Shown in pieces: positions 1-64,000 of a stretch of 64,000 nt of DNA (position 1 is the stretch's first letter; every line of letters starts with the position of its first letter). The stretch comes from Candidatus Latescibacterota bacterium. Its GTDB lineage: Bacteria > Latescibacterota > UBA2968 > GCA-2709665. The notes beneath the pieces are model-generated. The model saw nothing but the letters and a program-made list of their open reading frames with translations, searched no databases and had not been told where the DNA came from. The stretch spans positions 4,864,001 through 4,928,000 of the forward strand of contig OZ242358.1 in NCBI GenBank assembly GCA_965208835.1, in the 5' to 3' direction. Position numbers and translations under genes: made by a program.

Positions 1-447
1 GCCCACACGCGAGATTTCGGGATGAATCTGGGAGGCGGTACCCTCCTGGACCCCACCAGGCCGGGCGGTCATTTTTCGTTCGAGATGTCGCTCAGCGACG
101 AGTATCCCACTCACCTGGCGCCTTTCTGCGAACTCTACAGCAAGTCGGGTACAAGGATCATGCCGATAGGCATCTCGCTGCTATACAAGCCACCGCTTTC
201 GGAATACGGGGGCACGATATATTTCGGCGCCGGCGGCGGCGCGCTGCTCATCCGGGGTCAACCCACCGCGGGCCAGGCAACCGGCACCGACGGGATGATC
301 ACCGTGGCGGGCGGGTTGTCGTTTGGCGTGGGACCCCGTGCGGGGGTGTTCGTTCAGGTACGCTGGTTCAGATCTTTCGAAGACCAGACAGCAGAGAACG
401 AAGTCGGCCTTCAGGCGGGCATACGTTTCAGCCTCCCGGGAGATTGA
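1..447 (+). CDS. Outer-membrane beta-barrel-like protein, 5'-truncated by the window edge
   Basis: Frame is open from base 1; Gly/aromatic alternating strands (IYFGAGGGALL, GLQAGIRF) near the C-terminus. Confidence 0.55.
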   Translation, partial: AHTRDFGMNLGGGTLLDPTRPGGHFSFEMSLSDEYPTHLAPFCELYSKSGTRIMPIGISLLYKPPLSEYGGTIYFGAGGGALLIRGQPTAGQATGTDGMITVAGGLSFGVGPRAGVFVQVRWFRSFEDQTAENEVGLQAGIRFSLPGD

Positions 448-482
448 GTACTTTACAACTGACGGATGGAATTCAGAACACC

Positions 483-523
483 AAAGCGCCGGGACCCTCT
501 TAAGGATCCCGGCGCTTTCCTTT
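483..523 (+). terminator. Rho-independent terminator-like hairpin
   Basis: AAAGCGCCGGGA...TCCCGGCGCTTT followed by CCTTT, just after the first CDS. Confidence 0.6.
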
Positions 524-585
524 GGTCCGCATCAACCTCAATACGAATAAAGATAACCGTTAAATTGGCCACCAAGAGCCTGAAT

Positions 586-745
586 GCGGGTAGAGGGAAG
601 ACGGTAGACCAAAAGCGGTGAGACGGGAACCGGTAGACGGTAGAAGAAATACTCGCCCGCTTTTTATGTTCCTTCTTGCCTTCGGCACGAAAAGAACCCT
701 CACGAGGCAGGCAATTTCTACCCTCTCCCGTCTCACGTCTCACCG
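586..745 (+). repeat. Family A element copy 1 (7-mer inverted arms + TGCC-N3-GGCA / CCT-N4-AGG core)
   Basis: GGTAGAC/GTGAGAC-type left arm, core TTGCCTTCGGCACGAAAAGAACCCTCACGAGGCAGGCAAT, right arm TCTCCCGTCTCACGTCTCACC; matches 10 other loci. Confidence 0.85.
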
Positions 746-774
746 ATTCTGAGGGGCCGGGGGGAGAGGTCCTG

Positions 775-2277
775 TCAACACCTGTTGCGCAGCAGATCAA
801 CCAGGAGTCGCACGCCCACGCCCGTGCCGCCCCTGGGGATGTGCGGCTGGTCTTTCTGCGCCCAGGCGGTGCCGGCAATGTCGAGGTGAGCCCAGGGGAA
901 GTCCTGCACGAAGGCTTCGATGAAAGCCGCGCCCGTGATGGCGCCGCCGCCGCGGCCACCCGTGTTTTTCAGATCCGCAATATCGCTCTTCATCTGCTCG
1001 CGATGGCCGTCCAGAATGGGCAGGCGCCACGCGATCTCCCCCGTCCTTTCTCCGGCCGCGGCGATTTCGGACGCCAGTGCGTCATCGTTGGAGAAGAGCC
1101 CGCTGGCCTCGTGCCCAAGGGCAATGATGCAGGCGCCCGTGAGCGTGGCAAGATCGATCGCGGCGCAGGGTTTGTAGCGGGCGGCATAGGCGACGGCGTC
1201 GGCCAGAACCAGGCGGCCTTCGGCGTCCGTGGATCGGATCTCGATGGTTTTTCCCAGCATGGAGCGGATGATGTCGCCGGGCTTGAGCGCGCGGCTGCCT
1301 GGCATGTTTTCCGAGGCCGCCACCAGGCCGATCGTGCGCACCGGCAGGTCCAGGCGCGCCACCGCCTGCATCGCGCCGATGACGGCGGCGGCGCCACCCA
1401 TGTCGAATTTCATATCCCACATGCCCTCGGAGCCTTTGATTGAAATACCGCCGGAGTCGAACGTGATGCCCTTTCCGATCAGCACCGCGGGCGCCGCTTC
1501 CGGATCTTCGCCACCGTGTTCGAGGACGATGAATCTGGGGGGTTGCGCGCTGCCCTGCGCCACGGCCTGAATCGTGCGCATACCTTCCGCATCAATCCGC
1601 TCGTCGTCGAAAACCTCGCATCGAAGGCCCGTTTCACGGGCCATGGCTTCGGCGCGTCCGGCGAGTATTTCGGGCGTCATTTCGTTGCCCGGATGGCTTG
1701 CCAGGTCCCGGGCCAAACATGCGGCTTCGGCGATGATTCGCCCTGCATGCGATCCGTTTTCGATGTCGGTCTGTTTGGCCGCATCGAATTCGACCAGTGT
1801 AAGTCCTTCGAGTTCGTTGTTGTTGTCGTCGTCTTCCACGCTCTTGTACGGCGTAAAGCGGTACGTGCCGAGAACGGCGCCCTCGACCACTGCCTGAGCC
1901 GCGGCGCCAACCTCCAGGCCGCCCACGCCGCCGCCGTGAACCACCGTGGCCAGCTGTTCCGCGCCCAGTCCGCGGGCACGCCGCGCGGCCGCGGCGGAGA
2001 CCTGCCGCACCCGGTCGAGGGTGAATTCCTCGCGTTTGCCCAGACCCACGAGGAGGAGGCGATTTGCGGAAATGCCACCCCTCGGATAAAGGACCGCGAT
2101 CTCTTTGAATTTGCCCGTGAAGTCGCCGCCTGCAATCAGGTCCCGGATCTGGCCGTTCAATGCCGCGTCCACTGCGCCGGTGGCTCCGCCGGGTACCGTG
2201 ACGCCGTCGAACAGATTCAACACAATCGCGTCCGTTTCCCATTTTACGATGTTTTCAATCGCTACAGATATGTCCAC
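775..2277 (-). CDS. pepA: Leucyl aminopeptidase (M17)
   Basis: KGITFDSGG, MKFDMGGAA, TDAEGRL and WAHLDIAG motifs; GTG start after GGAGG. Confidence 0.93.
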   Translation of the reverse strand: MDISVAIENIVKWETDAIVLNLFDGVTVPGGATGAVDAALNGQIRDLIAGGDFTGKFKEIAVLYPRGGISANRLLLVGLGKREEFTLDRVRQVSAAAARRARGLGAEQLATVVHGGGVGGLEVGAAAQAVVEGAVLGTYRFTPYKSVEDDDNNNELEGLTLVEFDAAKQTDIENGSHAGRIIAEAACLARDLASHPGNEMTPEILAGRAEAMARETGLRCEVFDDERIDAEGMRTIQAVAQGSAQPPRFIVLEHGGEDPEAAPAVLIGKGITFDSGGISIKGSEGMWDMKFDMGGAAAVIGAMQAVARLDLPVRTIGLVAASENMPGSRALKPGDIIRSMLGKTIEIRSTDAEGRLVLADAVAYAARYKPCAAIDLATLTGACIIALGHEASGLFSNDDALASEIAAAGERTGEIAWRLPILDGHREQMKSDIADLKNTGGRGGGAITGAAFIEAFVQDFPWAHLDIAGTAWAQKDQPHIPRGGTGVGVRLLVDLLRNRC

Positions 2278-2417
2278 AAAACCTCCCATTGATGACGGTT
2301 GGCGCTGCCCGGGACTCCGCATTCGCCCCGGCATGACGGTCTTTCCGGGTTGCTCTCATTGCGCTGGCGCGGGATCCGATGGTTCGTACGGCCGGTATGA
2401 GCGCGGCGTCCCCGGAA

Positions 2418-3056
2418 TCACCACACGCCTGAACCTCCCGCGAAAAAGGGATTGCTCGACTTCTCGATGCCCACTGTGGTGAAGGGTCCATGGCCGGGGT
2501 AGATCTTCGTCTCATCGTCCAGAATCAGAATCTTCTCCCGTATTGACTTGAGCAGAAGGTCCGTATCGCCGCCCGGAAGGTCGGTGCGGCCGATGGAGCC
2601 GGCAAAAAGGCTGTCCCCGACTACCGCGTGGCCCGGCCACTTGAGGGTGATATTGCCCCGTGCGTGGCCCGGCGTGTGGACAATCTCAAGGGTTTCTTCA
2701 CCCATCCTGACGACGTCTCCCTCCTGGAGAAAACGATCGATGCGCGGGGGCGGCTCCGCGTCCATGCCGATGGATCCTGCGATTTCGACGAGGTTTTCGA
2801 CCTCGAAGCGGTCGGCCGGATGTATCGCAAACGGGGCGCCGGTCTCGCGGACAGCCGAGGCCGCATGCGCAATGTGGTCGTAATGTCCGTGGGTGGCCAC
2901 GACTTCCACGATGCGGATGTCGTCTTCCAGGACCAGTTCAATAACTTCCGGGACGTTGTCGCCCGGATCGACGATAATGCCCTCGAGGGTCTTTTCACAG
3001 GCCAGGACGAAACAGTTCACCTGCAACGGACCGACGACGATTGACTTGAAGATCAA
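2418..3056 (-). CDS. MBL-fold metallo-hydrolase (glyoxalase II/YcbL-like)
   Basis: THGHYDH, HTPGH, GDSLFAGSIGRTDLPGG, YPGHG; TTG start after GAGG. Confidence 0.9.
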   Translation of the reverse strand: MIFKSIVVGPLQVNCFVLACEKTLEGIIVDPGDNVPEVIELVLEDDIRIVEVVATHGHYDHIAHAASAVRETGAPFAIHPADRFEVENLVEIAGSIGMDAEPPPRIDRFLQEGDVVRMGEETLEIVHTPGHARGNITLKWPGHAVVGDSLFAGSIGRTDLPGGDTDLLLKSIREKILILDDETKIYPGHGPFTTVGIEKSSNPFFAGGSGVW

Positions 3057-3154
3057 GAGATACCTCGTGTTGGGAACTGCACAGGGCGACGCATGAACAT
3101 GTAGCGCAAATTGGCAATTTGCGCTACGATCCCAGGAACGACGCCGTGAATGTA

Positions 3155-4486
3155 TTAAGCGAGCCCCAAGCCCTCTTCGCCGGCGTGGATGGACGCGAGG
3201 ACCCATGGATCCCGGGTTTCGACCCGGAACGCCTTGACCTTCCGCCGCATCGTCTCCGCGACCTCCGCAACCACCGGATCGTGGATCAGATTGGTGGACT
3301 CTTCCGGGTCGGCCTCAACGTCGAACAGTGCTTCTCCATCCTGATGCAGAAACCGTTCCGTGGGCCGCCTCCCCATCATCCCGATCCTCTCAGCCAGGAC
3401 TGTCTGCCAGGTCGGTGACGCCCACAGATCGCCCGGAATCGGCGTTGTCAACTCGGGATAGAGATTGCGGACGTATTTATACTTTCTTCCCCTCAGCACA
3501 CGGTACGGATAGTAGTTCGTCACCTCGTGGAACGAATGAGAAAAAAACGTCTCTTCCCACCCTTCCGGGTGGGCCTCGTCCAGAATCGGGACCAAGGAAC
3601 GCTCCGGAAGGCCCTCCGGTGGTTCCACCCCGCACCAATCCAGAACCGTCGGCGCGATATTGCACCAATTTACGAGCGCGTCGGAACGAACGGACGCCGC
3701 GTCGGGCCGTACCAGAATCAACGGACAGCGATGCCCGGAGTCAAACGAGGATCCCTTGGCGCCGGGAAACGGCATCCCGTGATCGCTCATCACGACGATC
3801 AGCGTGTCCGCCGCCCTCCCGGCGGCTTCCAGCGCATCCACCGCCATCCCGATCCCCTGATCCAGTCTGGATATCGACTGGTAATATTCGGCCAGCTCTT
3901 TCCGCACAGCCGGATGGTCGGGCAGGAAATCGGGCACCACCACCTCGTCCGGCGAATAACGCACCTCCTCCACGTCAGGATAGGTCTCCCTGTTTCCGAA
4001 ATTCCGATGCGGATCTCCAAATCCCATGTGCAGATAGAACGGCCTGTCACCCGTTTGAGAAAGGAACTCACCGGCCTGCCGGGCCATCTCGGCCACGTTG
4101 CGGGTCCCGCCGCGCACATGCTGCCGGTCGAACGTCCACGGATATACTTCCTCCGGCTGTACGTGCAGCTTGCCCACAATCCCGGTGGCAATCCCCGACG
4201 ATCCGAGGGTCCTTGGAATGGAGGGCATGGACAGTTGCGTATGGAAATTGTGGATCCCGTGCGTATGGCCGTACTGCCCGTGGGTGTGGCTGTAGTGTCC
4301 CGTCAACACGCACGCCCGGCTGGCCGCGCAGGATGGCGTTGTACAGAAAGCCTGGGTAAACACCGTTCCGCGCGATGCCAGTGCGTCCACGTTCGGTGTC
4401 CGGATCGCCAAATTTCCGTAACACCCGGCGATCGGACTCCAGTCGTCGGCAATCAAAAGCAGCACGCTGCGATAATCTGTGGCCAT
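3155..4486 (-). CDS. Sulfatase (N-sulfoglucosamine sulfohydrolase-like)
   Basis: LLIADD, TPNVD, CAASRA formylglycine motif, GKLH, SDHG. Confidence 0.9.
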   Translation of the reverse strand: MATDYRSVLLLIADDWSPIAGCYGNLAIRTPNVDALASRGTVFTQAFCTTPSCAASRACVLTGHYSHTHGQYGHTHGIHNFHTQLSMPSIPRTLGSSGIATGIVGKLHVQPEEVYPWTFDRQHVRGGTRNVAEMARQAGEFLSQTGDRPFYLHMGFGDPHRNFGNRETYPDVEEVRYSPDEVVVPDFLPDHPAVRKELAEYYQSISRLDQGIGMAVDALEAAGRAADTLIVVMSDHGMPFPGAKGSSFDSGHRCPLILVRPDAASVRSDALVNWCNIAPTVLDWCGVEPPEGLPERSLVPILDEAHPEGWEETFFSHSFHEVTNYYPYRVLRGRKYKYVRNLYPELTTPIPGDLWASPTWQTVLAERIGMMGRRPTERFLHQDGEALFDVEADPEESTNLIHDPVVAEVAETMRRKVKAFRVETRDPWVLASIHAGEEGLGLA

Positions 4487-4550
4487 GGCAGTCCCGCTTC
4501 GATCTATTTATGGGTGAATCGGCTTGTCAGGCCGGGTGAGATAATTTATC

Positions 4551-4994
4551 TTATGCGCGTTCCGCCGCATCATCGTGGAACCCGAGGATCCGGCGTTTCA
4601 ATGCCGCGTTTTCCCCGTTCCTGATTTTCCATAACAGATAAACCATCAGCAGGGCGCCGGCGGCGTCATACAGGACGTCGGTCCAGGTTCCCAGCCGCTC
4701 CGGAACGGCATACTGATGGAACTCGTCTGTCACGGCGTAACATACGGATAGCGCAGCGCTCCATGCCAGACATGGGCCGAACCGCCGCGGTTCCGTCCGG
4801 ATTGAACGCAGCCAGAGGTACGTCAGAATCGCATATTCCGCCAGATGCGCGAGCTTGCGGACGACGTAATTCAACACGCCGAACCAGGCCTCCGTCGCAT
4901 CCGCGGACATCCCGAAAGCCATCCATCTGCTCGACATCAGAAAGATCAGTCCCATCCAACCCGCCAGTGCGATTCTCCACCGTGTGACTGTCAA
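4551..4994 (-). CDS. VanZ-family membrane protein
   Basis: RKLAHLAEY, DEFHQYAVPER, DVLYDAAG motifs; start uncertain. Confidence 0.8.
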   Translation of the reverse strand: MTVTRWRIALAGWMGLIFLMSSRWMAFGMSADATEAWFGVLNYVVRKLAHLAEYAILTYLWLRSIRTEPRRFGPCLAWSAALSVCYAVTDEFHQYAVPERLGTWTDVLYDAAGALLMVYLLWKIRNGENAALKRRILGFHDDAAERA

Positions 4995-5130
4995 TCCGAC
5001 CTCGATTCGCCGTTTAGCCGTTTCGCCTCCAGTGTCCTCTAAGATCGCCTTTTGACAAAAATGCGTCAAGCACAAACCCGGCCGTCAACCGATTTTTCGG
5101 AGCGGGTTCCATTCATCGGGAGCGCCTGCG

Positions 5131-5805
5131 ATGCAAGCCTATCAGCAAGACTTCATTGACTTTCTGGTTGAAACCCGCGCCCTCCGTTTCGGCGAATTCA
5201 CGCTCAAGAGCGGTCGAAAGTCCCCTTACTTCTTCAATGCCGGGCAATTCAACACCGGCGCGGAAATCGAGCGCCTCGGCTACTACTATGCCTGCGCCAT
5301 CCGGGAGTTCGACGTTGAACCCACGCTTGTCTTCGGTCCGGCATACAAGGGCATTCCCCTGTGCATCGCCGCGGCCATCGCACTTCGACAGCGGTTCGAC
5401 ATGGATACCAGCTTTGCTTTTGACCGGAAGGAGATCAAGGAACATGGGGAAGGGGGCTGGCTCGTTGGAAAGGAACCCGCCCCTCAGGACCGCGTCGTAC
5501 TGGTAGACGACGTTGTTACCGACGGCGCCACCAAGATTCAGATGATCCGCAGGCTGAAAACGGCGTGCAGCGCCCGGATAACGGGTCTCGTTATCGCTCT
5601 GGACCGCAAGGAAAAAAACGCCGATGGTGAAGATGCCGTGTCGGCCCTCCAGTCAGCCGCCGGTGTGCCCGTGCGGTCCATTATCAGCATCCATGACATT
5701 CTTGCATACCTGCCAGGCCGCCGCATCGGCGGACGAATCGCCCTTACTGCCGACATGAAGGGACGAATCGAAACCTACCTGGATGAACACGGAATCACCG
5801 TGTGA
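5131..5805 (+). CDS. pyrE: Orotate phosphoribosyltransferase
   Basis: FGEFTLKSGRKSPYFFN, FGPAYKGIP, RKEIKEHGEGG, VLVDDVVTDG. Confidence 0.95.
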   Translation: MQAYQQDFIDFLVETRALRFGEFTLKSGRKSPYFFNAGQFNTGAEIERLGYYYACAIREFDVEPTLVFGPAYKGIPLCIAAAIALRQRFDMDTSFAFDRKEIKEHGEGGWLVGKEPAPQDRVVLVDDVVTDGATKIQMIRRLKTACSARITGLVIALDRKEKNADGEDAVSALQSAAGVPVRSIISIHDILAYLPGRRIGGRIALTADMKGRIETYLDEHGITV

Positions 5806-5847
5806 ACGGACGGTCGCCGTTCCACCCAGAAAAGCAGGTGGTTTCGC

Positions 5848-7050
5848 TTATTCAGGGCTCTGAACCCCCCCTCCGCAGTACGCCACGGCCGTCATCGCGT
5901 ACACCCGCGCCACCCGCACCAGCTCGTCCACCTCGACGACCTCGGACAGCGTATGCGCCCCTCTCCCATCCGGCCCGTGTGTCAGCGCGGGAATGCCGGC
6001 AAGGGCCGCATAGGTATTGCCGTCGTCAACGAACGGTTTGCCGCCGAACGGCAGTTCTCCACCCGAAACCGCTTTGTACGCCGTCTGAAACGCGCTGACG
6101 ATCGCGTCTTCGCGTGAGACCCGGAACGCGTCCCCCTGAACCTGGAAGTCGACCGTCGCGGACGTCCCGGCCTCCACCGCGAGTTCGTCGACCAGCTCGC
6201 GGAACCCGGATTCGACGGCTCCCGTACGGCCGGGCGTGACCCACCGTCTCGTGCCCCTGACGCTGCACGCCACCGGGGCCTGATTGTAGATCTCGCCCGA
6301 CTCGAAGAGCCCCACGAATACCGTATCGCGCCCCGACCACGGGTCGGAAGTCTTCGCCAGCGATCGATTCATGTTCCGGAGCCGGCATACCAGTTCGGCG
6401 CCGGCTGCAAGCACATCGGGCGTCTCCGGCGCACGAAGGACCTCGTGTACCGGATCCCCCTCCCTGCGAAACGAAACCTCGAAAATGGCCATTCCCCGTC
6501 CGGCCAGAGGCAGTCGATCCGCCAGATACTCAGGGAGCATCACGGCGTCACCCACGAGACCCTCCGCCACGAGGGCCCTCACCTGACGCCGGTCTCCCCA
6601 GGGACCTTCGTGATGGTCGTGCGCGGTAAGCAGTACACCCCCGCCGGCAAGCGCTTCGGATTCGCGCAGCGCCCGGAGCGCTTCGACGGCCGCCGCGATT
6701 CCACCCTTCATATCCGACGCGCCGGAACCGTACAGAACGCCTTCTTCCAACCGGGGAGGGACAAAGGGCAGATGAACCGTATCCAGATGGCCGTCGAACT
6801 GCAGGGTTGGTCCCGGTCGATCCGATTTCAGTCGAACCACAACCGCCGGCGCTTCCGGCCAGTCCGCGACCGGCCGTTGCACTTCGAATCCGTCGTTGGC
6901 CAGTATCTCCGCGAGACGATCCGCCACGGCGCCGGCGCTTCGTGTGGGGCTGGGCACCGAGATCAGCGACATCGCCGTTTCGACAAGCCGTTCCCGGTTC
7001 ACCGCGGACCGCACTTTTTCCATCCGGCCGGCTTCTGAAGTGTTGTCCAT
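5848..7050 (-). CDS. M20/M25/M40 metallopeptidase/deacylase (ArgE/DapE-like)
   Basis: GHLDTV, GSGASDMKGG, GAHTLSE; ATG after GGAGGG. Confidence 0.85.
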   Translation of the reverse strand: MDNTSEAGRMEKVRSAVNRERLVETAMSLISVPSPTRSAGAVADRLAEILANDGFEVQRPVADWPEAPAVVVRLKSDRPGPTLQFDGHLDTVHLPFVPPRLEEGVLYGSGASDMKGGIAAAVEALRALRESEALAGGGVLLTAHDHHEGPWGDRRQVRALVAEGLVGDAVMLPEYLADRLPLAGRGMAIFEVSFRREGDPVHEVLRAPETPDVLAAGAELVCRLRNMNRSLAKTSDPWSGRDTVFVGLFESGEIYNQAPVACSVRGTRRWVTPGRTGAVESGFRELVDELAVEAGTSATVDFQVQGDAFRVSREDAIVSAFQTAYKAVSGGELPFGGKPFVDDGNTYAALAGIPALTHGPDGRGAHTLSEVVEVDELVRVARVYAMTAVAYCGGGVQSPE

Positions 7051-7313
7051 GATACCCTCCCTTGCGGAGCGACCGTTAAACTCGTACCGCACGCGGAAAT
7101 CAGAAGTTGAGAAAAAGGAAAATGGTTGCGTTGCAAGAGGCAAATGTGGTATACATACTACCCGGCCGGCGGCAAACGGCAGGTGGGCCGCAAAAGATAT
7201 ATCGCAACCAGGGTACACTTCAAGTACACAAACGAGTGCCGCTGTTCGGACCGAAGGCCGGCATCGGGATTGAAAAAGCTGTTTTAAAACCACCAGCGAC
7301 TCGAGGAGGCAGA

Positions 7314-8480
7314 GTGGAGCAGGTCAAAAGCGACGATCCCCTTGCAATTACGCTCGGGGTCGAGGAAGAGTTCTTCCTTGTAGATCCGGGCACACGCGAT
7401 CTGCTGCCGGATCCGGACCGCGGAATTTTCGAAGCTTGCGAAAAAAACCTCGGGCCGCACCAGGTTGTGGCGGAATTCCTCCGATCCCAGATAGAAACCA
7501 CCACCAGGGTCTGCCAATCCGTGGCGGAAGTCCGCAAAGCCCTGTTGGAAACCCGACGCCTCGTCATCAATGCAGCCGCAAATCACGGGGCCGCGGTCAT
7601 GGCCGCCTCGACGCATCCCTTTGCAGCCTGGCATAACCAGGTCGTGACCGCCGGACGACGTTACGAACAATTCGCGACGACCTATCAACAGGCGGTTCGG
7701 GAACTGCTCGTCGGCGGGATGCACATTCACGCCGGATTCGGCGACGCGGACAGCCGCGTCAGGGTGATGACGGCGCTCCGGCAGCACCTCCCGTTGCTCC
7801 ATGCGCTGTCGGCCTCCTCACCGTTCAGCAGCGGGGGGGAAACGGGTTTCAAGTCCTACAGGATCACGCTCTTCAGCAGTCTGCCGCGCACGGGACTCCC
7901 GGCGCCACTCCGGACCTGGGACGAATTCGACCGTCTCGTATCCGACTACCGGCGCATGGAGTTCATCCGGGACAGCACCGAACTGTGGTGGCACATCCGA
8001 CCCTCCCGCGCCTTTCCTACCGTGGAGTTGCGCATCTGCGACATCTGCCACACCGTTGAAGAAGCGGTTTGCGTGGTGGCGTTGTATGCTTCTCTCGTGC
8101 GCCACCTGCTCAGGCTGGATATGGAGGGTCGTCTTCCGCCGGATCCGCCAACCGAGCTGATCGCCGAGAACTGCTGGCTCGCGCAGCGATACGGCGTGCT
8201 TGCATTCCTGGGAGATACCGGCGGAAAGGGGCGCATGGACATCGACGAACTGGCCCATTCGCTCGTGGACGAGCTTTCGGAAGACGCGCGGGCGCTGGGT
8301 TGCGAGCCGGAACTGCGCCACGCCCTGGACATTATCCGCAGCGGCACCGGCGCGGACCGGCAGATCGATCATTTCCGCCTGCGCCGCCTGGAAGGCGATT
8401 CGAAACCTGAAGCCCTTCGCGAAGTGGTCGACCTCGTGGTCGAGGACACCGGGCGCGGCATCGCGGACCTGAAGAACTGA
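7314..8480 (+). CDS. Carboxylate-amine ligase, GCS2/YbdK family
   Basis: TLGVEEEFFLVD, GMHIHAG, WWHIRPS, TVELRICD; GTG after GAGGAGG. Confidence 0.88.
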   Translation: MEQVKSDDPLAITLGVEEEFFLVDPGTRDLLPDPDRGIFEACEKNLGPHQVVAEFLRSQIETTTRVCQSVAEVRKALLETRRLVINAAANHGAAVMAASTHPFAAWHNQVVTAGRRYEQFATTYQQAVRELLVGGMHIHAGFGDADSRVRVMTALRQHLPLLHALSASSPFSSGGETGFKSYRITLFSSLPRTGLPAPLRTWDEFDRLVSDYRRMEFIRDSTELWWHIRPSRAFPTVELRICDICHTVEEAVCVVALYASLVRHLLRLDMEGRLPPDPPTELIAENCWLAQRYGVLAFLGDTGGKGRMDIDELAHSLVDELSEDARALGCEPELRHALDIIRSGTGADRQIDHFRLRRLEGDSKPEALREVVDLVVEDTGRGIADLKN

Positions 8481-8586
8481 CGGCGCCCGGACCGGCCTTC
8501 GCATTCCATCGCTCGGGGCGCCGCGTTGCTGTTCCTGTCGAAGTCAGGCTGAATCTTACTCCCTCATCAGGACGATTGCAGAAAAC

Positions 8587-9669
8587 GTGAACACCTGCGC
8601 TACAGTGAAGCTGAAGACGGGTGAGGCGCTCGTCGTCAGGGAAGTCGAGCCCCCTCTCGGGCGCTACGCGGGGAGTGTGGGATGCTGGTGGGACGCGGTA
8701 GACCCGGACCTTCTCGATGGCACCCTCGCGCCATGGCTTCGTTGCCCTTACTATATTGGCGAAATTGACGAAAGCGTCGCCGGGTACATGACCTGCCTCA
8801 CATCCGTGCGGAATCCAGAGGTAGGGCTCGTGGAATTCGTCAGCACAGCGAACGAGCACAGGCGCAAGGGCGTGGGGACAGTCCTGCTGCGGCAACTGAT
8901 CGACAGCTTCGAAGCAAACGGCGGACTGGCCCTCTACCTGTGCACCACGAATCCGGTTGCCGGAAAGTTGTACGAAAATTGCGGGTTCGACTATTTCATC
9001 GGTGACGGTATGCGGTACCTGTCGGCATCGGCCGGCGACTTCGATGCCCGGTACCTGACACGCGAGGGCGACGCGATCGCGCGCGAGGCAGACTGGGGAG
9101 ACCTTCCCGGCGCCACCGTCCTGTTCTGCCACCCGCATCCATCCTGGGAAATCAAGGAATACCTGAGCCACTGTTTCCGCGAAACCCGTTTCGAGGGCCA
9201 CTACGTGAAGCTGATGCGCCGCGTCGAGGAGGACCGCGGCGTCATCATCGTACTCGAGAATCGCCGGAAACGGGTGGTGGGATGTGCCGTCATCGAACGC
9301 CTGCCCACGTTTCAACAGCAGCACGTGGGTCAGTTGAGCTTCCGGACCGCCCCGGAGTACAACGACCAGGCGACCGAGCTTCTGGAGGCTGCCGGAGCCC
9401 GTGCATGCGGCATCGGTATTTCCGTACTTCAGACGTACGTCTCGGACGAGGATTCGGACGCAGGGAGCATGCTCCAGGAGGCCGGTTTCGAACGCGAAGC
9501 TGTCCTGCCAGGCCGTCTGCGAACCGCATGCGGACTGACAGGCATCGCCGTGTACGGAAGGGAACTCGGAGACACCGGCCCGTGGCGTCCCCCGGAGGAT
9601 TACTACGGTGAGAGGAAACCCTGGCAGGAGCAGAGAGTCCGCGCCGCGGTGAAAAACGGCACGCCATGA
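8587..9669 (+). CDS. Tandem GNAT-domain acetyltransferase
   Basis: HRRKGVG motif A and KLYENCGF; second GNAT-like half with AGFEREA. Confidence 0.7.
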   Translation: MNTCATVKLKTGEALVVREVEPPLGRYAGSVGCWWDAVDPDLLDGTLAPWLRCPYYIGEIDESVAGYMTCLTSVRNPEVGLVEFVSTANEHRRKGVGTVLLRQLIDSFEANGGLALYLCTTNPVAGKLYENCGFDYFIGDGMRYLSASAGDFDARYLTREGDAIAREADWGDLPGATVLFCHPHPSWEIKEYLSHCFRETRFEGHYVKLMRRVEEDRGVIIVLENRRKRVVGCAVIERLPTFQQQHVGQLSFRTAPEYNDQATELLEAAGARACGIGISVLQTYVSDEDSDAGSMLQEAGFEREAVLPGRLRTACGLTGIAVYGRELGDTGPWRPPEDYYGERKPWQEQRVRAAVKNGTP

Positions 9670-9711
9670 GACATCCGTTTATGAATTCACAGCTGAGAAA
9701 GGTCCAGTAAA

Positions 9712-10524
9712 TTGTCTTACCAGGAAGTGATTACCCAACTACAGACGAAGATCCAGCAAATCGCCCACCAGCTGGTCGACGCCGGGCCGCGGATTGCAGG
9801 CGCCCTTGCCCTGGTGTTACTCGGGCTGGGGCTGGCTTATCTGGTGCGCGCTCTGAGCCGCAGGTTGATCGCCGGGTTGGACCGGCTGATTCCGCGTCTC
9901 AGACTGCACACCCGGCGGGGGGAGGAATTCCGGAACGCAGCCGGCTGGGCCGTGGGCCGCGTGCTCTTCTGGATGGTTCTCCTCTTCTTCCTCACGGTGG
10001 CCACGGAAATACTCGGGCTGCCCGTGGTGTCCGTCTGGCTCAACGGCATCGTCGTCTATCTGCCGCAGTTCCTCGCCGCCGTTCTGATTCTGTTCGCCGG
10101 CCTTGTCGGCGGACAGTTTCTCAGGGACGTCATCTTGTCGACGGGAATTGCCTACGCGACGGCCCTTGCGCGCCTGGGTCAGGTGTCTGTGGTGGTCGCG
10201 AGCTCCCTTATCGCCGTGAGACAGGCAGGACTCAACGTAGATCTTCTCACCAGCGGACTGCTTCTTGTTCTGGGTATCGTCTTACTTGGCAGCGCCTTGA
10301 CGTTTGCGCTGGGAGCCCGAACCACCGTGGCCAATATCCTGGCTTCGTACTATCTGCAGAAGACCTACAGTGTCGGCCACCGGGTCAGCGTTGGAAACTA
10401 CCAGGGAGAGATAGTCCGGATCACGGCCACCGCCGTGTTGCTGGATGCAGAGGAAGGACGAGTCTCGGTACCGGCGTCGGTCTTTGCCGAACAGGCGTCC
10501 ATATTGCTTGTAGAGAGGAAATGA
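9712..10524 (+). CDS. MscS-like small mechanosensitive channel domain protein with TM-helix repeats
   Basis: Several TM segments (PRIAGAL, YLPQFLAA); C-terminal VGHRVSVGNYQGEIVRI beta domain. Confidence 0.72.
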   Translation: MSYQEVITQLQTKIQQIAHQLVDAGPRIAGALALVLLGLGLAYLVRALSRRLIAGLDRLIPRLRLHTRRGEEFRNAAGWAVGRVLFWMVLLFFLTVATEILGLPVVSVWLNGIVVYLPQFLAAVLILFAGLVGGQFLRDVILSTGIAYATALARLGQVSVVVASSLIAVRQAGLNVDLLTSGLLLVLGIVLLGSALTFALGARTTVANILASYYLQKTYSVGHRVSVGNYQGEIVRITATAVLLDAEEGRVSVPASVFAEQASILLVERK

Positions 10525-10528
10525 CACA

Positions 10529-11371
10529 ATGATCGAGTCATCGAATCTGGTGCATCGCTTTGTCCGCAACCACGCCGCGGAAGCTGCCCGCGTTCTGGAA
10601 AACTGCTCACTGGACGATATGACGCAGTTCTTTTTACAGACTCCGTCAGAACTGGCCGCCCCCCTTCTCGACACGATGGAATCGAGTACTGCCGCTGCCT
10701 GTGTAGAGCGCATGCCGGCTTCGCAAGCTGCGGGCGCTCTGGGCGGATTGGCGGCGAATCGCGCTGCCCACATCGTTCGCCGGGTGAACCCGGAGACGAA
10801 ATCGCAGATTCTGGAAATGCTGTCCAAAGATTTCTTCAGGCAGCTGAGTCGACTCCTGGGTTACCGCGAGGAGACGGCGGGAGCGCTGATGGAGTCACTG
10901 GTTTTCACGGTGCCGCCCGAAATCTCCGCTGGCGAGGCGTTATCCAGATTGCAAACCAGTCCGGTCCCGGTATTGAACTACGTCTACGTTGTGTCGCGGG
11001 ACAACACACTGACGGGCGTATTCAGCCTCCGGGAGCTTCTCGCTGCCGATGAAGCGGAAGCCGCATCGGTGATCATGCACAAAGACGTGATGTTTCTGCG
11101 AACGGACGATTCGCTGGCGTCGGTGTCCGCACACCCGTCGTGGAAGGACTTCCACACGCTCCCCGTTCTCGATGAGCAGGATCTCTTCGCCGGCGCATTG
11201 AGGCACAAAACCCTCCGCCAGTTGGCGAGAGTCGCGGACCAGTTTCAGCATGCCGGACAAGCCGGCGCGGCACTCGGTGAACTCTATCGCATCGGGCTGA
11301 CGGCCCTTGCGAAGGGCGCCATGGGAGCAGAAGACCTCCCGGCGCCCGCAGCGGATCAAACCGGTCGTTAG
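10529..11371 (+). CDS. Soluble MgtE N-terminal + CBS-pair protein (no pore domain)
   Basis: YREETAGALM, YVYVV, LTGVFSLRELL, TLPVLD match MgtE cytosolic domains. Confidence 0.75.
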   Translation: MIESSNLVHRFVRNHAAEAARVLENCSLDDMTQFFLQTPSELAAPLLDTMESSTAAACVERMPASQAAGALGGLAANRAAHIVRRVNPETKSQILEMLSKDFFRQLSRLLGYREETAGALMESLVFTVPPEISAGEALSRLQTSPVPVLNYVYVVSRDNTLTGVFSLRELLAADEAEAASVIMHKDVMFLRTDDSLASVSAHPSWKDFHTLPVLDEQDLFAGALRHKTLRQLARVADQFQHAGQAGAALGELYRIGLTALAKGAMGAEDLPAPAADQTGR

Positions 11372-11491
11372 AGCCAGTTTCGCAGCACAACGCAACTTGA
11401 CCGAACCGCAGTTTACATTTACCGGTCCATGGGAATGCATGAGATCTTCGAAACAGTAACAGATGGGCGCCAATCCGGCAAGGAGTCAGAC

Positions 11492-12811
11492 ATGACCGAT
11501 GACACGAAGGCCTCGCGGGCCCTGATCAGGGCCTTTTTTCGTCTGCATCCAGGTGAGGCCGCGCGCGCGCTGGCCGCCACGCCCGTGTCTGAAGCGATCA
11601 GACTGCTGGAAGGCCAGGCCGGCGAACGGGCCGCTCAGGTCTTCGAGCGAATGGACCCGGATCGGGCCGTCGTGCTCGTGGAGCACATGGAGGAGGCACT
11701 CTTCCGGCGACTATGGACGGCGATGGACGAAAACGTCGCGGCTTCAATCCTGGCCCGTCTTTCGCCTGGAAGCCGTACCGAGCGCCTGGCCGTTCTGTCT
11801 TCCAGAATGGCTGACGAAATGAAGGTGCTGATGAGCTATCCGCCCGGATCGGCGGGCCAGATTATGGACAGCGCGGTGACGGTATTCAGCGTCGAGGAGA
11901 CGGCGGACGATGCGCTCACCCGGATCCGTTCATTGCCCGAAAGGCGCATTTTCGATCTGTGCGTGGTGGACGACGACGGGGCGCTGACCGCGGTACTTTC
12001 GCTTCAGGAGGTCGCCGTTGCGCAGCCCGAAGTCCGCCTCGGACAACTGGCGCAGGGTCCGCCTGTATGCGTGCAGGCCATGTCATCGAGAGAGGAAGTG
12101 GTAGAACTCCTCGAGGCGCACAAACTGGCGTCACTGCCGGTTATCGGCGGGGTGGACGGCAGGCTCTGCGGAATCATCCGCCACGATGCGCTCGTGGAGG
12201 CCGCCAGACACGAGGCCAGCGGGAACGTGCAGGCCATGTTCGGCGCGGGAAGAGAGGAACGCGCCCTTTCAGGGCCCGTACTGGCGGTGCGCAAACGTCT
12301 GCCATGGCTGCAGGTCAATCTGGGCACGGCCTTTCTGGCCGCCGCCGCTGTGGCCCTTTTCGAGGATACCATCGCCCGGTTTACCGCCCTGGCGGTATTT
12401 CTGCCCGTGGTCGCCGGGCAGGCGGGCAATACCGGCGCACAGGCGCTGGCGGTCGCCTCTCGTGGCCTGGCGCTGCGAGAGTTCAGGCCGCGCCGCTGGT
12501 TTTACGTTGCACGCAAGGAACTGCTGGCAGGGTTTGTCAACGGGGTGGCCATAGCGCTGGTCGCGGCGCTTGCGGCTTACCTGTGGTCCGGAACGACCGG
12601 GCTTCCCCTGGTACTGGGCGTGTCCATGGTATTCTCCATGTCCATGGCCAGCCTCACCGGAGCGCTCATTCCCATCGTTCTCACGGCTCTGGGCAAGGAC
12701 CCGGCCCAGTCGGCGTCAATTTTCCTCACAACCGTCACCGACGTTATCGGGTTCGTCAGTTTCCTGGGCCTGGCCACCCTGATTGCCACATCCTTCGGCA
12801 TGGCCCTTTAA
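11492..12811 (+). CDS. mgtE: Magnesium transporter MgtE
   Basis: YPPGSAGQIM, CBS pair, KRLPWL, GNTGAQ, DPAQSAS, TTVTD (pore Asp); ATG after AAGGAG. Confidence 0.9.
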   Translation: MTDDTKASRALIRAFFRLHPGEAARALAATPVSEAIRLLEGQAGERAAQVFERMDPDRAVVLVEHMEEALFRRLWTAMDENVAASILARLSPGSRTERLAVLSSRMADEMKVLMSYPPGSAGQIMDSAVTVFSVEETADDALTRIRSLPERRIFDLCVVDDDGALTAVLSLQEVAVAQPEVRLGQLAQGPPVCVQAMSSREEVVELLEAHKLASLPVIGGVDGRLCGIIRHDALVEAARHEASGNVQAMFGAGREERALSGPVLAVRKRLPWLQVNLGTAFLAAAAVALFEDTIARFTALAVFLPVVAGQAGNTGAQALAVASRGLALREFRPRRWFYVARKELLAGFVNGVAIALVAALAAYLWSGTTGLPLVLGVSMVFSMSMASLTGALIPIVLTALGKDPAQSASIFLTTVTDVIGFVSFLGLATLIATSFGMAL

Positions 12812-12860
12812 AAAACGACTGTGGAACCGAATTCTCCGCGGGGGGCCGGATTTTGACGTT

Positions 12861-13634
12861 CTATTCTTTGGGCAGCGTCGACTTCGTCGTCTTGATCAAG
12901 TCGATAATATCGTCGGTCACGTCCATCACATGGACCCCCGCCGGCACGACAAAGTCGAACTGGTCTTCGTCCACCTTTACGTTTGTATTCAACGTCTCGA
13001 ATTCCCGTGACAACAGCTCCTTGCCCTCGGCGTTATAATACCCCACCTCCCGCAACAGCCCGTCCTCCGGATGGACCGAGAACCGGACCCTGGAAGGCGG
13101 CTCCGGGAGGTCGGCATAGAGCAGTGTAACCTCAGGGACAGCTTCGAACACCCGAAGGATCTCGCCCTTCAATGTGTCCGTCCCGGAGTAACGGATGGAC
13201 TTCCACTCCAGCGCCCGAAAGGGACGTATGGGATTCGGCTGGTCGGCGTCCGCTTCCACCTGTGTTGACCTGTAGACTCTTGCCATGTTGATCCGGTAGA
13301 CGATCTTCTCCTCGGGGTCGTAACGCCACAAAAGGCTGCCGTCCGACACAATCGTCTGGCGGATCCGGCCGGCAAGCACGCGCGACACGCGCATCCTTGC
13401 CGGGGCCTGAATCGCGATGTCGTCCACGATTTCATATTGTTGGCCTTCTACCGTCAACAGGGTCCTGACGCGGGTTTCACACGTCTTGATCGACTTCAGC
13501 TTTTCCTGAATTGCGACCATCAGACCATCGGTCTTCGAATCCCCGGTTGACATCTTGTCCGCGACCGCCCGCCCGCCAATCGCCATCGTACACAGCGCAA
13601 GGCAGGCCGCCAGCGTCGTCCGAACGGTAAACAT
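12861..13634 (-). CDS. LolA-like periplasmic lipoprotein carrier/sorting protein
   Basis: Signal peptide; IVSDGSLLWRYDP and FDFVVPAGV motifs. Confidence 0.7.
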   Translation of the reverse strand: MFTVRTTLAACLALCTMAIGGRAVADKMSTGDSKTDGLMVAIQEKLKSIKTCETRVRTLLTVEGQQYEIVDDIAIQAPARMRVSRVLAGRIRQTIVSDGSLLWRYDPEEKIVYRINMARVYRSTQVEADADQPNPIRPFRALEWKSIRYSGTDTLKGEILRVFEAVPEVTLLYADLPEPPSRVRFSVHPEDGLLREVGYYNAEGKELLSREFETLNTNVKVDEDQFDFVVPAGVHVMDVTDDIIDLIKTTKSTLPKE

Positions 13635-13741
13635 GCCGGTACTCCTTTCGCGGGCGGCAGGTTCCTGGCTGCCATATCAGCCGGACAGGCGTCGTCTTCA
13701 CGCCGGACGACCCCGCCCCGACATCGATCCTGATGTGCCCG

Positions 13742-14482
13742 TTACAATTTACGGAATATCATCCCCACAACCAACCCAGCGGCCAGCGCCACGACAACCG
13801 AGACAACGCCGTAGAGACCCCCGTGTTGAAAGGCGACTTCGGAAAGCACCCGAACGAGCCCGGTTTTTTCGACGGTAACCGACTGTACTGTTTCCGAGAC
13901 CAGACGGTGTTCGTTGAAACAATACAGCGTGGCGCGATAGGTTCCGGGCCGCACAGCGGGCGGAACCCGGAATTCCGTACGAAAACCGGCGACTGCGCCT
14001 CCCTCGTCGGACAACGCCACCGACTCTGGCCGCAGCGCGTACAACCCCCGCCGGATTTTCAGACGCAGGAACTCGTCGAACACGAACCCGTCATCGCCGG
14101 GCGGCGATTGTTCAACGGTGGCGCTGCGCCGAAGCGCGCCAAACCCCTCCCCGACGACGTCCAGCTGCCGTACGAGATCAGCAGAATCACTGGAGGCGGC
14201 GACCATATACAGCCCGGGGAGAGCGTCGAACTCGACACGACCCGTACTCACCCACAAAGGTCCGCGTCTGTCCTTTCTGCGATACGCGGCGGCACGGCGT
14301 TCCCCTTCCAGTTTCAAAACGACGCCGCAGTCCTTCGGAACCGTCCCGGTCGCGACAAGCCCGGCGCCCCGGAAAAAGAGGTCGACCTCAACGCGCGAGG
14401 GAAACAGCTGAAGCGACGGCTCCGCCGCGCACGGCACGGCAAGAAACGTCGCCAACAAACCGGTCCAGACCCGGAAGCTCAT
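13742..14482 (-). CDS. TIGR02186-family protein
   Basis: Signal peptide, RRKDRRGPLWV, PGTY, VEKTG, C-terminal TM (LYGVVSVVVAL); start overlaps the TauE stop. Confidence 0.78.
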   Translation of the reverse strand: MSFRVWTGLLATFLAVPCAAEPSLQLFPSRVEVDLFFRGAGLVATGTVPKDCGVVLKLEGERRAAAYRRKDRRGPLWVSTGRVEFDALPGLYMVAASSDSADLVRQLDVVGEGFGALRRSATVEQSPPGDDGFVFDEFLRLKIRRGLYALRPESVALSDEGGAVAGFRTEFRVPPAVRPGTYRATLYCFNEHRLVSETVQSVTVEKTGLVRVLSEVAFQHGGLYGVVSVVVALAAGLVVGMIFRKL

Positions 14483-15471
14483 ACGCGCCCGCCCCAGTCG
14501 GCAAGCAGATTGACCGGCGCCGACAGAAGATCCGTCAGCATGATTCCCATCACCAGGAGCACAATTGCCGCCAGAAGCACTTTGAACTGTTCCGCCCCCA
14601 GACGCCTGCCAATCCGGACGCCCGCCTGGGTTCCCAGCGTTGACCCTGCAAGCAGCATCAATGCCAGCACGAAATCCACCGTATGGTTCGTATAGGCGTG
14701 CATCAGGGTGACGTTGATACACGTGAACATCACCTGCAGCAGGCTGGTTCCCACCACCACGGGCATGGGCATCTTCAGCAGGTACAACATGGTCGGCACC
14801 ATGATGAAACCGCCGCCCACCCCCATAATCGCGGCGAGTATACCCACAAGGGTTCCCAGGCCTAACGGAACGAGCAGGGACATGGTGGTTCCGGCCGTCT
14901 CGAAACGGGTTCGCCAGGGCAGCGCGCGGTTGAGTTTGACGAACCAGGACGCCACGCCCGCCATTTTGTTCACCCAGGCCAGCGGCCGCTCCGCCCAGGT
15001 TATCCGCAATTCCGCTCTGGCGCGGCCCCCCTCTCTGGCTATCTTCCCCGCGCGCAGACCCAGAAGCCCGTCCACGAACATGATGCCGCCCACCGACGCC
15101 AGCATCAGGACGTAGCTGACTTGTATGGCAAGGTCCGCGCTGCCGGCGGCCCGCAGCACCTTGATGAGCTGCACGCCGCCAGTGCCGCCGGCGAACCCGC
15201 CGACAATCAACAAAACGGCCATCCGCAGATCCACGTTCCTGAGCCTCCAATGCGCATAGACTCCGGATGCCGAAGCCGCCACGATCTGATTGGCATCGGA
15301 TGCCGCGGCAATCGTGGGAGGTATCCCGATCATGATCAACAGAGGTGTCAGCAGAAACCCGCCACCCACGCCGAACAGACCGGAAAGCAGTCCAACACCG
15401 GCACCCAGCGTGAGCAACAACCAGAGGTTGACGCTCGTGCCGGCAATAGGCAGATACAGAGATAGATCCAA
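14479..15471 (-). CDS. Sulfite exporter TauE/SafE family protein
   Basis: LYLPIA, GLFGVGGGFLLTP and a second GVGGGFIMVP repeat. Confidence 0.88.
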   Translation of the reverse strand: MDLSLYLPIAGTSVNLWLLLTLGAGVGLLSGLFGVGGGFLLTPLLIMIGIPPTIAAASDANQIVAASASGVYAHWRLRNVDLRMAVLLIVGGFAGGTGGVQLIKVLRAAGSADLAIQVSYVLMLASVGGIMFVDGLLGLRAGKIAREGGRARAELRITWAERPLAWVNKMAGVASWFVKLNRALPWRTRFETAGTTMSLLVPLGLGTLVGILAAIMGVGGGFIMVPTMLYLLKMPMPVVVGTSLLQVMFTCINVTLMHAYTNHTVDFVLALMLLAGSTLGTQAGVRIGRRLGAEQFKVLLAAIVLLVMGIMLTDLLSAPVNLLADWGGRV

Positions 15472-15858
15472 GCCGACCTCGTGAGAAGCTGCGTTGAGAA
15501 TTCCAGCGGTCTACGCACGGCTGCAGCAGCCTTCATAATCTCCCACGCACGGTGAAAAGTCAAGCGGAAACGCCCGGTTCAGCGCCGGGAAAGGAGACCG
15601 AAGACCCCGCCGGAAACGAAAAAAAACGAGACGGAGGGACGGTGATCGGCCATTCCCATCTGTTCGGGCCGTCCCGTTTTCACTTTCGAATTCTACCGGC
15701 GCGGCTTAGATTTCCATCCGCGGACGCTCCGGTCTCCGTCTGAAAAACCCGCTGGTCCGCGACCGACGGCGGGTTCTCCAGGCCTGAGGTTGACAAGGGC
15801 TTAGTATACTGTCCCAAAGGTATCTAAACGTCCTCTCTACGTTCATTCCGTCTCGCTT

Positions 15859-15965
15859 AAACGTGGTCATTGAGCTTGTCGAAATGCCCGCGTTTCACTA
15901 TCCGAAAAGGGCAATTCGACATCCCTTCGCCGACCCTTCGACAGGCCCAGGGAGCGGCTCAGGGC
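15859..15965. repeat. Family B REP-like element (TGAGCTTGTCGAA ... TTCGACAGGCCCA)
   Basis: Both ends nearly identical to 35649-35756. Confidence 0.8.
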
Positions 15966-16021
15966 TGACGCGCTGTTACGTGATCTTTTCGAGGCTCCTT
16001 CAACACCAGAGGAGAGGATAT

Positions 16022-17698
16022 ATGCCACGCCTGACCGGCGGCCGGTTCATCGCCGAAACGGTCCACGGATACGGCATCACGCACGTGTTTTTCATGCCCG
16101 TCATCGCGCCCCGGGCCCTGATGGAAATGGAACGGCTGGGAATCCGGCGTATCATGACCCACGGCGAAAAAAGCGCCGCCTATATGGCCGACGCCTATGC
16201 GCGCGTCCGCCGTGGCGCCGGCATCTGCATGGCGCAATCCGTGGGCGCCGCAAACCTCGCCGCCGGGCTTCAGGACGCGTACCTCGCATGTTCTCCCGTT
16301 GTCGCAATCACCGGCCGTCAGACACAGATCAACAGGCACCGGCACGCCTATCAGGAAGTGGACCATGTGGCGCCATTCGACGCGGTCACCAAATACAACG
16401 TTCTGGTGGACCGTCCCGAGCAACTTCCCTATTTCCTGAGGCAGGCCTTCCGGGAAGCCACCACGGCAACGCCCGGGCCCGTTCATCTAGACATGGCGGG
16501 TTTCATCGGAGACGTGGTCGCGAACGCTGAAGCCGATCTGGATGTGGTCGCCGAGGAACCCTTCGCCCAACTGCCCCCCTTCCGGCCCGAGCCCGAACCG
16601 GAGTCCGTCCGCAAGGCGGTGGACCTGCTGACCGCCGCGGAACGTCCCCTCATGGTCGCCGGCGGCGGGGTCATTGCCTCCGAGGCCGGCGCCGCACTTC
16701 GGGCGTTCGCGGAAAAGCTCTCCATCCCCGTAGCCACGTCGTTGAACGCCAAGGAAGCCTTCCCTTACGACCATCCCCTCGCCGTGGGCGTCTGCGGATT
16801 GTACTCCCGCGAATGCGCCAACCGCGCCGTCTGCGAGGCGGATCTTGTCTTCTTTGTGGGAAGCCACACCGGCGGTCAGGTCACGAACGACTGGACCGTC
16901 CCTCCGGCCGGCACCCACGTTATTCAACTGGACATCAATCCGGCTGAAATCGGACGCTCCTATCCCATCCGGCTCGGTATTCAGGCCGACGCGAGGGCCG
17001 GGCTGTCCAGGTTGATCGACGCTGCGCCCGACGCCGTCACGCGCAGCGCCTGGACGTCGCGCGTCCGGCAGCTCACGTCCGAGTGGCAGGAGCGCGTGGC
17101 CCCGCTCGTCAATTCGGAGGAGGTACCCATTCGTCCGGAGCGCCTGTGCAGGGAGCTGACCAGGCACCTGCCCTCCGACGCCATCCTCGTTTCCGATACC
17201 GGCCACTCGGGAATCTGGACGGGTACCATGATCGATCTCATCCACCCGGGTCAGTCCTATATCCGATGTTCAGGATCCCTGGGCTGGGGCATTCCCGCGG
17301 CCGTGGGCGCCCGGTGCGCCGCTCCGGACCGGCCGGTTATCTGCTTTACCGGCGACGGGGGCATCTGGTATCACGTCACGGAACTGGACACCGCCGTTCG
17401 GAACGACATTCCCGTTGTCGTTGTCGTCAACAACAATCATTCCCTCAACCAGGAGCAGGAACTCAACGAGGATGTCTACGGAGGCCCGGAACCGGGGTCC
17501 GACGAACTCTGGCATATGACGGACGGCGACTTTGCGAAAATGGCAGAGTCGATGGATTGCGTCGGCATCACTGTACATCGGGCGGGCGCGTTCGGGAGCG
17601 CACTCGACCAGGCGATTTCGTCGGGAAAACCGGCCGTGATCGACGTCAAGACCCACATCGAGGGCATCGCGCCGCCCGCGTGGTCTCCATCCGCCTGA
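16022..17698 (+). CDS. Thiamine-diphosphate-dependent enzyme (acetolactate synthase-like superfamily)
   Basis: GEKSAAYMADAYAR, PGPVHLD, GDGG...NN ThDP motif; ATG after GGAGAGGA. Confidence 0.88.
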   Translation: MPRLTGGRFIAETVHGYGITHVFFMPVIAPRALMEMERLGIRRIMTHGEKSAAYMADAYARVRRGAGICMAQSVGAANLAAGLQDAYLACSPVVAITGRQTQINRHRHAYQEVDHVAPFDAVTKYNVLVDRPEQLPYFLRQAFREATTATPGPVHLDMAGFIGDVVANAEADLDVVAEEPFAQLPPFRPEPEPESVRKAVDLLTAAERPLMVAGGGVIASEAGAALRAFAEKLSIPVATSLNAKEAFPYDHPLAVGVCGLYSRECANRAVCEADLVFFVGSHTGGQVTNDWTVPPAGTHVIQLDINPAEIGRSYPIRLGIQADARAGLSRLIDAAPDAVTRSAWTSRVRQLTSEWQERVAPLVNSEEVPIRPERLCRELTRHLPSDAILVSDTGHSGIWTGTMIDLIHPGQSYIRCSGSLGWGIPAAVGARCAAPDRPVICFTGDGGIWYHVTELDTAVRNDIPVVVVVNNNHSLNQEQELNEDVYGGPEPGSDELWHMTDGDFAKMAESMDCVGITVHRAGAFGSALDQAISSGKPAVIDVKTHIEGIAPPAWSPSA

Positions 17699-17721
17699 AT
17701 CCGGAAGGGAACTGACCCATC

Positions 17722-18612
17722 ATGCTACAGACTGGAGATGAGAACCTCCAACTCCTGGTGGTGGTCGCCCATCCGCACGACGTGTGCCACATGGGAGGCA
17801 CGTGCGCCCACCACCTGGACCGCGGCGACAGCGTCTCCGTGGTGGCGATAACCGGAGGACAGCGCACCCATAACGAGAAACTGGCGGACGAACTGCGCAA
17901 GCCGCCCGACCAGCGGGACAGGAACGTCGTCCAGGGATCGCAGGAAGATTACGCGAAACGAAAGAAAGAGGAATTCGCGAGGGCATGCGCCGTCTTCGGC
18001 ATCACGGACGTAACCGTGTTGCCGTTTTCCGATCATCCCCTCGAAGTCACGGAAGACGTGGTGTCGGCGCTGGCAGAGCGTCTGTACGTCGTCCGACCTC
18101 AAATCATCCTGACCCACGCGCCCTACACCCTTCCCGACCGCCGATTGCAATACGCGTGGGTGAACGACCATACCGCGACCGGAATCGCCGTGCAAAAGGC
18201 GCTCAACCAGGTGTCCATCCCCGACACCGAATTGGGCCGCGCACCTCACAGAGTGGCCGCCGTCTACTATACGGGCATCGACTACGGGTTCCACGAGGTC
18301 GACGTCTGTATCGACATCTCCGATCAGGTGGAGAACCGGATCAGGGCGGAGCAGGTCTTCGAATCCCAGGGGCACACGGCGGAGTTCGCAAGAAAGCGGA
18401 TCGAGTCCAGCGCGGGATTCCAGGGGTGGAAGGCCGGCACCGGCTACGCCGAGACCTTCATCCGCGGATACCGGGAGATTTCGCGGTGTCTGTCCGTCAC
18501 GAAGGAGAACCTCCTGCTCGCCGGGAGTTCACACGAGGAGCGCCTGCGCTGGATCACCGGCGATAGCCCTCATGGCGACGGGCAGGACGTGAGTCAGCAG
18601 CGGCGCGAATGA
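17722..18612 (+). CDS. PIG-L/LmbE-fold metalloenzyme with variant active site
   Basis: VVAHPHD, ITGG, ILTH, NDH, DISD, YAETF. Confidence 0.75.
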   Translation: MLQTGDENLQLLVVVAHPHDVCHMGGTCAHHLDRGDSVSVVAITGGQRTHNEKLADELRKPPDQRDRNVVQGSQEDYAKRKKEEFARACAVFGITDVTVLPFSDHPLEVTEDVVSALAERLYVVRPQIILTHAPYTLPDRRLQYAWVNDHTATGIAVQKALNQVSIPDTELGRAPHRVAAVYYTGIDYGFHEVDVCIDISDQVENRIRAEQVFESQGHTAEFARKRIESSAGFQGWKAGTGYAETFIRGYREISRCLSVTKENLLLAGSSHEERLRWITGDSPHGDGQDVSQQRRE

Positions 18613-18760
18613 GCCGAACGGCCTGAAAGGCGCCTGGTGTTCGAGCGGTCCGGTCGCGAGGGATTGCTGTTGCCTGTACTCGCGGGATTCCACATATTCA
18701 CGCACGCAACCTGCGCTCATCACCTGCGCATCCCACAACCCGATGGCAAGGAAGGTCTTT

Positions 18761-20326
18761 ATGCACAGAGTCAATCGTCGTCCCTTTGTCATAATCAGTT
18801 CGATCCTTTTCCTGGCGCTCGTGTTTCCCGTCATGGCGTGTGCGCAGGAAACCGCCGCTCCTGAATCGGCAAACAGCTGGATACAGACCAACCTTGCCGA
18901 CCTGGACAGGCTCTTCGGAAACACGGTCGAACTTCTGGCAGCGGTCCTCTTCGCGTCGTTCGGCACCGGGATTCCGCTGATCGTCGTGGTGCTTCTTCTG
19001 GGCGGCATCTATTATTCCTTCTTCTTCGGATGGATATCCCTGAAGGGGTTCCGCCATTCCATCGACATCATCCGCGGCCGCTACGACAACCCTGACGATC
19101 CCGGGGAAATCTCGCACTTCCAGGCCCTCACCAGCGCACTCTCGGCCACGGTGGGGCTCGGAAACATCGCCGGAGTCGCCATCGCCGTAAGTCTCGGCGG
19201 ACCGGGCGCGATTTTCTGGATGCTCGTCACCGCGATCTTCGGCATGTCCTCCAAGCTCGCTTCCTGCACCCTGGCGGTCATGTACAGGAAGATTCACCCC
19301 GACGGCCGTGTCTCCGGCGGACCTATGTATTACCTGGAAAACGGCCTCAAATTAAAGGGCATGGGGGAGTTCGGCCGCACGCTCGCGGTGATGTTCGCCT
19401 TTCTGACCGTGGGAGGAAGCCTGGGCGGCGGCAATATGTTCCAGGCCAACCAGACGCTGGAGATTCTGGGCACCGTTTCGCCGGTTTTCAAAGACTACAA
19501 CTGGCTGGTCGGCATCGTACTCGCCGCAATGGTCGCCGTTGTGATCATCGGCGGGATCAGGCGAATCGGACGCGTCACGTCTCGTGTGGTGCCCACGATG
19601 TGCGTCTTGTACGTTGCCACCTGCCTGCTGATCATCCTGACCAACTTTACCCGCATTCCTGAAATGCTGGGCACCATCTTCAGCCAGGCCTTCTCGCCCC
19701 AGGCGCTCTACGGCGGGTTCATCGGCGTGCTGGTAACCGGCATCCGACGCGCCGCCTTTTCCAACGAAGCCGGCCTCGGATCCGCTGCGTTCGCACACGC
19801 GGCCGCCAAGACCGACGAGCCGGCCAGGGAGGGCATGGTCGCGATGATCGGTCCGTTTATCGACACGATCATCATCTGCCTGATGACGGGGCTCGTCTGC
19901 CTCATCACCGGCGTCTACGCGGATCCACAGTTCCTCGGCCAGGCCCAGCAGGGTCAGCCGGTCGGCGCCGCGATGACGGCCGCTGCATTCGAAACGTTCA
20001 TCCCGGGCGCCCGGCACGTACTCGCCATCGCCGTCGTCCTCTTCGCCTATTCCACCATGATCTCCTGGTCCTATTACGGGGAGCGGGCGTGGGAGTATCT
20101 CTTCGGTACGGGCACCATTATCGTGTACCGCGTCATCTTCGTCGTATTCGTCTTCCTGGGCGCCGTCACCGCGCTGACGAACGTACTCAACTTCACCGAC
20201 ATGATGATCCTGGGAATGGCCTTCCCCAATATCATCGGCGGTGTGATCCTGAGCCCGCACATCAAGGCCACCCTCAACGAATACTGGGACCGGTTGAAAT
20301 CTGGCCAGATGAAAGTTTACAAGTAA
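18761..20326 (+). CDS. Alanine/glycine:cation symporter (AGCS family)
   Basis: GEISHFQAL, TVGLGNIAGVA, GGPGAIFWM, GGPMYY, FSNEAGLGSA. Confidence 0.92.
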   Translation: MHRVNRRPFVIISSILFLALVFPVMACAQETAAPESANSWIQTNLADLDRLFGNTVELLAAVLFASFGTGIPLIVVVLLLGGIYYSFFFGWISLKGFRHSIDIIRGRYDNPDDPGEISHFQALTSALSATVGLGNIAGVAIAVSLGGPGAIFWMLVTAIFGMSSKLASCTLAVMYRKIHPDGRVSGGPMYYLENGLKLKGMGEFGRTLAVMFAFLTVGGSLGGGNMFQANQTLEILGTVSPVFKDYNWLVGIVLAAMVAVVIIGGIRRIGRVTSRVVPTMCVLYVATCLLIILTNFTRIPEMLGTIFSQAFSPQALYGGFIGVLVTGIRRAAFSNEAGLGSAAFAHAAAKTDEPAREGMVAMIGPFIDTIIICLMTGLVCLITGVYADPQFLGQAQQGQPVGAAMTAAAFETFIPGARHVLAIAVVLFAYSTMISWSYYGERAWEYLFGTGTIIVYRVIFVVFVFLGAVTALTNVLNFTDMMILGMAFPNIIGGVILSPHIKATLNEYWDRLKSGQMKVYK

Positions 20327-20343
20327 GCCGGGTCAAGCAACAG

Positions 20344-20381
20344 AAAAGGGGGCGCTGCAAAACCGCAGCGCCCCCTTTTTA
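20344..20381. terminator. Bidirectional intrinsic terminator
   Basis: AAAAGGGGGCGCTGC-AAAACC-GCAGCGCCCCCTTTT between convergent genes. Confidence 0.85.
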
Positions 20382-20393
20382 TTATGACCTATA

Positions 20394-20615
20394 GGCGGGG
20401 AGAGGTGAGACGGGAGACGTTAGAAGAAAGGCGGGTAGAGGTGAGAGGGTAGACGGTAGATGAGATCATTGCCGGGTATGTTATTCCTCGTTGCCTCCGG
20501 CACGAGAAGAATCCTTTCAAGGCTGGAAATCTCTCCCGTCTCACTTCTTGCGTCTCACCAGGTGGTGGGCTGGGGTGAGGTTTTCTACCCTCTCCCGTCT
20601 TGCGTCTTCCCGCCT
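20394..20615 (+). repeat. Family A element copy 2
   Basis: 7-mer arms; core TTGCCTCCGGCACGAGAAGAATCCTTTCAAGG; extra CCAGGTGGTGGGC module. Confidence 0.85.
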
Positions 20616-20631
20616 TTAGCTGACAGCTTCT

Positions 20632-21606
20632 CTATACATCCGCAATCGATACGGGTTCGCCGGTTTCGAGCGAACGGTTTACCGCCACCACAACCTGCTG
20701 GGTCTTCACGGCGTCCGAGTACGGACATCGCAGCTTCGATCCGTCGCCCGTGCGCACCGCCTCGATAAAGGCGTTGTCCATCTCCTGCCAGTACGGATTG
20801 CCGACCTCGAATATCTCGGACCGGTCTCCCTGCACAACCGTAATCGACTTTCTCTCTTTGTACTCGATGACCATATCCTTCGTGTAAATATCCAATCCGC
20901 CCCGATGGCCGCACGACAGAAAACAGGCCGAAAAGAGCGTCGCCAGCGTGCCGTTCTCGAAAATCAGCGTGGCCGCGCTCGCGTCTTCGATATCGTAGTC
21001 CTCCACATCCGTCATCAACCCCGTACGGCCCCCCGCGAAAACGGTTTTCACGTCCCCGAAGAGATACCGGGCCATGTCCGTCACGTGAACCGTCTGCTCC
21101 ACGGCCTGCCCGCCGGACAGCTGCTTCCGCCGCCACCAGTATGCGCCCGGCAACCCCCCCATCCAGTACCCGATCGCCAGCCCGACCTGGCGGTCCGCAA
21201 GCAGGTCCCGCGTCTTGTCGATAATGTCCAGGTACCGACCCTGGAAGCCCACGCAGGAAATCACGCCGTGTTCCCGGATTGCCGCGTCCGCCTCCCGCGC
21301 CGTGTCCATGTGCAGAGAGATCGGTTTCTCGACGAAAAGCGCGATTCCCTTCTCCGCGGCAAGGATCTCCTGCGTCTCGTGGGCGAATGGAGGAACGCAG
21401 ACGTATACCGCATCCAGCTCCACTTCGTTCAACATGGACCTGTAGTCCGTGAATACCCCGGCGTTCCACTCCGCAGCGGCCTCGTCCGCCTTCGCCCGAT
21501 CCAGATCGCAAACGGCCACGACCGCCACGTCGTCCATGCGCTTCAAATGCCGCCGATGCCCGCGTGAGATGTTCCCCGCGCCGATAAAACCGACCTTCAC
21601 CGTCAT
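20632..21606 (-). CDS. Gfo/Idh/MocA oxidoreductase
   Basis: VGFIGAG, FVEKP, GFQGRY, SGGQAVEQTVH. Confidence 0.9.
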   Translation of the reverse strand: MTVKVGFIGAGNISRGHRRHLKRMDDVAVVAVCDLDRAKADEAAAEWNAGVFTDYRSMLNEVELDAVYVCVPPFAHETQEILAAEKGIALFVEKPISLHMDTAREADAAIREHGVISCVGFQGRYLDIIDKTRDLLADRQVGLAIGYWMGGLPGAYWWRRKQLSGGQAVEQTVHVTDMARYLFGDVKTVFAGGRTGLMTDVEDYDIEDASAATLIFENGTLATLFSACFLSCGHRGGLDIYTKDMVIEYKERKSITVVQGDRSEIFEVGNPYWQEMDNAFIEAVRTGDGSKLRCPYSDAVKTQQVVVAVNRSLETGEPVSIADV

Positions 21607-21645
21607 CCGCAGATCCCTTTACCGTAATGACAGGGCAACCGGTTG

Positions 21646-24420
21646 TTATTTCAACTCTTCCTTCAGCGCCCGGATCGTCGCCTCCAGCGCCTTCATCTCC
21701 TTGCCGGCCTGCTCCCAGTCCCACTGCTGCAGCGCCGTTCGCACGCGCGAGTAGTGCGCATCCGCCTTTGCCGCCAGTTCGGCCGCTGAACGCCCGGCCT
21801 GAACCGCAACCTGAGTCGCCGGCGTTTCCACCCTGTCTTCCGCCAGGGTGGCGCCAACCCCCTCCCCGAACAGGACCGTCAGCGCTTCTTCGAACGTATT
21901 CCGCATCACCACCTGCCCGCCAAACGCGACGATCACCTGCTTCAATTCGGGAATCGCCGAACTGCGTTCCTGCTGCCGCCTCGGCTGGGGCTGGCTTCCC
22001 GGCAAGCCTTCCTCCTGCCCGTACGCCTGCTGGTCGGGCTCCTGCCTCGCCTGCAGATAGATGGGTTCCACGTAGATGAACGAACTCTCCACCGGAATGG
22101 CCAGCAGGTTCCCGCGGATCACCTCCGATCCGCGCTGCCCCCACAGTGTCAACTGGCTGGAGATGTCCGGCTGCTGGTCCACCCTCGCTTCGATCTGCAT
22201 CGGACCGTAGATGAGCTTGTCCTTGGGCAGCTTGTACACCAGCAGGTGTCCGTAGTTCTCACCGTCGGACCGCGCCGCGAGCCAGGCGATCATATTGTCT
22301 CTCTTCGTGGGCGTAAAGGGCACCATCAGCAGGAATTCCTCCTGGCTCTCACCCGGCAGCTTGACGATGATATAATAGGGCAGCATCGGCTGAGGCTGGT
22401 CGCTGTAAATCTCGTTCGGGATCTCCCAGAGGTCCTCCTGGTTGAAGAAGACGTTGACGTCTTCCATGTGATAACTCCGGTACATGGAGGCCTGCGCGTA
22501 AAACAGGTCGATCGGATACCTCACGTGCGCCCTCAGATTCTCCGGCATGTCGGACATCGGCCGGAACACCCCCGGGAACATCTCGCCATAAGATCGAATC
22601 AGCGGATCTTCCGCATCCACCTGATAGAACGTTACCGTGCCGTTGTAGGCGTCGACCACCACCTTCACGGAGTTTCTGATATAGTTGATCCTCATTCGCC
22701 CCGAGCGCGTGGAATACGGGTACATATCGGAAATCGTGTACGCATCCTGTATCCAGTAGAGCCTGCCCTCGGACGCCACGATATAGGGATCGGTATCGTA
22801 CATGAGGAAGGGAACCAGCGTCTGGACACGCTCCCGAATCTGCCGGCGGAACATGATGCGGCTTTCGGGCAAGATGTAACCGCTCAGCAGGAGGCTTACG
22901 TCCCAGAATCGAATGGCGAACGCCAGCCGATTGATGAAGCTGCCCGCGGGCACGCCCCCTGCCCCCTCATACGTCGAATACTGGTTCTCGTCGCCCTTCG
23001 GGTAGTCGAATTCCTCGATCCCGGTCTTCACCACCACGTAAGCGTAGGTCCTTTCTCCGTAGTAGATCTCGGGCCGATCGACCTCCAGCCCCGGATCCGA
23101 AACCGGCGGAATATCCTTGACCATGAACGCCGGCAGGCCCTCCGGGGTGACGTGGTTGACCGGGCTGATGGTCACCCCGTATCCGTGGGTGTACTGCAGA
23201 CGCTCGTTGACCCAGTTCCTGGCCTGAGACGGCAGGCGGTTGGTGTCCAGCTCCCGGGCGGACAACATGACCTGCCGGTACACGCCATCCACCGTGTATC
23301 GGTCCACGTCCACGCTCGGAAATACGTAGTAGGGCCGGATTTCCTGCACCTGCTGGTAGGTCTGCTTCAGGGGCCGTTCGTCCCAGATCCGGATGTTTCG
23401 CATCGTAAGCGGGTTCGCCTGTATATCCGCCAGCGTCAGGTCCTCCGACGCCTCAAACGGCTGCTCAACGATCCGGTCCAGCCCGTATGCCCGATTGGTC
23501 GCTTCGATGTTGTACTTGATATATGGCCCTTCACGGCGGAGTTCGCTCGGCTCCACCACAAGCTTCTGGACCACCGTGGCGGGCACCGCACCCACCACGA
23601 TCGTGCCGATAACCAGCACGCCGACACCCCTGAGCGGCAGCCGGGTATTCGGCGATCTGACATTCAGAAAGAGGAAGACCGCCGCGGCCAGGAAGACGAT
23701 CACCATCACCCAGTATGCCCAGATCTGAACGTTGACGTCCACGTAACCGGCCCCGAAGAACCGCCCCTGCGAATACAGCAAGGCATAAATCTTGAGACGG
23801 TACTTCCATGCCAGCGCGACGAGGAATACGCCGCCCAATCCCGAAAGATGGGCCATGGGCCGTTCCCCAACCTCCAGCCCCTCACGGATTCCGATACCAC
23901 CCGCCGTTACGTACATCATTACGACGACCAGCGCCGACAGTACAAGAGCCGCAATCAGAAATCCGGACAGAAAATCGTAGAACGGAAGCAGGAATACATA
24001 AAACCCCACCTCCCGGTCGAAGATCGGATCGGTCGCGCCGAACGGCTGTTCGTACAGGTACCGCAGCAGGACCGGCCACTGACTGGCGCCGATGTTGCCC
24101 AGGATGAATACAAGCACGGCCGCGATGAAGACCTGCGTCTTCCTGGACTGCAACACGCCTCCGGGTTCGCCTTCCACCCGCATCGCCCGCTGTGTAATCT
24201 TCCCGGCAATCCACAGGTTCACCCCCACCACGACGGCCGCGATCGCGCCGAATAACATGCCCGACCCGAAGCGGGCGCGAATGATACGCCAGAAGACCGA
24301 ATCGAAATCCAGACTCCTGAACCACAGCCAGTCCGTATAGTACGACACCAGAAAACTGATTCCGAAGAATCCGCCAATCAGCACGCCAAGAACCACCCAT
24401 CCCTTCGGACGCCGATCCAT
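21646..24420 (-). CDS. UPF0182-family membrane protein
   Basis: TDWLWF, DPIFDREVGFYVF, YTHGYG, NYIRNSVK, GNLLAIP, YVEPIY. Confidence 0.92.
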   Translation of the reverse strand: MDRRPKGWVVLGVLIGGFFGISFLVSYYTDWLWFRSLDFDSVFWRIIRARFGSGMLFGAIAAVVVGVNLWIAGKITQRAMRVEGEPGGVLQSRKTQVFIAAVLVFILGNIGASQWPVLLRYLYEQPFGATDPIFDREVGFYVFLLPFYDFLSGFLIAALVLSALVVVMMYVTAGGIGIREGLEVGERPMAHLSGLGGVFLVALAWKYRLKIYALLYSQGRFFGAGYVDVNVQIWAYWVMVIVFLAAAVFLFLNVRSPNTRLPLRGVGVLVIGTIVVGAVPATVVQKLVVEPSELRREGPYIKYNIEATNRAYGLDRIVEQPFEASEDLTLADIQANPLTMRNIRIWDERPLKQTYQQVQEIRPYYVFPSVDVDRYTVDGVYRQVMLSARELDTNRLPSQARNWVNERLQYTHGYGVTISPVNHVTPEGLPAFMVKDIPPVSDPGLEVDRPEIYYGERTYAYVVVKTGIEEFDYPKGDENQYSTYEGAGGVPAGSFINRLAFAIRFWDVSLLLSGYILPESRIMFRRQIRERVQTLVPFLMYDTDPYIVASEGRLYWIQDAYTISDMYPYSTRSGRMRINYIRNSVKVVVDAYNGTVTFYQVDAEDPLIRSYGEMFPGVFRPMSDMPENLRAHVRYPIDLFYAQASMYRSYHMEDVNVFFNQEDLWEIPNEIYSDQPQPMLPYYIIVKLPGESQEEFLLMVPFTPTKRDNMIAWLAARSDGENYGHLLVYKLPKDKLIYGPMQIEARVDQQPDISSQLTLWGQRGSEVIRGNLLAIPVESSFIYVEPIYLQARQEPDQQAYGQEEGLPGSQPQPRRQQERSSAIPELKQVIVAFGGQVVMRNTFEEALTVLFGEGVGATLAEDRVETPATQVAVQAGRSAAELAAKADAHYSRVRTALQQWDWEQAGKEMKALEATIRALKEELK

Positions 24421-24509
24421 GATTGCTCCTTTTCCAAAAACATGACGAAGTGATGATTTCCTTCACAAGTAAACAAAAAAACCGCTTCCTGTCAGCAAAA
24501 ACATTCAAA

Positions 24510-24640
24510 GGCGGTTAGGCGTAAGACGCAAGACGGTAGAAGAGATCCCTGCCCGGTATGTTCTTCCTCCTTGCCTTCGGCACGAAAAGAACCCTCACGA
24601 GGCAGCCAATCTCTCCCCTTTCCCATCTAACGTCTCACCG
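24510..24640 (+). repeat. Family A element copy 3, followed by a GCTGACG/GCTGATA 7-mer run (24642-24670)
   Basis: Core TTGCCTTCGGCACGAAAAGAACCCTCACGAGGCAG identical to copy 1. Confidence 0.85.
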
Positions 24641-24797
24641 ATTTTAGCTGACGGCTGACGGCTGATAGCTCTGTGTGAGGTGTGGGGGGAGAGGTCCGCA
24701 GGACCCAACACTAACATTTGACATCCGGCGCCCGCTTTGTCTTATTGTCCATGTCGCACCTGTGTCTACGCGGCCCGAACATAACCAGGAGTGCGCC

Positions 24798-25586
24798 ATG
24801 TCGGAATTTCAGGATAAAGTGGTCATCGTCACCGGTGGCGCCAAGGGTATCGGCAGCGGCATCTGCCTGGCTTTCGCCCGGGAGGGCGCCCGCGTCCTCT
24901 GCGCCGACGTGGACGTGAAGGCCGGAGATCGGCTCGCCGCGGAAAGCGGCCCTCTACCCGGCCATATCCGCTTTCAGGCGGCGGACGTGGCGCAAGACGA
25001 CGCATGCCGGGGGCTCGCGGCGACCGCAGTTTCAGATTGGGGCGGCGTGGACATCCTCTGCAACAACGTGGGCGTCCAGCCCGTCAGCAGCTACCAGCCC
25101 GCCCATGAAATGCCGGAAGAAACCTGGGACTACATCCTGAACGTCAACCTGAAGAGCGCCTTCCTGATGACCCGTCACTGCATACCCGAAATGATCAAAC
25201 GCGGAGGCGGCGTGATCATCAACACGGCCAGCGTCCAGGGGCTGCAATCCACGAAGGGCGTCTGCGCATACGCCGCCAGCAAAGGCGGCATCCTCTCACT
25301 GACGCGACAACTCGCCCTGGAATACGCGGAAGACAACGTGCGCGTGCTGGCCGTCAACCCCGGCACCATCGACACGCCGATGGTGGAGGAAGCCCTGCAG
25401 GCCATGGGTGGCGACGAGACGGAACATCGTGAACAGATGAGCCGGGCCCATCCCATCGGCCGGATCGGCACGCCCGACGACATCGCGAATGCCGTGCTGT
25501 TCCTCGCCAGCGAAAAAGCCTCCTTCATGACCGGCGAAAACGTCTGCGTGGACGGCGGGATGATGGCCAAGGGCGCGTGGAGCTGA
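24798..25586 (+). CDS. Short-chain dehydrogenase/reductase
   Basis: TGGAKGIG, NNVG, YAASK, PGTIDT, VDGG. Confidence 0.92.
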   Translation: MSEFQDKVVIVTGGAKGIGSGICLAFAREGARVLCADVDVKAGDRLAAESGPLPGHIRFQAADVAQDDACRGLAATAVSDWGGVDILCNNVGVQPVSSYQPAHEMPEETWDYILNVNLKSAFLMTRHCIPEMIKRGGGVIINTASVQGLQSTKGVCAYAASKGGILSLTRQLALEYAEDNVRVLAVNPGTIDTPMVEEALQAMGGDETEHREQMSRAHPIGRIGTPDDIANAVLFLASEKASFMTGENVCVDGGMMAKGAWS

Positions 25587-25616
25587 TCGTCCGGGTCCCG
25601 GATTTCAACCCCCTCT

Positions 25617-26096
25617 ATGGACTTCCATCCGTTTATCGTCCACTTCCCCCTGGCCCTGCTCACCGTGGGCTTTTTCTGCGACGCCGCCGGCATTCTGTTT
25701 CGCAGGGATCACCTTCTCCGCACCGGATACCTCCTCCTTGTCCTCGGCGCAGTCTCGGCGATTGCGGCCTCGCTGACCGGAAACGCGGCAGAGGAAACAG
25801 CAGCCCGAATCCCCGGCATCGCGGCCGCGCTGGAACAGCACGAATCCATCTCCACCGCCGCCACGTGGCTCGCCATCGTTCTGGTTCTCCTCCGAACCCA
25901 CCTCATCCTCAAGCGAAAGTTCACAGGAACCGTTCGGTTCGCGTATCTCGCGGGCGCCGCGGCAACGGCAGTCCTCGTTGCCCTCAGCGGATATACGGGG
26001 GGTAAAATGACGTACGAATACGGTCCGGGCATCCGGCCTGTGATGGAAGCGCTCACGCACCCCAAAGGCGGGGAGAGGGAAGACGTAAGACGGTAG
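25617..26096 (+). CDS. DUF2231-type membrane protein
   Basis: HPFIVHFPLAL, TGNAA, GYTGGKMTYEYG; last residues encoded by repeat copy 4. Confidence 0.8.
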   Translation: MDFHPFIVHFPLALLTVGFFCDAAGILFRRDHLLRTGYLLLVLGAVSAIAASLTGNAAEETAARIPGIAAALEQHESISTAATWLAIVLVLLRTHLILKRKFTGTVRFAYLAGAAATAVLVALSGYTGGKMTYEYGPGIRPVMEALTHPKGGEREDVRR

Positions 26097-26233
26097 AAGA
26101 AAGGCGGGGAGACGGGAGAGGTGAGACGGTAGAAGAAGCCCTTGCCGATCTGTTCTTCCGACTTGCCTGCGGCAGGAAAAGAACCCTCACGAGGCAGGCA
26201 ATCTCTCCCGTCTAACGTCTTAGGTCTTCCCGC
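26067..26233 (+). repeat. Family A element copy 4 (overlaps the 3' end of the DUF2231 gene)
   Basis: 7-mer arms; core TTGCCTGCGGCAGGAAAAGAACCCTCACGAGGCAGGCAAT. Confidence 0.85.
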
Positions 26234-26756
26234 TCTTAAGGAACACGCCGTAGGCAGGGAATATGAACAGAAATACGAACGATGGGATTTGCTTAATGCA
26301 GGTCTCTGTTTTTTGAATCAAATCATTATTTTTCTTTCTTTTACGTCCTTTTTCTTATGCGCGGAAGAAAAAGGACCAAAAAGAACCGCGCCCTTCGGCA
26401 GGGGGCCGGTTTTTCCGTAAATCACTCCAGAGGCTCAGATGGGGTTTTGGTGGCCTACCAATCGTTCAGAATTACCAATACGAGTGCGCTGGACGGATCG
26501 GCACGGAAAAACCCCCCATACCCCCGGTCGCCAGTTGTGAACACCATTGATTGGGCGAAACCTGCCATTCCTCCCTCTCTCCCGCGCGCATGGGGCAGGG
26601 GGGAGAGGTCCCGCGACGCACCGGATCATGCGTTTCGTTCTTGATCGGGGAACCTTTGTACGCTACCTTTCGGGGCATCGTGCAGGCCCGCCTGTGCCGA
26701 TACTTCCCGCAACGCGAGAAACTCTCTCCAGAACCTGTCCGGAAAAGTGAGCCCGA

Positions 26757-29110
26757 ATGCATCCCGCAGCACATTCCCCGTTCCGCACCGCCGCCGTTCT
26801 GGGCGCGGGTGTGATGGGATCGCAGATTGCCGCACACCTGGCAAACGCCGGCCTGTCCGTCCATCTTCTGGATCTTCCCGGCGACGGGAAGAACAGGAAC
26901 GCGATCGTCGAAGGCGCGTTGAAAGGCCTCGAGCGCGTCAGCCCGGCCCCCCTTTTTACGGAAGAAACCGTCCGCCGCATTACCCCCGGCAACATTGAAG
27001 ATGACTTCCATCGCACGACCGAAGCGGACTGGATCATCGAAGCCGTTGTCGAGAAGCCCCTCGTCAAACAACAGATGATGGCTCGCGTGGAGGCCGCCGC
27101 GAACAGCCGTGCCGTTATCTCCACCAACACGAGCGGCATTCCGATCCACCTGATCGCGCAGGACCGGTCCCCGGACTTCAAGAGCCGTTTCCTGGGAACG
27201 CACTTCTTCAACCCGCCGCGCTACCTCAAGCTCCTCGAACTCATCCCTCTTCCCGAAACCGATCCGGCCGTTGTCGAACGCGTCTCCGGGTTCGGCCGGG
27301 TACGGCTTGGCAAGGGCATCGTAATCGCAAACGACACCCCGGCTTCATCGGCAACCGCATCGGCGTGTACGCGATGATGCAGTGTATCCGGGCCTTTACG
27401 GATGGCGGATATACGATCGAGGAAATAGACGCCCTCACCGGACCGCTGCTGGGACGTCCGAGGTCGGCCACGTTCAGGACGGCCGACGTCGTCGGACTGG
27501 ACACCCTCACGCACGTCGCCGAATACCTGTATCGTGCTCTGCCGGAAGACGAAAGCCGCGACCTGTTCCAGGTTCCCGCGCCGGTCGCGCAACTCGTCGA
27601 GGACGGAGCCACCGGCGCCAAGGCGGGCAGGGGCTTCTACAGGAAAGAAGGCCGGGACATCCTCTCGTTCAACCCGGTTACCGGCGCCTACGAACCGCCC
27701 CGGGAACCGGTACTGGGCGATCTCGAACCCATTCGCAGCCAGAGAGAGCTCTCCCGACGCCTGCGCGACCTTTACGCGCTAGGTGGACGGGCGGGCGATT
27801 TCTTCCGGGAGCATCTCCTTGATACTCTGGGTTACAGCGCCCGCCGCATCCCCGAAATCACGACGAACCCCGCGGACATAGATCGGGCCCTTCGCTGGGG
27901 ATTCGGTTGGGAGGTCGGGCCCTTTGAAATGTGGGATATCATCGGGTTCGACAAGATCCTGGCGGACATGAAGGCTGAAAAGACCGCTCTGCCGGAATGG
28001 ATCGAAACCATGGCCGGGTCGGGAGCCGGAGGATTTCGCGATCGCTCACGGGTCTATCTCCCCGACCGCGGATACGTGCGGGAGTCCGGAACCACGGATG
28101 AATTCACGGCGCCCGCCGTCGACTCTGAAAAACAGCACGTCCACTGGCAAAACGAGGAAGCCGCTCTGCTGGACCTGGGCGACGATATCGCCCACTTTGA
28201 ATACCGCTCCAAGGCGAACTCGATGGGAGAAACCCTCGTACGCGGTCTCATCGACGCGGTCGACGTCGTCGAAGCGGGGAATTTCCGGGGAATGGTCATC
28301 TGCAACACGGGGAAGAACTTCTCAGTTGGCGCGAACCTGGGAGAAATGGTCGCGCACGCGGAACGGAAACGCTTCGACCTGATGGACCGGCTCCTGGTCA
28401 ATTTTCAACAGATGATCCAGCGTGTCCACTACGCCGCCAAACCCGTCGTGGTCGCCACCCACGGCCGCGTACTCGGCGGCGGCTGCGAACTCACGATGGC
28501 CTGCGCCAGCTCCGTGGCCGCGGCGGAATCCTACATCGGTCTTGTGGAACTCGCCGTAGGCCTCATCCCCGGCGGGTGCGGCACCATGCGCATGGCGGCG
28601 ATTTCGCACGAACGCGCCTCATCCGAACACGACAGTCACATCCAGCCCTTTCTGACCAGGGCCTTCGAAACGGTGGCCATGGCGAAGGTATCCAACAGCG
28701 CCCATCAGGCGCGGGAATACGGATTTCTGGCCGCCGGTTCGCCCATCGTCATGAACCAGGACCTCCGGCTCCAGGCCGCCCGTCAGGAAGTTCTGCGCCT
28801 TTCCGGCCAGGGGTACGCGCCGCCCCCGGTCCGCAATGCCATCCGGGTTCTCGGGCAGCCGGCACGCGCGCGGTTCGAGGTGACAACCCACAATATGCTC
28901 CGCTCGGGTTTCATCAGCGAATACGACCGCTTTCTGGCCAACCGGTTCGCCTACGTGCTGACCGGCGGCGATCTCACAGGCCCGGCGAACGTACACGAGG
29001 ACTACCTTCTCGAACTGGAGCGCGAAGTCTTTGTCGCCCTGACCGGCGAAGCAAAGACCCGGGAACGGATCCACAGCATTCTGCGCACCAACAGACCCCT
29101 GCGAAACTGA
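26757..29110 (+). pseudogene. 3-hydroxyacyl-CoA dehydrogenase/enoyl-CoA hydratase (FadN-like), split by a 1-bp frameshift near 27340; may be a sequencing error
   Basis: GAGVMG, EAVVE, STNTSG, HFFNPP in ORF 26757-27377; restoring one base gives DTPGFIGNRIG continuing into ORF 27365-29110 (crotonase domain, GGGCE). Confidence 0.85.
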
Positions 29111-29364
29111 CCGGGATTCATCGTTTTTCAGGAACGTTACACCGAATATATGCAAAATGCAGGTCCCCTTCTCTTGGCCACGGCTGTCCAGGATCAGTAC
29201 CGATTTGGGACCGGTGTGGTTGGCGTTCCCGGGAGCGAGGGCAGGATGCCCTCGCTCCGGTTACAGGTGGATCATGTCGTGATAGTGGTTGGAAAAGACG
29301 TTTTTGGACAGGTGTGGATTACCTGGATACAACAGGTCACTGGACGTGAGAGGTGTTGTCCGCC

Positions 29365-30552
29365 ATGAGCGAGGAAACATACATCGTCAGCAGCGTTCGC
29401 ACGGCCGTGGGCAAAGCCGGGAGAGGGGTCCTGCGCAACGTGCGGCCCGAAACCATGGGCGCGGCCGCCGTCAACGGCGCCATCGGCCGCGTGGAGGGCC
29501 TTCAGCCCGAAAGTATCGACGACGTGATCATGGGCTGCGCGTTTCCGGAAGCGCAGCAGGGCATGGTTCTCGGTCGCGTCGTCGCACAGAAGGCGGGCCT
29601 GCCAGATACGGTTCCCGGCGTAACCATCAACCGTTTTTGCGCATCCGGGCTGCAATCCATCGCGATGGCGCACCAGGCGGTCTCCGCGGGGCAGGCCGAC
29701 GTGATCGTGGCCGGCGGCGCCGAGTCCATGAGCCTGGTGCCCATGGGCGGAAACAATTTCATGCCGGACCCGGACATCACACGGGAAGACCCCGACCTCT
29801 ACATTGACATGGGAAACACCGCTGAAAACCTGGCGGAAAGCGAGAACATCTCCCGTGAGGAACAGGACCTCTTCGCCCTGCGTTCCCACCAGCGCGCACT
29901 CGCCGCCGCCGCGGAAGGCCGCTTCAACGACGAGATCGTGCCCCTCCACGTGGTGGACACGGTGTACGACAACGGACGGACGACATCCACCGAGACGACG
30001 TTCAGGGCCGACGAAGGGCCTCGCGCAGATACCAGCGCGGACGCCCTTGCCCGGCTGCGGCCGGTCTTTCGCGCGGGCGGCACCGTCACCGCGGGGAATG
30101 CCTCGCAGGTCTCGGACGGCGCTGCCGCAACGGTGGTGATGAGCGGGCGGACGGCAAGGGAACTGCAAGTGGAACCCATAGCGCGGCTCGCGGGTTATGC
30201 CGTGGCCGGCGTCGCGCCGGAAGTCATGGGCATCGGCCCGGCCGAAGCCGTGCCGAAAGCACTCCGGCAGGCGGGCCTCACCCAGGGAGATATCGGCCTG
30301 ATCGAACTGAACGAGGCCTTTGCGGCGCAGGCGCTCGCCGTCATCGGCAAACTGGACCTGGACCAGGATATCGTCAATGTCAACGGCGGGGCCATCGCGC
30401 TCGGCCATCCGCTGGGCTGCACCGGCGCCAAGCTCACCGCCACCCTTCTGCATGAGATGGCCCGCCGCAACGTCCGCTACGGCATCTGTACCATGTGTAT
30501 CGGCAGCGGTATGGGCGCCGCGGGTATTTTCGAAAACCTGACAGCCCGTTGA
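29365..30552 (+). CDS. fadA: Acetyl-CoA C-acyltransferase (thiolase)
   Basis: NRFCASG, NEAFA, GHPLG, CIGSGMG. Confidence 0.9.
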
Positions 30553-30587
30553 AAAAGCCCATCCGGGCAGCTAAAGGTGTGAAATGC

Positions 30588-33020
30588 ATGGACGTTCTGA
30601 CTTCCTCCTTCGGCGTCCTTTCCCTTTCGTACGTCGAAACCACTGGCATCGCGGTTCTCGTATGCGTCCTGGGTTTCACGGGCGCGCCGCTGTGGCTGTG
30701 CACGGTCCTCTCGGCCGCGGGTCTATGGACATTCGGCGCTCCCGGCGGCCTCTGGTGGGGCTTCGGCGCCCTTGCGCTGCTCCTTAACGTGCGGCCGCTG
30801 CGCCGCAACCTGATTTCCTCTCCGATCCTCAAAATCATCAAAGCGCTCCGCCTCCTTCCCGTCATCTCGCCCACCGAACAGGCCGCCATCGAAGCCGGAA
30901 GCGTATGGATCGACGCCGACCTCTTCTCCGGCAAACCCGACTTCAGCCGTCTGAACGCCGAACCCTACCCCGATCTGAACGAAAGGGAACGCGCATTCCT
31001 CAGCGGCCCCGTGGAAGCCGCGTGCCGGCTGGCAGACGACTGGCGGATTCACCGGGACCGGGACCTGCCGCGGGAACTCTGGGATTATCTCAAAGAACAA
31101 AGATTCTACGGGATCATCATCCCCGAAGAATTCGGCGGCCTTGGATTCTCCGTCTCGGCTCACAGCGCCATTGTCGGCAAGCTGGCCTCCCGCTCCATGC
31201 CGCTCGCCGTTACCGTTATGGTGCCCAATTCGCTCGGACCGGCCGAACTGCTGATCCATTACGGCACCCGGGAACAGAAAGACCACTTCCTGCCGCGCCT
31301 TTCGCGCGGTGAGGAGATCCCCTGCTTCGCCCTCACCGAGCCGAACGCCGGTTCCGACGCCGGTAGCATCCGGTCCAGCGGGGTCGTCTTCATGGGCGAA
31401 GATGGGCGGCCGTATCTGCGTTTGAACTGGGACAAGCGATATATCACGCTCGCTTCGATCTCCACACTGATCGGCCTGGCCTTCAAACTCAAGGATCCGG
31501 ACAATCTGCTCGGCAGAGGCGCCAACCCGGGCATCACCTGCGCCCTCGTACCCCGCGACACGCCGGGCATTGTGGTGGACAGACGGCACGATCCAATGGG
31601 CGTGCCCTTTCACAATGCCCCCACCGAGGGCAGGGACGTCGTCGTTCCGGCCGATGCCATCATCGGCGGTACGGAAGGCGCCGGCCAGGGGTGGCGCATG
31701 CTCATGGAATCCCTGGCCGCGGGGCGCGGCATCTCGCTGCCGGCAACCGCGGCCTTCGGCGCCAAGCTGACCGCGCGGGTGGCGGGCGCCCACGCCACCG
31801 TACGCAAACAGTTCGGCCTTTCCATCGGCCGTTTCCAGGGCGTGGAGGAGCCGCTCGCGCGTATCGGCGGCTTTACCTACCTGATGGAAGCGGCGAGGCG
31901 TTTCACCTGCGGCGGCCTGGACGCGGGCGAGAAATCGGCGGTTGTCTCCGCCATCGTCAAGTTCAATCTCACGGAGCTCCATCGGCGCGCCATTCTGGAC
32001 GGGATGGACATCCTGGCAGGAAACGCCATCGCCCAGGGTCCGAGAAACCTGCTCGCCCGGTCGTATCTCTGGGCGCCCATCGCCATCACCGTGGAAGGCG
32101 CGAATATTCTCACGCGGACCCTTATCACGTTCGGTCAGGGCGCGATCCGGTGCCATCCGTACATCTATGATGAAATACAGGCGCTCAAGACCGGCAACCT
32201 GCACGCGTTCGACCGCGCATTCTGGGCCCACGCGGGCCACGTCATCCGCAACGGGTTCCGCACCGCGCTCCTGAGCCTGTCGCGCGGTTACCTGGCCGCT
32301 TCGCCGGTGCGGGGGCCCGCGTCCCGGTACTATCGCAAGCTGGCCTGGACGTCCGCTTCATTCGCCTTCATGGCCGATATCGCCCTGATCTCAATGGGCG
32401 GCGCCCTGAAAAAAGAAGAGAAACTGGCCGGCCGCTTCGCGGACATCCTGTCATGGATGTACCTGGGCACCGCCGTCATGCGCCGATTTGAAGCGGAAGG
32501 GCGCAGACCGGGCCACCTGCCCTATCTGCACTGGGCGATGCAATACGCGCTCGCGCAGATTCAGCTCGGATTCAGCGGCCTGTTCCGGAACCTGCGCGTC
32601 TTCCCCGGCCTCAATCTGCTGTTCCGCTATCCGGTTGCGATGTGGTCTCGCGTCAACGCGATCGGCCGGATGCCTTCCGACGTCCTGGGAGGCGACGTCG
32701 CCCGCGCCATGCGGACCCCCGGCCCGGACCGGGACGCGCTGACCTCTGACATATATCTGCCGGATTCCGCGGATGAAGCCCTGGGCCGGCTCGAAACCGC
32801 GTTCGAGCTTTCCTGCAGGGCCGAACCCATTTCCGGCATCATCAAGAAAGCCGCACGCGCAGGCCTGCTTTCCGGCCGGGACCCCCACCGGCTGGTCGAA
32901 CAGGCCATGGAAAAAGAGCTGATCACACAGGAAGACGCGGAGCTGTTCCGGCGCGCGGAGACCGCCAGAGACCAGGCGGTGAGAGTGGACGCGTTCAGCC
33001 CTGAAGAATACTTCCCGTAG
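30588..33020 (+). CDS. fadE: Long FadE-type acyl-CoA dehydrogenase
   Basis: VMVPNSLGPAELL, CFALTEP, KRYITLA, ITVEGANILTR, C-terminal VDAF. Confidence 0.9.
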   Translation: MDVLTSSFGVLSLSYVETTGIAVLVCVLGFTGAPLWLCTVLSAAGLWTFGAPGGLWWGFGALALLLNVRPLRRNLISSPILKIIKALRLLPVISPTEQAAIEAGSVWIDADLFSGKPDFSRLNAEPYPDLNERERAFLSGPVEAACRLADDWRIHRDRDLPRELWDYLKEQRFYGIIIPEEFGGLGFSVSAHSAIVGKLASRSMPLAVTVMVPNSLGPAELLIHYGTREQKDHFLPRLSRGEEIPCFALTEPNAGSDAGSIRSSGVVFMGEDGRPYLRLNWDKRYITLASISTLIGLAFKLKDPDNLLGRGANPGITCALVPRDTPGIVVDRRHDPMGVPFHNAPTEGRDVVVPADAIIGGTEGAGQGWRMLMESLAAGRGISLPATAAFGAKLTARVAGAHATVRKQFGLSIGRFQGVEEPLARIGGFTYLMEAARRFTCGGLDAGEKSAVVSAIVKFNLTELHRRAILDGMDILAGNAIAQGPRNLLARSYLWAPIAITVEGANILTRTLITFGQGAIRCHPYIYDEIQALKTGNLHAFDRAFWAHAGHVIRNGFRTALLSLSRGYLAASPVRGPASRYYRKLAWTSASFAFMADIALISMGGALKKEEKLAGRFADILSWMYLGTAVMRRFEAEGRRPGHLPYLHWAMQYALAQIQLGFSGLFRNLRVFPGLNLLFRYPVAMWSRVNAIGRMPSDVLGGDVARAMRTPGPDRDALTSDIYLPDSADEALGRLETAFELSCRAEPISGIIKKAARAGLLSGRDPHRLVEQAMEKELITQEDAELFRRAETARDQAVRVDAFSPEEYFP

Positions 33021-33193
33021 CCCGACGTAAGAAGCTGTTTTAAAATTCCCAGCGGTCTTCGCACGGCTGCAAACGCGCCGGTCGGCGTTGGTCAAACCCG
33101 CCCAAGAGTGGCGAGGGGCGCGCAGCCACGATACATTCGAAACGGGCGGCAGCGGCGCGCCAACGGACTGCCAACTCCGGAGGAGCACAATCC

Positions 33194-34819
33194 ATGCAAG
33201 GCCTCATGATGGACTACCCCCTCACCATGGACCGGATCCTGGAGCACGCCAACCGTCTGTACCCCCGAAAACGCATCACCACCTTATTGCCCGACGGAGA
33301 CGTGTACCGATACACCTACGCGGACCTTCACAGCCGGTCGAGGCGGCTCGCCAGCGCGCTCGGCGGGCTGGGAATAGAACCCGGCGACCGCGTAGGCACC
33401 TTCGCGTGGAACAACCACCAGCACCTGGAGCTGTATTTCGCCGTGCCCTGCAGCGGCGCCGTCTGCCATACTCTGAACATCCGGCTCTCTCCGGATCAGC
33501 TGGCGTACATCATCAGCCACGCGGATGACAAGGCCATCTTTGTGGATGCGGCCCTGCTGCCCCGCTTCGAAGCCGTGGCGGCCAGACTCGACCGCCGCCC
33601 GCGCATCGTCCTGTTCAATGTCAAACCGGGTATCCGGATCGGCCCTGGCGACGCATTGGACTATGAAGCCCTGATCGCCGGCGGCAGCGATTCGTACGAA
33701 TGGCCCGCAATAGACGAAGACACGGCCATGGGCCTCTGCTACACCAGCGGCACCACCGGCGAGCCCCGGGGCGCGTTGTACTCGCACCGTTCGATGTTTC
33801 TGCACACGCTGGGCGTGAATCAGTCCAACGCCGTGGGCCTTGTCGAATCGGATGTCGTCATGCCGGTCGTACCGCAGTTCCACGCCATGGCCTGGGGACT
33901 GCCGTATGCATGCGCCATGGCCGGCGCGGAGATGGTTCTCCCCGGCCCCCACCTGAATCCCGCCGCCCTTGCGCGGACGATCGCGGAGGAAGGCGTCACG
34001 GTTCCCGCCGGCGTCCCCACCATCTGGACCGGACTGTATGAAGAGCTCAAGGTCAATCCGCGCGACATCTCCTGTATTCGCGCCCTGATCGTCGGCGGGG
34101 CGGCCATGCCGCGCGGCCTGATCGAAGCCTATGAAACCGAACTCAACGTGCCGGTCGTACACGCCTGGGGAATGACCGAACTTTCGCCCCTGGGTACCGT
34201 CTCCAAGCTGCAGCGCCACCATGGCGCCCTTCCGGACGCGGACAGGTGGGACGTGAAAGCCACCCAGGGGTATCCCATCTGCGGCGTTGACATGCGGATT
34301 GTGGACGATTCCGGCAACGAAGCGCCCTGGGACGGCCGCAGCATGGGCGAGATACAGGTCAGGGGCCCGTGGGTGATCGGAAGCTATTACAAGCAGGACC
34401 CCGCGCCCGATCACTTCACGGCCGACGGGTGGTTCCGGACCGGCGACGTGGGCTCGATGAGCCCGGACGGCTTCCTCACCATCACGGACCGGACAAGAGA
34501 CCTCATCAAGAGCGGCGGCGAGTGGATTTCGAGCGTGGCGCTGGAGAACACGCTCATGGGCCATCCGTCCGTCACCGAGGCCGCCGTCATCGCCGTTCCC
34601 GACGCGAAGTGGACGGAACGTCCCTTCGCCATCGCCGTGCGGTCGCCCAACGCGGATCCCGTCACGGCCGAGTCGCTCCTGGCCCACCTCGCATCCGTAT
34701 ATCCGAAATACTGGGTACCCGACAGAATCGTCTTCGTGGAGCAGATCCCTAAGACCAGCGTCGGAAAACTGGACAAGAAAGTCATCCGCCGGCAGTACGC
34801 GGAAGGAAAGTTCGGATAG
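33194..34819 (+). CDS. Acyl-CoA synthetase (AlkK/DmdB-like fatty acid-CoA ligase)
   Basis: [39 protein letters not shown]. Confidence 0.9.
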
Positions 34820-34850
34820 CCCGACACGACAGGAAATGAAATAAACCGCG

Positions 34851-35582
34851 ATGCCTCTCCACCTCAAGAACCCTCACAGCATCCTGGCCGTTCTGGAAGC
34901 CCGGCCCCAGGACGTCTACGAAATCCGCCTGCCGGACCCCGTCTCCGGCCCCTGGAGCCGGATCCGGTCGTCCGCCACGGAAATCGGCGTCAAGATCTCG
35001 GGCCAGACCCGCGCATCCCGGAGGCAAAACCGGACGGGCCGCGCCCGCGGCGCCGAGGCCGTTGTCAAGGAACGACGCGCGGTGCCTGTACAGGAACTCT
35101 TCGCGAACGTGCCCGCGGACGGACTCTGGCTCGCGCTCGACCGCGTGCAGGACCCGCACAACGTCGGGGCGATCTTTCGCACCGCCGCCTTCTTCGGCGT
35201 CCGCGGCATCCTGATCACGCGGGACCGTTCCGCTCCTCTCACGGATACCGTGTACGACGTCGCATCCGGAGGCGTCGAACACGTGCCATTCAGCTTCCCG
35301 GCGAACCTCAGCCGGTCGCTCGACCTGGCGCGGACGGCGAACGTCTGGATCCTGGGCGCGTCGGAACACGCCGACACCGGCCTGGACCGGATCGCGGCCG
35401 ACCGGCCCTGGCTGCTGGTGGTGGGCAACGAAGAACGCGGGCTACGCCGGCTCACGCTGGACAAGTGCGACGCCACCTGCAGAATTCCATCGACAGGATC
35501 GGTTGCTTCTCTCAACGTCTCGGTAGCCGCGGGTATATTCATGCAGAAACTCGCCGGGCCGCCAGATGCGACCACCCGATAG
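34851..35582 (+). CDS. TrmH/SpoU RNA 2'-O-methyltransferase (RlmB-like)
   Basis: DPHNVGAIFR, GNEERG, SLNVSVA. Confidence 0.88.
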   Translation: MPLHLKNPHSILAVLEARPQDVYEIRLPDPVSGPWSRIRSSATEIGVKISGQTRASRRQNRTGRARGAEAVVKERRAVPVQELFANVPADGLWLALDRVQDPHNVGAIFRTAAFFGVRGILITRDRSAPLTDTVYDVASGGVEHVPFSFPANLSRSLDLARTANVWILGASEHADTGLDRIAADRPWLLVVGNEERGLRRLTLDKCDATCRIPSTGSVASLNVSVAAGIFMQKLAGPPDATTR

Positions 35583-35616
35583 ACTCTCGTTTTATCCCGT
35601 CCATCCAAGTTGATTT

Positions 35617-35756
35617 CCCTGAGCTTGTCGAATTGCCTTCGTTCGCCGAAACGTGGTCATTGAGCTTGTCGAAATGCCCTCGATTCGATATCCAGTCGGT
35701 ATCCAATTCGAAATCCTTCGCCGACCCTTCGACAAGCTCAGGGAGCGGCTCAGGGC
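35617..35756. repeat. Family B REP-like element (extra half-site at 35617 plus full copy 35649-35756)
   Basis: Inverted ends TGAGCTTGTCGAA / TTCGACAAGCTCA. Confidence 0.82.
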
Positions 35757-35846
35757 CCGTTTCCCGTGCGTTGCCCTGAACGGGCCGCACTTGTCATCAA
35801 TTCCGGTTTGCCGTATCTTTTTCGGAAAAAATCAGGGGAAGAGACG

Positions 35847-36473
35847 ATGCCCGAAACCATCTTCTGGGACGTGGATACCCAGTACGACTTCATCATGCCG
35901 GACGGCAAACTCTACATCCGGGAGGCGGAGAAAATCCTGCCCAACCTGGAGCGGCTCACGGCCTGCGCGCGGCAGCGGAATATCCCCATCTTCGGGTCGG
36001 TAGACTTCCACAACCCGGACGATCCGGAGATCTCGGACTCGCCCGACTTCCAGGACACCTTTCCGCCGCACTGTCTCAAGGACACCCCGGGCCAGCGAAA
36101 GGTCGCGGAAACACGCCCGGTGAATCCGCTGTGGATCGACGGCGGCGCGGAAGATACCGCGGAACTCGGCGAGCGGGTCCGGAACCACGCGGGCGAGGTC
36201 ATCTTCCGCAAACAGCGCTTCGACGTGTTCACCAATCGGAACGTGGAACCCGTTCTGAATGCCGTCAGGCCCGGACGCATCGTCCTGTACGGCGTCGCCC
36301 TGGACGTCTGCAATGCCTACGCGATCGATGGCTTTCTCGAGAGGAACACCGCCCCCGTCCAGCTCGTGCTGGACGCCACGCAGGCCATCTTCCCCGAACG
36401 CGGGGATACGCTCGTGGAAGGCTGGGAGGCCCGCGGCGTCACCGTCGTTTCTACCGACGAGATCACCGGATAG
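35847..36473 (+). CDS. Isochorismatase-family cysteine hydrolase (nicotinamidase-like)
   Basis: VDTQYDF, DFH, FPPHC, GVALDVC. Confidence 0.85.
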   Translation: MPETIFWDVDTQYDFIMPDGKLYIREAEKILPNLERLTACARQRNIPIFGSVDFHNPDDPEISDSPDFQDTFPPHCLKDTPGQRKVAETRPVNPLWIDGGAEDTAELGERVRNHAGEVIFRKQRFDVFTNRNVEPVLNAVRPGRIVLYGVALDVCNAYAIDGFLERNTAPVQLVLDATQAIFPERGDTLVEGWEARGVTVVSTDEITG

Positions 36474-36489
36474 GGAAACTCACAGACAT

Positions 36490-36536
36490 AAAAGAGCGCA
36501 TCGTCCAGGACCTTCAGGGCGATGCGCTCTTTTTTT
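36490..36536. terminator. Bidirectional intrinsic terminator
   Basis: AAAAGAGCGCATCG...CGATGCGCTCTTTTTT between convergent genes. Confidence 0.85.
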
Positions 36537-36592
36537 AAATGTGTGGACCGGAACAAGCGGTAATGTCCGCGCCACCTTCCAGCGGTCGATGA

Positions 36593-37699
36593 CTATTGCG
36601 ACGGTTGTCCCGCGGACACCGCCAGGTCCTTGAACAGGCTCCGGTACTTGCCGTAGCCGGCCGTCTTCAGCTCACCCGCGGGGATAAACCGCAGCGAGGC
36701 CGAATTGATGCAATAGCGCAGGCCGGTCGGCGCGGGCCCGTCGTTGAATACGTGGCCGAGGTGGGAATCCCCGTATTTACTGCGCACCTCCGTTCGGGTC
36801 ATGAAAAGACTGTTGTCCACGTGCTCAACCACGTGTTCGGTCACGAGCGGCTGCGTGAAGCTCGGCCATCCGGTACCCGACCGGTATTTGTGGGTTGAAC
36901 TGAATAGGGGCTCGCCCGACACGATATCCACGTAGATGCCCGGCTTCTTGTTGTCCCAGTACTCGTTGCGGAACGGACGCTCGGTACCGTCTTCCTGGGT
37001 CACGTTCCACTGCAGCGGCGTCAGTTTCCGGCGCAGCTCCGCGTCGGGGGGTTTGTTCCAGATCCCGCTGGAAGATTTGGCCGCTTTGTCCCGCCCCCAG
37101 GTCTTTTCGATGAACCGGTCGCGGCCGGAGCCCTTCCGGTAGCGGTTGTAGTGGGCCGGCTTCTTCCTGTAGTAATCCTGGTGATATTCCTCCGCCGGAT
37201 AAAAGGTTTCCGCGGGCCGGATAGGCGTCACGATGGGGGCGTTGAAGCGACCGGATTTCTGAAGGGCCTCCTTTGAGGTTTCCGCCAGCTCTTTCTGCTT
37301 CTCGTCATGGTAGAAGATAGCGGACGAGTATTGATGGCCCCGGTCATAGAACGACCCCCCCGCATCGGTGGGGTCGAACTGCATCCAGTAGACGTCGAGC
37401 AGTTGCGCATAGGTGACCACGGAGGGGTCGTACGTGACCAGCACCGCCTCGATGTGCCGGGTACCGCCGGAACTGACCTGGCCGTAGGTGGGATTCCGGA
37501 TCTCCCCGCCGGTATAACCGGAAACCGCGGACACAACGCCTTCCAGCTTGTCGAATGGGGCTTCGATGCACCAGAAGCAGCCGCCGGCAAACGTGGCTTG
37601 CTCCATGTCTTTCGTTTCGGAACTGCCGTCCATTGCGCCCAGGGCCAGGGCGACAACGAGAACGGCAGCGGTGAACAACAGCAAAAGCGTGGTTTTCAT
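36593..37699 (-). CDS. msrAB: Exported bifunctional methionine sulfoxide reductase MsrA-MsrB
   Basis: Signal peptide; GCFWC and AEEYHQDYY (MsrA); GWPSF, HLGHVF, RYCINS (MsrB). Confidence 0.93.
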
Positions 37700-37875
37700 A
37701 TGGTATCCTCCTGGAATTTCCGGCATCCGGTCTGAAAGCGTCGCATCGGTTAAAGACGATTAAAAATCACAAATCCGGTCGCCGGTCGTCATTCCTGATG
37801 CACGAGAGGGAATCGGCAATCTCTCCCCATGAAACGCCGGCGGAGGGAGTTGGGTTGCATGAAACAACCAAAGAA

Positions 37876-38006
37876 GCGGGGAGAGGGAAGACGTGAGCCG
37901 GTAGAAGAAGCCCTTGCCCGGTATATTCTTCCTCTTTGCCTTTGGCACGGGAAGAAACCTCACAAGGCAGGTAATCTCTCCCGTCTTGCGTCTCCCGTCT
38001 CCCCGC
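37876..38006 (+). repeat. Family A element copy 5
   Basis: Core TTGCCTTTGGCACGGGAAGAAACCTCACAAGGCAGG with 7-mer arms. Confidence 0.85.
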
Positions 38007-38065
38007 ATTTAGCTGATCGCTCTTTCTCACTTGATACATGAACATTTGTGCAGCATATTCAGGAC

Positions 38066-38863
38066 ATGGCGCATGCGCACCTGGAAATCGAAGAGGCCGC
38101 GGCGCGTTCCGTACTGATGCCGCAGGACGGCCCACCCGTCACGCGATACACCCTGAATCCATACATGGGCTGCGGGATGGGGTGCGCCTATTGCTACGTG
38201 ATGAAATACCACTACGCTATGGAACATCCCCTGCCGTGGGGCGCGTGGGTGCAGCCGAAGACGAACGCGCCGTATCTGCTCGGCAAGGCTCGGGACAAGA
38301 TCTGGGGCCGGCGGATCTTCGTGGGCTCCGCCACCGACCCGTATCAATACGTGGAACGGCAGTACCGGCTGACCCGCCGCTGCCTGGGCGTGCTGGAGGA
38401 CAGCAACCCGAAAGACGTTGTGGTACATACGCGGAGCCACCTGGTTCTGGACGACGCGGAACTGCTGAGGAGGTTTAAATCCCCTCTGCGCGTTTGTTTT
38501 TCCGTACCCACGGACGACGACCGCGTGCGGAGAAAGCTGGAGCCGCACGCCCCGCGCATCGATGTCCGTCTTAAGACCATGCGACGCCTCAGGTCAATGG
38601 GCATTCACGTCACCGCGGCGGTGGCGCCTCTGCTCCACTGCGAGCCCACCCGGTTTGCCGGGCTGCTGAAAGACGCCGCTGACGACGTCTACACGGGGTC
38701 GATGCGCTATACCGACAAGACGGGCCTTCACGCGACGGGCAGAGCCAGGGCATATTTCGAAAGCGCCCGATACCAGGACCTGGTCGCGGAGACGGACCGC
38801 TGCCTCGACGCGGCCGGCCTGAAGACGAACCGCGACGACGAGCGGGATTTCGCATCGCGATGA
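38066..38863 (+). CDS. Radical SAM protein (SplB/Rv2578c-like)
   Basis: NPYMGCGMGCAYCY, SATDPYQ..E..Y.LTR, LEP. Confidence 0.85.
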   Translation: MAHAHLEIEEAAARSVLMPQDGPPVTRYTLNPYMGCGMGCAYCYVMKYHYAMEHPLPWGAWVQPKTNAPYLLGKARDKIWGRRIFVGSATDPYQYVERQYRLTRRCLGVLEDSNPKDVVVHTRSHLVLDDAELLRRFKSPLRVCFSVPTDDDRVRRKLEPHAPRIDVRLKTMRRLRSMGIHVTAAVAPLLHCEPTRFAGLLKDAADDVYTGSMRYTDKTGLHATGRARAYFESARYQDLVAETDRCLDAAGLKTNRDDERDFASR

Positions 38864-38966
38864 GAGAAAAAAAAAGGAATGCGCGAAGGTATGAGGTCCT
38901 TCGGACATCCCGTGTGCGAACCGCGTTGCCTGCGGCGGGGCGATTACGATTTCTGTATCGGGGCTG

Positions 38967-40433
38967 TCATCTCAACCTGCGCCGCATGGGACGCCGGGGC
39001 GAGGGTGAGGCGGAGCGGATCTCGGCGATGAACTCGGCGGCCGCGTCGCTGTATGTTTCGAACGGGTCCTGGAGACTCAGGTGGCTTTCGTTCTCCAGAT
39101 AGACCGAGTCCCAGTCCACGATATACCGCATCCGGTTCTCCGACAGGGCCCTGATCACGTCGGACCGGCCCCGGGCGCGCGTATCGGCGGGCGGCTCGTC
39201 TCCCGCGCGGGCGATCTGCTCCTCGGACAGAATGCGGTGGGTCATCCCCTTGTGCTCCATGTCGAGGAAGAATCCCCGGTTGGGATCGATATTGTGGAAC
39301 TCCAGATCCAGGCTCTGGAGCCACGGATCGTTCCACTCCAGGCCTTCCGACTGCACGAACATATCCAGCATCCACTTCTTCGCCACCCAGTCCAGCCGGT
39401 CCTTCAGGACCATCGGATCCCGTTCCAGGTCGTCCAGCGTCTTCTCCCATTCGACCAGCACCCAGTCCGACTCCTCATCCATCCCGCGCAGATGCTGTTT
39501 CGCCAGATCCAGGTACCGGCGCTGGATATCCACGGCCGAAACCGGCCTTCCGTTCTTGCGCTCCAGAATCCATTTGTGGGTCGGGTCCCGGGAAATCTCC
39601 TTCAACGCCCACACCGGGTCGCCGAGGCCCACGTCCTGCGGGAAGATCTTGTGTTCGAGCAGATTCAACACCATCGCGGTGGTACCGACCTTCAGCGCGG
39701 TGGCGTACTCCGACATATTCGAATCGCCCATCAGCAGGTGCAGCCTTCGGTACTTGTTGTAGTCTGCCAGCGGTTCGTCGCGCGTATTGATGATCGCACG
39801 GCTGAACTGGATCCACTGATAGATCTCCGTGACGATGTGGTCCGCGCGCTGCGAAATCTGAAAGGCGACGGGGTCCTCGTGTCCGGAGTCGTCGACGTCG
39901 TCCCTGCCATAATAGTAGAAGCTGTCGTCGTAGCTGCCCACCCTGCCTGCGCCGCTGTAAATCTGCCGCGTTACCAGAAAAGGAAGCAGCGCCGGTATCA
40001 CAACCATCGAGAACGGCACGTTTCGCCGAATCAGGTAATTCTCGTGGCAGCCGAACGTGGCGCCGGTGTAATGGTCGATATTATTCTTGAGGAACGACGC
40101 CTCTTTCGCCAGCCCCAGCGAACGAAGCGCGCGCTGCAGAAGCCGTTCTCCCGCCCGGTCCGAGGCCACCAGGTCGAACAGGCTCTTGCATTCCGGCGTG
40201 GTGTATTCGATATGCCCCATATCGATATATACCCTGCCGGAATTGAACAAAAAACCGCCGTTTCCCGGCGGTTCGTCCCGGCCCCGATAGTGGATGTCGA
40301 CGATCCCCTTGCGCTCGGTGTGGAAGACATGGTCCTTCACCTTCACCGTAATGGCATCCGGGCTGACGAACCCCTCGTGCTCCGGCGCCATGCACCCGAA
40401 TTCGGTTTCCAGACCGAAAATGCGACGTTCCAT
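38967..40433 (-). CDS. pafA: PafA-family Pup/UBact-protein ligase
   Basis: RIFGLETEFG, GCHENY, SQRADH, IINTRDEP, RRLHLLMGDSNM, LDLEFH, TRA. Confidence 0.88.
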   Translation of the reverse strand: MERRIFGLETEFGCMAPEHEGFVSPDAITVKVKDHVFHTERKGIVDIHYRGRDEPPGNGGFLFNSGRVYIDMGHIEYTTPECKSLFDLVASDRAGERLLQRALRSLGLAKEASFLKNNIDHYTGATFGCHENYLIRRNVPFSMVVIPALLPFLVTRQIYSGAGRVGSYDDSFYYYGRDDVDDSGHEDPVAFQISQRADHIVTEIYQWIQFSRAIINTRDEPLADYNKYRRLHLLMGDSNMSEYATALKVGTTAMVLNLLEHKIFPQDVGLGDPVWALKEISRDPTHKWILERKNGRPVSAVDIQRRYLDLAKQHLRGMDEESDWVLVEWEKTLDDLERDPMVLKDRLDWVAKKWMLDMFVQSEGLEWNDPWLQSLDLEFHNIDPNRGFFLDMEHKGMTHRILSEEQIARAGDEPPADTRARGRSDVIRALSENRMRYIVDWDSVYLENESHLSLQDPFETYSDAAAEFIAEIRSASPSPRRPMRRRLR

Positions 40434-40580
40434 ATCGTGTCCTCAATTGGACGCCTGCTGGATGATCCGCGTCCGCCTGAGCGGACGAAAGAAACCGACC
40501 CCACCGCCGCCAGCGGCCGGGCGCCCACAAGGGACGCCCCTACAGGCGAGGGGTAAGGATCTGGTGTTCGATGAGATCGT

Positions 40581-40616
40581 CGCCGACCCTTCGACAAGCT
40601 CAGGGACCGGCTCAGT
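40581..40616. repeat. Family B half element
   Basis: CGCCGACCCTTCGACAAGCTCAGGGACCGGCTCAG between prcA and pafA. Confidence 0.75.
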
Positions 40617-40640
40617 CTTCAGACGCAAGTTTGGCGGCAC

Positions 40641-41420
40641 TCAGCGATAGGGCTTGATTACGGGCTGTATCTCGCGATCGCCGAGGACGCGAAACCGGCG
40701 TTTGTCCGTGCCGGACCGGTCCAGAACCACGGCCTCGACCGTGGCCGATGCCAACGCGTCCTTCAGGATGGCCTGCAGGTCCGCTTCACCGGCCATCCGT
40801 TCCAGCTCCGACATTTCCCGTGGGATTTCGTCCAGGGTTCCAACGAACCGCCCGGCCGCCCACGCCTCCAGCGCGGCCTTCAATGCGTTCCGCAGGCTAA
40901 GCCGGTGGTTTTCCGGCAAACGGCTCCGCATCAAGCCGTCCGCTTCCGGAATCTCGCCTATAACGCCGCGGCCTTCGTGCTTCTGAAACGTGCCGTCGTA
41001 GTCCACGGTATAGAAGACAGCGCCTTCCTCCGATACATCCAGTTCCAACATCAGGACACGCACGATAAACGGCGACCGGAAGACTTCGTCGAACGCCGTC
41101 TTGACCGCCGGACCCAGGCCGAAGTGTACGATCTGCTGCAGGTTTACGTCCTGCTCGGAATAATTGAACCCGATCACCGACGCCAGGTCCACGGCGGACT
41201 GCCGCAGCTTTTCGATGTCGGCCGGATGCCCAAGCGCGGCCATACCGATGCGGTCGTAGACCTCGAAGATCTTCTGTTGCCCCTGACCCAGCGTCAGGAG
41301 CAGGGCGCCGTCCCGCCAGGCCAGACCCACAACCGGGCTGCCGCCCCGGAGCTGGTCCTCTATATACTCCCGCCGGTTGGCTACCGCCTCCGCCCATCGA
41401 TAGGGTTCGTCCAGCATCAT
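40641..41420 (-). CDS. prcA: 20S proteasome alpha subunit
   Basis: GSPVVG, KIFEVYDRI, EAVVLDR, RRFR; immediately downstream of the beta subunit. Confidence 0.85.
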   Translation of the reverse strand: MMLDEPYRWAEAVANRREYIEDQLRGGSPVVGLAWRDGALLLTLGQGQQKIFEVYDRIGMAALGHPADIEKLRQSAVDLASVIGFNYSEQDVNLQQIVHFGLGPAVKTAFDEVFRSPFIVRVLMLELDVSEEGAVFYTVDYDGTFQKHEGRGVIGEIPEADGLMRSRLPENHRLSLRNALKAALEAWAAGRFVGTLDEIPREMSELERMAGEADLQAILKDALASATVEAVVLDRSGTDKRRFRVLGDREIQPVIKPYR

Positions 41421-42235
41421 CCCTCATCGTCTCCCGATTCCCCGGCACGGGCAATATACCGCTCGAAACACGCCCGCAGATCCTCCTCGGGCACGGTGCG
41501 CAGGCCATCCGCCGAGATCGTCTTCACCGTGGGCAACACGCCGGCGTCCCGTTCGTACCTTCCGGTGGCGGCATCGTATTCCGCGGCCGTATGCAGCAGG
41601 CGCAGGGCCATAACGAGGCTCTCGCTCCGGTCCAACTCGGCAAACGGACGTTCGCCCCACTGGTTATTATAGAACATCGCACCCCGGATGGCCGCCGCGC
41701 CGGATCCCGTCGTGGAAAAGTCGGCGCTCTCGAACTGCGCTCCCAGCACGTCGTAGAAGAAGATCTTGCCTCGGCTGTCCTGTCGGTCGAACGTGGCGAA
41801 AATGGGAATCACCGGGCCGATGCCCTGCATGGCCATTGGCAGGTTGTCGCGAATCAGGAGGGAGAGGCGCCGCAGCTTGGCCGCCAGGCTCATTTCCTGC
41901 AGCTGCCGCCGCCGGTGATATTGAAAGGTGTGTTCGAGGATGCGGGCGATTTCGTACGCCATGGCCGGCGACCCGGAAATGGCCATCACCGAAAACGCGT
42001 CGATATCGATGACCTTGTCGGCGCGGTCATAAAGCACGGTGTGGCCGGCGGTGGCCCGCCGGTCCCCCGCAATGAGGACGCCATCCCGGTAGCGAAGGGC
42101 CAGGATGGTCGTGCCCTCGGTGGGTTGAAACGGAAGGGACGCCGCGCTACCCGGCGCGTTTTCCTTCAGGTCGGCGCCGGGCAGCCGGTATCCCTCAGCC
42201 TTGAGCAGATCCAGAAAATCCCCACCCGCGCCCAT
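41417..42235 (-). CDS. prcB: 20S proteasome beta subunit with propeptide
   Basis: EG|TTILAL autoprocessing site (Thr1), AGDRRAT, GSG, DAATG. Confidence 0.92.
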   Translation of the reverse strand: MGAGGDFLDLLKAEGYRLPGADLKENAPGSAASLPFQPTEGTTILALRYRDGVLIAGDRRATAGHTVLYDRADKVIDIDAFSVMAISGSPAMAYEIARILEHTFQYHRRRQLQEMSLAAKLRRLSLLIRDNLPMAMQGIGPVIPIFATFDRQDSRGKIFFYDVLGAQFESADFSTTGSGAAAIRGAMFYNNQWGERPFAELDRSESLVMALRLLHTAAEYDAATGRYERDAGVLPTVKTISADGLRTVPEEDLRACFERYIARAGESGDDEG

Positions 42236-42239
42236 AGGC

Positions 42240-42431
42240 TCACTCGCCCGTGCGCTGGCGGTAGCGTCGCGCCTGATTCGGGTCCACGCGCCGCATGCGG
42301 CGCAGCAGGTCGCGGGTATCCGGACGATCGACGTCCGGTCGGGACGGTCCGTCGTTCCCGTCGTTCGGCTCCCCGTCGGGGGCTTCAGGCCGCCGGGTCC
42401 GCCGTTCAAAACCGGCCAGATCTCTCTTCAT
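42240..42431 (-). CDS. ubact: Ubiquitin-like protein UBact (63 aa)
   Basis: Strong SD AAGGAGGAGG; disordered N-half; LLRRMRRVDPNQARRYRQRTGE C-terminus (R[ST]G[EQ]); lies between dop and prcB. Confidence 0.88.
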   Translation of the reverse strand: MKRDLAGFERRTRRPEAPDGEPNDGNDGPSRPDVDRPDTRDLLRRMRRVDPNQARRYRQRTGE

Positions 42432-42487
42432 AGCCACCTCCTCCTTGTGTTTCCGAACGGCTACCATACACATTACGCGACCCGAGG

Positions 42488-44008
42488 TCAGGCCTCAAGC
42501 GCGTTCAGGAACTCATCCAGTTCATCCGAGCGATCCAACGTCTTATTATAATGCGCGACCTTCTCCCCATCAACCAGATCCTTCATATCCACGGAACGCT
42601 GTTCCCCGTTCCGGAAGAAGACGATCCGGTCCCAGTTGACCGATTTGACGTCATGGCCGAACTTCTCAAGGCATCGTCCGCGGAACCAGGCACGGGTGTC
42701 GGCAGGCGGGACGGACATCGCTTCCTCGATGCGATCGTCGTCGATGAGGCGGACCATCTTCCCCTGCGCTTCCAGCAGGAAATACAGCCCGGCCTCCCGG
42801 TCCACGTTGTGATACTCCAGATCCTGGCTCTGAAGCCACGCCAGGTCGTCCGGATTGTCCCAGGAAAGTCCCTCCGCCTCACGAAAGCAGTCCAGCAGCC
42901 ACTTCTTGCTGACCCAGTCGCAGATACCCACCAGGGCCATGGGATCCCGTTCGAGGCCGACCAGCGTCTCCTCCCAGGCGTTCAGCACCCAGTCCGTTTC
43001 CACGTCGCGGCCTCCGAACCGCTCCTTCGCCAACGCCATGTACATCCGCTGCACCTCAACGGACGGAACCAGACGGCCGGTTTTGCGATCCAGCTCCACC
43101 AGCCACTGATAGCTCTGGTCGCGCGACACGTCCTTCAGCGCCGAAACAGGATCCTTCAGGACCACGTCGGGCAGATCGTCGTGTTCCACCAGCGCCACCA
43201 CAAGGGCGGTGGCGCCGACTTTCAGCGCCGTGACGTATTCCGACATATTCGAGTCGCCGAGGATCACGTGGAGCCTGCGGTACCGGCCGGCATCCGCGTG
43301 CGGTTCGTCACGGGTGTTGATAAGCGGCCGCTTGTGCATCGTGTCGACGCTGGCGATCACCTCAAAGAACTCGGACCGCTGTGAGAGCTGATAGATGGAC
43401 GCCCGGTCGCCGCGTTCCACGCCCATCTTGCCCGCGCCCGCGTAAATCTGACGCGTCACCAGGAACGGAAGCAGGCCCTTCACGATCCGATCGAACGGCG
43501 TTCCACGGTCCATCAGGTAATTCTCGTGACACCCGTAGCTGTGGCCTTTGAAGTCGGTGTTGTTCTTGTAGACGCGCACCACGCCCCCGGACAGCATCTC
43601 CGTGCGCCGACGCGCGCAGATATCCACGATCCGCTCGCCCGCCCGGTCCTGTGCCACCAGTTCGAAGAGGCTGAGGCACTCGCCCGTGGAGTATTCAGGA
43701 TGGGTATGGTCATTGTAGAAGCGGGCGCCGTTGCGGATAATCAGGTCGCTCTTCAACTCCTCCAGCGGCACCCTTCGCTGGCGGTCTTTCTGAAGGTGGA
43801 CCTTCTCGTCGGTATCGTTCAAAAGGGATTCAACTTCAAACCCCCGCACGTCCTTGCGGGGGTTCTCCAGCTGATAGTCCCAAAGGGGCGTGAACTCACC
43901 CCTGAGGTAGCACCGGATCAGCTGCATCGACTCCTCCACCACGTCGATCCTCTCCTCGCCGTCGATCGTGATCCCGTATTCCGTTTCAAGGCCGAAAAGT
44001 CGATTCAT
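42488..44008 (-). CDS. dop: Dop-family depupylase/deamidase
   Basis: GLETEYG, NGARFYNDHTHPEYST, YKNNTD, SYGCHENY, RLHVILGDSN. Confidence 0.88.
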   Translation of the reverse strand: MNRLFGLETEYGITIDGEERIDVVEESMQLIRCYLRGEFTPLWDYQLENPRKDVRGFEVESLLNDTDEKVHLQKDRQRRVPLEELKSDLIIRNGARFYNDHTHPEYSTGECLSLFELVAQDRAGERIVDICARRRTEMLSGGVVRVYKNNTDFKGHSYGCHENYLMDRGTPFDRIVKGLLPFLVTRQIYAGAGKMGVERGDRASIYQLSQRSEFFEVIASVDTMHKRPLINTRDEPHADAGRYRRLHVILGDSNMSEYVTALKVGATALVVALVEHDDLPDVVLKDPVSALKDVSRDQSYQWLVELDRKTGRLVPSVEVQRMYMALAKERFGGRDVETDWVLNAWEETLVGLERDPMALVGICDWVSKKWLLDCFREAEGLSWDNPDDLAWLQSQDLEYHNVDREAGLYFLLEAQGKMVRLIDDDRIEEAMSVPPADTRAWFRGRCLEKFGHDVKSVNWDRIVFFRNGEQRSVDMKDLVDGEKVAHYNKTLDRSDELDEFLNALEA

Positions 44009-44058
44009 AGACCGCGCTCAATCTCCGATTTTATGGCAAAAACTGTGCGGTGACAAAT

Positions 44059-44259
44059 GGCGGGCAGAGGGAAGAGGGTAGACGGTAGAAGAAAGGCGGG
44101 TAGAGGTAAGACGGTAGAGGGTAGAGATTTCCTGCCTTGTGCGGCTTCTTTTCGTGCCGGAGGCAAGGAGGGATAAAATAGCCGGCGAGGACATCTTCTC
44201 CCGTCTTACGTCTCCCGTCTACCCGGTCTTCTCCCCCTCTCCCGGCTTACGTCTACCCG
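44059..44259 (-). repeat. Family A element copy 6 (between arc and dop)
   Basis: Reverse-oriented core CCTGCCTTGTGCGGCTTCTTTTCGTGCCGGAGGCAA with 7-mer arms. Confidence 0.85.
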
Positions 44260-44266
44260 TTCTTCG

Positions 44267-45988
44267 CTATACAATCCGCCGGCCACGCCGGCTGGCTTCC
44301 CGCCCGGGGCGAATCGGCGACGCCCGCACGACGTTTTCGGGATCGTAATCGAGCAGCTTGAGCCAGTCCTCGGTGTTATCCGTTGGCGGGAAGATTTCGT
44401 TCTCCGTGTATTCGGTTTCGACTGCCTGGAGCAGATCGTCCTGGGAGATACCCTCTTCGTATCCGGATGCGATGGACCGGCGGATGGCCATCTCTTTCGC
44501 GCGTCTCACAATGGACTCCATGATCGCCCCGCTAGCCAGGTCCCCCCGCCGGAGGACGTCCTTCCGGCCGCTTCGGAGGGTCACTTCCAGAAATCTCGTA
44601 TGGTCCCTTTTCGAGAAGATCTCTTCCGACGTGCGCGCCACGAGCGTCTCCACGGCCGCGGCGCCGTCCCCGCCGTGTTCTTCCATCGTCTTCCGGTCGA
44701 TCGGAATATCGGGCGTCAGATAGATCTTGAGGATATCGAGCGCGCCGTACCTGTCGGGGCGCCTTACCTTGATCTTCCGGTCGATCCTTCCCGGCCGCAA
44801 TATCGCGGGATCGATCAGGTCGGGGCGGTTCGACGCCAGGATGATCACCACGTCCTGCAGCGACTCGATGCCGTCCATCTCCGAACAAAACATCGGCACG
44901 ACGGTATTCGAAATGCTGTGCGACCGCATGGCGCGGCGCGTGCCGAGAACCGATTCCGCCTCGTCGATGAACACCACGGGCAGGTACCCCTCCTTGCGCT
45001 TTTCCCGCGCCCGGGAAAAGATCTCCCGAATCTGGCGTTCGGACTCGCCGAGCCACATATTGAGGATTTCCGGCCCCTTGATGTTCATGAAACATTCCTT
45101 CAGGTCCAGACCGGCCTCCTGCTGGGCCTGCTTAACGAGGTTGTAGGCGGTTGCCTTGCCGATCAGCGTCTTGCCGCAGCCCGGCGGGCCGTACAACAGG
45201 AAGCCCTTGGGAACGCTGTACTGGAACCTGGAGAACAGGTCCGGATGCAACGCCGGCATCTCGATCGTATCCTTGATGGCCTGGATGGCCTCCTCCTGAC
45301 CGCCGATTTTCTCCCAGGGCAGGTTCGGAATCTCTTCGAGGAAATAGTCTTTCGCCTCCTTTTCCGGCATGCGTTCCAGCGCCACGCGGAAGTTCGGGTC
45401 CACGCGAACCTCGTCGCCCGCCTTCAGGGACTCCGCTATGAGGTCGCTCGACCGCGAAAGCACGGTGACCTGGCCGCCCGGTTCCTGTCCAACCCGCAAC
45501 CGGCCGTCTTCGAGCACGTCGGATATCTTCGCGACCTGGCCGGAAGAGGAATAGCCGAGGTCGCCGACGATGGCGAACGCGTCGTTGACCAGCACCCTCG
45601 CGCCCACCTTCAGCGCCTCCAGTTCCAGCCGCGAATCGACGTTGGCGTAGTATTCGGAGCCGCCCACGCTGATGTATGCCACTCCGTCGCCGGGGGCTTC
45701 AAGAAGCGTACCCACGCGGTTGGCCGGCGCCGTCACTTTCTCGAGAGCGGCCTCCATCTCCACGATGGTCCGCCTCGCCTCCTCGAACGTAATCTCGTCT
45801 TCCTGAAGCTGCCGGCGGAGATGGTAGAGCAGGGGACGACGTTTGTCCTTTTCGTCCATCGACATCAGTATCTGGTCGATTATGGACAGCGACTGGAACG
45901 TGTGCTGCATGTCCACGTAGTCCTGCAGAAAGTCGTCCGGCGACTTTCGCTGGCGAGGTTCTTCGTTCGGGCCGTTAATGGCGCTCAC
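44267..45988 (-). CDS. arc: Proteasomal AAA+ ATPase (ARC/Mpa-like)
   Basis: N-terminal coiled coil + OB region, GPPGCGKT, IKGPEILN, VFIDE, SNRPDLIDPAILRPGRID. Confidence 0.9.
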   Translation of the reverse strand: MSAINGPNEEPRQRKSPDDFLQDYVDMQHTFQSLSIIDQILMSMDEKDKRRPLLYHLRRQLQEDEITFEEARRTIVEMEAALEKVTAPANRVGTLLEAPGDGVAYISVGGSEYYANVDSRLELEALKVGARVLVNDAFAIVGDLGYSSSGQVAKISDVLEDGRLRVGQEPGGQVTVLSRSSDLIAESLKAGDEVRVDPNFRVALERMPEKEAKDYFLEEIPNLPWEKIGGQEEAIQAIKDTIEMPALHPDLFSRFQYSVPKGFLLYGPPGCGKTLIGKATAYNLVKQAQQEAGLDLKECFMNIKGPEILNMWLGESERQIREIFSRAREKRKEGYLPVVFIDEAESVLGTRRAMRSHSISNTVVPMFCSEMDGIESLQDVVIILASNRPDLIDPAILRPGRIDRKIKVRRPDRYGALDILKIYLTPDIPIDRKTMEEHGGDGAAAVETLVARTSEEIFSKRDHTRFLEVTLRSGRKDVLRRGDLASGAIMESIVRRAKEMAIRRSIASGYEEGISQDDLLQAVETEYTENEIFPPTDNTEDWLKLLDYDPENVVRASPIRPGREASRRGRRIV

Positions 45989-46064
45989 CTCCGGAATCGA
46001 AATGACAACTCGGAAGAGGGTTTGTCAGGGCTGTGTGAGGGGCTGAGGTGAGAGGTCGCCTAGA

Positions 46065-46204
46065 GGCGGTGAGACGGGAGACGTAAGACGGTAGATGAAA
46101 TCTTCGCCCGATATTTTTTCTCCTGCTTGCCTCCGGCACTAGAAGAAACCTCACAAGGCAGGCAATCTCTCCCGTCTAACGTCTCCCGGCTTACGTCTAC
46201 CCGC
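46065..46204 (+). repeat. Family A element copy 7
   Basis: Core TTGCCTCCGGCACTAGAAGAAACCTCACAAGGCAGGCAAT with 7-mer arms. Confidence 0.85.
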
Positions 46205-46210
46205 TTTTTG

Positions 46211-47113
46211 CTAATCGTCCATTTCGCGTTTGAAGGACAACTTCATTTTGGCGCCCGCGTTCTCGACCTTGACGTTGCCCCTGATCACGGTGACGTCCAC
46301 CTCTTTGAACGACACCTTGATTTCATGCGCGATGACGAGCCCCCGGTTCACGTCGATGGTCCATTTGCCCTTTCCCTCGCCCGTGCCATCGACCATAATC
46401 GACACCGCGTTGGAGAATATCCATCCCCGGTACCGCATCTGCCGGGTCTCGTCGATGAGGGCGACCCGGCGGCCCTTCTTCTTCGTCAGACGCTTCAGAA
46501 CGTAAACGCTGTTGATTTCCACCGATCCTTTATCCTGCAGCGCCGGGATAGCGATTTCATGGCGACGAATCCCGTTCCAGGAATCTCCCGATCCGACCTC
46601 CCGTTCGGGCAGGACGGGATGAATTTCCGGTACCCAGAGCTGCTGCAAATCGGTGATGGCGCCTGCGCGGCGCACCTCGTACGACTTGAAGCCGGGTTTG
46701 AATCCCGCCACGTTGCCATCTGCGGTCACGTTCCACGAAAAGTTCCGGCCGTTGAAGATATCGAGCAGATAGGGAAAGTTGCCCTCGCTGATCTGAACGC
46801 GGTCTTCCATTACCGTGCTTTCCGCATCCTGAACCGTCGCCGTGACGTTCGCGACGCCCGCTTCAATCGCGCTGACCGCTTCCCTGCTCTTCCACTTTCC
46901 GTACATCCGCACATCGACCGTACCGGAGGTCTTGTCGTCGTCGATCAGGTCTGCGCGGCCGCTATAGTATTCCAACGTCCAGGAGTTTTTGTATAGGTTC
47001 GACTGTCCCGATTTGTAGACGAAACTGAGCGCCACCTTCTCGCCGTACGCCGTGCCGGCGGGAACGACCAGGGCATATGAGATTATCAGGCAGAGAAAAC
47101 GATACCGGGCCAT
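46211..47113 (-). CDS. Exported hypothetical protein (beta-rich)
   Basis: Signal peptide ending AYG; SD GGAGGGAG; LPEREVGSGDSW motif. Confidence 0.75.
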   Translation of the reverse strand: MARYRFLCLIISYALVVPAGTAYGEKVALSFVYKSGQSNLYKNSWTLEYYSGRADLIDDDKTSGTVDVRMYGKWKSREAVSAIEAGVANVTATVQDAESTVMEDRVQISEGNFPYLLDIFNGRNFSWNVTADGNVAGFKPGFKSYEVRRAGAITDLQQLWVPEIHPVLPEREVGSGDSWNGIRRHEIAIPALQDKGSVEINSVYVLKRLTKKKGRRVALIDETRQMRYRGWIFSNAVSIMVDGTGEGKGKWTIDVNRGLVIAHEIKVSFKEVDVTVIRGNVKVENAGAKMKLSFKREMDD

Positions 47114-47177
47114 GGCTCCCTCCGTACACTATGGTGGACAATAGCCTGTCGGATTTTAAAGGCGACACAGTTGCTTA

Positions 47178-47206
47178 AGTATAGCCCGGTGTTTTTGGAA
47201 TGTCAA
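47178..47206 (-). promoter_or_regulatory. Sigma70-type promoter
   Basis: TTGACA-17 bp-TATACT on the minus strand, ~65 bp before the 47113 start. Confidence 0.7.
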
Positions 47207-47283
47207 CCCGTACCGTGATTCGTGTGATTACTATGAAAAAAGCTGATTAAAACCACGGAGAGACTTTGGAAGATTGACAGTTA

Positions 47284-47805
47284 TTAACGGGATTTGCGGG
47301 AGGGAGGGAGGGAGGGAGGGATCGCGGGGTTTCCCTGGGTTCGTTGTTTGAGCATACGGTTGTACACTCTTTTGAATTCCAGGCTTTTTGCACCAAAGTT
47401 GATGAGCAGACCGACGTTCAGATCATACGCCTCGAGGTAGTTCTTGGCTTGCGCCAGGTGGGCGTCGGTCAATTCGACCACCGCCTTCAGTTCAACGCAG
47501 ATGACGCTCTCCACCAGGAAATCAACTCTCCTCAGGCCTATCTGTCGCCCCTTGTAGAATACAGGCATTTCGTGCTCACGACTGAAGGAGATGCCGGCAT
47601 CCTCCATTTCCATCTCCAGCGCATTCTGGTAGATGACTTCACGGAAGCCGTTTCCCAGCCCTGAATGCACCGCCATCGCGCAGCCGATGATTCTCCCCGT
47701 AAACGCATGGTATTTTTCTTTTATGTTTGTCACATCCGGAATTGATGCAAATCCAGGGCCAATTCCGGGATTGACAATAGTTGCCTGTGAGGGAACAGGG
47801 TGCAT
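47284..47805 (-). CDS. GxxExxY protein (PD-(D/E)XK-like nuclease fold); start may be the GTG at 47733
   Basis: IIGCAMAVH.GLG.GFREVIY, DFLVE..ICVELKAV, AQ..NYL, GLLINFG. Confidence 0.9.
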   Translation of the reverse strand: MHPVPSQATIVNPGIGPGFASIPDVTNIKEKYHAFTGRIIGCAMAVHSGLGNGFREVIYQNALEMEMEDAGISFSREHEMPVFYKGRQIGLRRVDFLVESVICVELKAVVELTDAHLAQAKNYLEAYDLNVGLLINFGAKSLEFKRVYNRMLKQRTQGNPAIPPSLPPSRKSR

Positions 47806-47860
47806 CGCAGATTCAGAAGATCCACTGCTCTGATTTAATAATATTACGAGGTCGCTAAAG

Positions 47861-48160
47861 GGCGGGAGACGGGAAGACGTAAGACAGCAGAAGAAGTGCG
47901 GGGAGGCGGAAGACGGTAGAAAAAAGGCGGGTAGAGGTAAGAGGGTAGACGGTAGAAGATATCTTTGCCCCACCTATTTTTCCTTCTTGCCTCCGGCACG
48001 AGAAGAATCCTTACAGGGCTGGAAATCTCTCCCGTCTCACGTCTTGCGTCTCACCAGGTGGTGGGGCGGGGTGTGGTTTTCTACCCTCTCCCGTCTTCCT
48101 TCTCACCAGGCGGTGGGCGGGGTGTGGTTCTCTACCCTCTTACCTCTACCCTCTCCCCGC
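47861..48160 (+). repeat. Family A element copy 8 (longest; upstream of the GxxExxY gene)
   Basis: Extended 7-mer arms, two CCAGG(T/C)GGTGGG modules; 47939-48092 is 152/154 identical to the reverse complement of 59350-59503. Confidence 0.88.
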
Positions 48161-48955
48161 TTTTGAGGGGGCGGGTGGAGCGGTGGGTATTTCCCCACAC
48201 CGGAGCATGGTGTCTGCGTTGCGCCAGGCGATGGCTTCCCTGACGTCGTGGGGCGCGTCCAGGACCTGCAGTTTGAGCAATGCAGGCGCGGGGGTGTTGA
48301 ACGGCATGCCCGAACCGAAGGCTAGGCGCCCGTTGCCCCAGGCCTGCGTAAGCCCCTGTATACTGCGCTCCAATACCGCGGTAAGGCGGGAGATGTCCAC
48401 CAGGAAGCGGACGTCCGGGGGCAATATGCGCCCGGTGAAGCCAGCGCCATTCAGAATCATCCAGCGGATGTGCGGCCGCAAACCAAAAAGCCGGCGAAAC
48501 GTCGCCGGCTTCAGGTCATCGGCCAGATCCCAGGGATGCCGCTGTCGCCGGTCCAAAATGCGCATCGGCACCTGAACGGACCATCCCAAGTCCGCAACGG
48601 CATCCAGAAAATCCAGCGCCTCTTCGGAATCCGGTTCATATCCGTGGTACTGCGGATACAGGCGAATCCCGCAGAGCTCCAGATCCTCGGCGCACCGGCG
48701 CAGGTCCTCCTCCCATCCCGCGTAGGCCGGATTCAGCGTGGCGAACGGAATCAGCCGGTCCCGGTGGCGCATCACCTGCCTGGCCAACTCCTCGTTGGCC
48801 GATTGGGCGTTCCTGTAGAACACGCCGTGGATTGACGCGACCACCGCCCGGTCGATCCCGCTGCGGTCCATCAGCCTCAGCAGACCCTGTACCGTATTGT
48901 GACGCAACTGCCGGAACGGCCAGTGCCCCACCCACGCGTTGACGTCGATGATCAT
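48146..48955 (-). CDS. Amidohydrolase-family (TIM-barrel) protein
   Basis: IIDVNAW, GIDRAVV, GIRLYPQYH, LAFGSGMP, AWRNA. Confidence 0.78.
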   Translation of the reverse strand: MIIDVNAWVGHWPFRQLRHNTVQGLLRLMDRSGIDRAVVASIHGVFYRNAQSANEELARQVMRHRDRLIPFATLNPAYAGWEEDLRRCAEDLELCGIRLYPQYHGYEPDSEEALDFLDAVADLGWSVQVPMRILDRRQRHPWDLADDLKPATFRRLFGLRPHIRWMILNGAGFTGRILPPDVRFLVDISRLTAVLERSIQGLTQAWGNGRLAFGSGMPFNTPAPALLKLQVLDAPHDVREAIAWRNADTMLRCGEIPTAPPAPSKAGRG

Positions 48956-48981
48956 CTCAATCCCCACCAGTAGTCCGCGCC

Positions 48982-50040
48982 TCAGCCATACATATCCTGT
49001 ACGAATTCCCGGTACCCGTTGTACAGAAGCGTGGGGCGCACGAGCGGCTTCGAAGCGTCGGTTGTGATGAACCGCTCCGTCTTCTGCGACCAGCGCGGAT
49101 GCGCCACGTCCGGCTCCACGTTCGCCAGGAATCCATACTCCTTCGGGACGAGCTCATTCCAGAACGTGGCCGGTTGCTCAGCCACGAACTCGATGGATAC
49201 AATCGATTTCCCGCTCTTGAATCCGTATTTCCAGGGGATAACGAGCCGGACCGGCGCGCCGTGCTGTTTCGGCAGTTCATGGCCGTAGATGCCCGTGGCG
49301 ACAAACGTGAGTTCGTTCATCGCTTCATCCATTCTGAGCCCTTCCTGGTAGGGCCACGGCCACTGCGGGTTGTCGAACTGACCGGGTGCCTGGTCCGGAT
49401 TGATGAACGTGTTGAACTTGACGTGTGTGGCGCCCGCTTGCGGCTCCACGGCTTCGATCAACGCACTCATGGGGAATCCCGTCCAGGGTATGGCCATGGA
49501 CCACGCCTCCACGCAGCGCAGCCGGTAGAGCCGCTCTTCCAGCGGGAATCTGCGGTGGAGCGCGTCGTAATCCAGGGTGAGCGGATTGCTGACCAACCCC
49601 TTGACTTCCAGCGTCCACGGATTGATCACGAACTTGTCCGCCTTCTCCAGGACCCCGGTCTTCCCCCGGCTGAACTCGTAAAAGTTGTTGTATCCCCCGG
49701 CAATCTCCTCATTCGTCAGGTTACGGTCCAGTTCCGAGAATTTCGGATTCGTCTGCGCCGGGTACGCCGGCTTGACCTCTTCTTCCTCCTCCTCTTCCTC
49801 TTCTTCTTCCTCCTCCTCTTCTTCCTCTTTCTCTTCTTCCTTCTCCTCATCCTCGTCGGTGGCGACCGGTTCCGGCTCGAACGGCTCGAACACCCGCTCG
49901 CTCCCACACCCTGCCAGCATGCCCGCAGCCCCCGCCGCGCCAGCCGCTTTGAGGAACTTGCGCCGGTTCACGTACACGTCTTCCGACGTGGCCTCGCTTT
50001 CCGGCATCTCCCATCCCCTGGGTATCACGATATTCGCCAT
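48982..50040 (-). CDS. msrP: Molybdo-enzyme methionine sulfoxide reductase catalytic subunit, Tat-exported, with poly-Glu linker
   Basis: NRRKFLK Tat motif, YNNFYEF, YRLRCVEAWS, HGAPVRLVIPWKYGFKS, HPRWSQ. Confidence 0.92.
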   Translation of the reverse strand: MANIVIPRGWEMPESEATSEDVYVNRRKFLKAAGAAGAAGMLAGCGSERVFEPFEPEPVATDEDEEKEEEKEEEEEEEEEEEEEEEEEVKPAYPAQTNPKFSELDRNLTNEEIAGGYNNFYEFSRGKTGVLEKADKFVINPWTLEVKGLVSNPLTLDYDALHRRFPLEERLYRLRCVEAWSMAIPWTGFPMSALIEAVEPQAGATHVKFNTFINPDQAPGQFDNPQWPWPYQEGLRMDEAMNELTFVATGIYGHELPKQHGAPVRLVIPWKYGFKSGKSIVSIEFVAEQPATFWNELVPKEYGFLANVEPDVAHPRWSQKTERFITTDASKPLVRPTLLYNGYREFVQDMYG

Positions 50041-50081
50041 CGCGTCTGCCTCCTCTTTTCGTCAATAATCGATTGCCGGTC

Positions 50082-50909
50082 TCAACGCTTCAGGGCCACG
50101 CCGACGAAGAACGTATTGCCGGCGGTGGTATTGCATCCGGACGCGATGTGGATCAGATCCATACTCAGCTCCACGCTCGAGTTCAGCTTGTAGATGATTC
50201 CCGGGGAGATCTTCAGGATGTTCTGGTCCCCGATGAGACCCACTGCATCCCCCGGATCGCAGTTTCCGAACGTCCGGATCCCGGAAACAAAGCCCTTGAT
50301 CAGAATCCGGTCGTAGGTTACGCCGGCCTCCAGCGTGTAGAACCACTCGTTGCTGAACGTCCCCCCGCGCACCCGATAGCCCACTTCACCCGTGAAATAC
50401 CCCGGGAGCGGGTACAGGGATTTTCCGATCAGGAGGCGCGCGTCTCCGTCGATCTTCTTTGTGCTCAACGGCACCCGCGTGCTCTCATCGTCTTCGTACC
50501 AGGTCGGGATCTTTCCGCCCGCGGCAACGGACGCAACGAAGTCCCTGTTCCACAGCAGGCGGCGCATCCGGAACTCCACGTCGCCGAATCCCCACCGCCT
50601 CTCGAGCGCGGTTCCCGTCTGGAACGTGCGGGTATCCTTCATATTCTTGTACGGTGCCGTGGCCACGAGCGTCAATTCGTCCGAAATCCCGTACTCGATA
50701 TACGCCGTGCAGTTTACGTCCCGCAATCTGCCCTCTCCGTCCTTATCGACCTTATCCCCCGCGGCGTTTATATCCTGCGTGGTATTCAGGTATCCGCCCG
50801 ACAGCTTGAGATAATAGCCACCCTTCTTCTGGGTCCAGGCGCCCGCGAACGCGAGGGACGCAAACAGCAACGGCAGAATTGCGGCAAGAAATGTGATCCT
50901 CTTTCTCAT
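50082..50909 (-). CDS. Exported/outer-membrane hypothetical protein
   Basis: Signal peptide AFA|GAWTQKKG, YIEYG, GFGD, amphipathic strands. Confidence 0.7.
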   Translation of the reverse strand: MRKRITFLAAILPLLFASLAFAGAWTQKKGGYYLKLSGGYLNTTQDINAAGDKVDKDGEGRLRDVNCTAYIEYGISDELTLVATAPYKNMKDTRTFQTGTALERRWGFGDVEFRMRRLLWNRDFVASVAAGGKIPTWYEDDESTRVPLSTKKIDGDARLLIGKSLYPLPGYFTGEVGYRVRGGTFSNEWFYTLEAGVTYDRILIKGFVSGIRTFGNCDPGDAVGLIGDQNILKISPGIIYKLNSSVELSMDLIHIASGCNTTAGNTFFVGVALKR

Positions 50910-51005
50910 GCGGTTCTCCTGTTTACGCCTTATCCGCTTGTTGTTGTGAAAACCGAATCCGGCCAATCTCTTTAACGAATATGGCGGACTTCCGTTCCGT
51001 AGAAA

Positions 51006-51188
51006 CGGTGAGAGGGGAGACGGAAGACGGGAGAAGAAATCCTCGCCCGGTATGTTTTTCCTCCTTGCCTTCGGCACGAAATGTATCCTCTCAAGGCAGG
51101 ACATCTCTAACCTCTCCCGGCTTACGTCTCACCAGGTGGTGGGCTGTGGTGTGGTCGTCTACCCTCTCCCGTCTTGCGTCTACCCGCC
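51006..51188 (+). repeat. Family A element copy 9
   Basis: Core TTGCCTTCGGCACGAAATGTATCCTCTCAAGGCAGG; 51094-51151 identical to the reverse complement of 59152-59209. Confidence 0.85.
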
Positions 51189-51241
51189 TCTGTTGTTGGC
51201 TGACGGCTGATAGCTGACAGGCGCCTTTGAGAGATCCCAAT

Positions 51242-51273
51242 AAAAAACCGCCGAACGGAAGGTTCGGCGGTTT
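51242..51273 (-). terminator. Intrinsic terminator
   Basis: Minus strand AAACCGCCGAAC-CTTCC-GTTCGGCGGTTTTTT. Confidence 0.85.
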
Positions 51274-51302
51274 CTTCGATTCTCCATCTGCACGTCTGCG
51301 AC

Positions 51303-52769
51303 TTACTTGAGCAGCAGCATCTTCTGGGACAGCGTGGAGGTCCCTGCTTCCACCCTGGCAATATAGACGCCACTTGCAACGCCACGTCCCTGGTTATCCC
51401 TGGCGTCCCACTGGACCGAGTAGCGGCCGGCCGAGTTGAACTGAGAGATGAGCTGGCGCACCTGCTGGCCCAGCACGTCGTAAATCACGACCGAAACCGG
51501 AGCGGACTCGGGCAGTTCGTAGGAAATCGTGGTGCTCGGGTTGAACGGATTCGGATAGACGTTAACCGCGAACTCAGTGGGCAACGGCATCCGGGCGCCC
51601 AGAAGCACCTCGATCACGTTCGACTGCGAGACCGAGCCGTCCAGGTCCACCTGCTCGAGCCTGTAATAAACCTTGTCCACGCCAGGCAGGTTCTGGTCTT
51701 CAAAGCTGTAATTCATCAGGGCATCCGACGTTCCGGCGCCCTGAACGAAATTGCCGACCGACTCAAAGGTCTCACCGTCGACACTGCGCATGACCCGCCA
51801 GCCCGCGTTGTTCGTCTGCGAGACCGTGGACCAATTCAGCACCACACGGTCGGTCTGCATCGCGCCGTCGAAGGAGGCGAGTTCGGCCGGGTTCAACTGC
51901 GTGAACGTAAACTTCACGGCTTCCACCTCGTGTCCGTCAACCACGGCCTTCACCGTCACCACGAGGGATCCGCCGGTTACCTTCAGTACGATTTTGGTTG
52001 GCGCGTCCATCAACATCATCATATCGTCGAGCTCGAGCATCATGTCTTCTTCATCAAAGATGCTCAGCGTGCCTTCGCCTTCGTCTCGAATGTCCCAGGT
52101 TACGCTCGGCGTATCGGACATGACGTTCTCTAAGGCTACGGTCACTCGGACGCTTCCGCCTTCCTCGCCGGGAATCTGAAGCATATTCCCTGCCATCAAA
52201 TCGTCGCCCATGCCCATTATGCTGGGACCCGACGGCGCTGCGACGGTCACGACAGCGGCGGACACGTCCAGGGAATCTGCCGCCGCGCCCGCAAGTGCTA
52301 TAACGGCAGATTTCACATAGAAAGAAGCGCCCTCCGGGGCATCCGCGGCCCCAACGATCTTCACGGTGCCAAGATATCCGTTGGCGGGTATATCAGCCGA
52401 CGGCAACGCCGCCACCTGGACTCCGTGAGGCCCAACCTTCAATTCCAGAGGGAAAATGGTAGACGCGCCGACAATCCCCCAGGCTGCGTCGGGAATCATC
52501 ATTTCTCCAAGCGCCGCGCCAAATTCGGCGGAGAAACCCACCGCTTTCTTGCCGCCGCCGCCTTTCACAAACAATTCAACCTTCACCGTGTCACCGGCCA
52601 TGGCCATCGAAGGCGCCACGGTATTCTCACCTTCGTCATACTCCATATTGACCACGGTATCCACAACCAGCATCGAGTCCGTGAGGCTTGCTTCGACGCC
52701 TCCGGCCCCAACCGCAACGAGAAACGCCACGGCGACCGTAACGAAGCTAATCGGCTTAACTCTATGCAT
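51303..52769 (-). CDS. Secreted protein with C-terminal FlgD-Ig/T9SS-type-A-like sorting domain
   Basis: Signal peptide; PAELASF..WST..Q.NN.GW...YYRLEQVDLDG module; YPNPFNPSTTISY...ASGVY...KMLLLK. Confidence 0.85.
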   Translation of the reverse strand: MHRVKPISFVTVAVAFLVAVGAGGVEASLTDSMLVVDTVVNMEYDEGENTVAPSMAMAGDTVKVELFVKGGGGKKAVGFSAEFGAALGEMMIPDAAWGIVGASTIFPLELKVGPHGVQVAALPSADIPANGYLGTVKIVGAADAPEGASFYVKSAVIALAGAAADSLDVSAAVVTVAAPSGPSIMGMGDDLMAGNMLQIPGEEGGSVRVTVALENVMSDTPSVTWDIRDEGEGTLSIFDEEDMMLELDDMMMLMDAPTKIVLKVTGGSLVVTVKAVVDGHEVEAVKFTFTQLNPAELASFDGAMQTDRVVLNWSTVSQTNNAGWRVMRSVDGETFESVGNFVQGAGTSDALMNYSFEDQNLPGVDKVYYRLEQVDLDGSVSQSNVIEVLLGARMPLPTEFAVNVYPNPFNPSTTISYELPESAPVSVVIYDVLGQQVRQLISQFNSAGRYSVQWDARDNQGRGVASGVYIARVEAGTSTLSQKMLLLK

Positions 52770-52838
52770 CTCACTTCTCCTTCCCGGTGTGTGTGTTTCG
52801 GCTCCAGAATACATGCTCGCTCCAGAAGAAAAACCAAA

Positions 52839-52878
52839 GTATGGGAGGCCCCGTCAAGGAACCTCCCATACCCTTTTT
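52839..52878. terminator. Intrinsic terminator hairpin
   Basis: GTATGGGAGG...CCTCCCATAC with T/A runs on both sides, just after the large gene. Confidence 0.75.
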
Positions 52879-52883
52879 TCTGA

Positions 52884-55800
52884 CTACTTGAGCAACATCA
52901 ACCGCTTGGCATCCTGGAACTTACCGGCAACCGAGACCTGATAGAAGTAAATTCCACTCGAAACCGATACTCCGCGGTCATCCATTCCGCTCCACTGCAC
53001 CGTGTAGCGGCCGGGCGCCTGGCGCTCACGCACCAGCGTGCGCACTTCCTGACCCAGCAGGTTGTAGATCCGAAGGACCACGTCCCCGCCTTCAGCCAGG
53101 TCGTACGGAATGTTGGTTTGCGGGTTGAACGGGTTCGGGAAGTTCTGATGCAGCGCGAATTCCGTCGGCGTGCTCTGCACTTCCAGCGCACCAAGCGTCA
53201 CCACCGGGTTCGACAGCCGCTCGGGATCGAACACCACGCCCTGAGCAATCTCGAACCGGGCGCTGTCCTCGAACTCCCTCAGAACCTTGAACGTGAACGT
53301 CACCAGCGCGCCTTCGCCGCCCACCGAGCCCGAACCGGTGATGGCGTTGACCACCGTCACCCGGCCTTCGTCAGCCCAGTTCTTGAACAGGGGCGTCTCG
53401 CCGCCTTCGGACTTCAGCAGGTCCTTCTCGGCAGCAACCGCGCTGACGAACTCGAACTTGTCAGCGTCATACATCAACTCCAGGCCGTAGCCGTTCAACG
53501 CTCTGGCGTTGGCCATCGATACCGTCACCGAGATCGTCTCGCCCACCAGCACCTTCTCGCTGGCCAGCTCGAGCGTCATCTCCGTATCGGCATTCACGCC
53601 GGGACGCTGCGGAACCACCGCCAGCTTCGACGCCGGCGCCGCTGCCGTCCGACCAAACGATGCTGACGCCTGGACGAAGTCCGTGAAGTCGACCGTTCCG
53701 TCGTCGTTCACGTCAGCCTGCACGTTGTAGTTATCATCGCCCTTCTGGCTGCCGAAGGCGGCCGCGAAAGCGATAATGTCTTCAAAGTTGACCTCAAGGT
53801 CGCCGACAGGCGGAAGCACCATCAGATAAACCGCCTCGCCTTCGGCGTCCACGAACTTCGCACGGTTCGCGATGTTATACACCGTGATCGCCTCACCCGC
53901 CGCGTCGTTGTTGTCGTCGAACGCGTCGATACGGTAGGTAAGTGTGAAGGCGCCGTCCGGAAGGTTCGCGTCAACGAACTCCGTTGAACCCACGTCAACC
54001 GTGCCGATAGTCTCAAGGGCTTCATCTCCCAACGTGCCTCGCAGCACCTTGTAGCCCTTCACGCCGTAGATCGGCACGCTATGCCCGCGGTACGGAATCG
54101 CGTCGACAATTCTTCCGTCATCGGCCGAAACCGTCCAGGACAACGTCACCTGCGCACCATCGGCGCCGCTGCCCAGCGCACCGCCAGCGTCCGTTGCGGC
54201 GGCGGGAGCGATGTCGTCGATCGCGGCGACAGGCTTCTCCGTGGCCGTACGCTCGGACGCCATCTTCGGGTGCCCGCTCGTACGGATGTTCGACGGAACC
54301 GAACCGTTGCCCAGCAGTACGCTCACGTCCGGATTCACCGGCGCGAAGACCAGGTTCTTCTGATCACCGAGGATCGATGCCACGTAATCCTCAGGCGCGT
54401 TGAACTGGTTCACCAACTCGTCGTCCGTCAGAAGGTCGGCCTCAGGCATACCCAGCAACTCGAGGGTCTGCTGCACGCTCTCCTTCGTGAACACACGCTT
54501 CCCGGTAGCAGGCGTCTGGTCCGAAGAACCTCCGACGCCAATCGCCGCCACCGCCCAGTTGGTGGGCTCGTTGTCCAGCGCAGGGATCACCGCGCGCTGG
54601 ATGTCCGCATTCGGATCCTCAGACGTCAGTTTCGCCCACGGCACCCACGCCATCATGGCCTCGTCCAGCTCGACCAGGTTGCCGAGAGAATCAGGACCTG
54701 TGGTTACCGACATCTCCCTGAAGATCTGATAATTGTCCACCGTGGCGTGATCGGCCGAGTTCGGGAAGCTAACCATCACCATCCCGCCCTGGTCGCCATC
54801 ACCACTGGGACCCTTGTAATCCTGCACGATCAACGACGCAGGCGCACCAGGCGCGCCAGGCGCCGGCGGCGGAGGCTCGGTACCGAAGCTCAACGTATCC
54901 GTTCCTGCACCAGCCGGATCGCTACTGAATACCCGGATCACGACGTCACCCGATGCGTCCGCTGCGACACCCTGGAAGGTGTTCGCGCCTTCAACGATCT
55001 CCTGCCTTCCGGGAGGCACCGAAACCTGCGGGTTACTGGACGAAATCTCGATTGCGATGGTCTGATGTTTGTCGTCCTCGTCGTCCGTATCCTCGTCGAG
55101 CGTGGCGCCGATCTTCATGCTCGGGTTGCCGAACTCGTCTGTCGCTGTCACCGAGATCTGGAACTCGCCGATGACATTGTCAGTCGCCTCGCCGTCCTCC
55201 ATCGCCTGGACGGTGAACTGCGAGAACGCCCCGGAGTCGAAAGTGAACGGTCCCAGAGTCGTACTGAAACTGACGTTGCCCTGGTCGTCCAGGCCTTCCA
55301 CAACGACCATCACACCGGTCAGCGTCAACTCTGACGAGATGCTCACGCTACGCCCACCCGCTTCCCAGTTATCGGGGTTAAGCGTGGCGATACCCATCCC
55401 GGTATCTGCGGGGGCGATCTCAACGCCGTCTCCGGAGAACGAAACGCTCTCCAGCCGGTCAGCCTGGTCTTCCGGGACTTCAACGCGCACACGCGACTTC
55501 TCGTCACCCTGTCCATACGTGACTCCAGCGACGTCGGCGCCCTCCGCGGCGGTCATCGCCGAATCGAGCGCAGTCAGAGCCAATACCAGGTCCGCGCCGG
55601 TAATCACCGATTCGACGTCATCCGCATCCACCATAAACGAGTCGGCAGTCGGGTTGTCGAAATCCTCGTCGAACCTCAACTCTGTGGTGACTGTAGCGCT
55701 GCCGTTACCCGCCATGTCGAACGCAATGAGCTGCAGGTAATAATCACGGCCGTCATCGAGCTCATCGTTATCTTCGCTCGCAAAGTCGATGGCTACTTTG

Positions 55801-57587
55801 ACACGTCCCGCATTGAGCTCATCTTTCGCGCCCCCGAAACTGGCGTGGGCTTGTTCCACGGGTACCGCGTCCTTTTTAATGTACTGCACGAACAACGAGT
55901 CCAGATCCTCGCTGTTGGTGAATATTACCGGCGAATCCGTGGCCGGCGTTATCGTCGCGGGGTTACCCGGCGCGGTGTCCTCCGACGGGAACAGATTCGT
56001 GATCGCCGGCGCGGTGTTGTCGTAGGTGATACCCGCATTCTCAACGTCCGCACTGTTCCCTACGACGTCCCAGGCCGTCACGACCAGCTTTCCGGAGCCG
56101 GCGTCATCGCCGTCTTCGTCCTTCCAGTCGGGCAATTCCAATTGGAACTCGTCCGTAACGTCATCCGGAAGGTCGCTGGCGGAAAACGTCTCTGAGAAAT
56201 CATCGCCGTGCGAGACCTTGATCGAGTCAACAGCCTCGCTGATTTCCAACGTCAACGGCCTTAACAGACTCGATTTATTATTCGGACCCCGCGTCCCGTC
56301 GCTGTCGGAATAATAAGTCAGAGACTGTGCTGTTTTAGCCGACACATACGTGGAATCCGTCGCACCCGACTTTGGATACGCCACCGTGACCTCCGGCAGC
56401 GTCGTGTCGATCTGGAACAGGTTTACGTACGTCGGATCCTGGTTAGCCGTGTCGTCGTCATTATCAACAGCAGTGGTAGCGTCGTCATCGTCATCGTCAA
56501 ATGCGGGACCATGAGGACCGGCATGACCCGACGAAGCGGCGTCATTAGCGGCCGCACCGCCCAGGTTGCCCGCTTCGTCCTCCAGGAACGCGAAGGCCCT
56601 CACCCGCTGCCCGTCGCCGAAGTCATCCCCTGAGGTATCGAGCGTCTTTCGGAGAGGCTGCTTGGCGTGAAGATCGGTAAAATCGACGACCGCGAGCGCC
56701 GAATCTATCAGTCCCGCCGTGGCGCCCGTCACCAGAACCGGCAACACGGGATCGCCGAGCAAAAATGTCTCCTTCACAAAAATGACCGTAGCCTTGGCGG
56801 CGCCAGACTCGATCACCTGGCCCTGGTCGAGGTTGAGACTGACAATGACCTCCTGATCCTTCTTTATCTCCGTGAGGTCGTCGGTTAACGTGAGACCAGT
56901 ACCGTCGATATCCGTAGCCGTACCGGTACTTACCACGGCGCCGTTGATCCTGTCTCCTTCGCCGTCTTCCAGAATAAACATGTTGTTGCCGAACGCAGTG
57001 CCATGTACCGGACGCTTGTTGTCGTACCCAAACGTCTTCCCGTCACCAACCACGGTTGTGGGAAAACCGGTGGCGCCGGGGAGGATCTGTTCGTCTTCGG
57101 TCAGGTTGGATATCGTCCCTGCCGCGGTTCCGCCTCCAACTACTTCGACCTCGACGAACAAACCGTTTCTCTGAAGCTCGGTGCCGTCGGCATTAACAGC
57201 GAAGTAAAATCTGACTATGGTGGCGCCGTTATCGCCCTCGTCAAGTTCGACGGTACTGCCATCGGTACGGTCTTCGTCCTGGGTGGTCAGTGCAGTATTG
57301 GACAAAGATAAAGCAGTTGCACCATCCGCCAATACATCATCAGCTGCCTCACCGTCATCGTCACCGTCCGGCGCCTTAATTGTAACAGTAAGTGCGGTAG
57401 CAGAACTAACGGTGTGCACCGCGACAACTACCGTATCGCCAATTGCGGACCAGGCACCGTCGGCCGGTCTCTCAATGCGGACCCAGGTGCCCCGGGCATC
57501 GGAAACGTCCGCTGCCGATGAAACGCCGGCAAGGGCAAAAATGAACAGAAACGCAAACCCGCAACTCAACAGCCGTTTTGCCTGCAT
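52884..57587 (-). CDS. Large acidic secreted surface protein (1567 aa): Ig-like regions, EF-hand/dockerin-like motif, cohesin-like domain, FlgD-Ig/T9SS-like C-terminal domain
   Basis: SD AGGGAGG + signal peptide; ADVNDDGTVDFTDF; GETISVTV...YDADKFEFV...G.G.LVTFTFKV; NFPNPFNP...SSGIYFY...KRLMLLK. Confidence 0.85.
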   Translation of the reverse strand: MQAKRLLSCGFAFLFIFALAGVSSAADVSDARGTWVRIERPADGAWSAIGDTVVVAVHTVSSATALTVTIKAPDGDDDGEAADDVLADGATALSLSNTALTTQDEDRTDGSTVELDEGDNGATIVRFYFAVNADGTELQRNGLFVEVEVVGGGTAAGTISNLTEDEQILPGATGFPTTVVGDGKTFGYDNKRPVHGTAFGNNMFILEDGEGDRINGAVVSTGTATDIDGTGLTLTDDLTEIKKDQEVIVSLNLDQGQVIESGAAKATVIFVKETFLLGDPVLPVLVTGATAGLIDSALAVVDFTDLHAKQPLRKTLDTSGDDFGDGQRVRAFAFLEDEAGNLGGAAANDAASSGHAGPHGPAFDDDDDDATTAVDNDDDTANQDPTYVNLFQIDTTLPEVTVAYPKSGATDSTYVSAKTAQSLTYYSDSDGTRGPNNKSSLLRPLTLEISEAVDSIKVSHGDDFSETFSASDLPDDVTDEFQLELPDWKDEDGDDAGSGKLVVTAWDVVGNSADVENAGITYDNTAPAITNLFPSEDTAPGNPATITPATDSPVIFTNSEDLDSLFVQYIKKDAVPVEQAHASFGGAKDELNAGRVKVAIDFASEDNDELDDGRDYYLQLIAFDMAGNGSATVTTELRFDEDFDNPTADSFMVDADDVESVITGADLVLALTALDSAMTAAEGADVAGVTYGQGDEKSRVRVEVPEDQADRLESVSFSGDGVEIAPADTGMGIATLNPDNWEAGGRSVSISSELTLTGVMVVVEGLDDQGNVSFSTTLGPFTFDSGAFSQFTVQAMEDGEATDNVIGEFQISVTATDEFGNPSMKIGATLDEDTDDEDDKHQTIAIEISSSNPQVSVPPGRQEIVEGANTFQGVAADASGDVVIRVFSSDPAGAGTDTLSFGTEPPPPAPGAPGAPASLIVQDYKGPSGDGDQGGMVMVSFPNSADHATVDNYQIFREMSVTTGPDSLGNLVELDEAMMAWVPWAKLTSEDPNADIQRAVIPALDNEPTNWAVAAIGVGGSSDQTPATGKRVFTKESVQQTLELLGMPEADLLTDDELVNQFNAPEDYVASILGDQKNLVFAPVNPDVSVLLGNGSVPSNIRTSGHPKMASERTATEKPVAAIDDIAPAAATDAGGALGSGADGAQVTLSWTVSADDGRIVDAIPYRGHSVPIYGVKGYKVLRGTLGDEALETIGTVDVGSTEFVDANLPDGAFTLTYRIDAFDDNNDAAGEAITVYNIANRAKFVDAEGEAVYLMVLPPVGDLEVNFEDIIAFAAAFGSQKGDDNYNVQADVNDDGTVDFTDFVQASASFGRTAAAPASKLAVVPQRPGVNADTEMTLELASEKVLVGETISVTVSMANARALNGYGLELMYDADKFEFVSAVAAEKDLLKSEGGETPLFKNWADEGRVTVVNAITGSGSVGGEGALVTFTFKVLREFEDSARFEIAQGVVFDPERLSNPVVTLGALEVQSTPTEFALHQNFPNPFNPQTNIPYDLAEGGDVVLRIYNLLGQEVRTLVRERQAPGRYTVQWSGMDDRGVSVSSGIYFYQVSVAGKFQDAKRLMLLK

Positions 57588-57969
57588 CTCAACCTCCCTG
57601 AAAAAAAGACCACTGGGAAACTTCCTCACAACCTCTACTCCTTTTGAATCTTCCGAATCTTGCTTCAACCGTCCGGAATGGCGGTTATCCATTGAATCCT
57701 GATGCGCAGCGGCGATAGGGCGCCTCCCTTCTCTTGATGCTGCGATACCTGCCTTGAAACGTTAGGGTGAATGGTGATTGTGGGTGTACTGATGAGCGAC
57801 AACTGATTAACATCGCATTTTCGTGTGCACCTCCTTGTTTATATATACAAAAGCGAAAACGCGACCAACTTTCGCCACATCTGAACACCACAACGTTGGC
57901 GCAATATTCCGCATATCTTCAGTCATTCCGGGCAAATTCGTCCACCTATGTGTAGCGAAAAGCAACCTA

Positions 57970-57998
57970 ATTATACGCAAGGCAAAAACGGCTGTCAA
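57970..57998 (-). promoter_or_regulatory. Perfect consensus sigma70 promoter with upstream A-tract
   Basis: TTGACA-GCCGTTTTTGCCTTGCG (17 bp)-TATAAT; A-rich segment immediately upstream. Confidence 0.85.
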
Positions 57999-58136
57999 GT
58001 ATTTTTTTGTGATTATTTGTCCGCCGGGAGCAAAAACGCCGAAGCACCGTAAAACACTGTAAATAAAACCTCAAACGCACCCCCATGCAAGCACAATATG
58101 CAGGGGTCTGTTTATTGCATACCCCAATACGCTGTT

Positions 58137-58694
58137 TTAACGCATCTGATGCTCGAGGCGCTGGATTTCGTCGCGCAGGCTGGCTGCCTCTTCATACTGT
58201 TCGCGGGCCACGGCTTCCCGAAGTTCCGCCCTGAGGGCCGTCAAACGGTCTGAAATTCCGCCCTCTACCCCTTCGACCTCAATATCTATGGACGAACTGA
58301 TGGGCATCCCGGCCTCCTGGATGACCCGGTCTTCCACGAAAACCGGGGCGCCGGTGCGGAGGGCCAGGGCGAGCGCGTCGCTGGGCCGGGAGTCCACGCC
58401 GATGGTTTTACCGTCGGCATCCAGGCTGACCTCGGCGAAGAAGACGTCTTCCTTCAGCGCGTTGATGAGCACCCGCGTGACTTTGACGTCCATCTCGTTC
58501 AATATGGACCGAAGCAGCTCGCAGGTGGGCGGACGGGGCGGTTCTTCGTCGTAAAGCGCCATATGGATGGCCGTTGCTTCGAAACTGCCGATGGTGATGG
58601 GGAGGAAAATCCGCTGCTCCATGTCCTTCAGCCAGACAAGCGGACGGTTGGTGTTGGGTTCCACCGCCACGCCGACCACGTTCATTTCGACCAT
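58137..58694 (-). CDS. Bifunctional nuclease (DUF151/BFN) with C-terminal UVR domain
   Basis: LPITIGSFEA.AI, PRPPT, DSRPSDALALALR, AVAREQYEEAASLRDEI. Confidence 0.9.
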   Translation of the reverse strand: MVEMNVVGVAVEPNTNRPLVWLKDMEQRIFLPITIGSFEATAIHMALYDEEPPRPPTCELLRSILNEMDVKVTRVLINALKEDVFFAEVSLDADGKTIGVDSRPSDALALALRTGAPVFVEDRVIQEAGMPISSSIDIEVEGVEGGISDRLTALRAELREAVAREQYEEAASLRDEIQRLEHQMR

Positions 58695-58709
58695 TGGCAC
58701 CCTCAGAAG

Positions 58710-59040
58710 GAGCTATCAGCCGTCAGCTATCAGCTAAAGGCAAAAACGAAAGGCAAAAACCGAATCAGGTGACGTCAACGCCGTGACGTTGGCAACCGCG
58801 AAAGGCAAGGCCCTCATCCCGCGACGGAGCCGTCAGCTATCAGCTAAAGACGAAATGCAAAGTCAGGAGCAAGATCAAAGACAACTCAGACGAAGACCGC
58901 CTCACACAAAGACACAAAGGCACTAAGACACAAAGAAAAGCAGAACCTCTCAAAGGCAGCTATCAGCTAAAGGCAAAAACCGAATCAGGTGACGTCAACA
59001 CCTTGACGTTGGCGAACGCGAGCGGCAAGGACCTCACCCG
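58710..59040 (+). repeat. Family D composite repeat (GCTATCA/GCCGTCA 7-mers, duplicated CGAATCAGGTGACGTCAAC module, 4x 8-mer CACAAAGA at 58905-58936)
   Basis: Direct internal duplication; modules shared with 61960-62360. Confidence 0.8.
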
Positions 59041-59129
59041 GAAAGTGAGGGGGTGAAGGCAGCGATCGGTTTTTCGGAAAATGCACTTAAATATATGACG
59101 AAGTGCGGAGGAAAATCAAGGGAAAAAAA

Positions 59130-59298
59130 GCGGGGAGAGGGTAGAGTACCGCACCACAGCCCACCACCTGGTGAGACGTAAGCCGGGAGAGGTTAGAGAT
59201 GTCCTGCCTCGTGAGGATTCTTTTCGTGCCGAAGGCAAGAAGGAGTGACCTGCCGGGCAAGGGCTTCTTCTACCGTCTACCCTCTTCCCTCTCACCGC
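59130..59298 (-). repeat. Family A element copy 10
   Basis: Reverse core CCTCGTGAGGATTCTTTTCGTGCCGAAGGCAA with 7-mer arms. Confidence 0.85.
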
Positions 59299-59333
59299 CT
59301 TTATCCGACCTCTCTCCCCGGCCCCCCAAAAAA

Positions 59334-59516
59334 CGGGTAGACGTAAGCCGGGAGAGGGTAGAAAACCACACCCCGCCCCACCACCTGGTGAGACGCAAAA
59401 CGTGAGACGGGAGAGATTTCCAGCCCTGTAAGGATTCTTCTCGTGCCGGATGCAAGAAGGAAAAATAGGTGGGGCAAAGATATCTTCTACCGTCTACCCT
59501 CTTCCCTCTCACCGCC
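59334..59516 (-). repeat. Family A element copy 11 (tandem with copy 10)
   Basis: Near-identical reverse complement of copy 8; shares its right-hand tail with copy 10. Confidence 0.88.
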
Positions 59517-59523
59517 TTTATCC

Positions 59524-59567
59524 GACCTCTCTCCCCGGCCCTCTCTCCTGTGAGGAGAGGGGGTGGA
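59524..59567. repeat. Family C palindrome CTCTCCT-GTG-AGGAGAG
   Basis: CTCTCCTGTGAGGAGAGGGGGTGGA recurs within 62344-62388; related GACCTCTCCCC half-sites near 760, 24680 and 26600. Confidence 0.7.
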
Positions 59568-59961
59568 AATTCAATGGGTGGTCCACGATACCATCCGGCC
59601 GGTTTTTCTCGTACGAAACGCCGCCAGCCAATCCGGCCGTTCAGAGTCCCCTCTTCCTTCCTGTCTGAATAACACCAGAATTGGTAGTTTCCCAACGAAA
59701 CGCATTGTATTATCGTTATCCAAAGAGCCTTGCCACAACGAACCGGGCGGAAGCTGACGGGGAAGTCCGGGGTGTGTCTGTCCCGCGTCTCTATCGCAAG
59801 CCGGTAGAAGCAGGCTTCAACCCGGAAACACGATGTTGCCGGCAGTCGCTACAGAATCGCCCCGGTCGCGCCACACCCGTCAATAACACGATTCCCTTTC
59901 GCTTCTTGAGTCACCCGGAAGCTGTTCCTCCTACCTGAAGCTGCCATCCCCGGCATTACAT

Positions 59962-61707
59962 ATGGATCATGCCAGGAGACAGCCTTTGTCAAAGCGCAAT
60001 GAATCTCAAGGGCACAGGCGCGGCACCCACCCAAGTCGAGACAGGCGCAACCGGTCGCTGCCCTGGTCAATACGTCTGCGCTCGACGCTGGACGGCTTGT
60101 CCGACCGTCTGCTACATCTCCAATCGCCCGACGAACGTCCGTGGAAGTTTACGCTGCCGGTGCTCGCTCTGGCCTTTGTCGCACGGGCGGCCATTGCCCT
60201 CTCCGGCGACTTCGTCCTGCACCCCGACGAGGTCATGCAGTACCTCGAGCCTGCGCATCGCCTGGTCTTCGGCAACGGCGTAACCTATTGGGAGTACTTC
60301 TACGGCGCGCGCTCGTGGCTTGTGTCCGGGTTGGTCGCGTGTGTCCTGAAGCTGTTCGACGTCGGCGGTTTCGGTCAGCCATCCTGGTACGTCGGCGGTG
60401 TCAAGCTCCTGTTTTGCGCGATCTCCCTGCTCATCCCGGCGGGCATGTATTTTTTCGCCCGGCGGCACTTTGGCGAGATCCCGGCGCGGATCGCGTTGAT
60501 AATGGGTGCTTTCTGGTACGAGCTTGCAGGCTTTGCCCATAAGCCAATGACCGAGTTCGTCGCCACAGCCCTGCTGGTATCCTTGCTCGCACTCTGTGTG
60601 CGGCCAGCGTCGGATAAACTTCGGCTGGGACTGACGGCGGCTCTGCTGGCCGTATTGGTGGCGGCGACCAGAGTGCAGTATGCCCCGTTGGCCCTGCTGG
60701 TCCTCGGTCTGTTCTTTTTGCGCACCCGGAAGAAGATACAGCTGGTGGCCGCCGCGGCCGCGACGCTTGTCGGCGTGGGAATATTCGACGCGATTACATG
60801 GGATAGCGGGCTGTTTCATTCCTACATTTCCAATATCCGCCTTAACCTTGCCCTTGGCGCCCTGCGCGCCGGCGAAAGCCCGGCATGGCAGTTCCTCTAT
60901 TGGCTCACGATCGCAAGTATGGGGCTGGCGGCACTGTGCGTCCTGGCGGCACTGCGCGACGTACGGCGTTACGGACTCCTGTTGTGTCTCATCACTCTGA
61001 CGCTCCTGTTTCATTCTACACAGACCCACAAGGAGTATCGTTTTATCTTTGTCGTGACTCCGCTCTGGCTGATGATCGGCGCGGATGTCGGGGTATGGCT
61101 CGCGTCGCGAGCCAGCCAGGGCAGATTGCGCAAAGCCTCAAGACCGATTTCCCTCGCGCTTGCGACGTCCCTGACTGCGATTTCCCTGGCCGGCATCCTG
61201 AACGCGCTCCCGTACCAGGCCAGAGTGTATCGGGGCTATTCAAATGAGACCGGAATCGTCGGCTTTCTGCGCAATCAGGATCCGATTTTCGCTGCGTTCC
61301 GGTATCTCTCAGGCGCGACCGGAGTCTCCGGCGTATGGCTGGTCGACCGCCCCTACTACCAATCCCCCGGCTATTACTATCTGCATCGCGCGATACCGTT
61401 CTACGACGCCATTACCGGGCGCCTCGTCTACGCGGATCCGGAACGGATCGAGGTGAAAGAGATCGAAGCCTCGGTCAGCCACATTGTGTCGGCAGACCCG
61501 GCCACTTACATTTCCGGCTACTCTGTAGAAAGAACATTCGACAACATCCGCGTGCTGCGTCGCAATACAAACCAGCCGACCGTACGCACCTGGCGGGAGT
61601 ATGCCCCGACAATTACCGGCGGCACGTTTACCAGGCTGATGCGAGAACTCTACCCTGACGCTCCCGTTCCTCCGCCCAATTGGGGTATCCGCTTTACCGA
61701 TCCCTGA
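59962..61707 (+). CDS. GT-C glycosyltransferase, Alg9/PIG-B-like mannosyltransferase (GT22-like); start uncertain
   Basis: HPDEVMQYLEPAHRLVFG.G..YWEY..GARSW, many TM helices, HKEYRFI. Confidence 0.8.
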   Translation: MDHARRQPLSKRNESQGHRRGTHPSRDRRNRSLPWSIRLRSTLDGLSDRLLHLQSPDERPWKFTLPVLALAFVARAAIALSGDFVLHPDEVMQYLEPAHRLVFGNGVTYWEYFYGARSWLVSGLVACVLKLFDVGGFGQPSWYVGGVKLLFCAISLLIPAGMYFFARRHFGEIPARIALIMGAFWYELAGFAHKPMTEFVATALLVSLLALCVRPASDKLRLGLTAALLAVLVAATRVQYAPLALLVLGLFFLRTRKKIQLVAAAAATLVGVGIFDAITWDSGLFHSYISNIRLNLALGALRAGESPAWQFLYWLTIASMGLAALCVLAALRDVRRYGLLLCLITLTLLFHSTQTHKEYRFIFVVTPLWLMIGADVGVWLASRASQGRLRKASRPISLALATSLTAISLAGILNALPYQARVYRGYSNETGIVGFLRNQDPIFAAFRYLSGATGVSGVWLVDRPYYQSPGYYYLHRAIPFYDAITGRLVYADPERIEVKEIEASVSHIVSADPATYISGYSVERTFDNIRVLRRNTNQPTVRTWREYAPTITGGTFTRLMRELYPDAPVPPPNWGIRFTDP

Positions 61708-61786
61708 TATGTCAACGCTTCTGACACGTAAAGGGAGTACGATGCCCGCGACTGCTCCTTCTAACCCGTCTCCATCCCAAACCAAA

Positions 61787-61816
61787 AAAGCCGCCGGTTC
61801 GAGGTCCGGCGGCTTT
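61787..61816. terminator. Terminator-like hairpin
   Basis: AAAGCCGCCGG-N8-CCGGCGGCTTT. Confidence 0.6.
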
Positions 61817-61959
61817 CCTGTTATACACTGTACCTGTGAGTAAATAAACCCTCTGTGACCGAAGTCACCGACCAATCCGACCGAGTGGCAGTAGAAGTCA
61901 ACAATAAAGCCATCGATGATCTGTTGTCGTCGGAAGTGAATCCCATCAAGCCTATTCGC

Positions 61960-62388
61960 TTTTAGCTGTCAGCTATCAGCTGTCAGCTAAAACCAAAGGC
62001 GAGAATCAAAGGCAGCTTAAGGCAAGAACCAAAGTCAAAGGCAAGCCCTCCCCGTCACCCCGCAGACCTCTCAAAATAGCTATCAGCTATCAGCCGTCAG
62101 CTGTCAGATAAAAGCCAAACCGAATCAGTTGACGTCAGCGTTTTAGTACACACGGCCGCGAAAGACGCAGACCTCTCAAAATAGCTGTCAGCTATCAGCC
62201 GTCAGCCAAGAGCGAAAGGCAGAGTCAAGGGCAACCCCTCCACCCACACCCCCACAGACCTCTCAAAACAGCTATCAGCTATCAGCTGTCAGCTAAGAGT
62301 CAGAGGCAAAGTCAAAGACAACCCCTTCGCCCACACCCCCACAGACCTCTCCCCCCAAGCCCCCTCTCCTGTGAGGAGAGGGGGTGGA
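61960..62388 (+). repeat. Family D tandem array (87-105 bp units)
   Basis: CAGACCTCTC anchors at 62063, 62168, 62255 and 62342, the first three followed by AAAA and GCT(A/G)TCA 7-mers; ends in a family C palindrome. Confidence 0.85.
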
Positions 62389-62738
62389 GAACCAGCTGTC
62401 GCGTGCCGGTCATCTATGGACACTATCATTGAAAGGAAATCGCCAGCCCGGCAGGTTTGCCAGCCCAGGACATCAACCCATCACCGTTCCCCCTTCCTTC
62501 GAGAAGGGGGCCAGGGGGTAGGTCCGGGGACGGGGGAGGGGAAAGCGGGCGTTGCTTTATCGATGTCTTATATGTGCTTTGATCAGAGGGAAGATGAATG
62601 AGGGGGTGGATAAACATGCGGACTCACACGGAGACGCGGAGGCGCGAAAATACGCGAAAAAGGCTTTGAGGTGACGACAAAAAAAGCCGCGGCAGAGACT
62701 GTCCCGGCTTTCGCGTCTGAATGAAAAAGCGAGTCATT

Positions 62739-63125
62739 TTAATCCGGGGATCGGTTGTGGAGGAACGGCGGCGGCTCCCTGAATCCCTCGCTCCCCTTGG
62801 CCTTCTCCTCGGAAAACCACTTCCGGAACATTTGGTCGCGTTCATTCCGACCTTCTTCACGGCCCCGTCGAAGTCCCCGTTTGAGATTCCACTGTTTAAC
62901 CGCCTCGTGTACGCCCAGCATAACGTCTTTCACCTCCAATACGAAGAATGAAGCTGTCACAGCAAAAAGCCCGATAGCCCCTGCGTCCGCCACGATGGTA
63001 AAATTCAATTGAAAATCATCGCGACTGGAAGATCGCAGAATTCCGCCACCGATGAAGAATGCCACGAACAGTAACGAAAATATGCTCCTGTCCGTTACGC
63101 TCCATACAGATTCTCTCTCGTCCAT
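62739..63125 (-). CDS. Small two-TM hypothetical protein with GREEG...W...EPPP tail
   Basis: Two hydrophobic segments; downstream minus-strand hairpin with T-run at 62679-62711. Confidence 0.6.
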   Translation of the reverse strand: MDERESVWSVTDRSIFSLLFVAFFIGGGILRSSSRDDFQLNFTIVADAGAIGLFAVTASFFVLEVKDVMLGVHEAVKQWNLKRGLRRGREEGRNERDQMFRKWFSEEKAKGSEGFREPPPFLHNRSPD

Positions 63126-63278
63126 CCAGGCGACACCTTAATTACGAATTTACACGAAAAAAGGCATTGAGGCAACACCACAACTGCGAATTGCACGAAG
63201 GGACGGGAAGAAAGAAATTCAGGCTACAGCCTGTGGAGATATTATGTGTAAACGCAAATAGACGCCATACGGCCGGGG

Positions 63279-64000
63279 TCACCGGATCAGGATCAACCGC
63301 CGGGTATCCTGGAACCCGTTGGCGACGATGACCTGGTAGAAGTAGACGCCGCTCGAGACGGGTGCGCCGCGGTTGTCCGTTCCGCTCCATTGCACCGTAT
63401 AGCGGCCGGGCGCCTGGCGTTCGCGCACGAGCGTGCGCACCTCCTGGCCCAGCAGGTTGTAGATCCTCAGGATCACGTCCCCGCCTTCGGCCAGATCATA
63501 CGGTATGCTCGTCTGAGGGTTGAACGGGTTCGGATAGTTCCGGTGCAGCGCGAACTCCGCCGGTGGGCTCCGCACCTCCAGCGCGCCCGACGCCGCCACC
63601 GGGTTCCTCAGCCGATCCGCGTCGAACACCACGCCCCGCGCGATCTCGAAGCGGGCGACCTCCTCGAACGCCCCGAGGACCCGGAACGTGAAGGTCGCCA
63701 GCGGTCCCCCGCCGCTGACCGATCCCGATCCGACAATGGCGTTGGCCACCGGGACCCGGCCTTCATCCGGCCAGTTCCCGAACAGCGGCGTCCCGCCGCC
63801 CGTCGACTTCAGCAGGTCGCCTTCCGCCGGAGCGACCGTGACGAACTCGAACTTCCCGGCGTCATACAGCAGCTCCAGACCGTAGCCGTTCAGCCGCCTG
63901 GCGTTGGCCGTGGACACGGTCATCGAGATCGTCCCGCCGGGAGGCGCCATCTCGCCGGCCAGCTCGAGCGTCATCTCCACGTTGGCGTTCACGCCGGCAC
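63279..64000 (-). CDS. C-terminal part (cohesin-like + FlgD-Ig/T9SS-like domain) of a paralog of the 52884-57587 protein; truncated by the window edge
   Basis: Colinear high similarity, e.g. IPYDLAEGGDV.LRIYNLLGQEVRTLVRERQAPGRYTVQWSG is shared. Confidence 0.88.
   Translation of the reverse strand, partial: AGVNANVEMTLELAGEMAPPGGTISMTVSTANARRLNGYGLELLYDAGKFEFVTVAPAEGDLLKSTGGGTPLFGNWPDEGRVPVANAIVGSGSVSGGGPLATFTFRVLGAFEEVARFEIARGVVFDADRLRNPVAASGALEVRSPPAEFALHRNYPNPFNPQTSIPYDLAEGGDVILRIYNLLGQEVRTLVRERQAPGRYTVQWSGTDNRGAPVSSGVYFYQVIVANGFQDTRRLILIR

Follow-up and report, generated by a model that had tools for sequence, protein, structure and literature searches.

UBact operons have reportedly been known since the founding paper of 2017. 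The tag has family models in Pfam (PF20513) and NCBIfam (NF033388) and is annotated automatically, and NCBI records already carry the name "UBact [Candidatus Latescibacteria bacterium]" (MAG proteins P0005, P0039, and P0075); a single further locus therefore adds little. No experiments on UBact were found in the literature compared, to which the founding 2017 paper does not belong: that paper appears only in the reference list in the available part of PMC12751074, UBact is mentioned once, in passing, in PMC11354881, and it is absent from the available part of the text of PMC7203096. A paper with both Latescibacteria and proteasome in its title or abstract was likewise not found. The described UBact systems and the Latescibacterota locus analysed here have the same tag family, the same RYRQRTGE end, and the same neighbours (arc, dop, prcB, prcA, and pafA), and nothing essential differs between them. 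The locus very probably encodes a functional UBact-proteasome system, which in Gram-negative bacteria corresponds to the Pup-proteasome system of Actinobacteria.

Gene organization and distribution of the UBact locus

The locus occupies positions 45988-38967 on the minus strand of the window (the whole 64,000-nt stretch of DNA that was analysed) and consists of six genes in one direction, namely arc, dop-like, UBact, prcB, prcA, and pafA-like (Table 1). A sequence-only reading had described them as a complete operon for UBact tagging and the 20S proteasome, parallel to the Pup locus of Actinobacteria, with intact motifs and in a diderm host. This description was borne out: all six co-oriented genes were found at the limits given, the gene order is the same as in the Pup locus, with family matches, and the sequence motifs, including the catalytic residues, are kept in ARC, the Dop-like and PafA-like proteins, PrcB, and PrcA. 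Eight Omp85 matches genome-wide and the secretion-system C-terminal sorting domains (PF18962) encoded within the window are in favour of a diderm envelope; LpxC was sought in the host genome and not found.

Table 1. Features of the UBact-proteasome locus, listed in the direction of the genes (positions refer to the window).
Feature	Position	Strand	Description
arc	44267..45988	minus	Mpa/ARC-type proteasomal AAA+ unfoldase, 573 aa, GTG start; PF00004, PF17758, PF16450
arc-dop spacer	44009..44266		258 nt; occupied by a single copy of a palindromic interspersed repeat
dop-like	42488..44008	minus	506 aa; PF03136 (Pup_ligase) 517 bits; Dop-loop
UBact	42240..42431	minus	63 aa; over both curated family cut-offs
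prcB	41417..42235	minus	20S beta subunit, 272 aa; PF00227 81.3 bits
prcA	40641..41420	minus	20S alpha subunit, 259 aa; PF00227 35 bits
prcA-pafA spacer	40434..40640		207 nt; two short repeat units, each of about 36 nt
pafA-like	38967..40433	minus	488 aa; PF03136 (Pup_ligase) 464.3 bits; without Dop-loop

The genes are closely packed around prcB, whose ORF spans 42409-41417: its likely ATG (42235) leaves a gap of 4 nt after the UBact stop, and prcB and prcA overlap by 4 nt. Both gaps in the operon are filled with genome-wide repeat elements, a point on which the sequence-only reading has to be amended. The repeat between arc and dop-like occurs a second time, in inverted orientation, upstream of arc (about 46065-46213; inverted pairs I1 and I2). 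It has at least 75 matches in its own genome (40 of the 189 candidates scored), and its RNA fold reaches -101.3 kcal/mol (z -4.98). Little or no sequence separates arc from dop in more distant relatives (e.g. loci L016 and L027). The units between prcA and pafA-like are dispersed over the genome (at least 44 matches; 40 of the 139 candidates scored), and the length of this spacer differs between close relatives. pafA-like is neighboured by a convergent radical-SAM gene and msrAB, with no other adjoining gene that matches Pfam. Upstream of arc, orf300 was considered as a seventh member of the operon and rejected, because it has a signal peptide, which makes a role with a cytoplasmic proteasome unlikely. 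An Rfam scan of 38000-47500 yielded a single match, an L31 leader on the strand opposite orf300, which was dismissed (26 bits compared with a gathering score of 35; E 0.13), and the 2 promoter-like and 9 terminator-like sites found in a promoter and terminator scan, showing no excess over shuffled sequence, were not used.

PrcB has a 41-aa propeptide followed by the cleavage site EG-TTILAL, and the catalytic residues T1, D17, and K33 are present (EG-TTILAL...AGDRR...DKV); together with the adjoining alpha subunit gene, the propeptide and Thr1/Asp17/Lys33 are the marks of a bacterial 20S proteasome. PrcB matched the Rhodococcus beta subunit 2h6j with 106.9 bits, and PrcA matched M. tuberculosis PrcA with 48.4 bits, its K50 being aligned to K52. 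The scores of PrcB against TIGR03690 (168.5) and of PrcA against TIGR03691 (69) are below the respective cut-offs of 191.9 and 139.05.

The host genome, one contig of 5.18 Mb whose nearest relatives are Latescibacterota MAGs, carries a single UBact gene and no Pup gene; its Pup-ligase genes and its proteasome-family genes number exactly two each, and HslV is absent from it. UBact is present in 128 of the 168 genomes of the phylum, i.e. in 125 of 131 in families f1-f4 (G000 not counted), 2 of 2 in f9, and none of the 34 in the remaining families, in contrast to 6 of 151 sampled genomes in the phylum of G168 (locus L040; record titled Chthoniobacteraceae). The operon is not rare in Latescibacterota; it is ordinary for the group and of an already described kind. 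Being well assembled and typical of the lineage with the most constant UBact, the locus is therefore a sensible source of genes for reconstituting UBact tagging biochemically for the first time. A UBact-type ORF separates the Dop-like gene from that of the proteasome beta subunit in the window and in 43 of 80 fetched related loci, whereas 31 loci have a Pup-type ORF in this interval and 6 have no dop-prcB pair in reach, any contrast between the two types being in effect one between two clades and not among many independent events. The order arc-dop-UBact-prcB-prcA-pafA was also found in the UBact-type loci of this set.

Predicted tag-processing enzymes and the ARC unfoldase

The Dop-like protein is predicted to be a de-UBactylase and, for tags with a terminal Gln, also a deamidase, and the PafA-like protein is predicted to be the UBact-protein ligase. 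The former scored 449.4 against the Dop model TIGR03688 (cut-off, 492.3) and 359.9 against the PafA model, and the latter 364.2 against the PafA model TIGR03686 (cut-off, 551.3) and 350.9 against the Dop model, so that each is below both cut-offs. The Dop-like protein matches the Dop structure 4b0r end to end (408.6 bits), its D100 aligns to D94 of A. cellulolyticus Dop, and the Dop-loop is kept (WDYQLENPRKDVRGF; motif WD..ENP..D.RGF). The PafA-like protein has D71 at the same position as the catalytic Asp and lacks the Dop-loop; it matches PafA 4b0t end to end with 233 bits and, from residue 61, Dop structures with a higher score of 276 bits. At the nine discriminating positions of the alpha-loop, a segment so termed in PMC7947786 (Table 1 in the available part of that article), the Dop-like protein is identical to Dop at four, and the PafA-like protein matches PafA at two and Dop at one. 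Given its closeness to Dop structures and these alpha-loop counts, it is mainly the lack of a Dop-loop and the gene position that support the ligase assignment.

A complex model supports the binding of UBact to the PafA-like protein. The model scored 0.82, compared with 0.01 for the best of three controls; among solved complexes, 58 of 80 attain the mark it reached, and among mismatched pairs, 2 of 110. Between runs, at least 82% of contacts are shared (partner pLDDT at least 52), and UBact residues 38-62 contact residues 11, 13, and 71-74 (active site) and 355-397 (groove) of the PafA-like protein. This pass may partly reflect likeness, since a Pup-PafA complex has already been solved (4bjr).

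The UBact ligase and deligase might have arisen by a duplication of their own, separate from that of PafA and Dop in Pup systems, in which case the names dop and pafA would not denote orthologs. The best tree from all columns does place the Dop-like and PafA-like proteins of UBact loci together, apart from the two Pup-type groups (support 94/96), in line with the greater nearness of the PafA-like protein to Dop structures. However, one all-Dop clade was not rejected by the AU test (p = 0.19), and when the columns of the modifier groove (PafA-like residues 345-405) are left out, all Dop proteins fall on one side of the best tree, with weak support (61/55) and the alternative topology just 3.3 log-likelihood units worse (p = 0.42). 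Because the signal that joins the paralogs goes once these columns are dropped, it appears to lie largely in the groove that both enzymes share with one tag. In addition, the Dop-loop and its motif are shared by the two Dop groups and missing from the two PafA groups, a pattern that takes one loss under a single duplication and two losses otherwise, and the available part of PMC7947786 reports one ancient duplication. On these sequence comparisons we lean against a separate duplication and consider it unlikely.

ARC is composed of a coiled coil, two proteasomal-ATPase OB domains, and an AAA domain with Walker A (GPPGCGKT) and Walker B (VVFIDEAE) motifs. It scored 473.7 bits against TIGR03689, below the cut-off of 504.75, and matched Mpa 7ljf with 351 bits over residues 66-565. 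Its C-terminal tail is basic (...RRGRRIV) and is not GQYL. The GQYL terminus was found in none of the 42 UBact-type ARCs, whereas all 31 Pup-type ARCs end in GQY[LV]; the UBact-type proteins always terminate in Val or Ile, with [VI][VI] in 39 of 42, and their last 14 residues have a mean charge of +4.1. According to the available part of PMC8142254, M. tuberculosis Mpa needs GQYL to open the 20S gate, and even for that species no reconstitution with wild-type Mpa and 20S has yielded robust degradation. The coupling of ARC to the 20S particle is therefore putative. UBact tagging could be real and this coupling loose or absent, with ARC, which has neither a GQYL nor an HbYX tail, acting mainly as a stand-alone unfoldase or remodeller, UBact serving chiefly as a regulatory or protective mark, and the proteasome being fed otherwise. 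The terminal residues and the mycobacterial precedent favour such an arrangement, but the UBact-type loci that have all genes in reach keep arc in one cluster with the two 20S subunit genes, the ARC tail is itself conserved, and the PrcA lysine aligned to M. tuberculosis K52 is kept. PrcA of UBact-type loci also has a lower net charge, with a mean of -17.0 (n = 43) vs -4.1 (n = 17) in Pup-type loci, and this greater acidity fits another docking mode, through charge and hydrophobic contacts. We thus regard loosely coupled or uncoupled tagging as very unlikely and retain a proteasome-coupled ARC as the preferred reading.

The UBact tag and charge differences from Pup systems

The ATG of UBact lies 5 nt downstream of AAGGAGGAGGTG, a strong Shine-Dalgarno sequence, and the protein ends in ...DPNQARRYRQRTGE; its C-terminal residue is Glu, and it is therefore ready for ligation. 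The ORF scored 74.2 bits against PF20513 (cut-off, 27.8) and 78.5 bits against NF033388 (cut-off, 35), covering positions 2-54 of the 54 in the latter profile. Pup (PF05639) gave no match to the ORF at E<=0.01 and none in the whole genome at E<=0.1, whereas small ORFs from Pup-type loci matched it in 12 of 12 cases; the HMM searches thus agree with the earlier identification of the modifier as UBact, not Pup. The C-terminus of the host protein, RYRQRTGE, is that of 94 of 120 UBact homologs, the others ending in RYRQRTGQ (23) or RYRQRSGE (3), and a deamidase is therefore required in the lineages with Gln-ending tags. The last 36 residues are near-invariant among homologs. Over the corresponding codons, comparisons of the window with 43 loci, which are not mutually independent, gave 650 synonymous and 132 non-synonymous codon differences, and the nucleotide differences by codon position number 136/43/720 (third position, 720 of 899). 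The 63-aa ORF evolves as a coding sequence under purifying selection.

That the ORF is instead a canonical Pup or an untranslated chance ORF is refuted to the limit of sequence analysis and has almost no probability left, since its site between dop and prcB, its Gly-Glu end, and the last seven residues alignable in register with Pup (Y.QR.G[EQ]) are outweighed by the PF05639 results and the unmatched profiles of the two tags (hhalign probability 1%, E 0.051, not significant), and the Shine-Dalgarno sequence and the dominance of third-position differences speak against chance. Homology between the UBact and Pup tags is not demonstrated by sequence.

The UBact tail is basic and the Pup tail is acidic: the last 30 residues have a mean charge of +4.7 in UBact-type loci (n = 43) and -8.1 in Pup-type loci (n = 31). 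The predicted modifier groove of both UBact enzymes is correspondingly acidic, with charges of -3.5 in PafA-like (n = 13) and -3.9 in Dop-like proteins (n = 12), compared with +1.9 in PafA (n = 23) and +2.0 in Dop (n = 31) of Pup-type loci. The ARC coiled coils of both types are similar in charge (-2.5, n = 41, for UBact-type and -1.6, n = 27, for Pup-type, no clear difference), and this part of ARC thus shows no sign of the inversion.

The differences in tag charge, groove charge, and ARC tail are taken to be those of one old system re-tuned as a whole. We tentatively propose, with slightly less than even confidence, that UBact systems are orthologs of Pup systems with inverted charge, in which the enzyme-binding helices of the tag changed from acidic to basic, the grooves of ligase and deligase from basic to acidic, and the GQYL end of ARC to a basic, tyrosine-free [VI][VI] tail facing a more acidic alpha subunit, and that they form, in genomes that lack HslV, a near-universal core trait of one Latescibacterota class (125 of 131 genomes). 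If this is true, the UBact and Pup tagging systems should be mutually orthogonal, and ARC would dock to the 20S particle in a mode unseen in any solved proteasome-activator complex. The inversion between tag and groove offers a concrete, testable hypothesis on specificity, and the ARC tail offers another, namely that a bacterial unfoldase engages the 20S particle without a penultimate tyrosine.

Proposed working and comparison with Pup-proteasome systems

The data establish the genes and their order, the intact catalytic residues, the lineage-wide conservation, and the selection on the small ORF; conjugation and degradation by the UBact system are what we infer from the analogy with Pup. The PafA-like protein would use ATP to phosphorylate the side-chain carboxylate of the C-terminal Glu63 of UBact and link this residue to lysines of target proteins. 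The ARC hexamer would then recognise the tag and unfold and thread the target, which would be degraded by the PrcA/PrcB 20S particle, and the Dop-like protein would strip UBact and, in lineages with a Gln-ending tag, would first deamidate it. As five components are below the equivalog cut-offs, these functions are carried over from fairly distant relatives; for Dop, the identity to Pup-type loci is 41-45%.

The actinobacterial Pup-proteasome system of Mycobacterium and its relatives shares with the UBact system the gene order, enzyme families, catalytic residues, Dop-loop, beta-subunit propeptide with Thr1, and a tag that is disordered, about 60 aa long, and terminated by Gly-Glu/Gln. HslV is absent from the host genome, as reported for proteasome-bearing actinobacteria in the available part of PMC3511204. 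In contrast, the UBact tag belongs to another family and is of opposite charge, as are the grooves of its enzymes, UBact-type ARCs are without GQYL, all five proteins of the window are below the NCBIfam equivalog cut-offs for this system, and pafA-like directly follows prcA, beside the radical-SAM gene and msrAB. Pup-type loci outside Actinobacteria (records titled Myxococcota, Nitrospinota, and Poribacteria; L046-L079) have the same six-gene order, likewise in non-actinobacterial hosts, but they encode true Pup tags (PF05639 in all 12 tested), ARCs that end in GQY[LV] (31 of 31), and Dop proteins that are 40-45% identical to the Dop-like protein of the window.

Organization of the operon and identity of the small ORF

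Six co-oriented genes lie on the minus strand from 45988 to 38967, exactly within the limits proposed by the sequence-only reading, which had described them as a complete UBact tagging and 20S proteasome operon. Both the observation and its interpretation were right, and the UBact-proteasome operon is already known as a kind, of which the present copy is a typical member. UBact models exist in Pfam and NCBIfam, and several homologs of the small protein (P0005, P0039, and P0075) bear the NCBI title 'ubiquitin-like protein UBact [Candidatus Latescibacteria bacterium]'. A passage of PMC2588565 shows that Pup-like conjugation beyond actinobacteria had already been noted in 2008, and PMC12751074 cites the founding 2017 paper on UBact.

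Features of the operon and its surroundings
Feature	Position	Strand	Size	Description
arc		minus	573 aa	AAA domain and the pair of OB domains characteristic of proteasomal ATPases
dop-like		minus	506 aa	Pup_ligase, 517 bits
UBact		minus	63 aa	ORF between dop-like and prcB
prcB and prcA		minus		between UBact and pafA-like
pafA-like		minus	488 aa	Pup_ligase, 464 bits
Palindromic interspersed repeat	44059-44269 and 46065-46213		~130-190 nt	inverted copies on either side of arc
prcA-pafA spacer	40434-40640		~36 nt per unit	two units
Protein adjoining arc	46211-47113	minus	300 aa	signal peptide; upstream of arc, same strand
Large protein	52884-57692	minus	1602 aa	cohesin, FlgD-Ig, and secretion-system C-terminal sorting domains
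Its neighbour	51303-52814	minus	503 aa	C-terminal domains like those of the 1602-aa protein
MsrA-MsrB	36593-37726	minus		fused methionine sulfoxide reductase; two genes past pafA, same strand

The small ORF is UBact and not Pup: it scored 74.2 bits against PF20513 (cut-off 27.8) and 78.5 bits against NF033388 (cut-off 35), and a search for the Pup family gave no match to it. Its start codon is an ATG 5 nt downstream of AAGGAGGAGGTG; prcB likely starts at the ATG located 4 nt past the UBact stop codon, and prcB and prcA overlap by 4 nt. We infer from its codon pattern that the ORF is translated. Over the last 36 codons, comparisons of the window with 43 related loci, pairs that are not independent of one another, yielded 650 codon differences that are synonymous and 132 that are not, with 136, 43, and 720 nucleotide differences at codon positions 1, 2, and 3, respectively; the single pair with locus L012 differs by one amino-acid change and 21 synonymous differences. 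The C-terminal 36 residues are almost unchanged among 120 homologs. UBact of the window ends in Glu, so that no deamidation is needed, but 23 of the 120 homologs end in Gln, and in those lineages Dop-like must serve as a deamidase.

The motifs described as intact are indeed so, as the catalytic residues of Dop-like, PafA-like, PrcB, PrcA, and ARC are all in place. D100 of Dop-like aligns with D94 of A. cellulolyticus Dop, and the Dop-loop of ~40 residues is kept with its conserved motif; PafA-like carries D71 at the position equivalent to D100 and is without the Dop-loop. PrcB has a 41-aa propeptide followed by T1, D17, and K33, and K50 of PrcA aligns with K52 of M. tuberculosis. Both Walker A and Walker B were found in ARC, which matched M. 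tuberculosis Mpa with 351 bits over residues 66-565.

Host genome, distribution, and neighbouring elements

The genome is a single contig of 5.18 Mb (97.8% complete) with one UBact gene and two genes each of the Pup-ligase and proteasome families; a genome-wide search for Pup found none. As the proteasome-family genes are prcB and prcA only, HslV is absent, as has likewise been reported for actinobacteria with proteasomes in a passage of PMC3511204. The host had been taken to be diderm, and this holds on the basis of eight Omp85 matches in the genome and secretion-system C-terminal sorting domains in proteins of the window, despite the failure to find LpxC (PF03331), the sole LPS gene searched, in this 97.8% complete genome. 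The outer membrane may thus be one without classical lipid A.

The closest relatives of Dop-like (62-98% identity) are from MAGs, mostly titled Latescibacterota, followed at ~50% by records titled Chthoniobacter-type Verrucomicrobiota and Armatimonadota and at 40-45% by Myxococcota, Nitrospinota, Poribacteria, and Actinomycetota. Among 80 related loci fetched, the dop-prcB interval contains a UBact-type ORF in 43 and a Pup-type ORF in 31, and no dop-prcB pair was in reach in the other 6; wherever all genes of a UBact-type locus were in reach, their order was that seen here. UBact is present in 128 of 168 species-representative genomes of the phylum. Four families have it in 125 of their 131 genomes, a fifth in both of its two, and the remaining families in none of 34. 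Locus L040 belongs to a record titled Chthoniobacteraceae, and in its phylum UBact occurs sporadically, in 6 of the 151 genomes sampled. The genome of L040 carries UBact on one contig and arc-dop on another, and at locus L031 arc-dop is followed by none of UBact, prcB, and prcA, despite a flank of ~7 kb, so that not all lineages keep the cluster in one piece.

With 40 of 189 candidates scored, the palindromic repeat flanking arc has at least 75 matches in the host genome, and its RNA fold is strong (z -4.98). Operon spacers differ by up to ~1 kb among close relatives, suggesting recurrent insertion of such elements into operon gaps. Each unit in the prcA-pafA spacer is REP-like, with dozens of genomic copies at 92-100% identity. 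The 300-aa protein matched no family above cut-off and gave a weak DUF6263 hint, its nearest Atlas clusters also being DUF6263 (0.95). Homologs with 29-94% identity lie directly upstream of arc, and on its strand, in most Latescibacterota loci; the protein is more likely a conserved neighbour of the operon than one of its partners. The 1602- and 503-aa proteins are likely cell-surface cargo. Of the 80 loci, only L001 and L002 have MsrA-MsrB close to the operon, so that a conserved link is not evident.

Predicted tagging reaction and ancestry of the two ligase-like enzymes

By analogy with Pup, from which every step is drawn, PafA-like with ATP would activate UBact at the side-chain carboxylate of its terminal Glu and link it to lysines; the tagged protein would be recognised and unfolded by ARC and then broken down by the 20S particle, and Dop-like would take the tag off. 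Structural modelling of UBact together with PafA-like, using alignments A1 and A2 and three controls, supports binding of the two: the model scored 0.82 (best control, 0.01), a mark that solved complexes attained in 58 of 80 cases and mismatched pairs in 2 of 110, although part of this pass may reflect likeness to the solved Pup-PafA complex (4bjr). Contact agreement between runs was at least 82% and partner pLDDT at least 52, and the model places UBact residues 38-62 against the PafA-like active site (11, 13, and 71-74) and a predicted groove (355-397).

Against Dop structures, PafA-like gave 276 bits in an alignment from residue 61, more than the 233 bits of its end-to-end alignment to PafA. 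In a tree of 51 rows (Pup-type thinned to 16 of 31 loci, and UBact-type to 14 loci plus the window), all columns placed the UBact-type paralogs together, opposite both Pup-type groups (support 94/96); in the AU test, a single all-Dop clade was not rejected (p = 0.19) and the third topology was (p = 0.010). With the groove columns removed (PafA-like residues 345-405), all Dop sequences fell on one side with weak support (61/55), the rival topology being 3.3 log-likelihood units worse (p = 0.42). One ancient PafA/Dop duplication is described in a passage of PMC7947786. Our tentative reading of the trees is a single duplication of this kind, after which adaptation of a shared groove to one tag would have pulled the UBact-type paralogs toward each other.

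Charge inversion and ARC tail in comparison with Pup systems

The interest of the locus is modest and rests on a charge inversion and a tyrosine-free ARC tail, for which no report was found in the literature searched (the founding 2017 UBact paper not covered). The contrasts below, including family thresholds, compare two clades and are patterns rather than statistics. All five larger proteins score under the NCBIfam equivalog cut-offs, a difference between the UBact operon and Pup systems. Over its 30 C-terminal residues, the tag has a mean charge of +4.7 among 43 UBact-type loci (range +4 to +6) and of -8.1 among 31 Pup-type loci (range -11 to -6). At groove positions placed against UBact by the model, the charge is reversed, being -3.5 (n=13) versus +1.9 (n=23) in PafA and -3.9 (n=12) versus +2.0 (n=31) in Dop; the whole proteins have charges of -20.7 versus -4.1 and -27.0 versus -18.7, respectively. 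The ARC coiled coil exhibits no comparable shift between the two types.

PrcA is more acidic in UBact-type loci (-17.0) than in Pup-type loci (-4.1), and the last 14 residues of ARC have mean charges of +4.1 and -0.8, respectively. The ARC C-terminus is GQY[LV] in 31 of 31 Pup-type loci and in 0 of 42 UBact-type loci, where it is [VI][VI] in 39 and TV or SV in 3; the L040 phylum supplied five more ARCs from UBact-bearing genomes, with the endings GVI, RVV, AVV, GVV, and GVV. Gate opening in M. tuberculosis requires GQYL, according to a passage of PMC8142254, and since UBact-type ARCs lack this motif, their docking must differ in detail.
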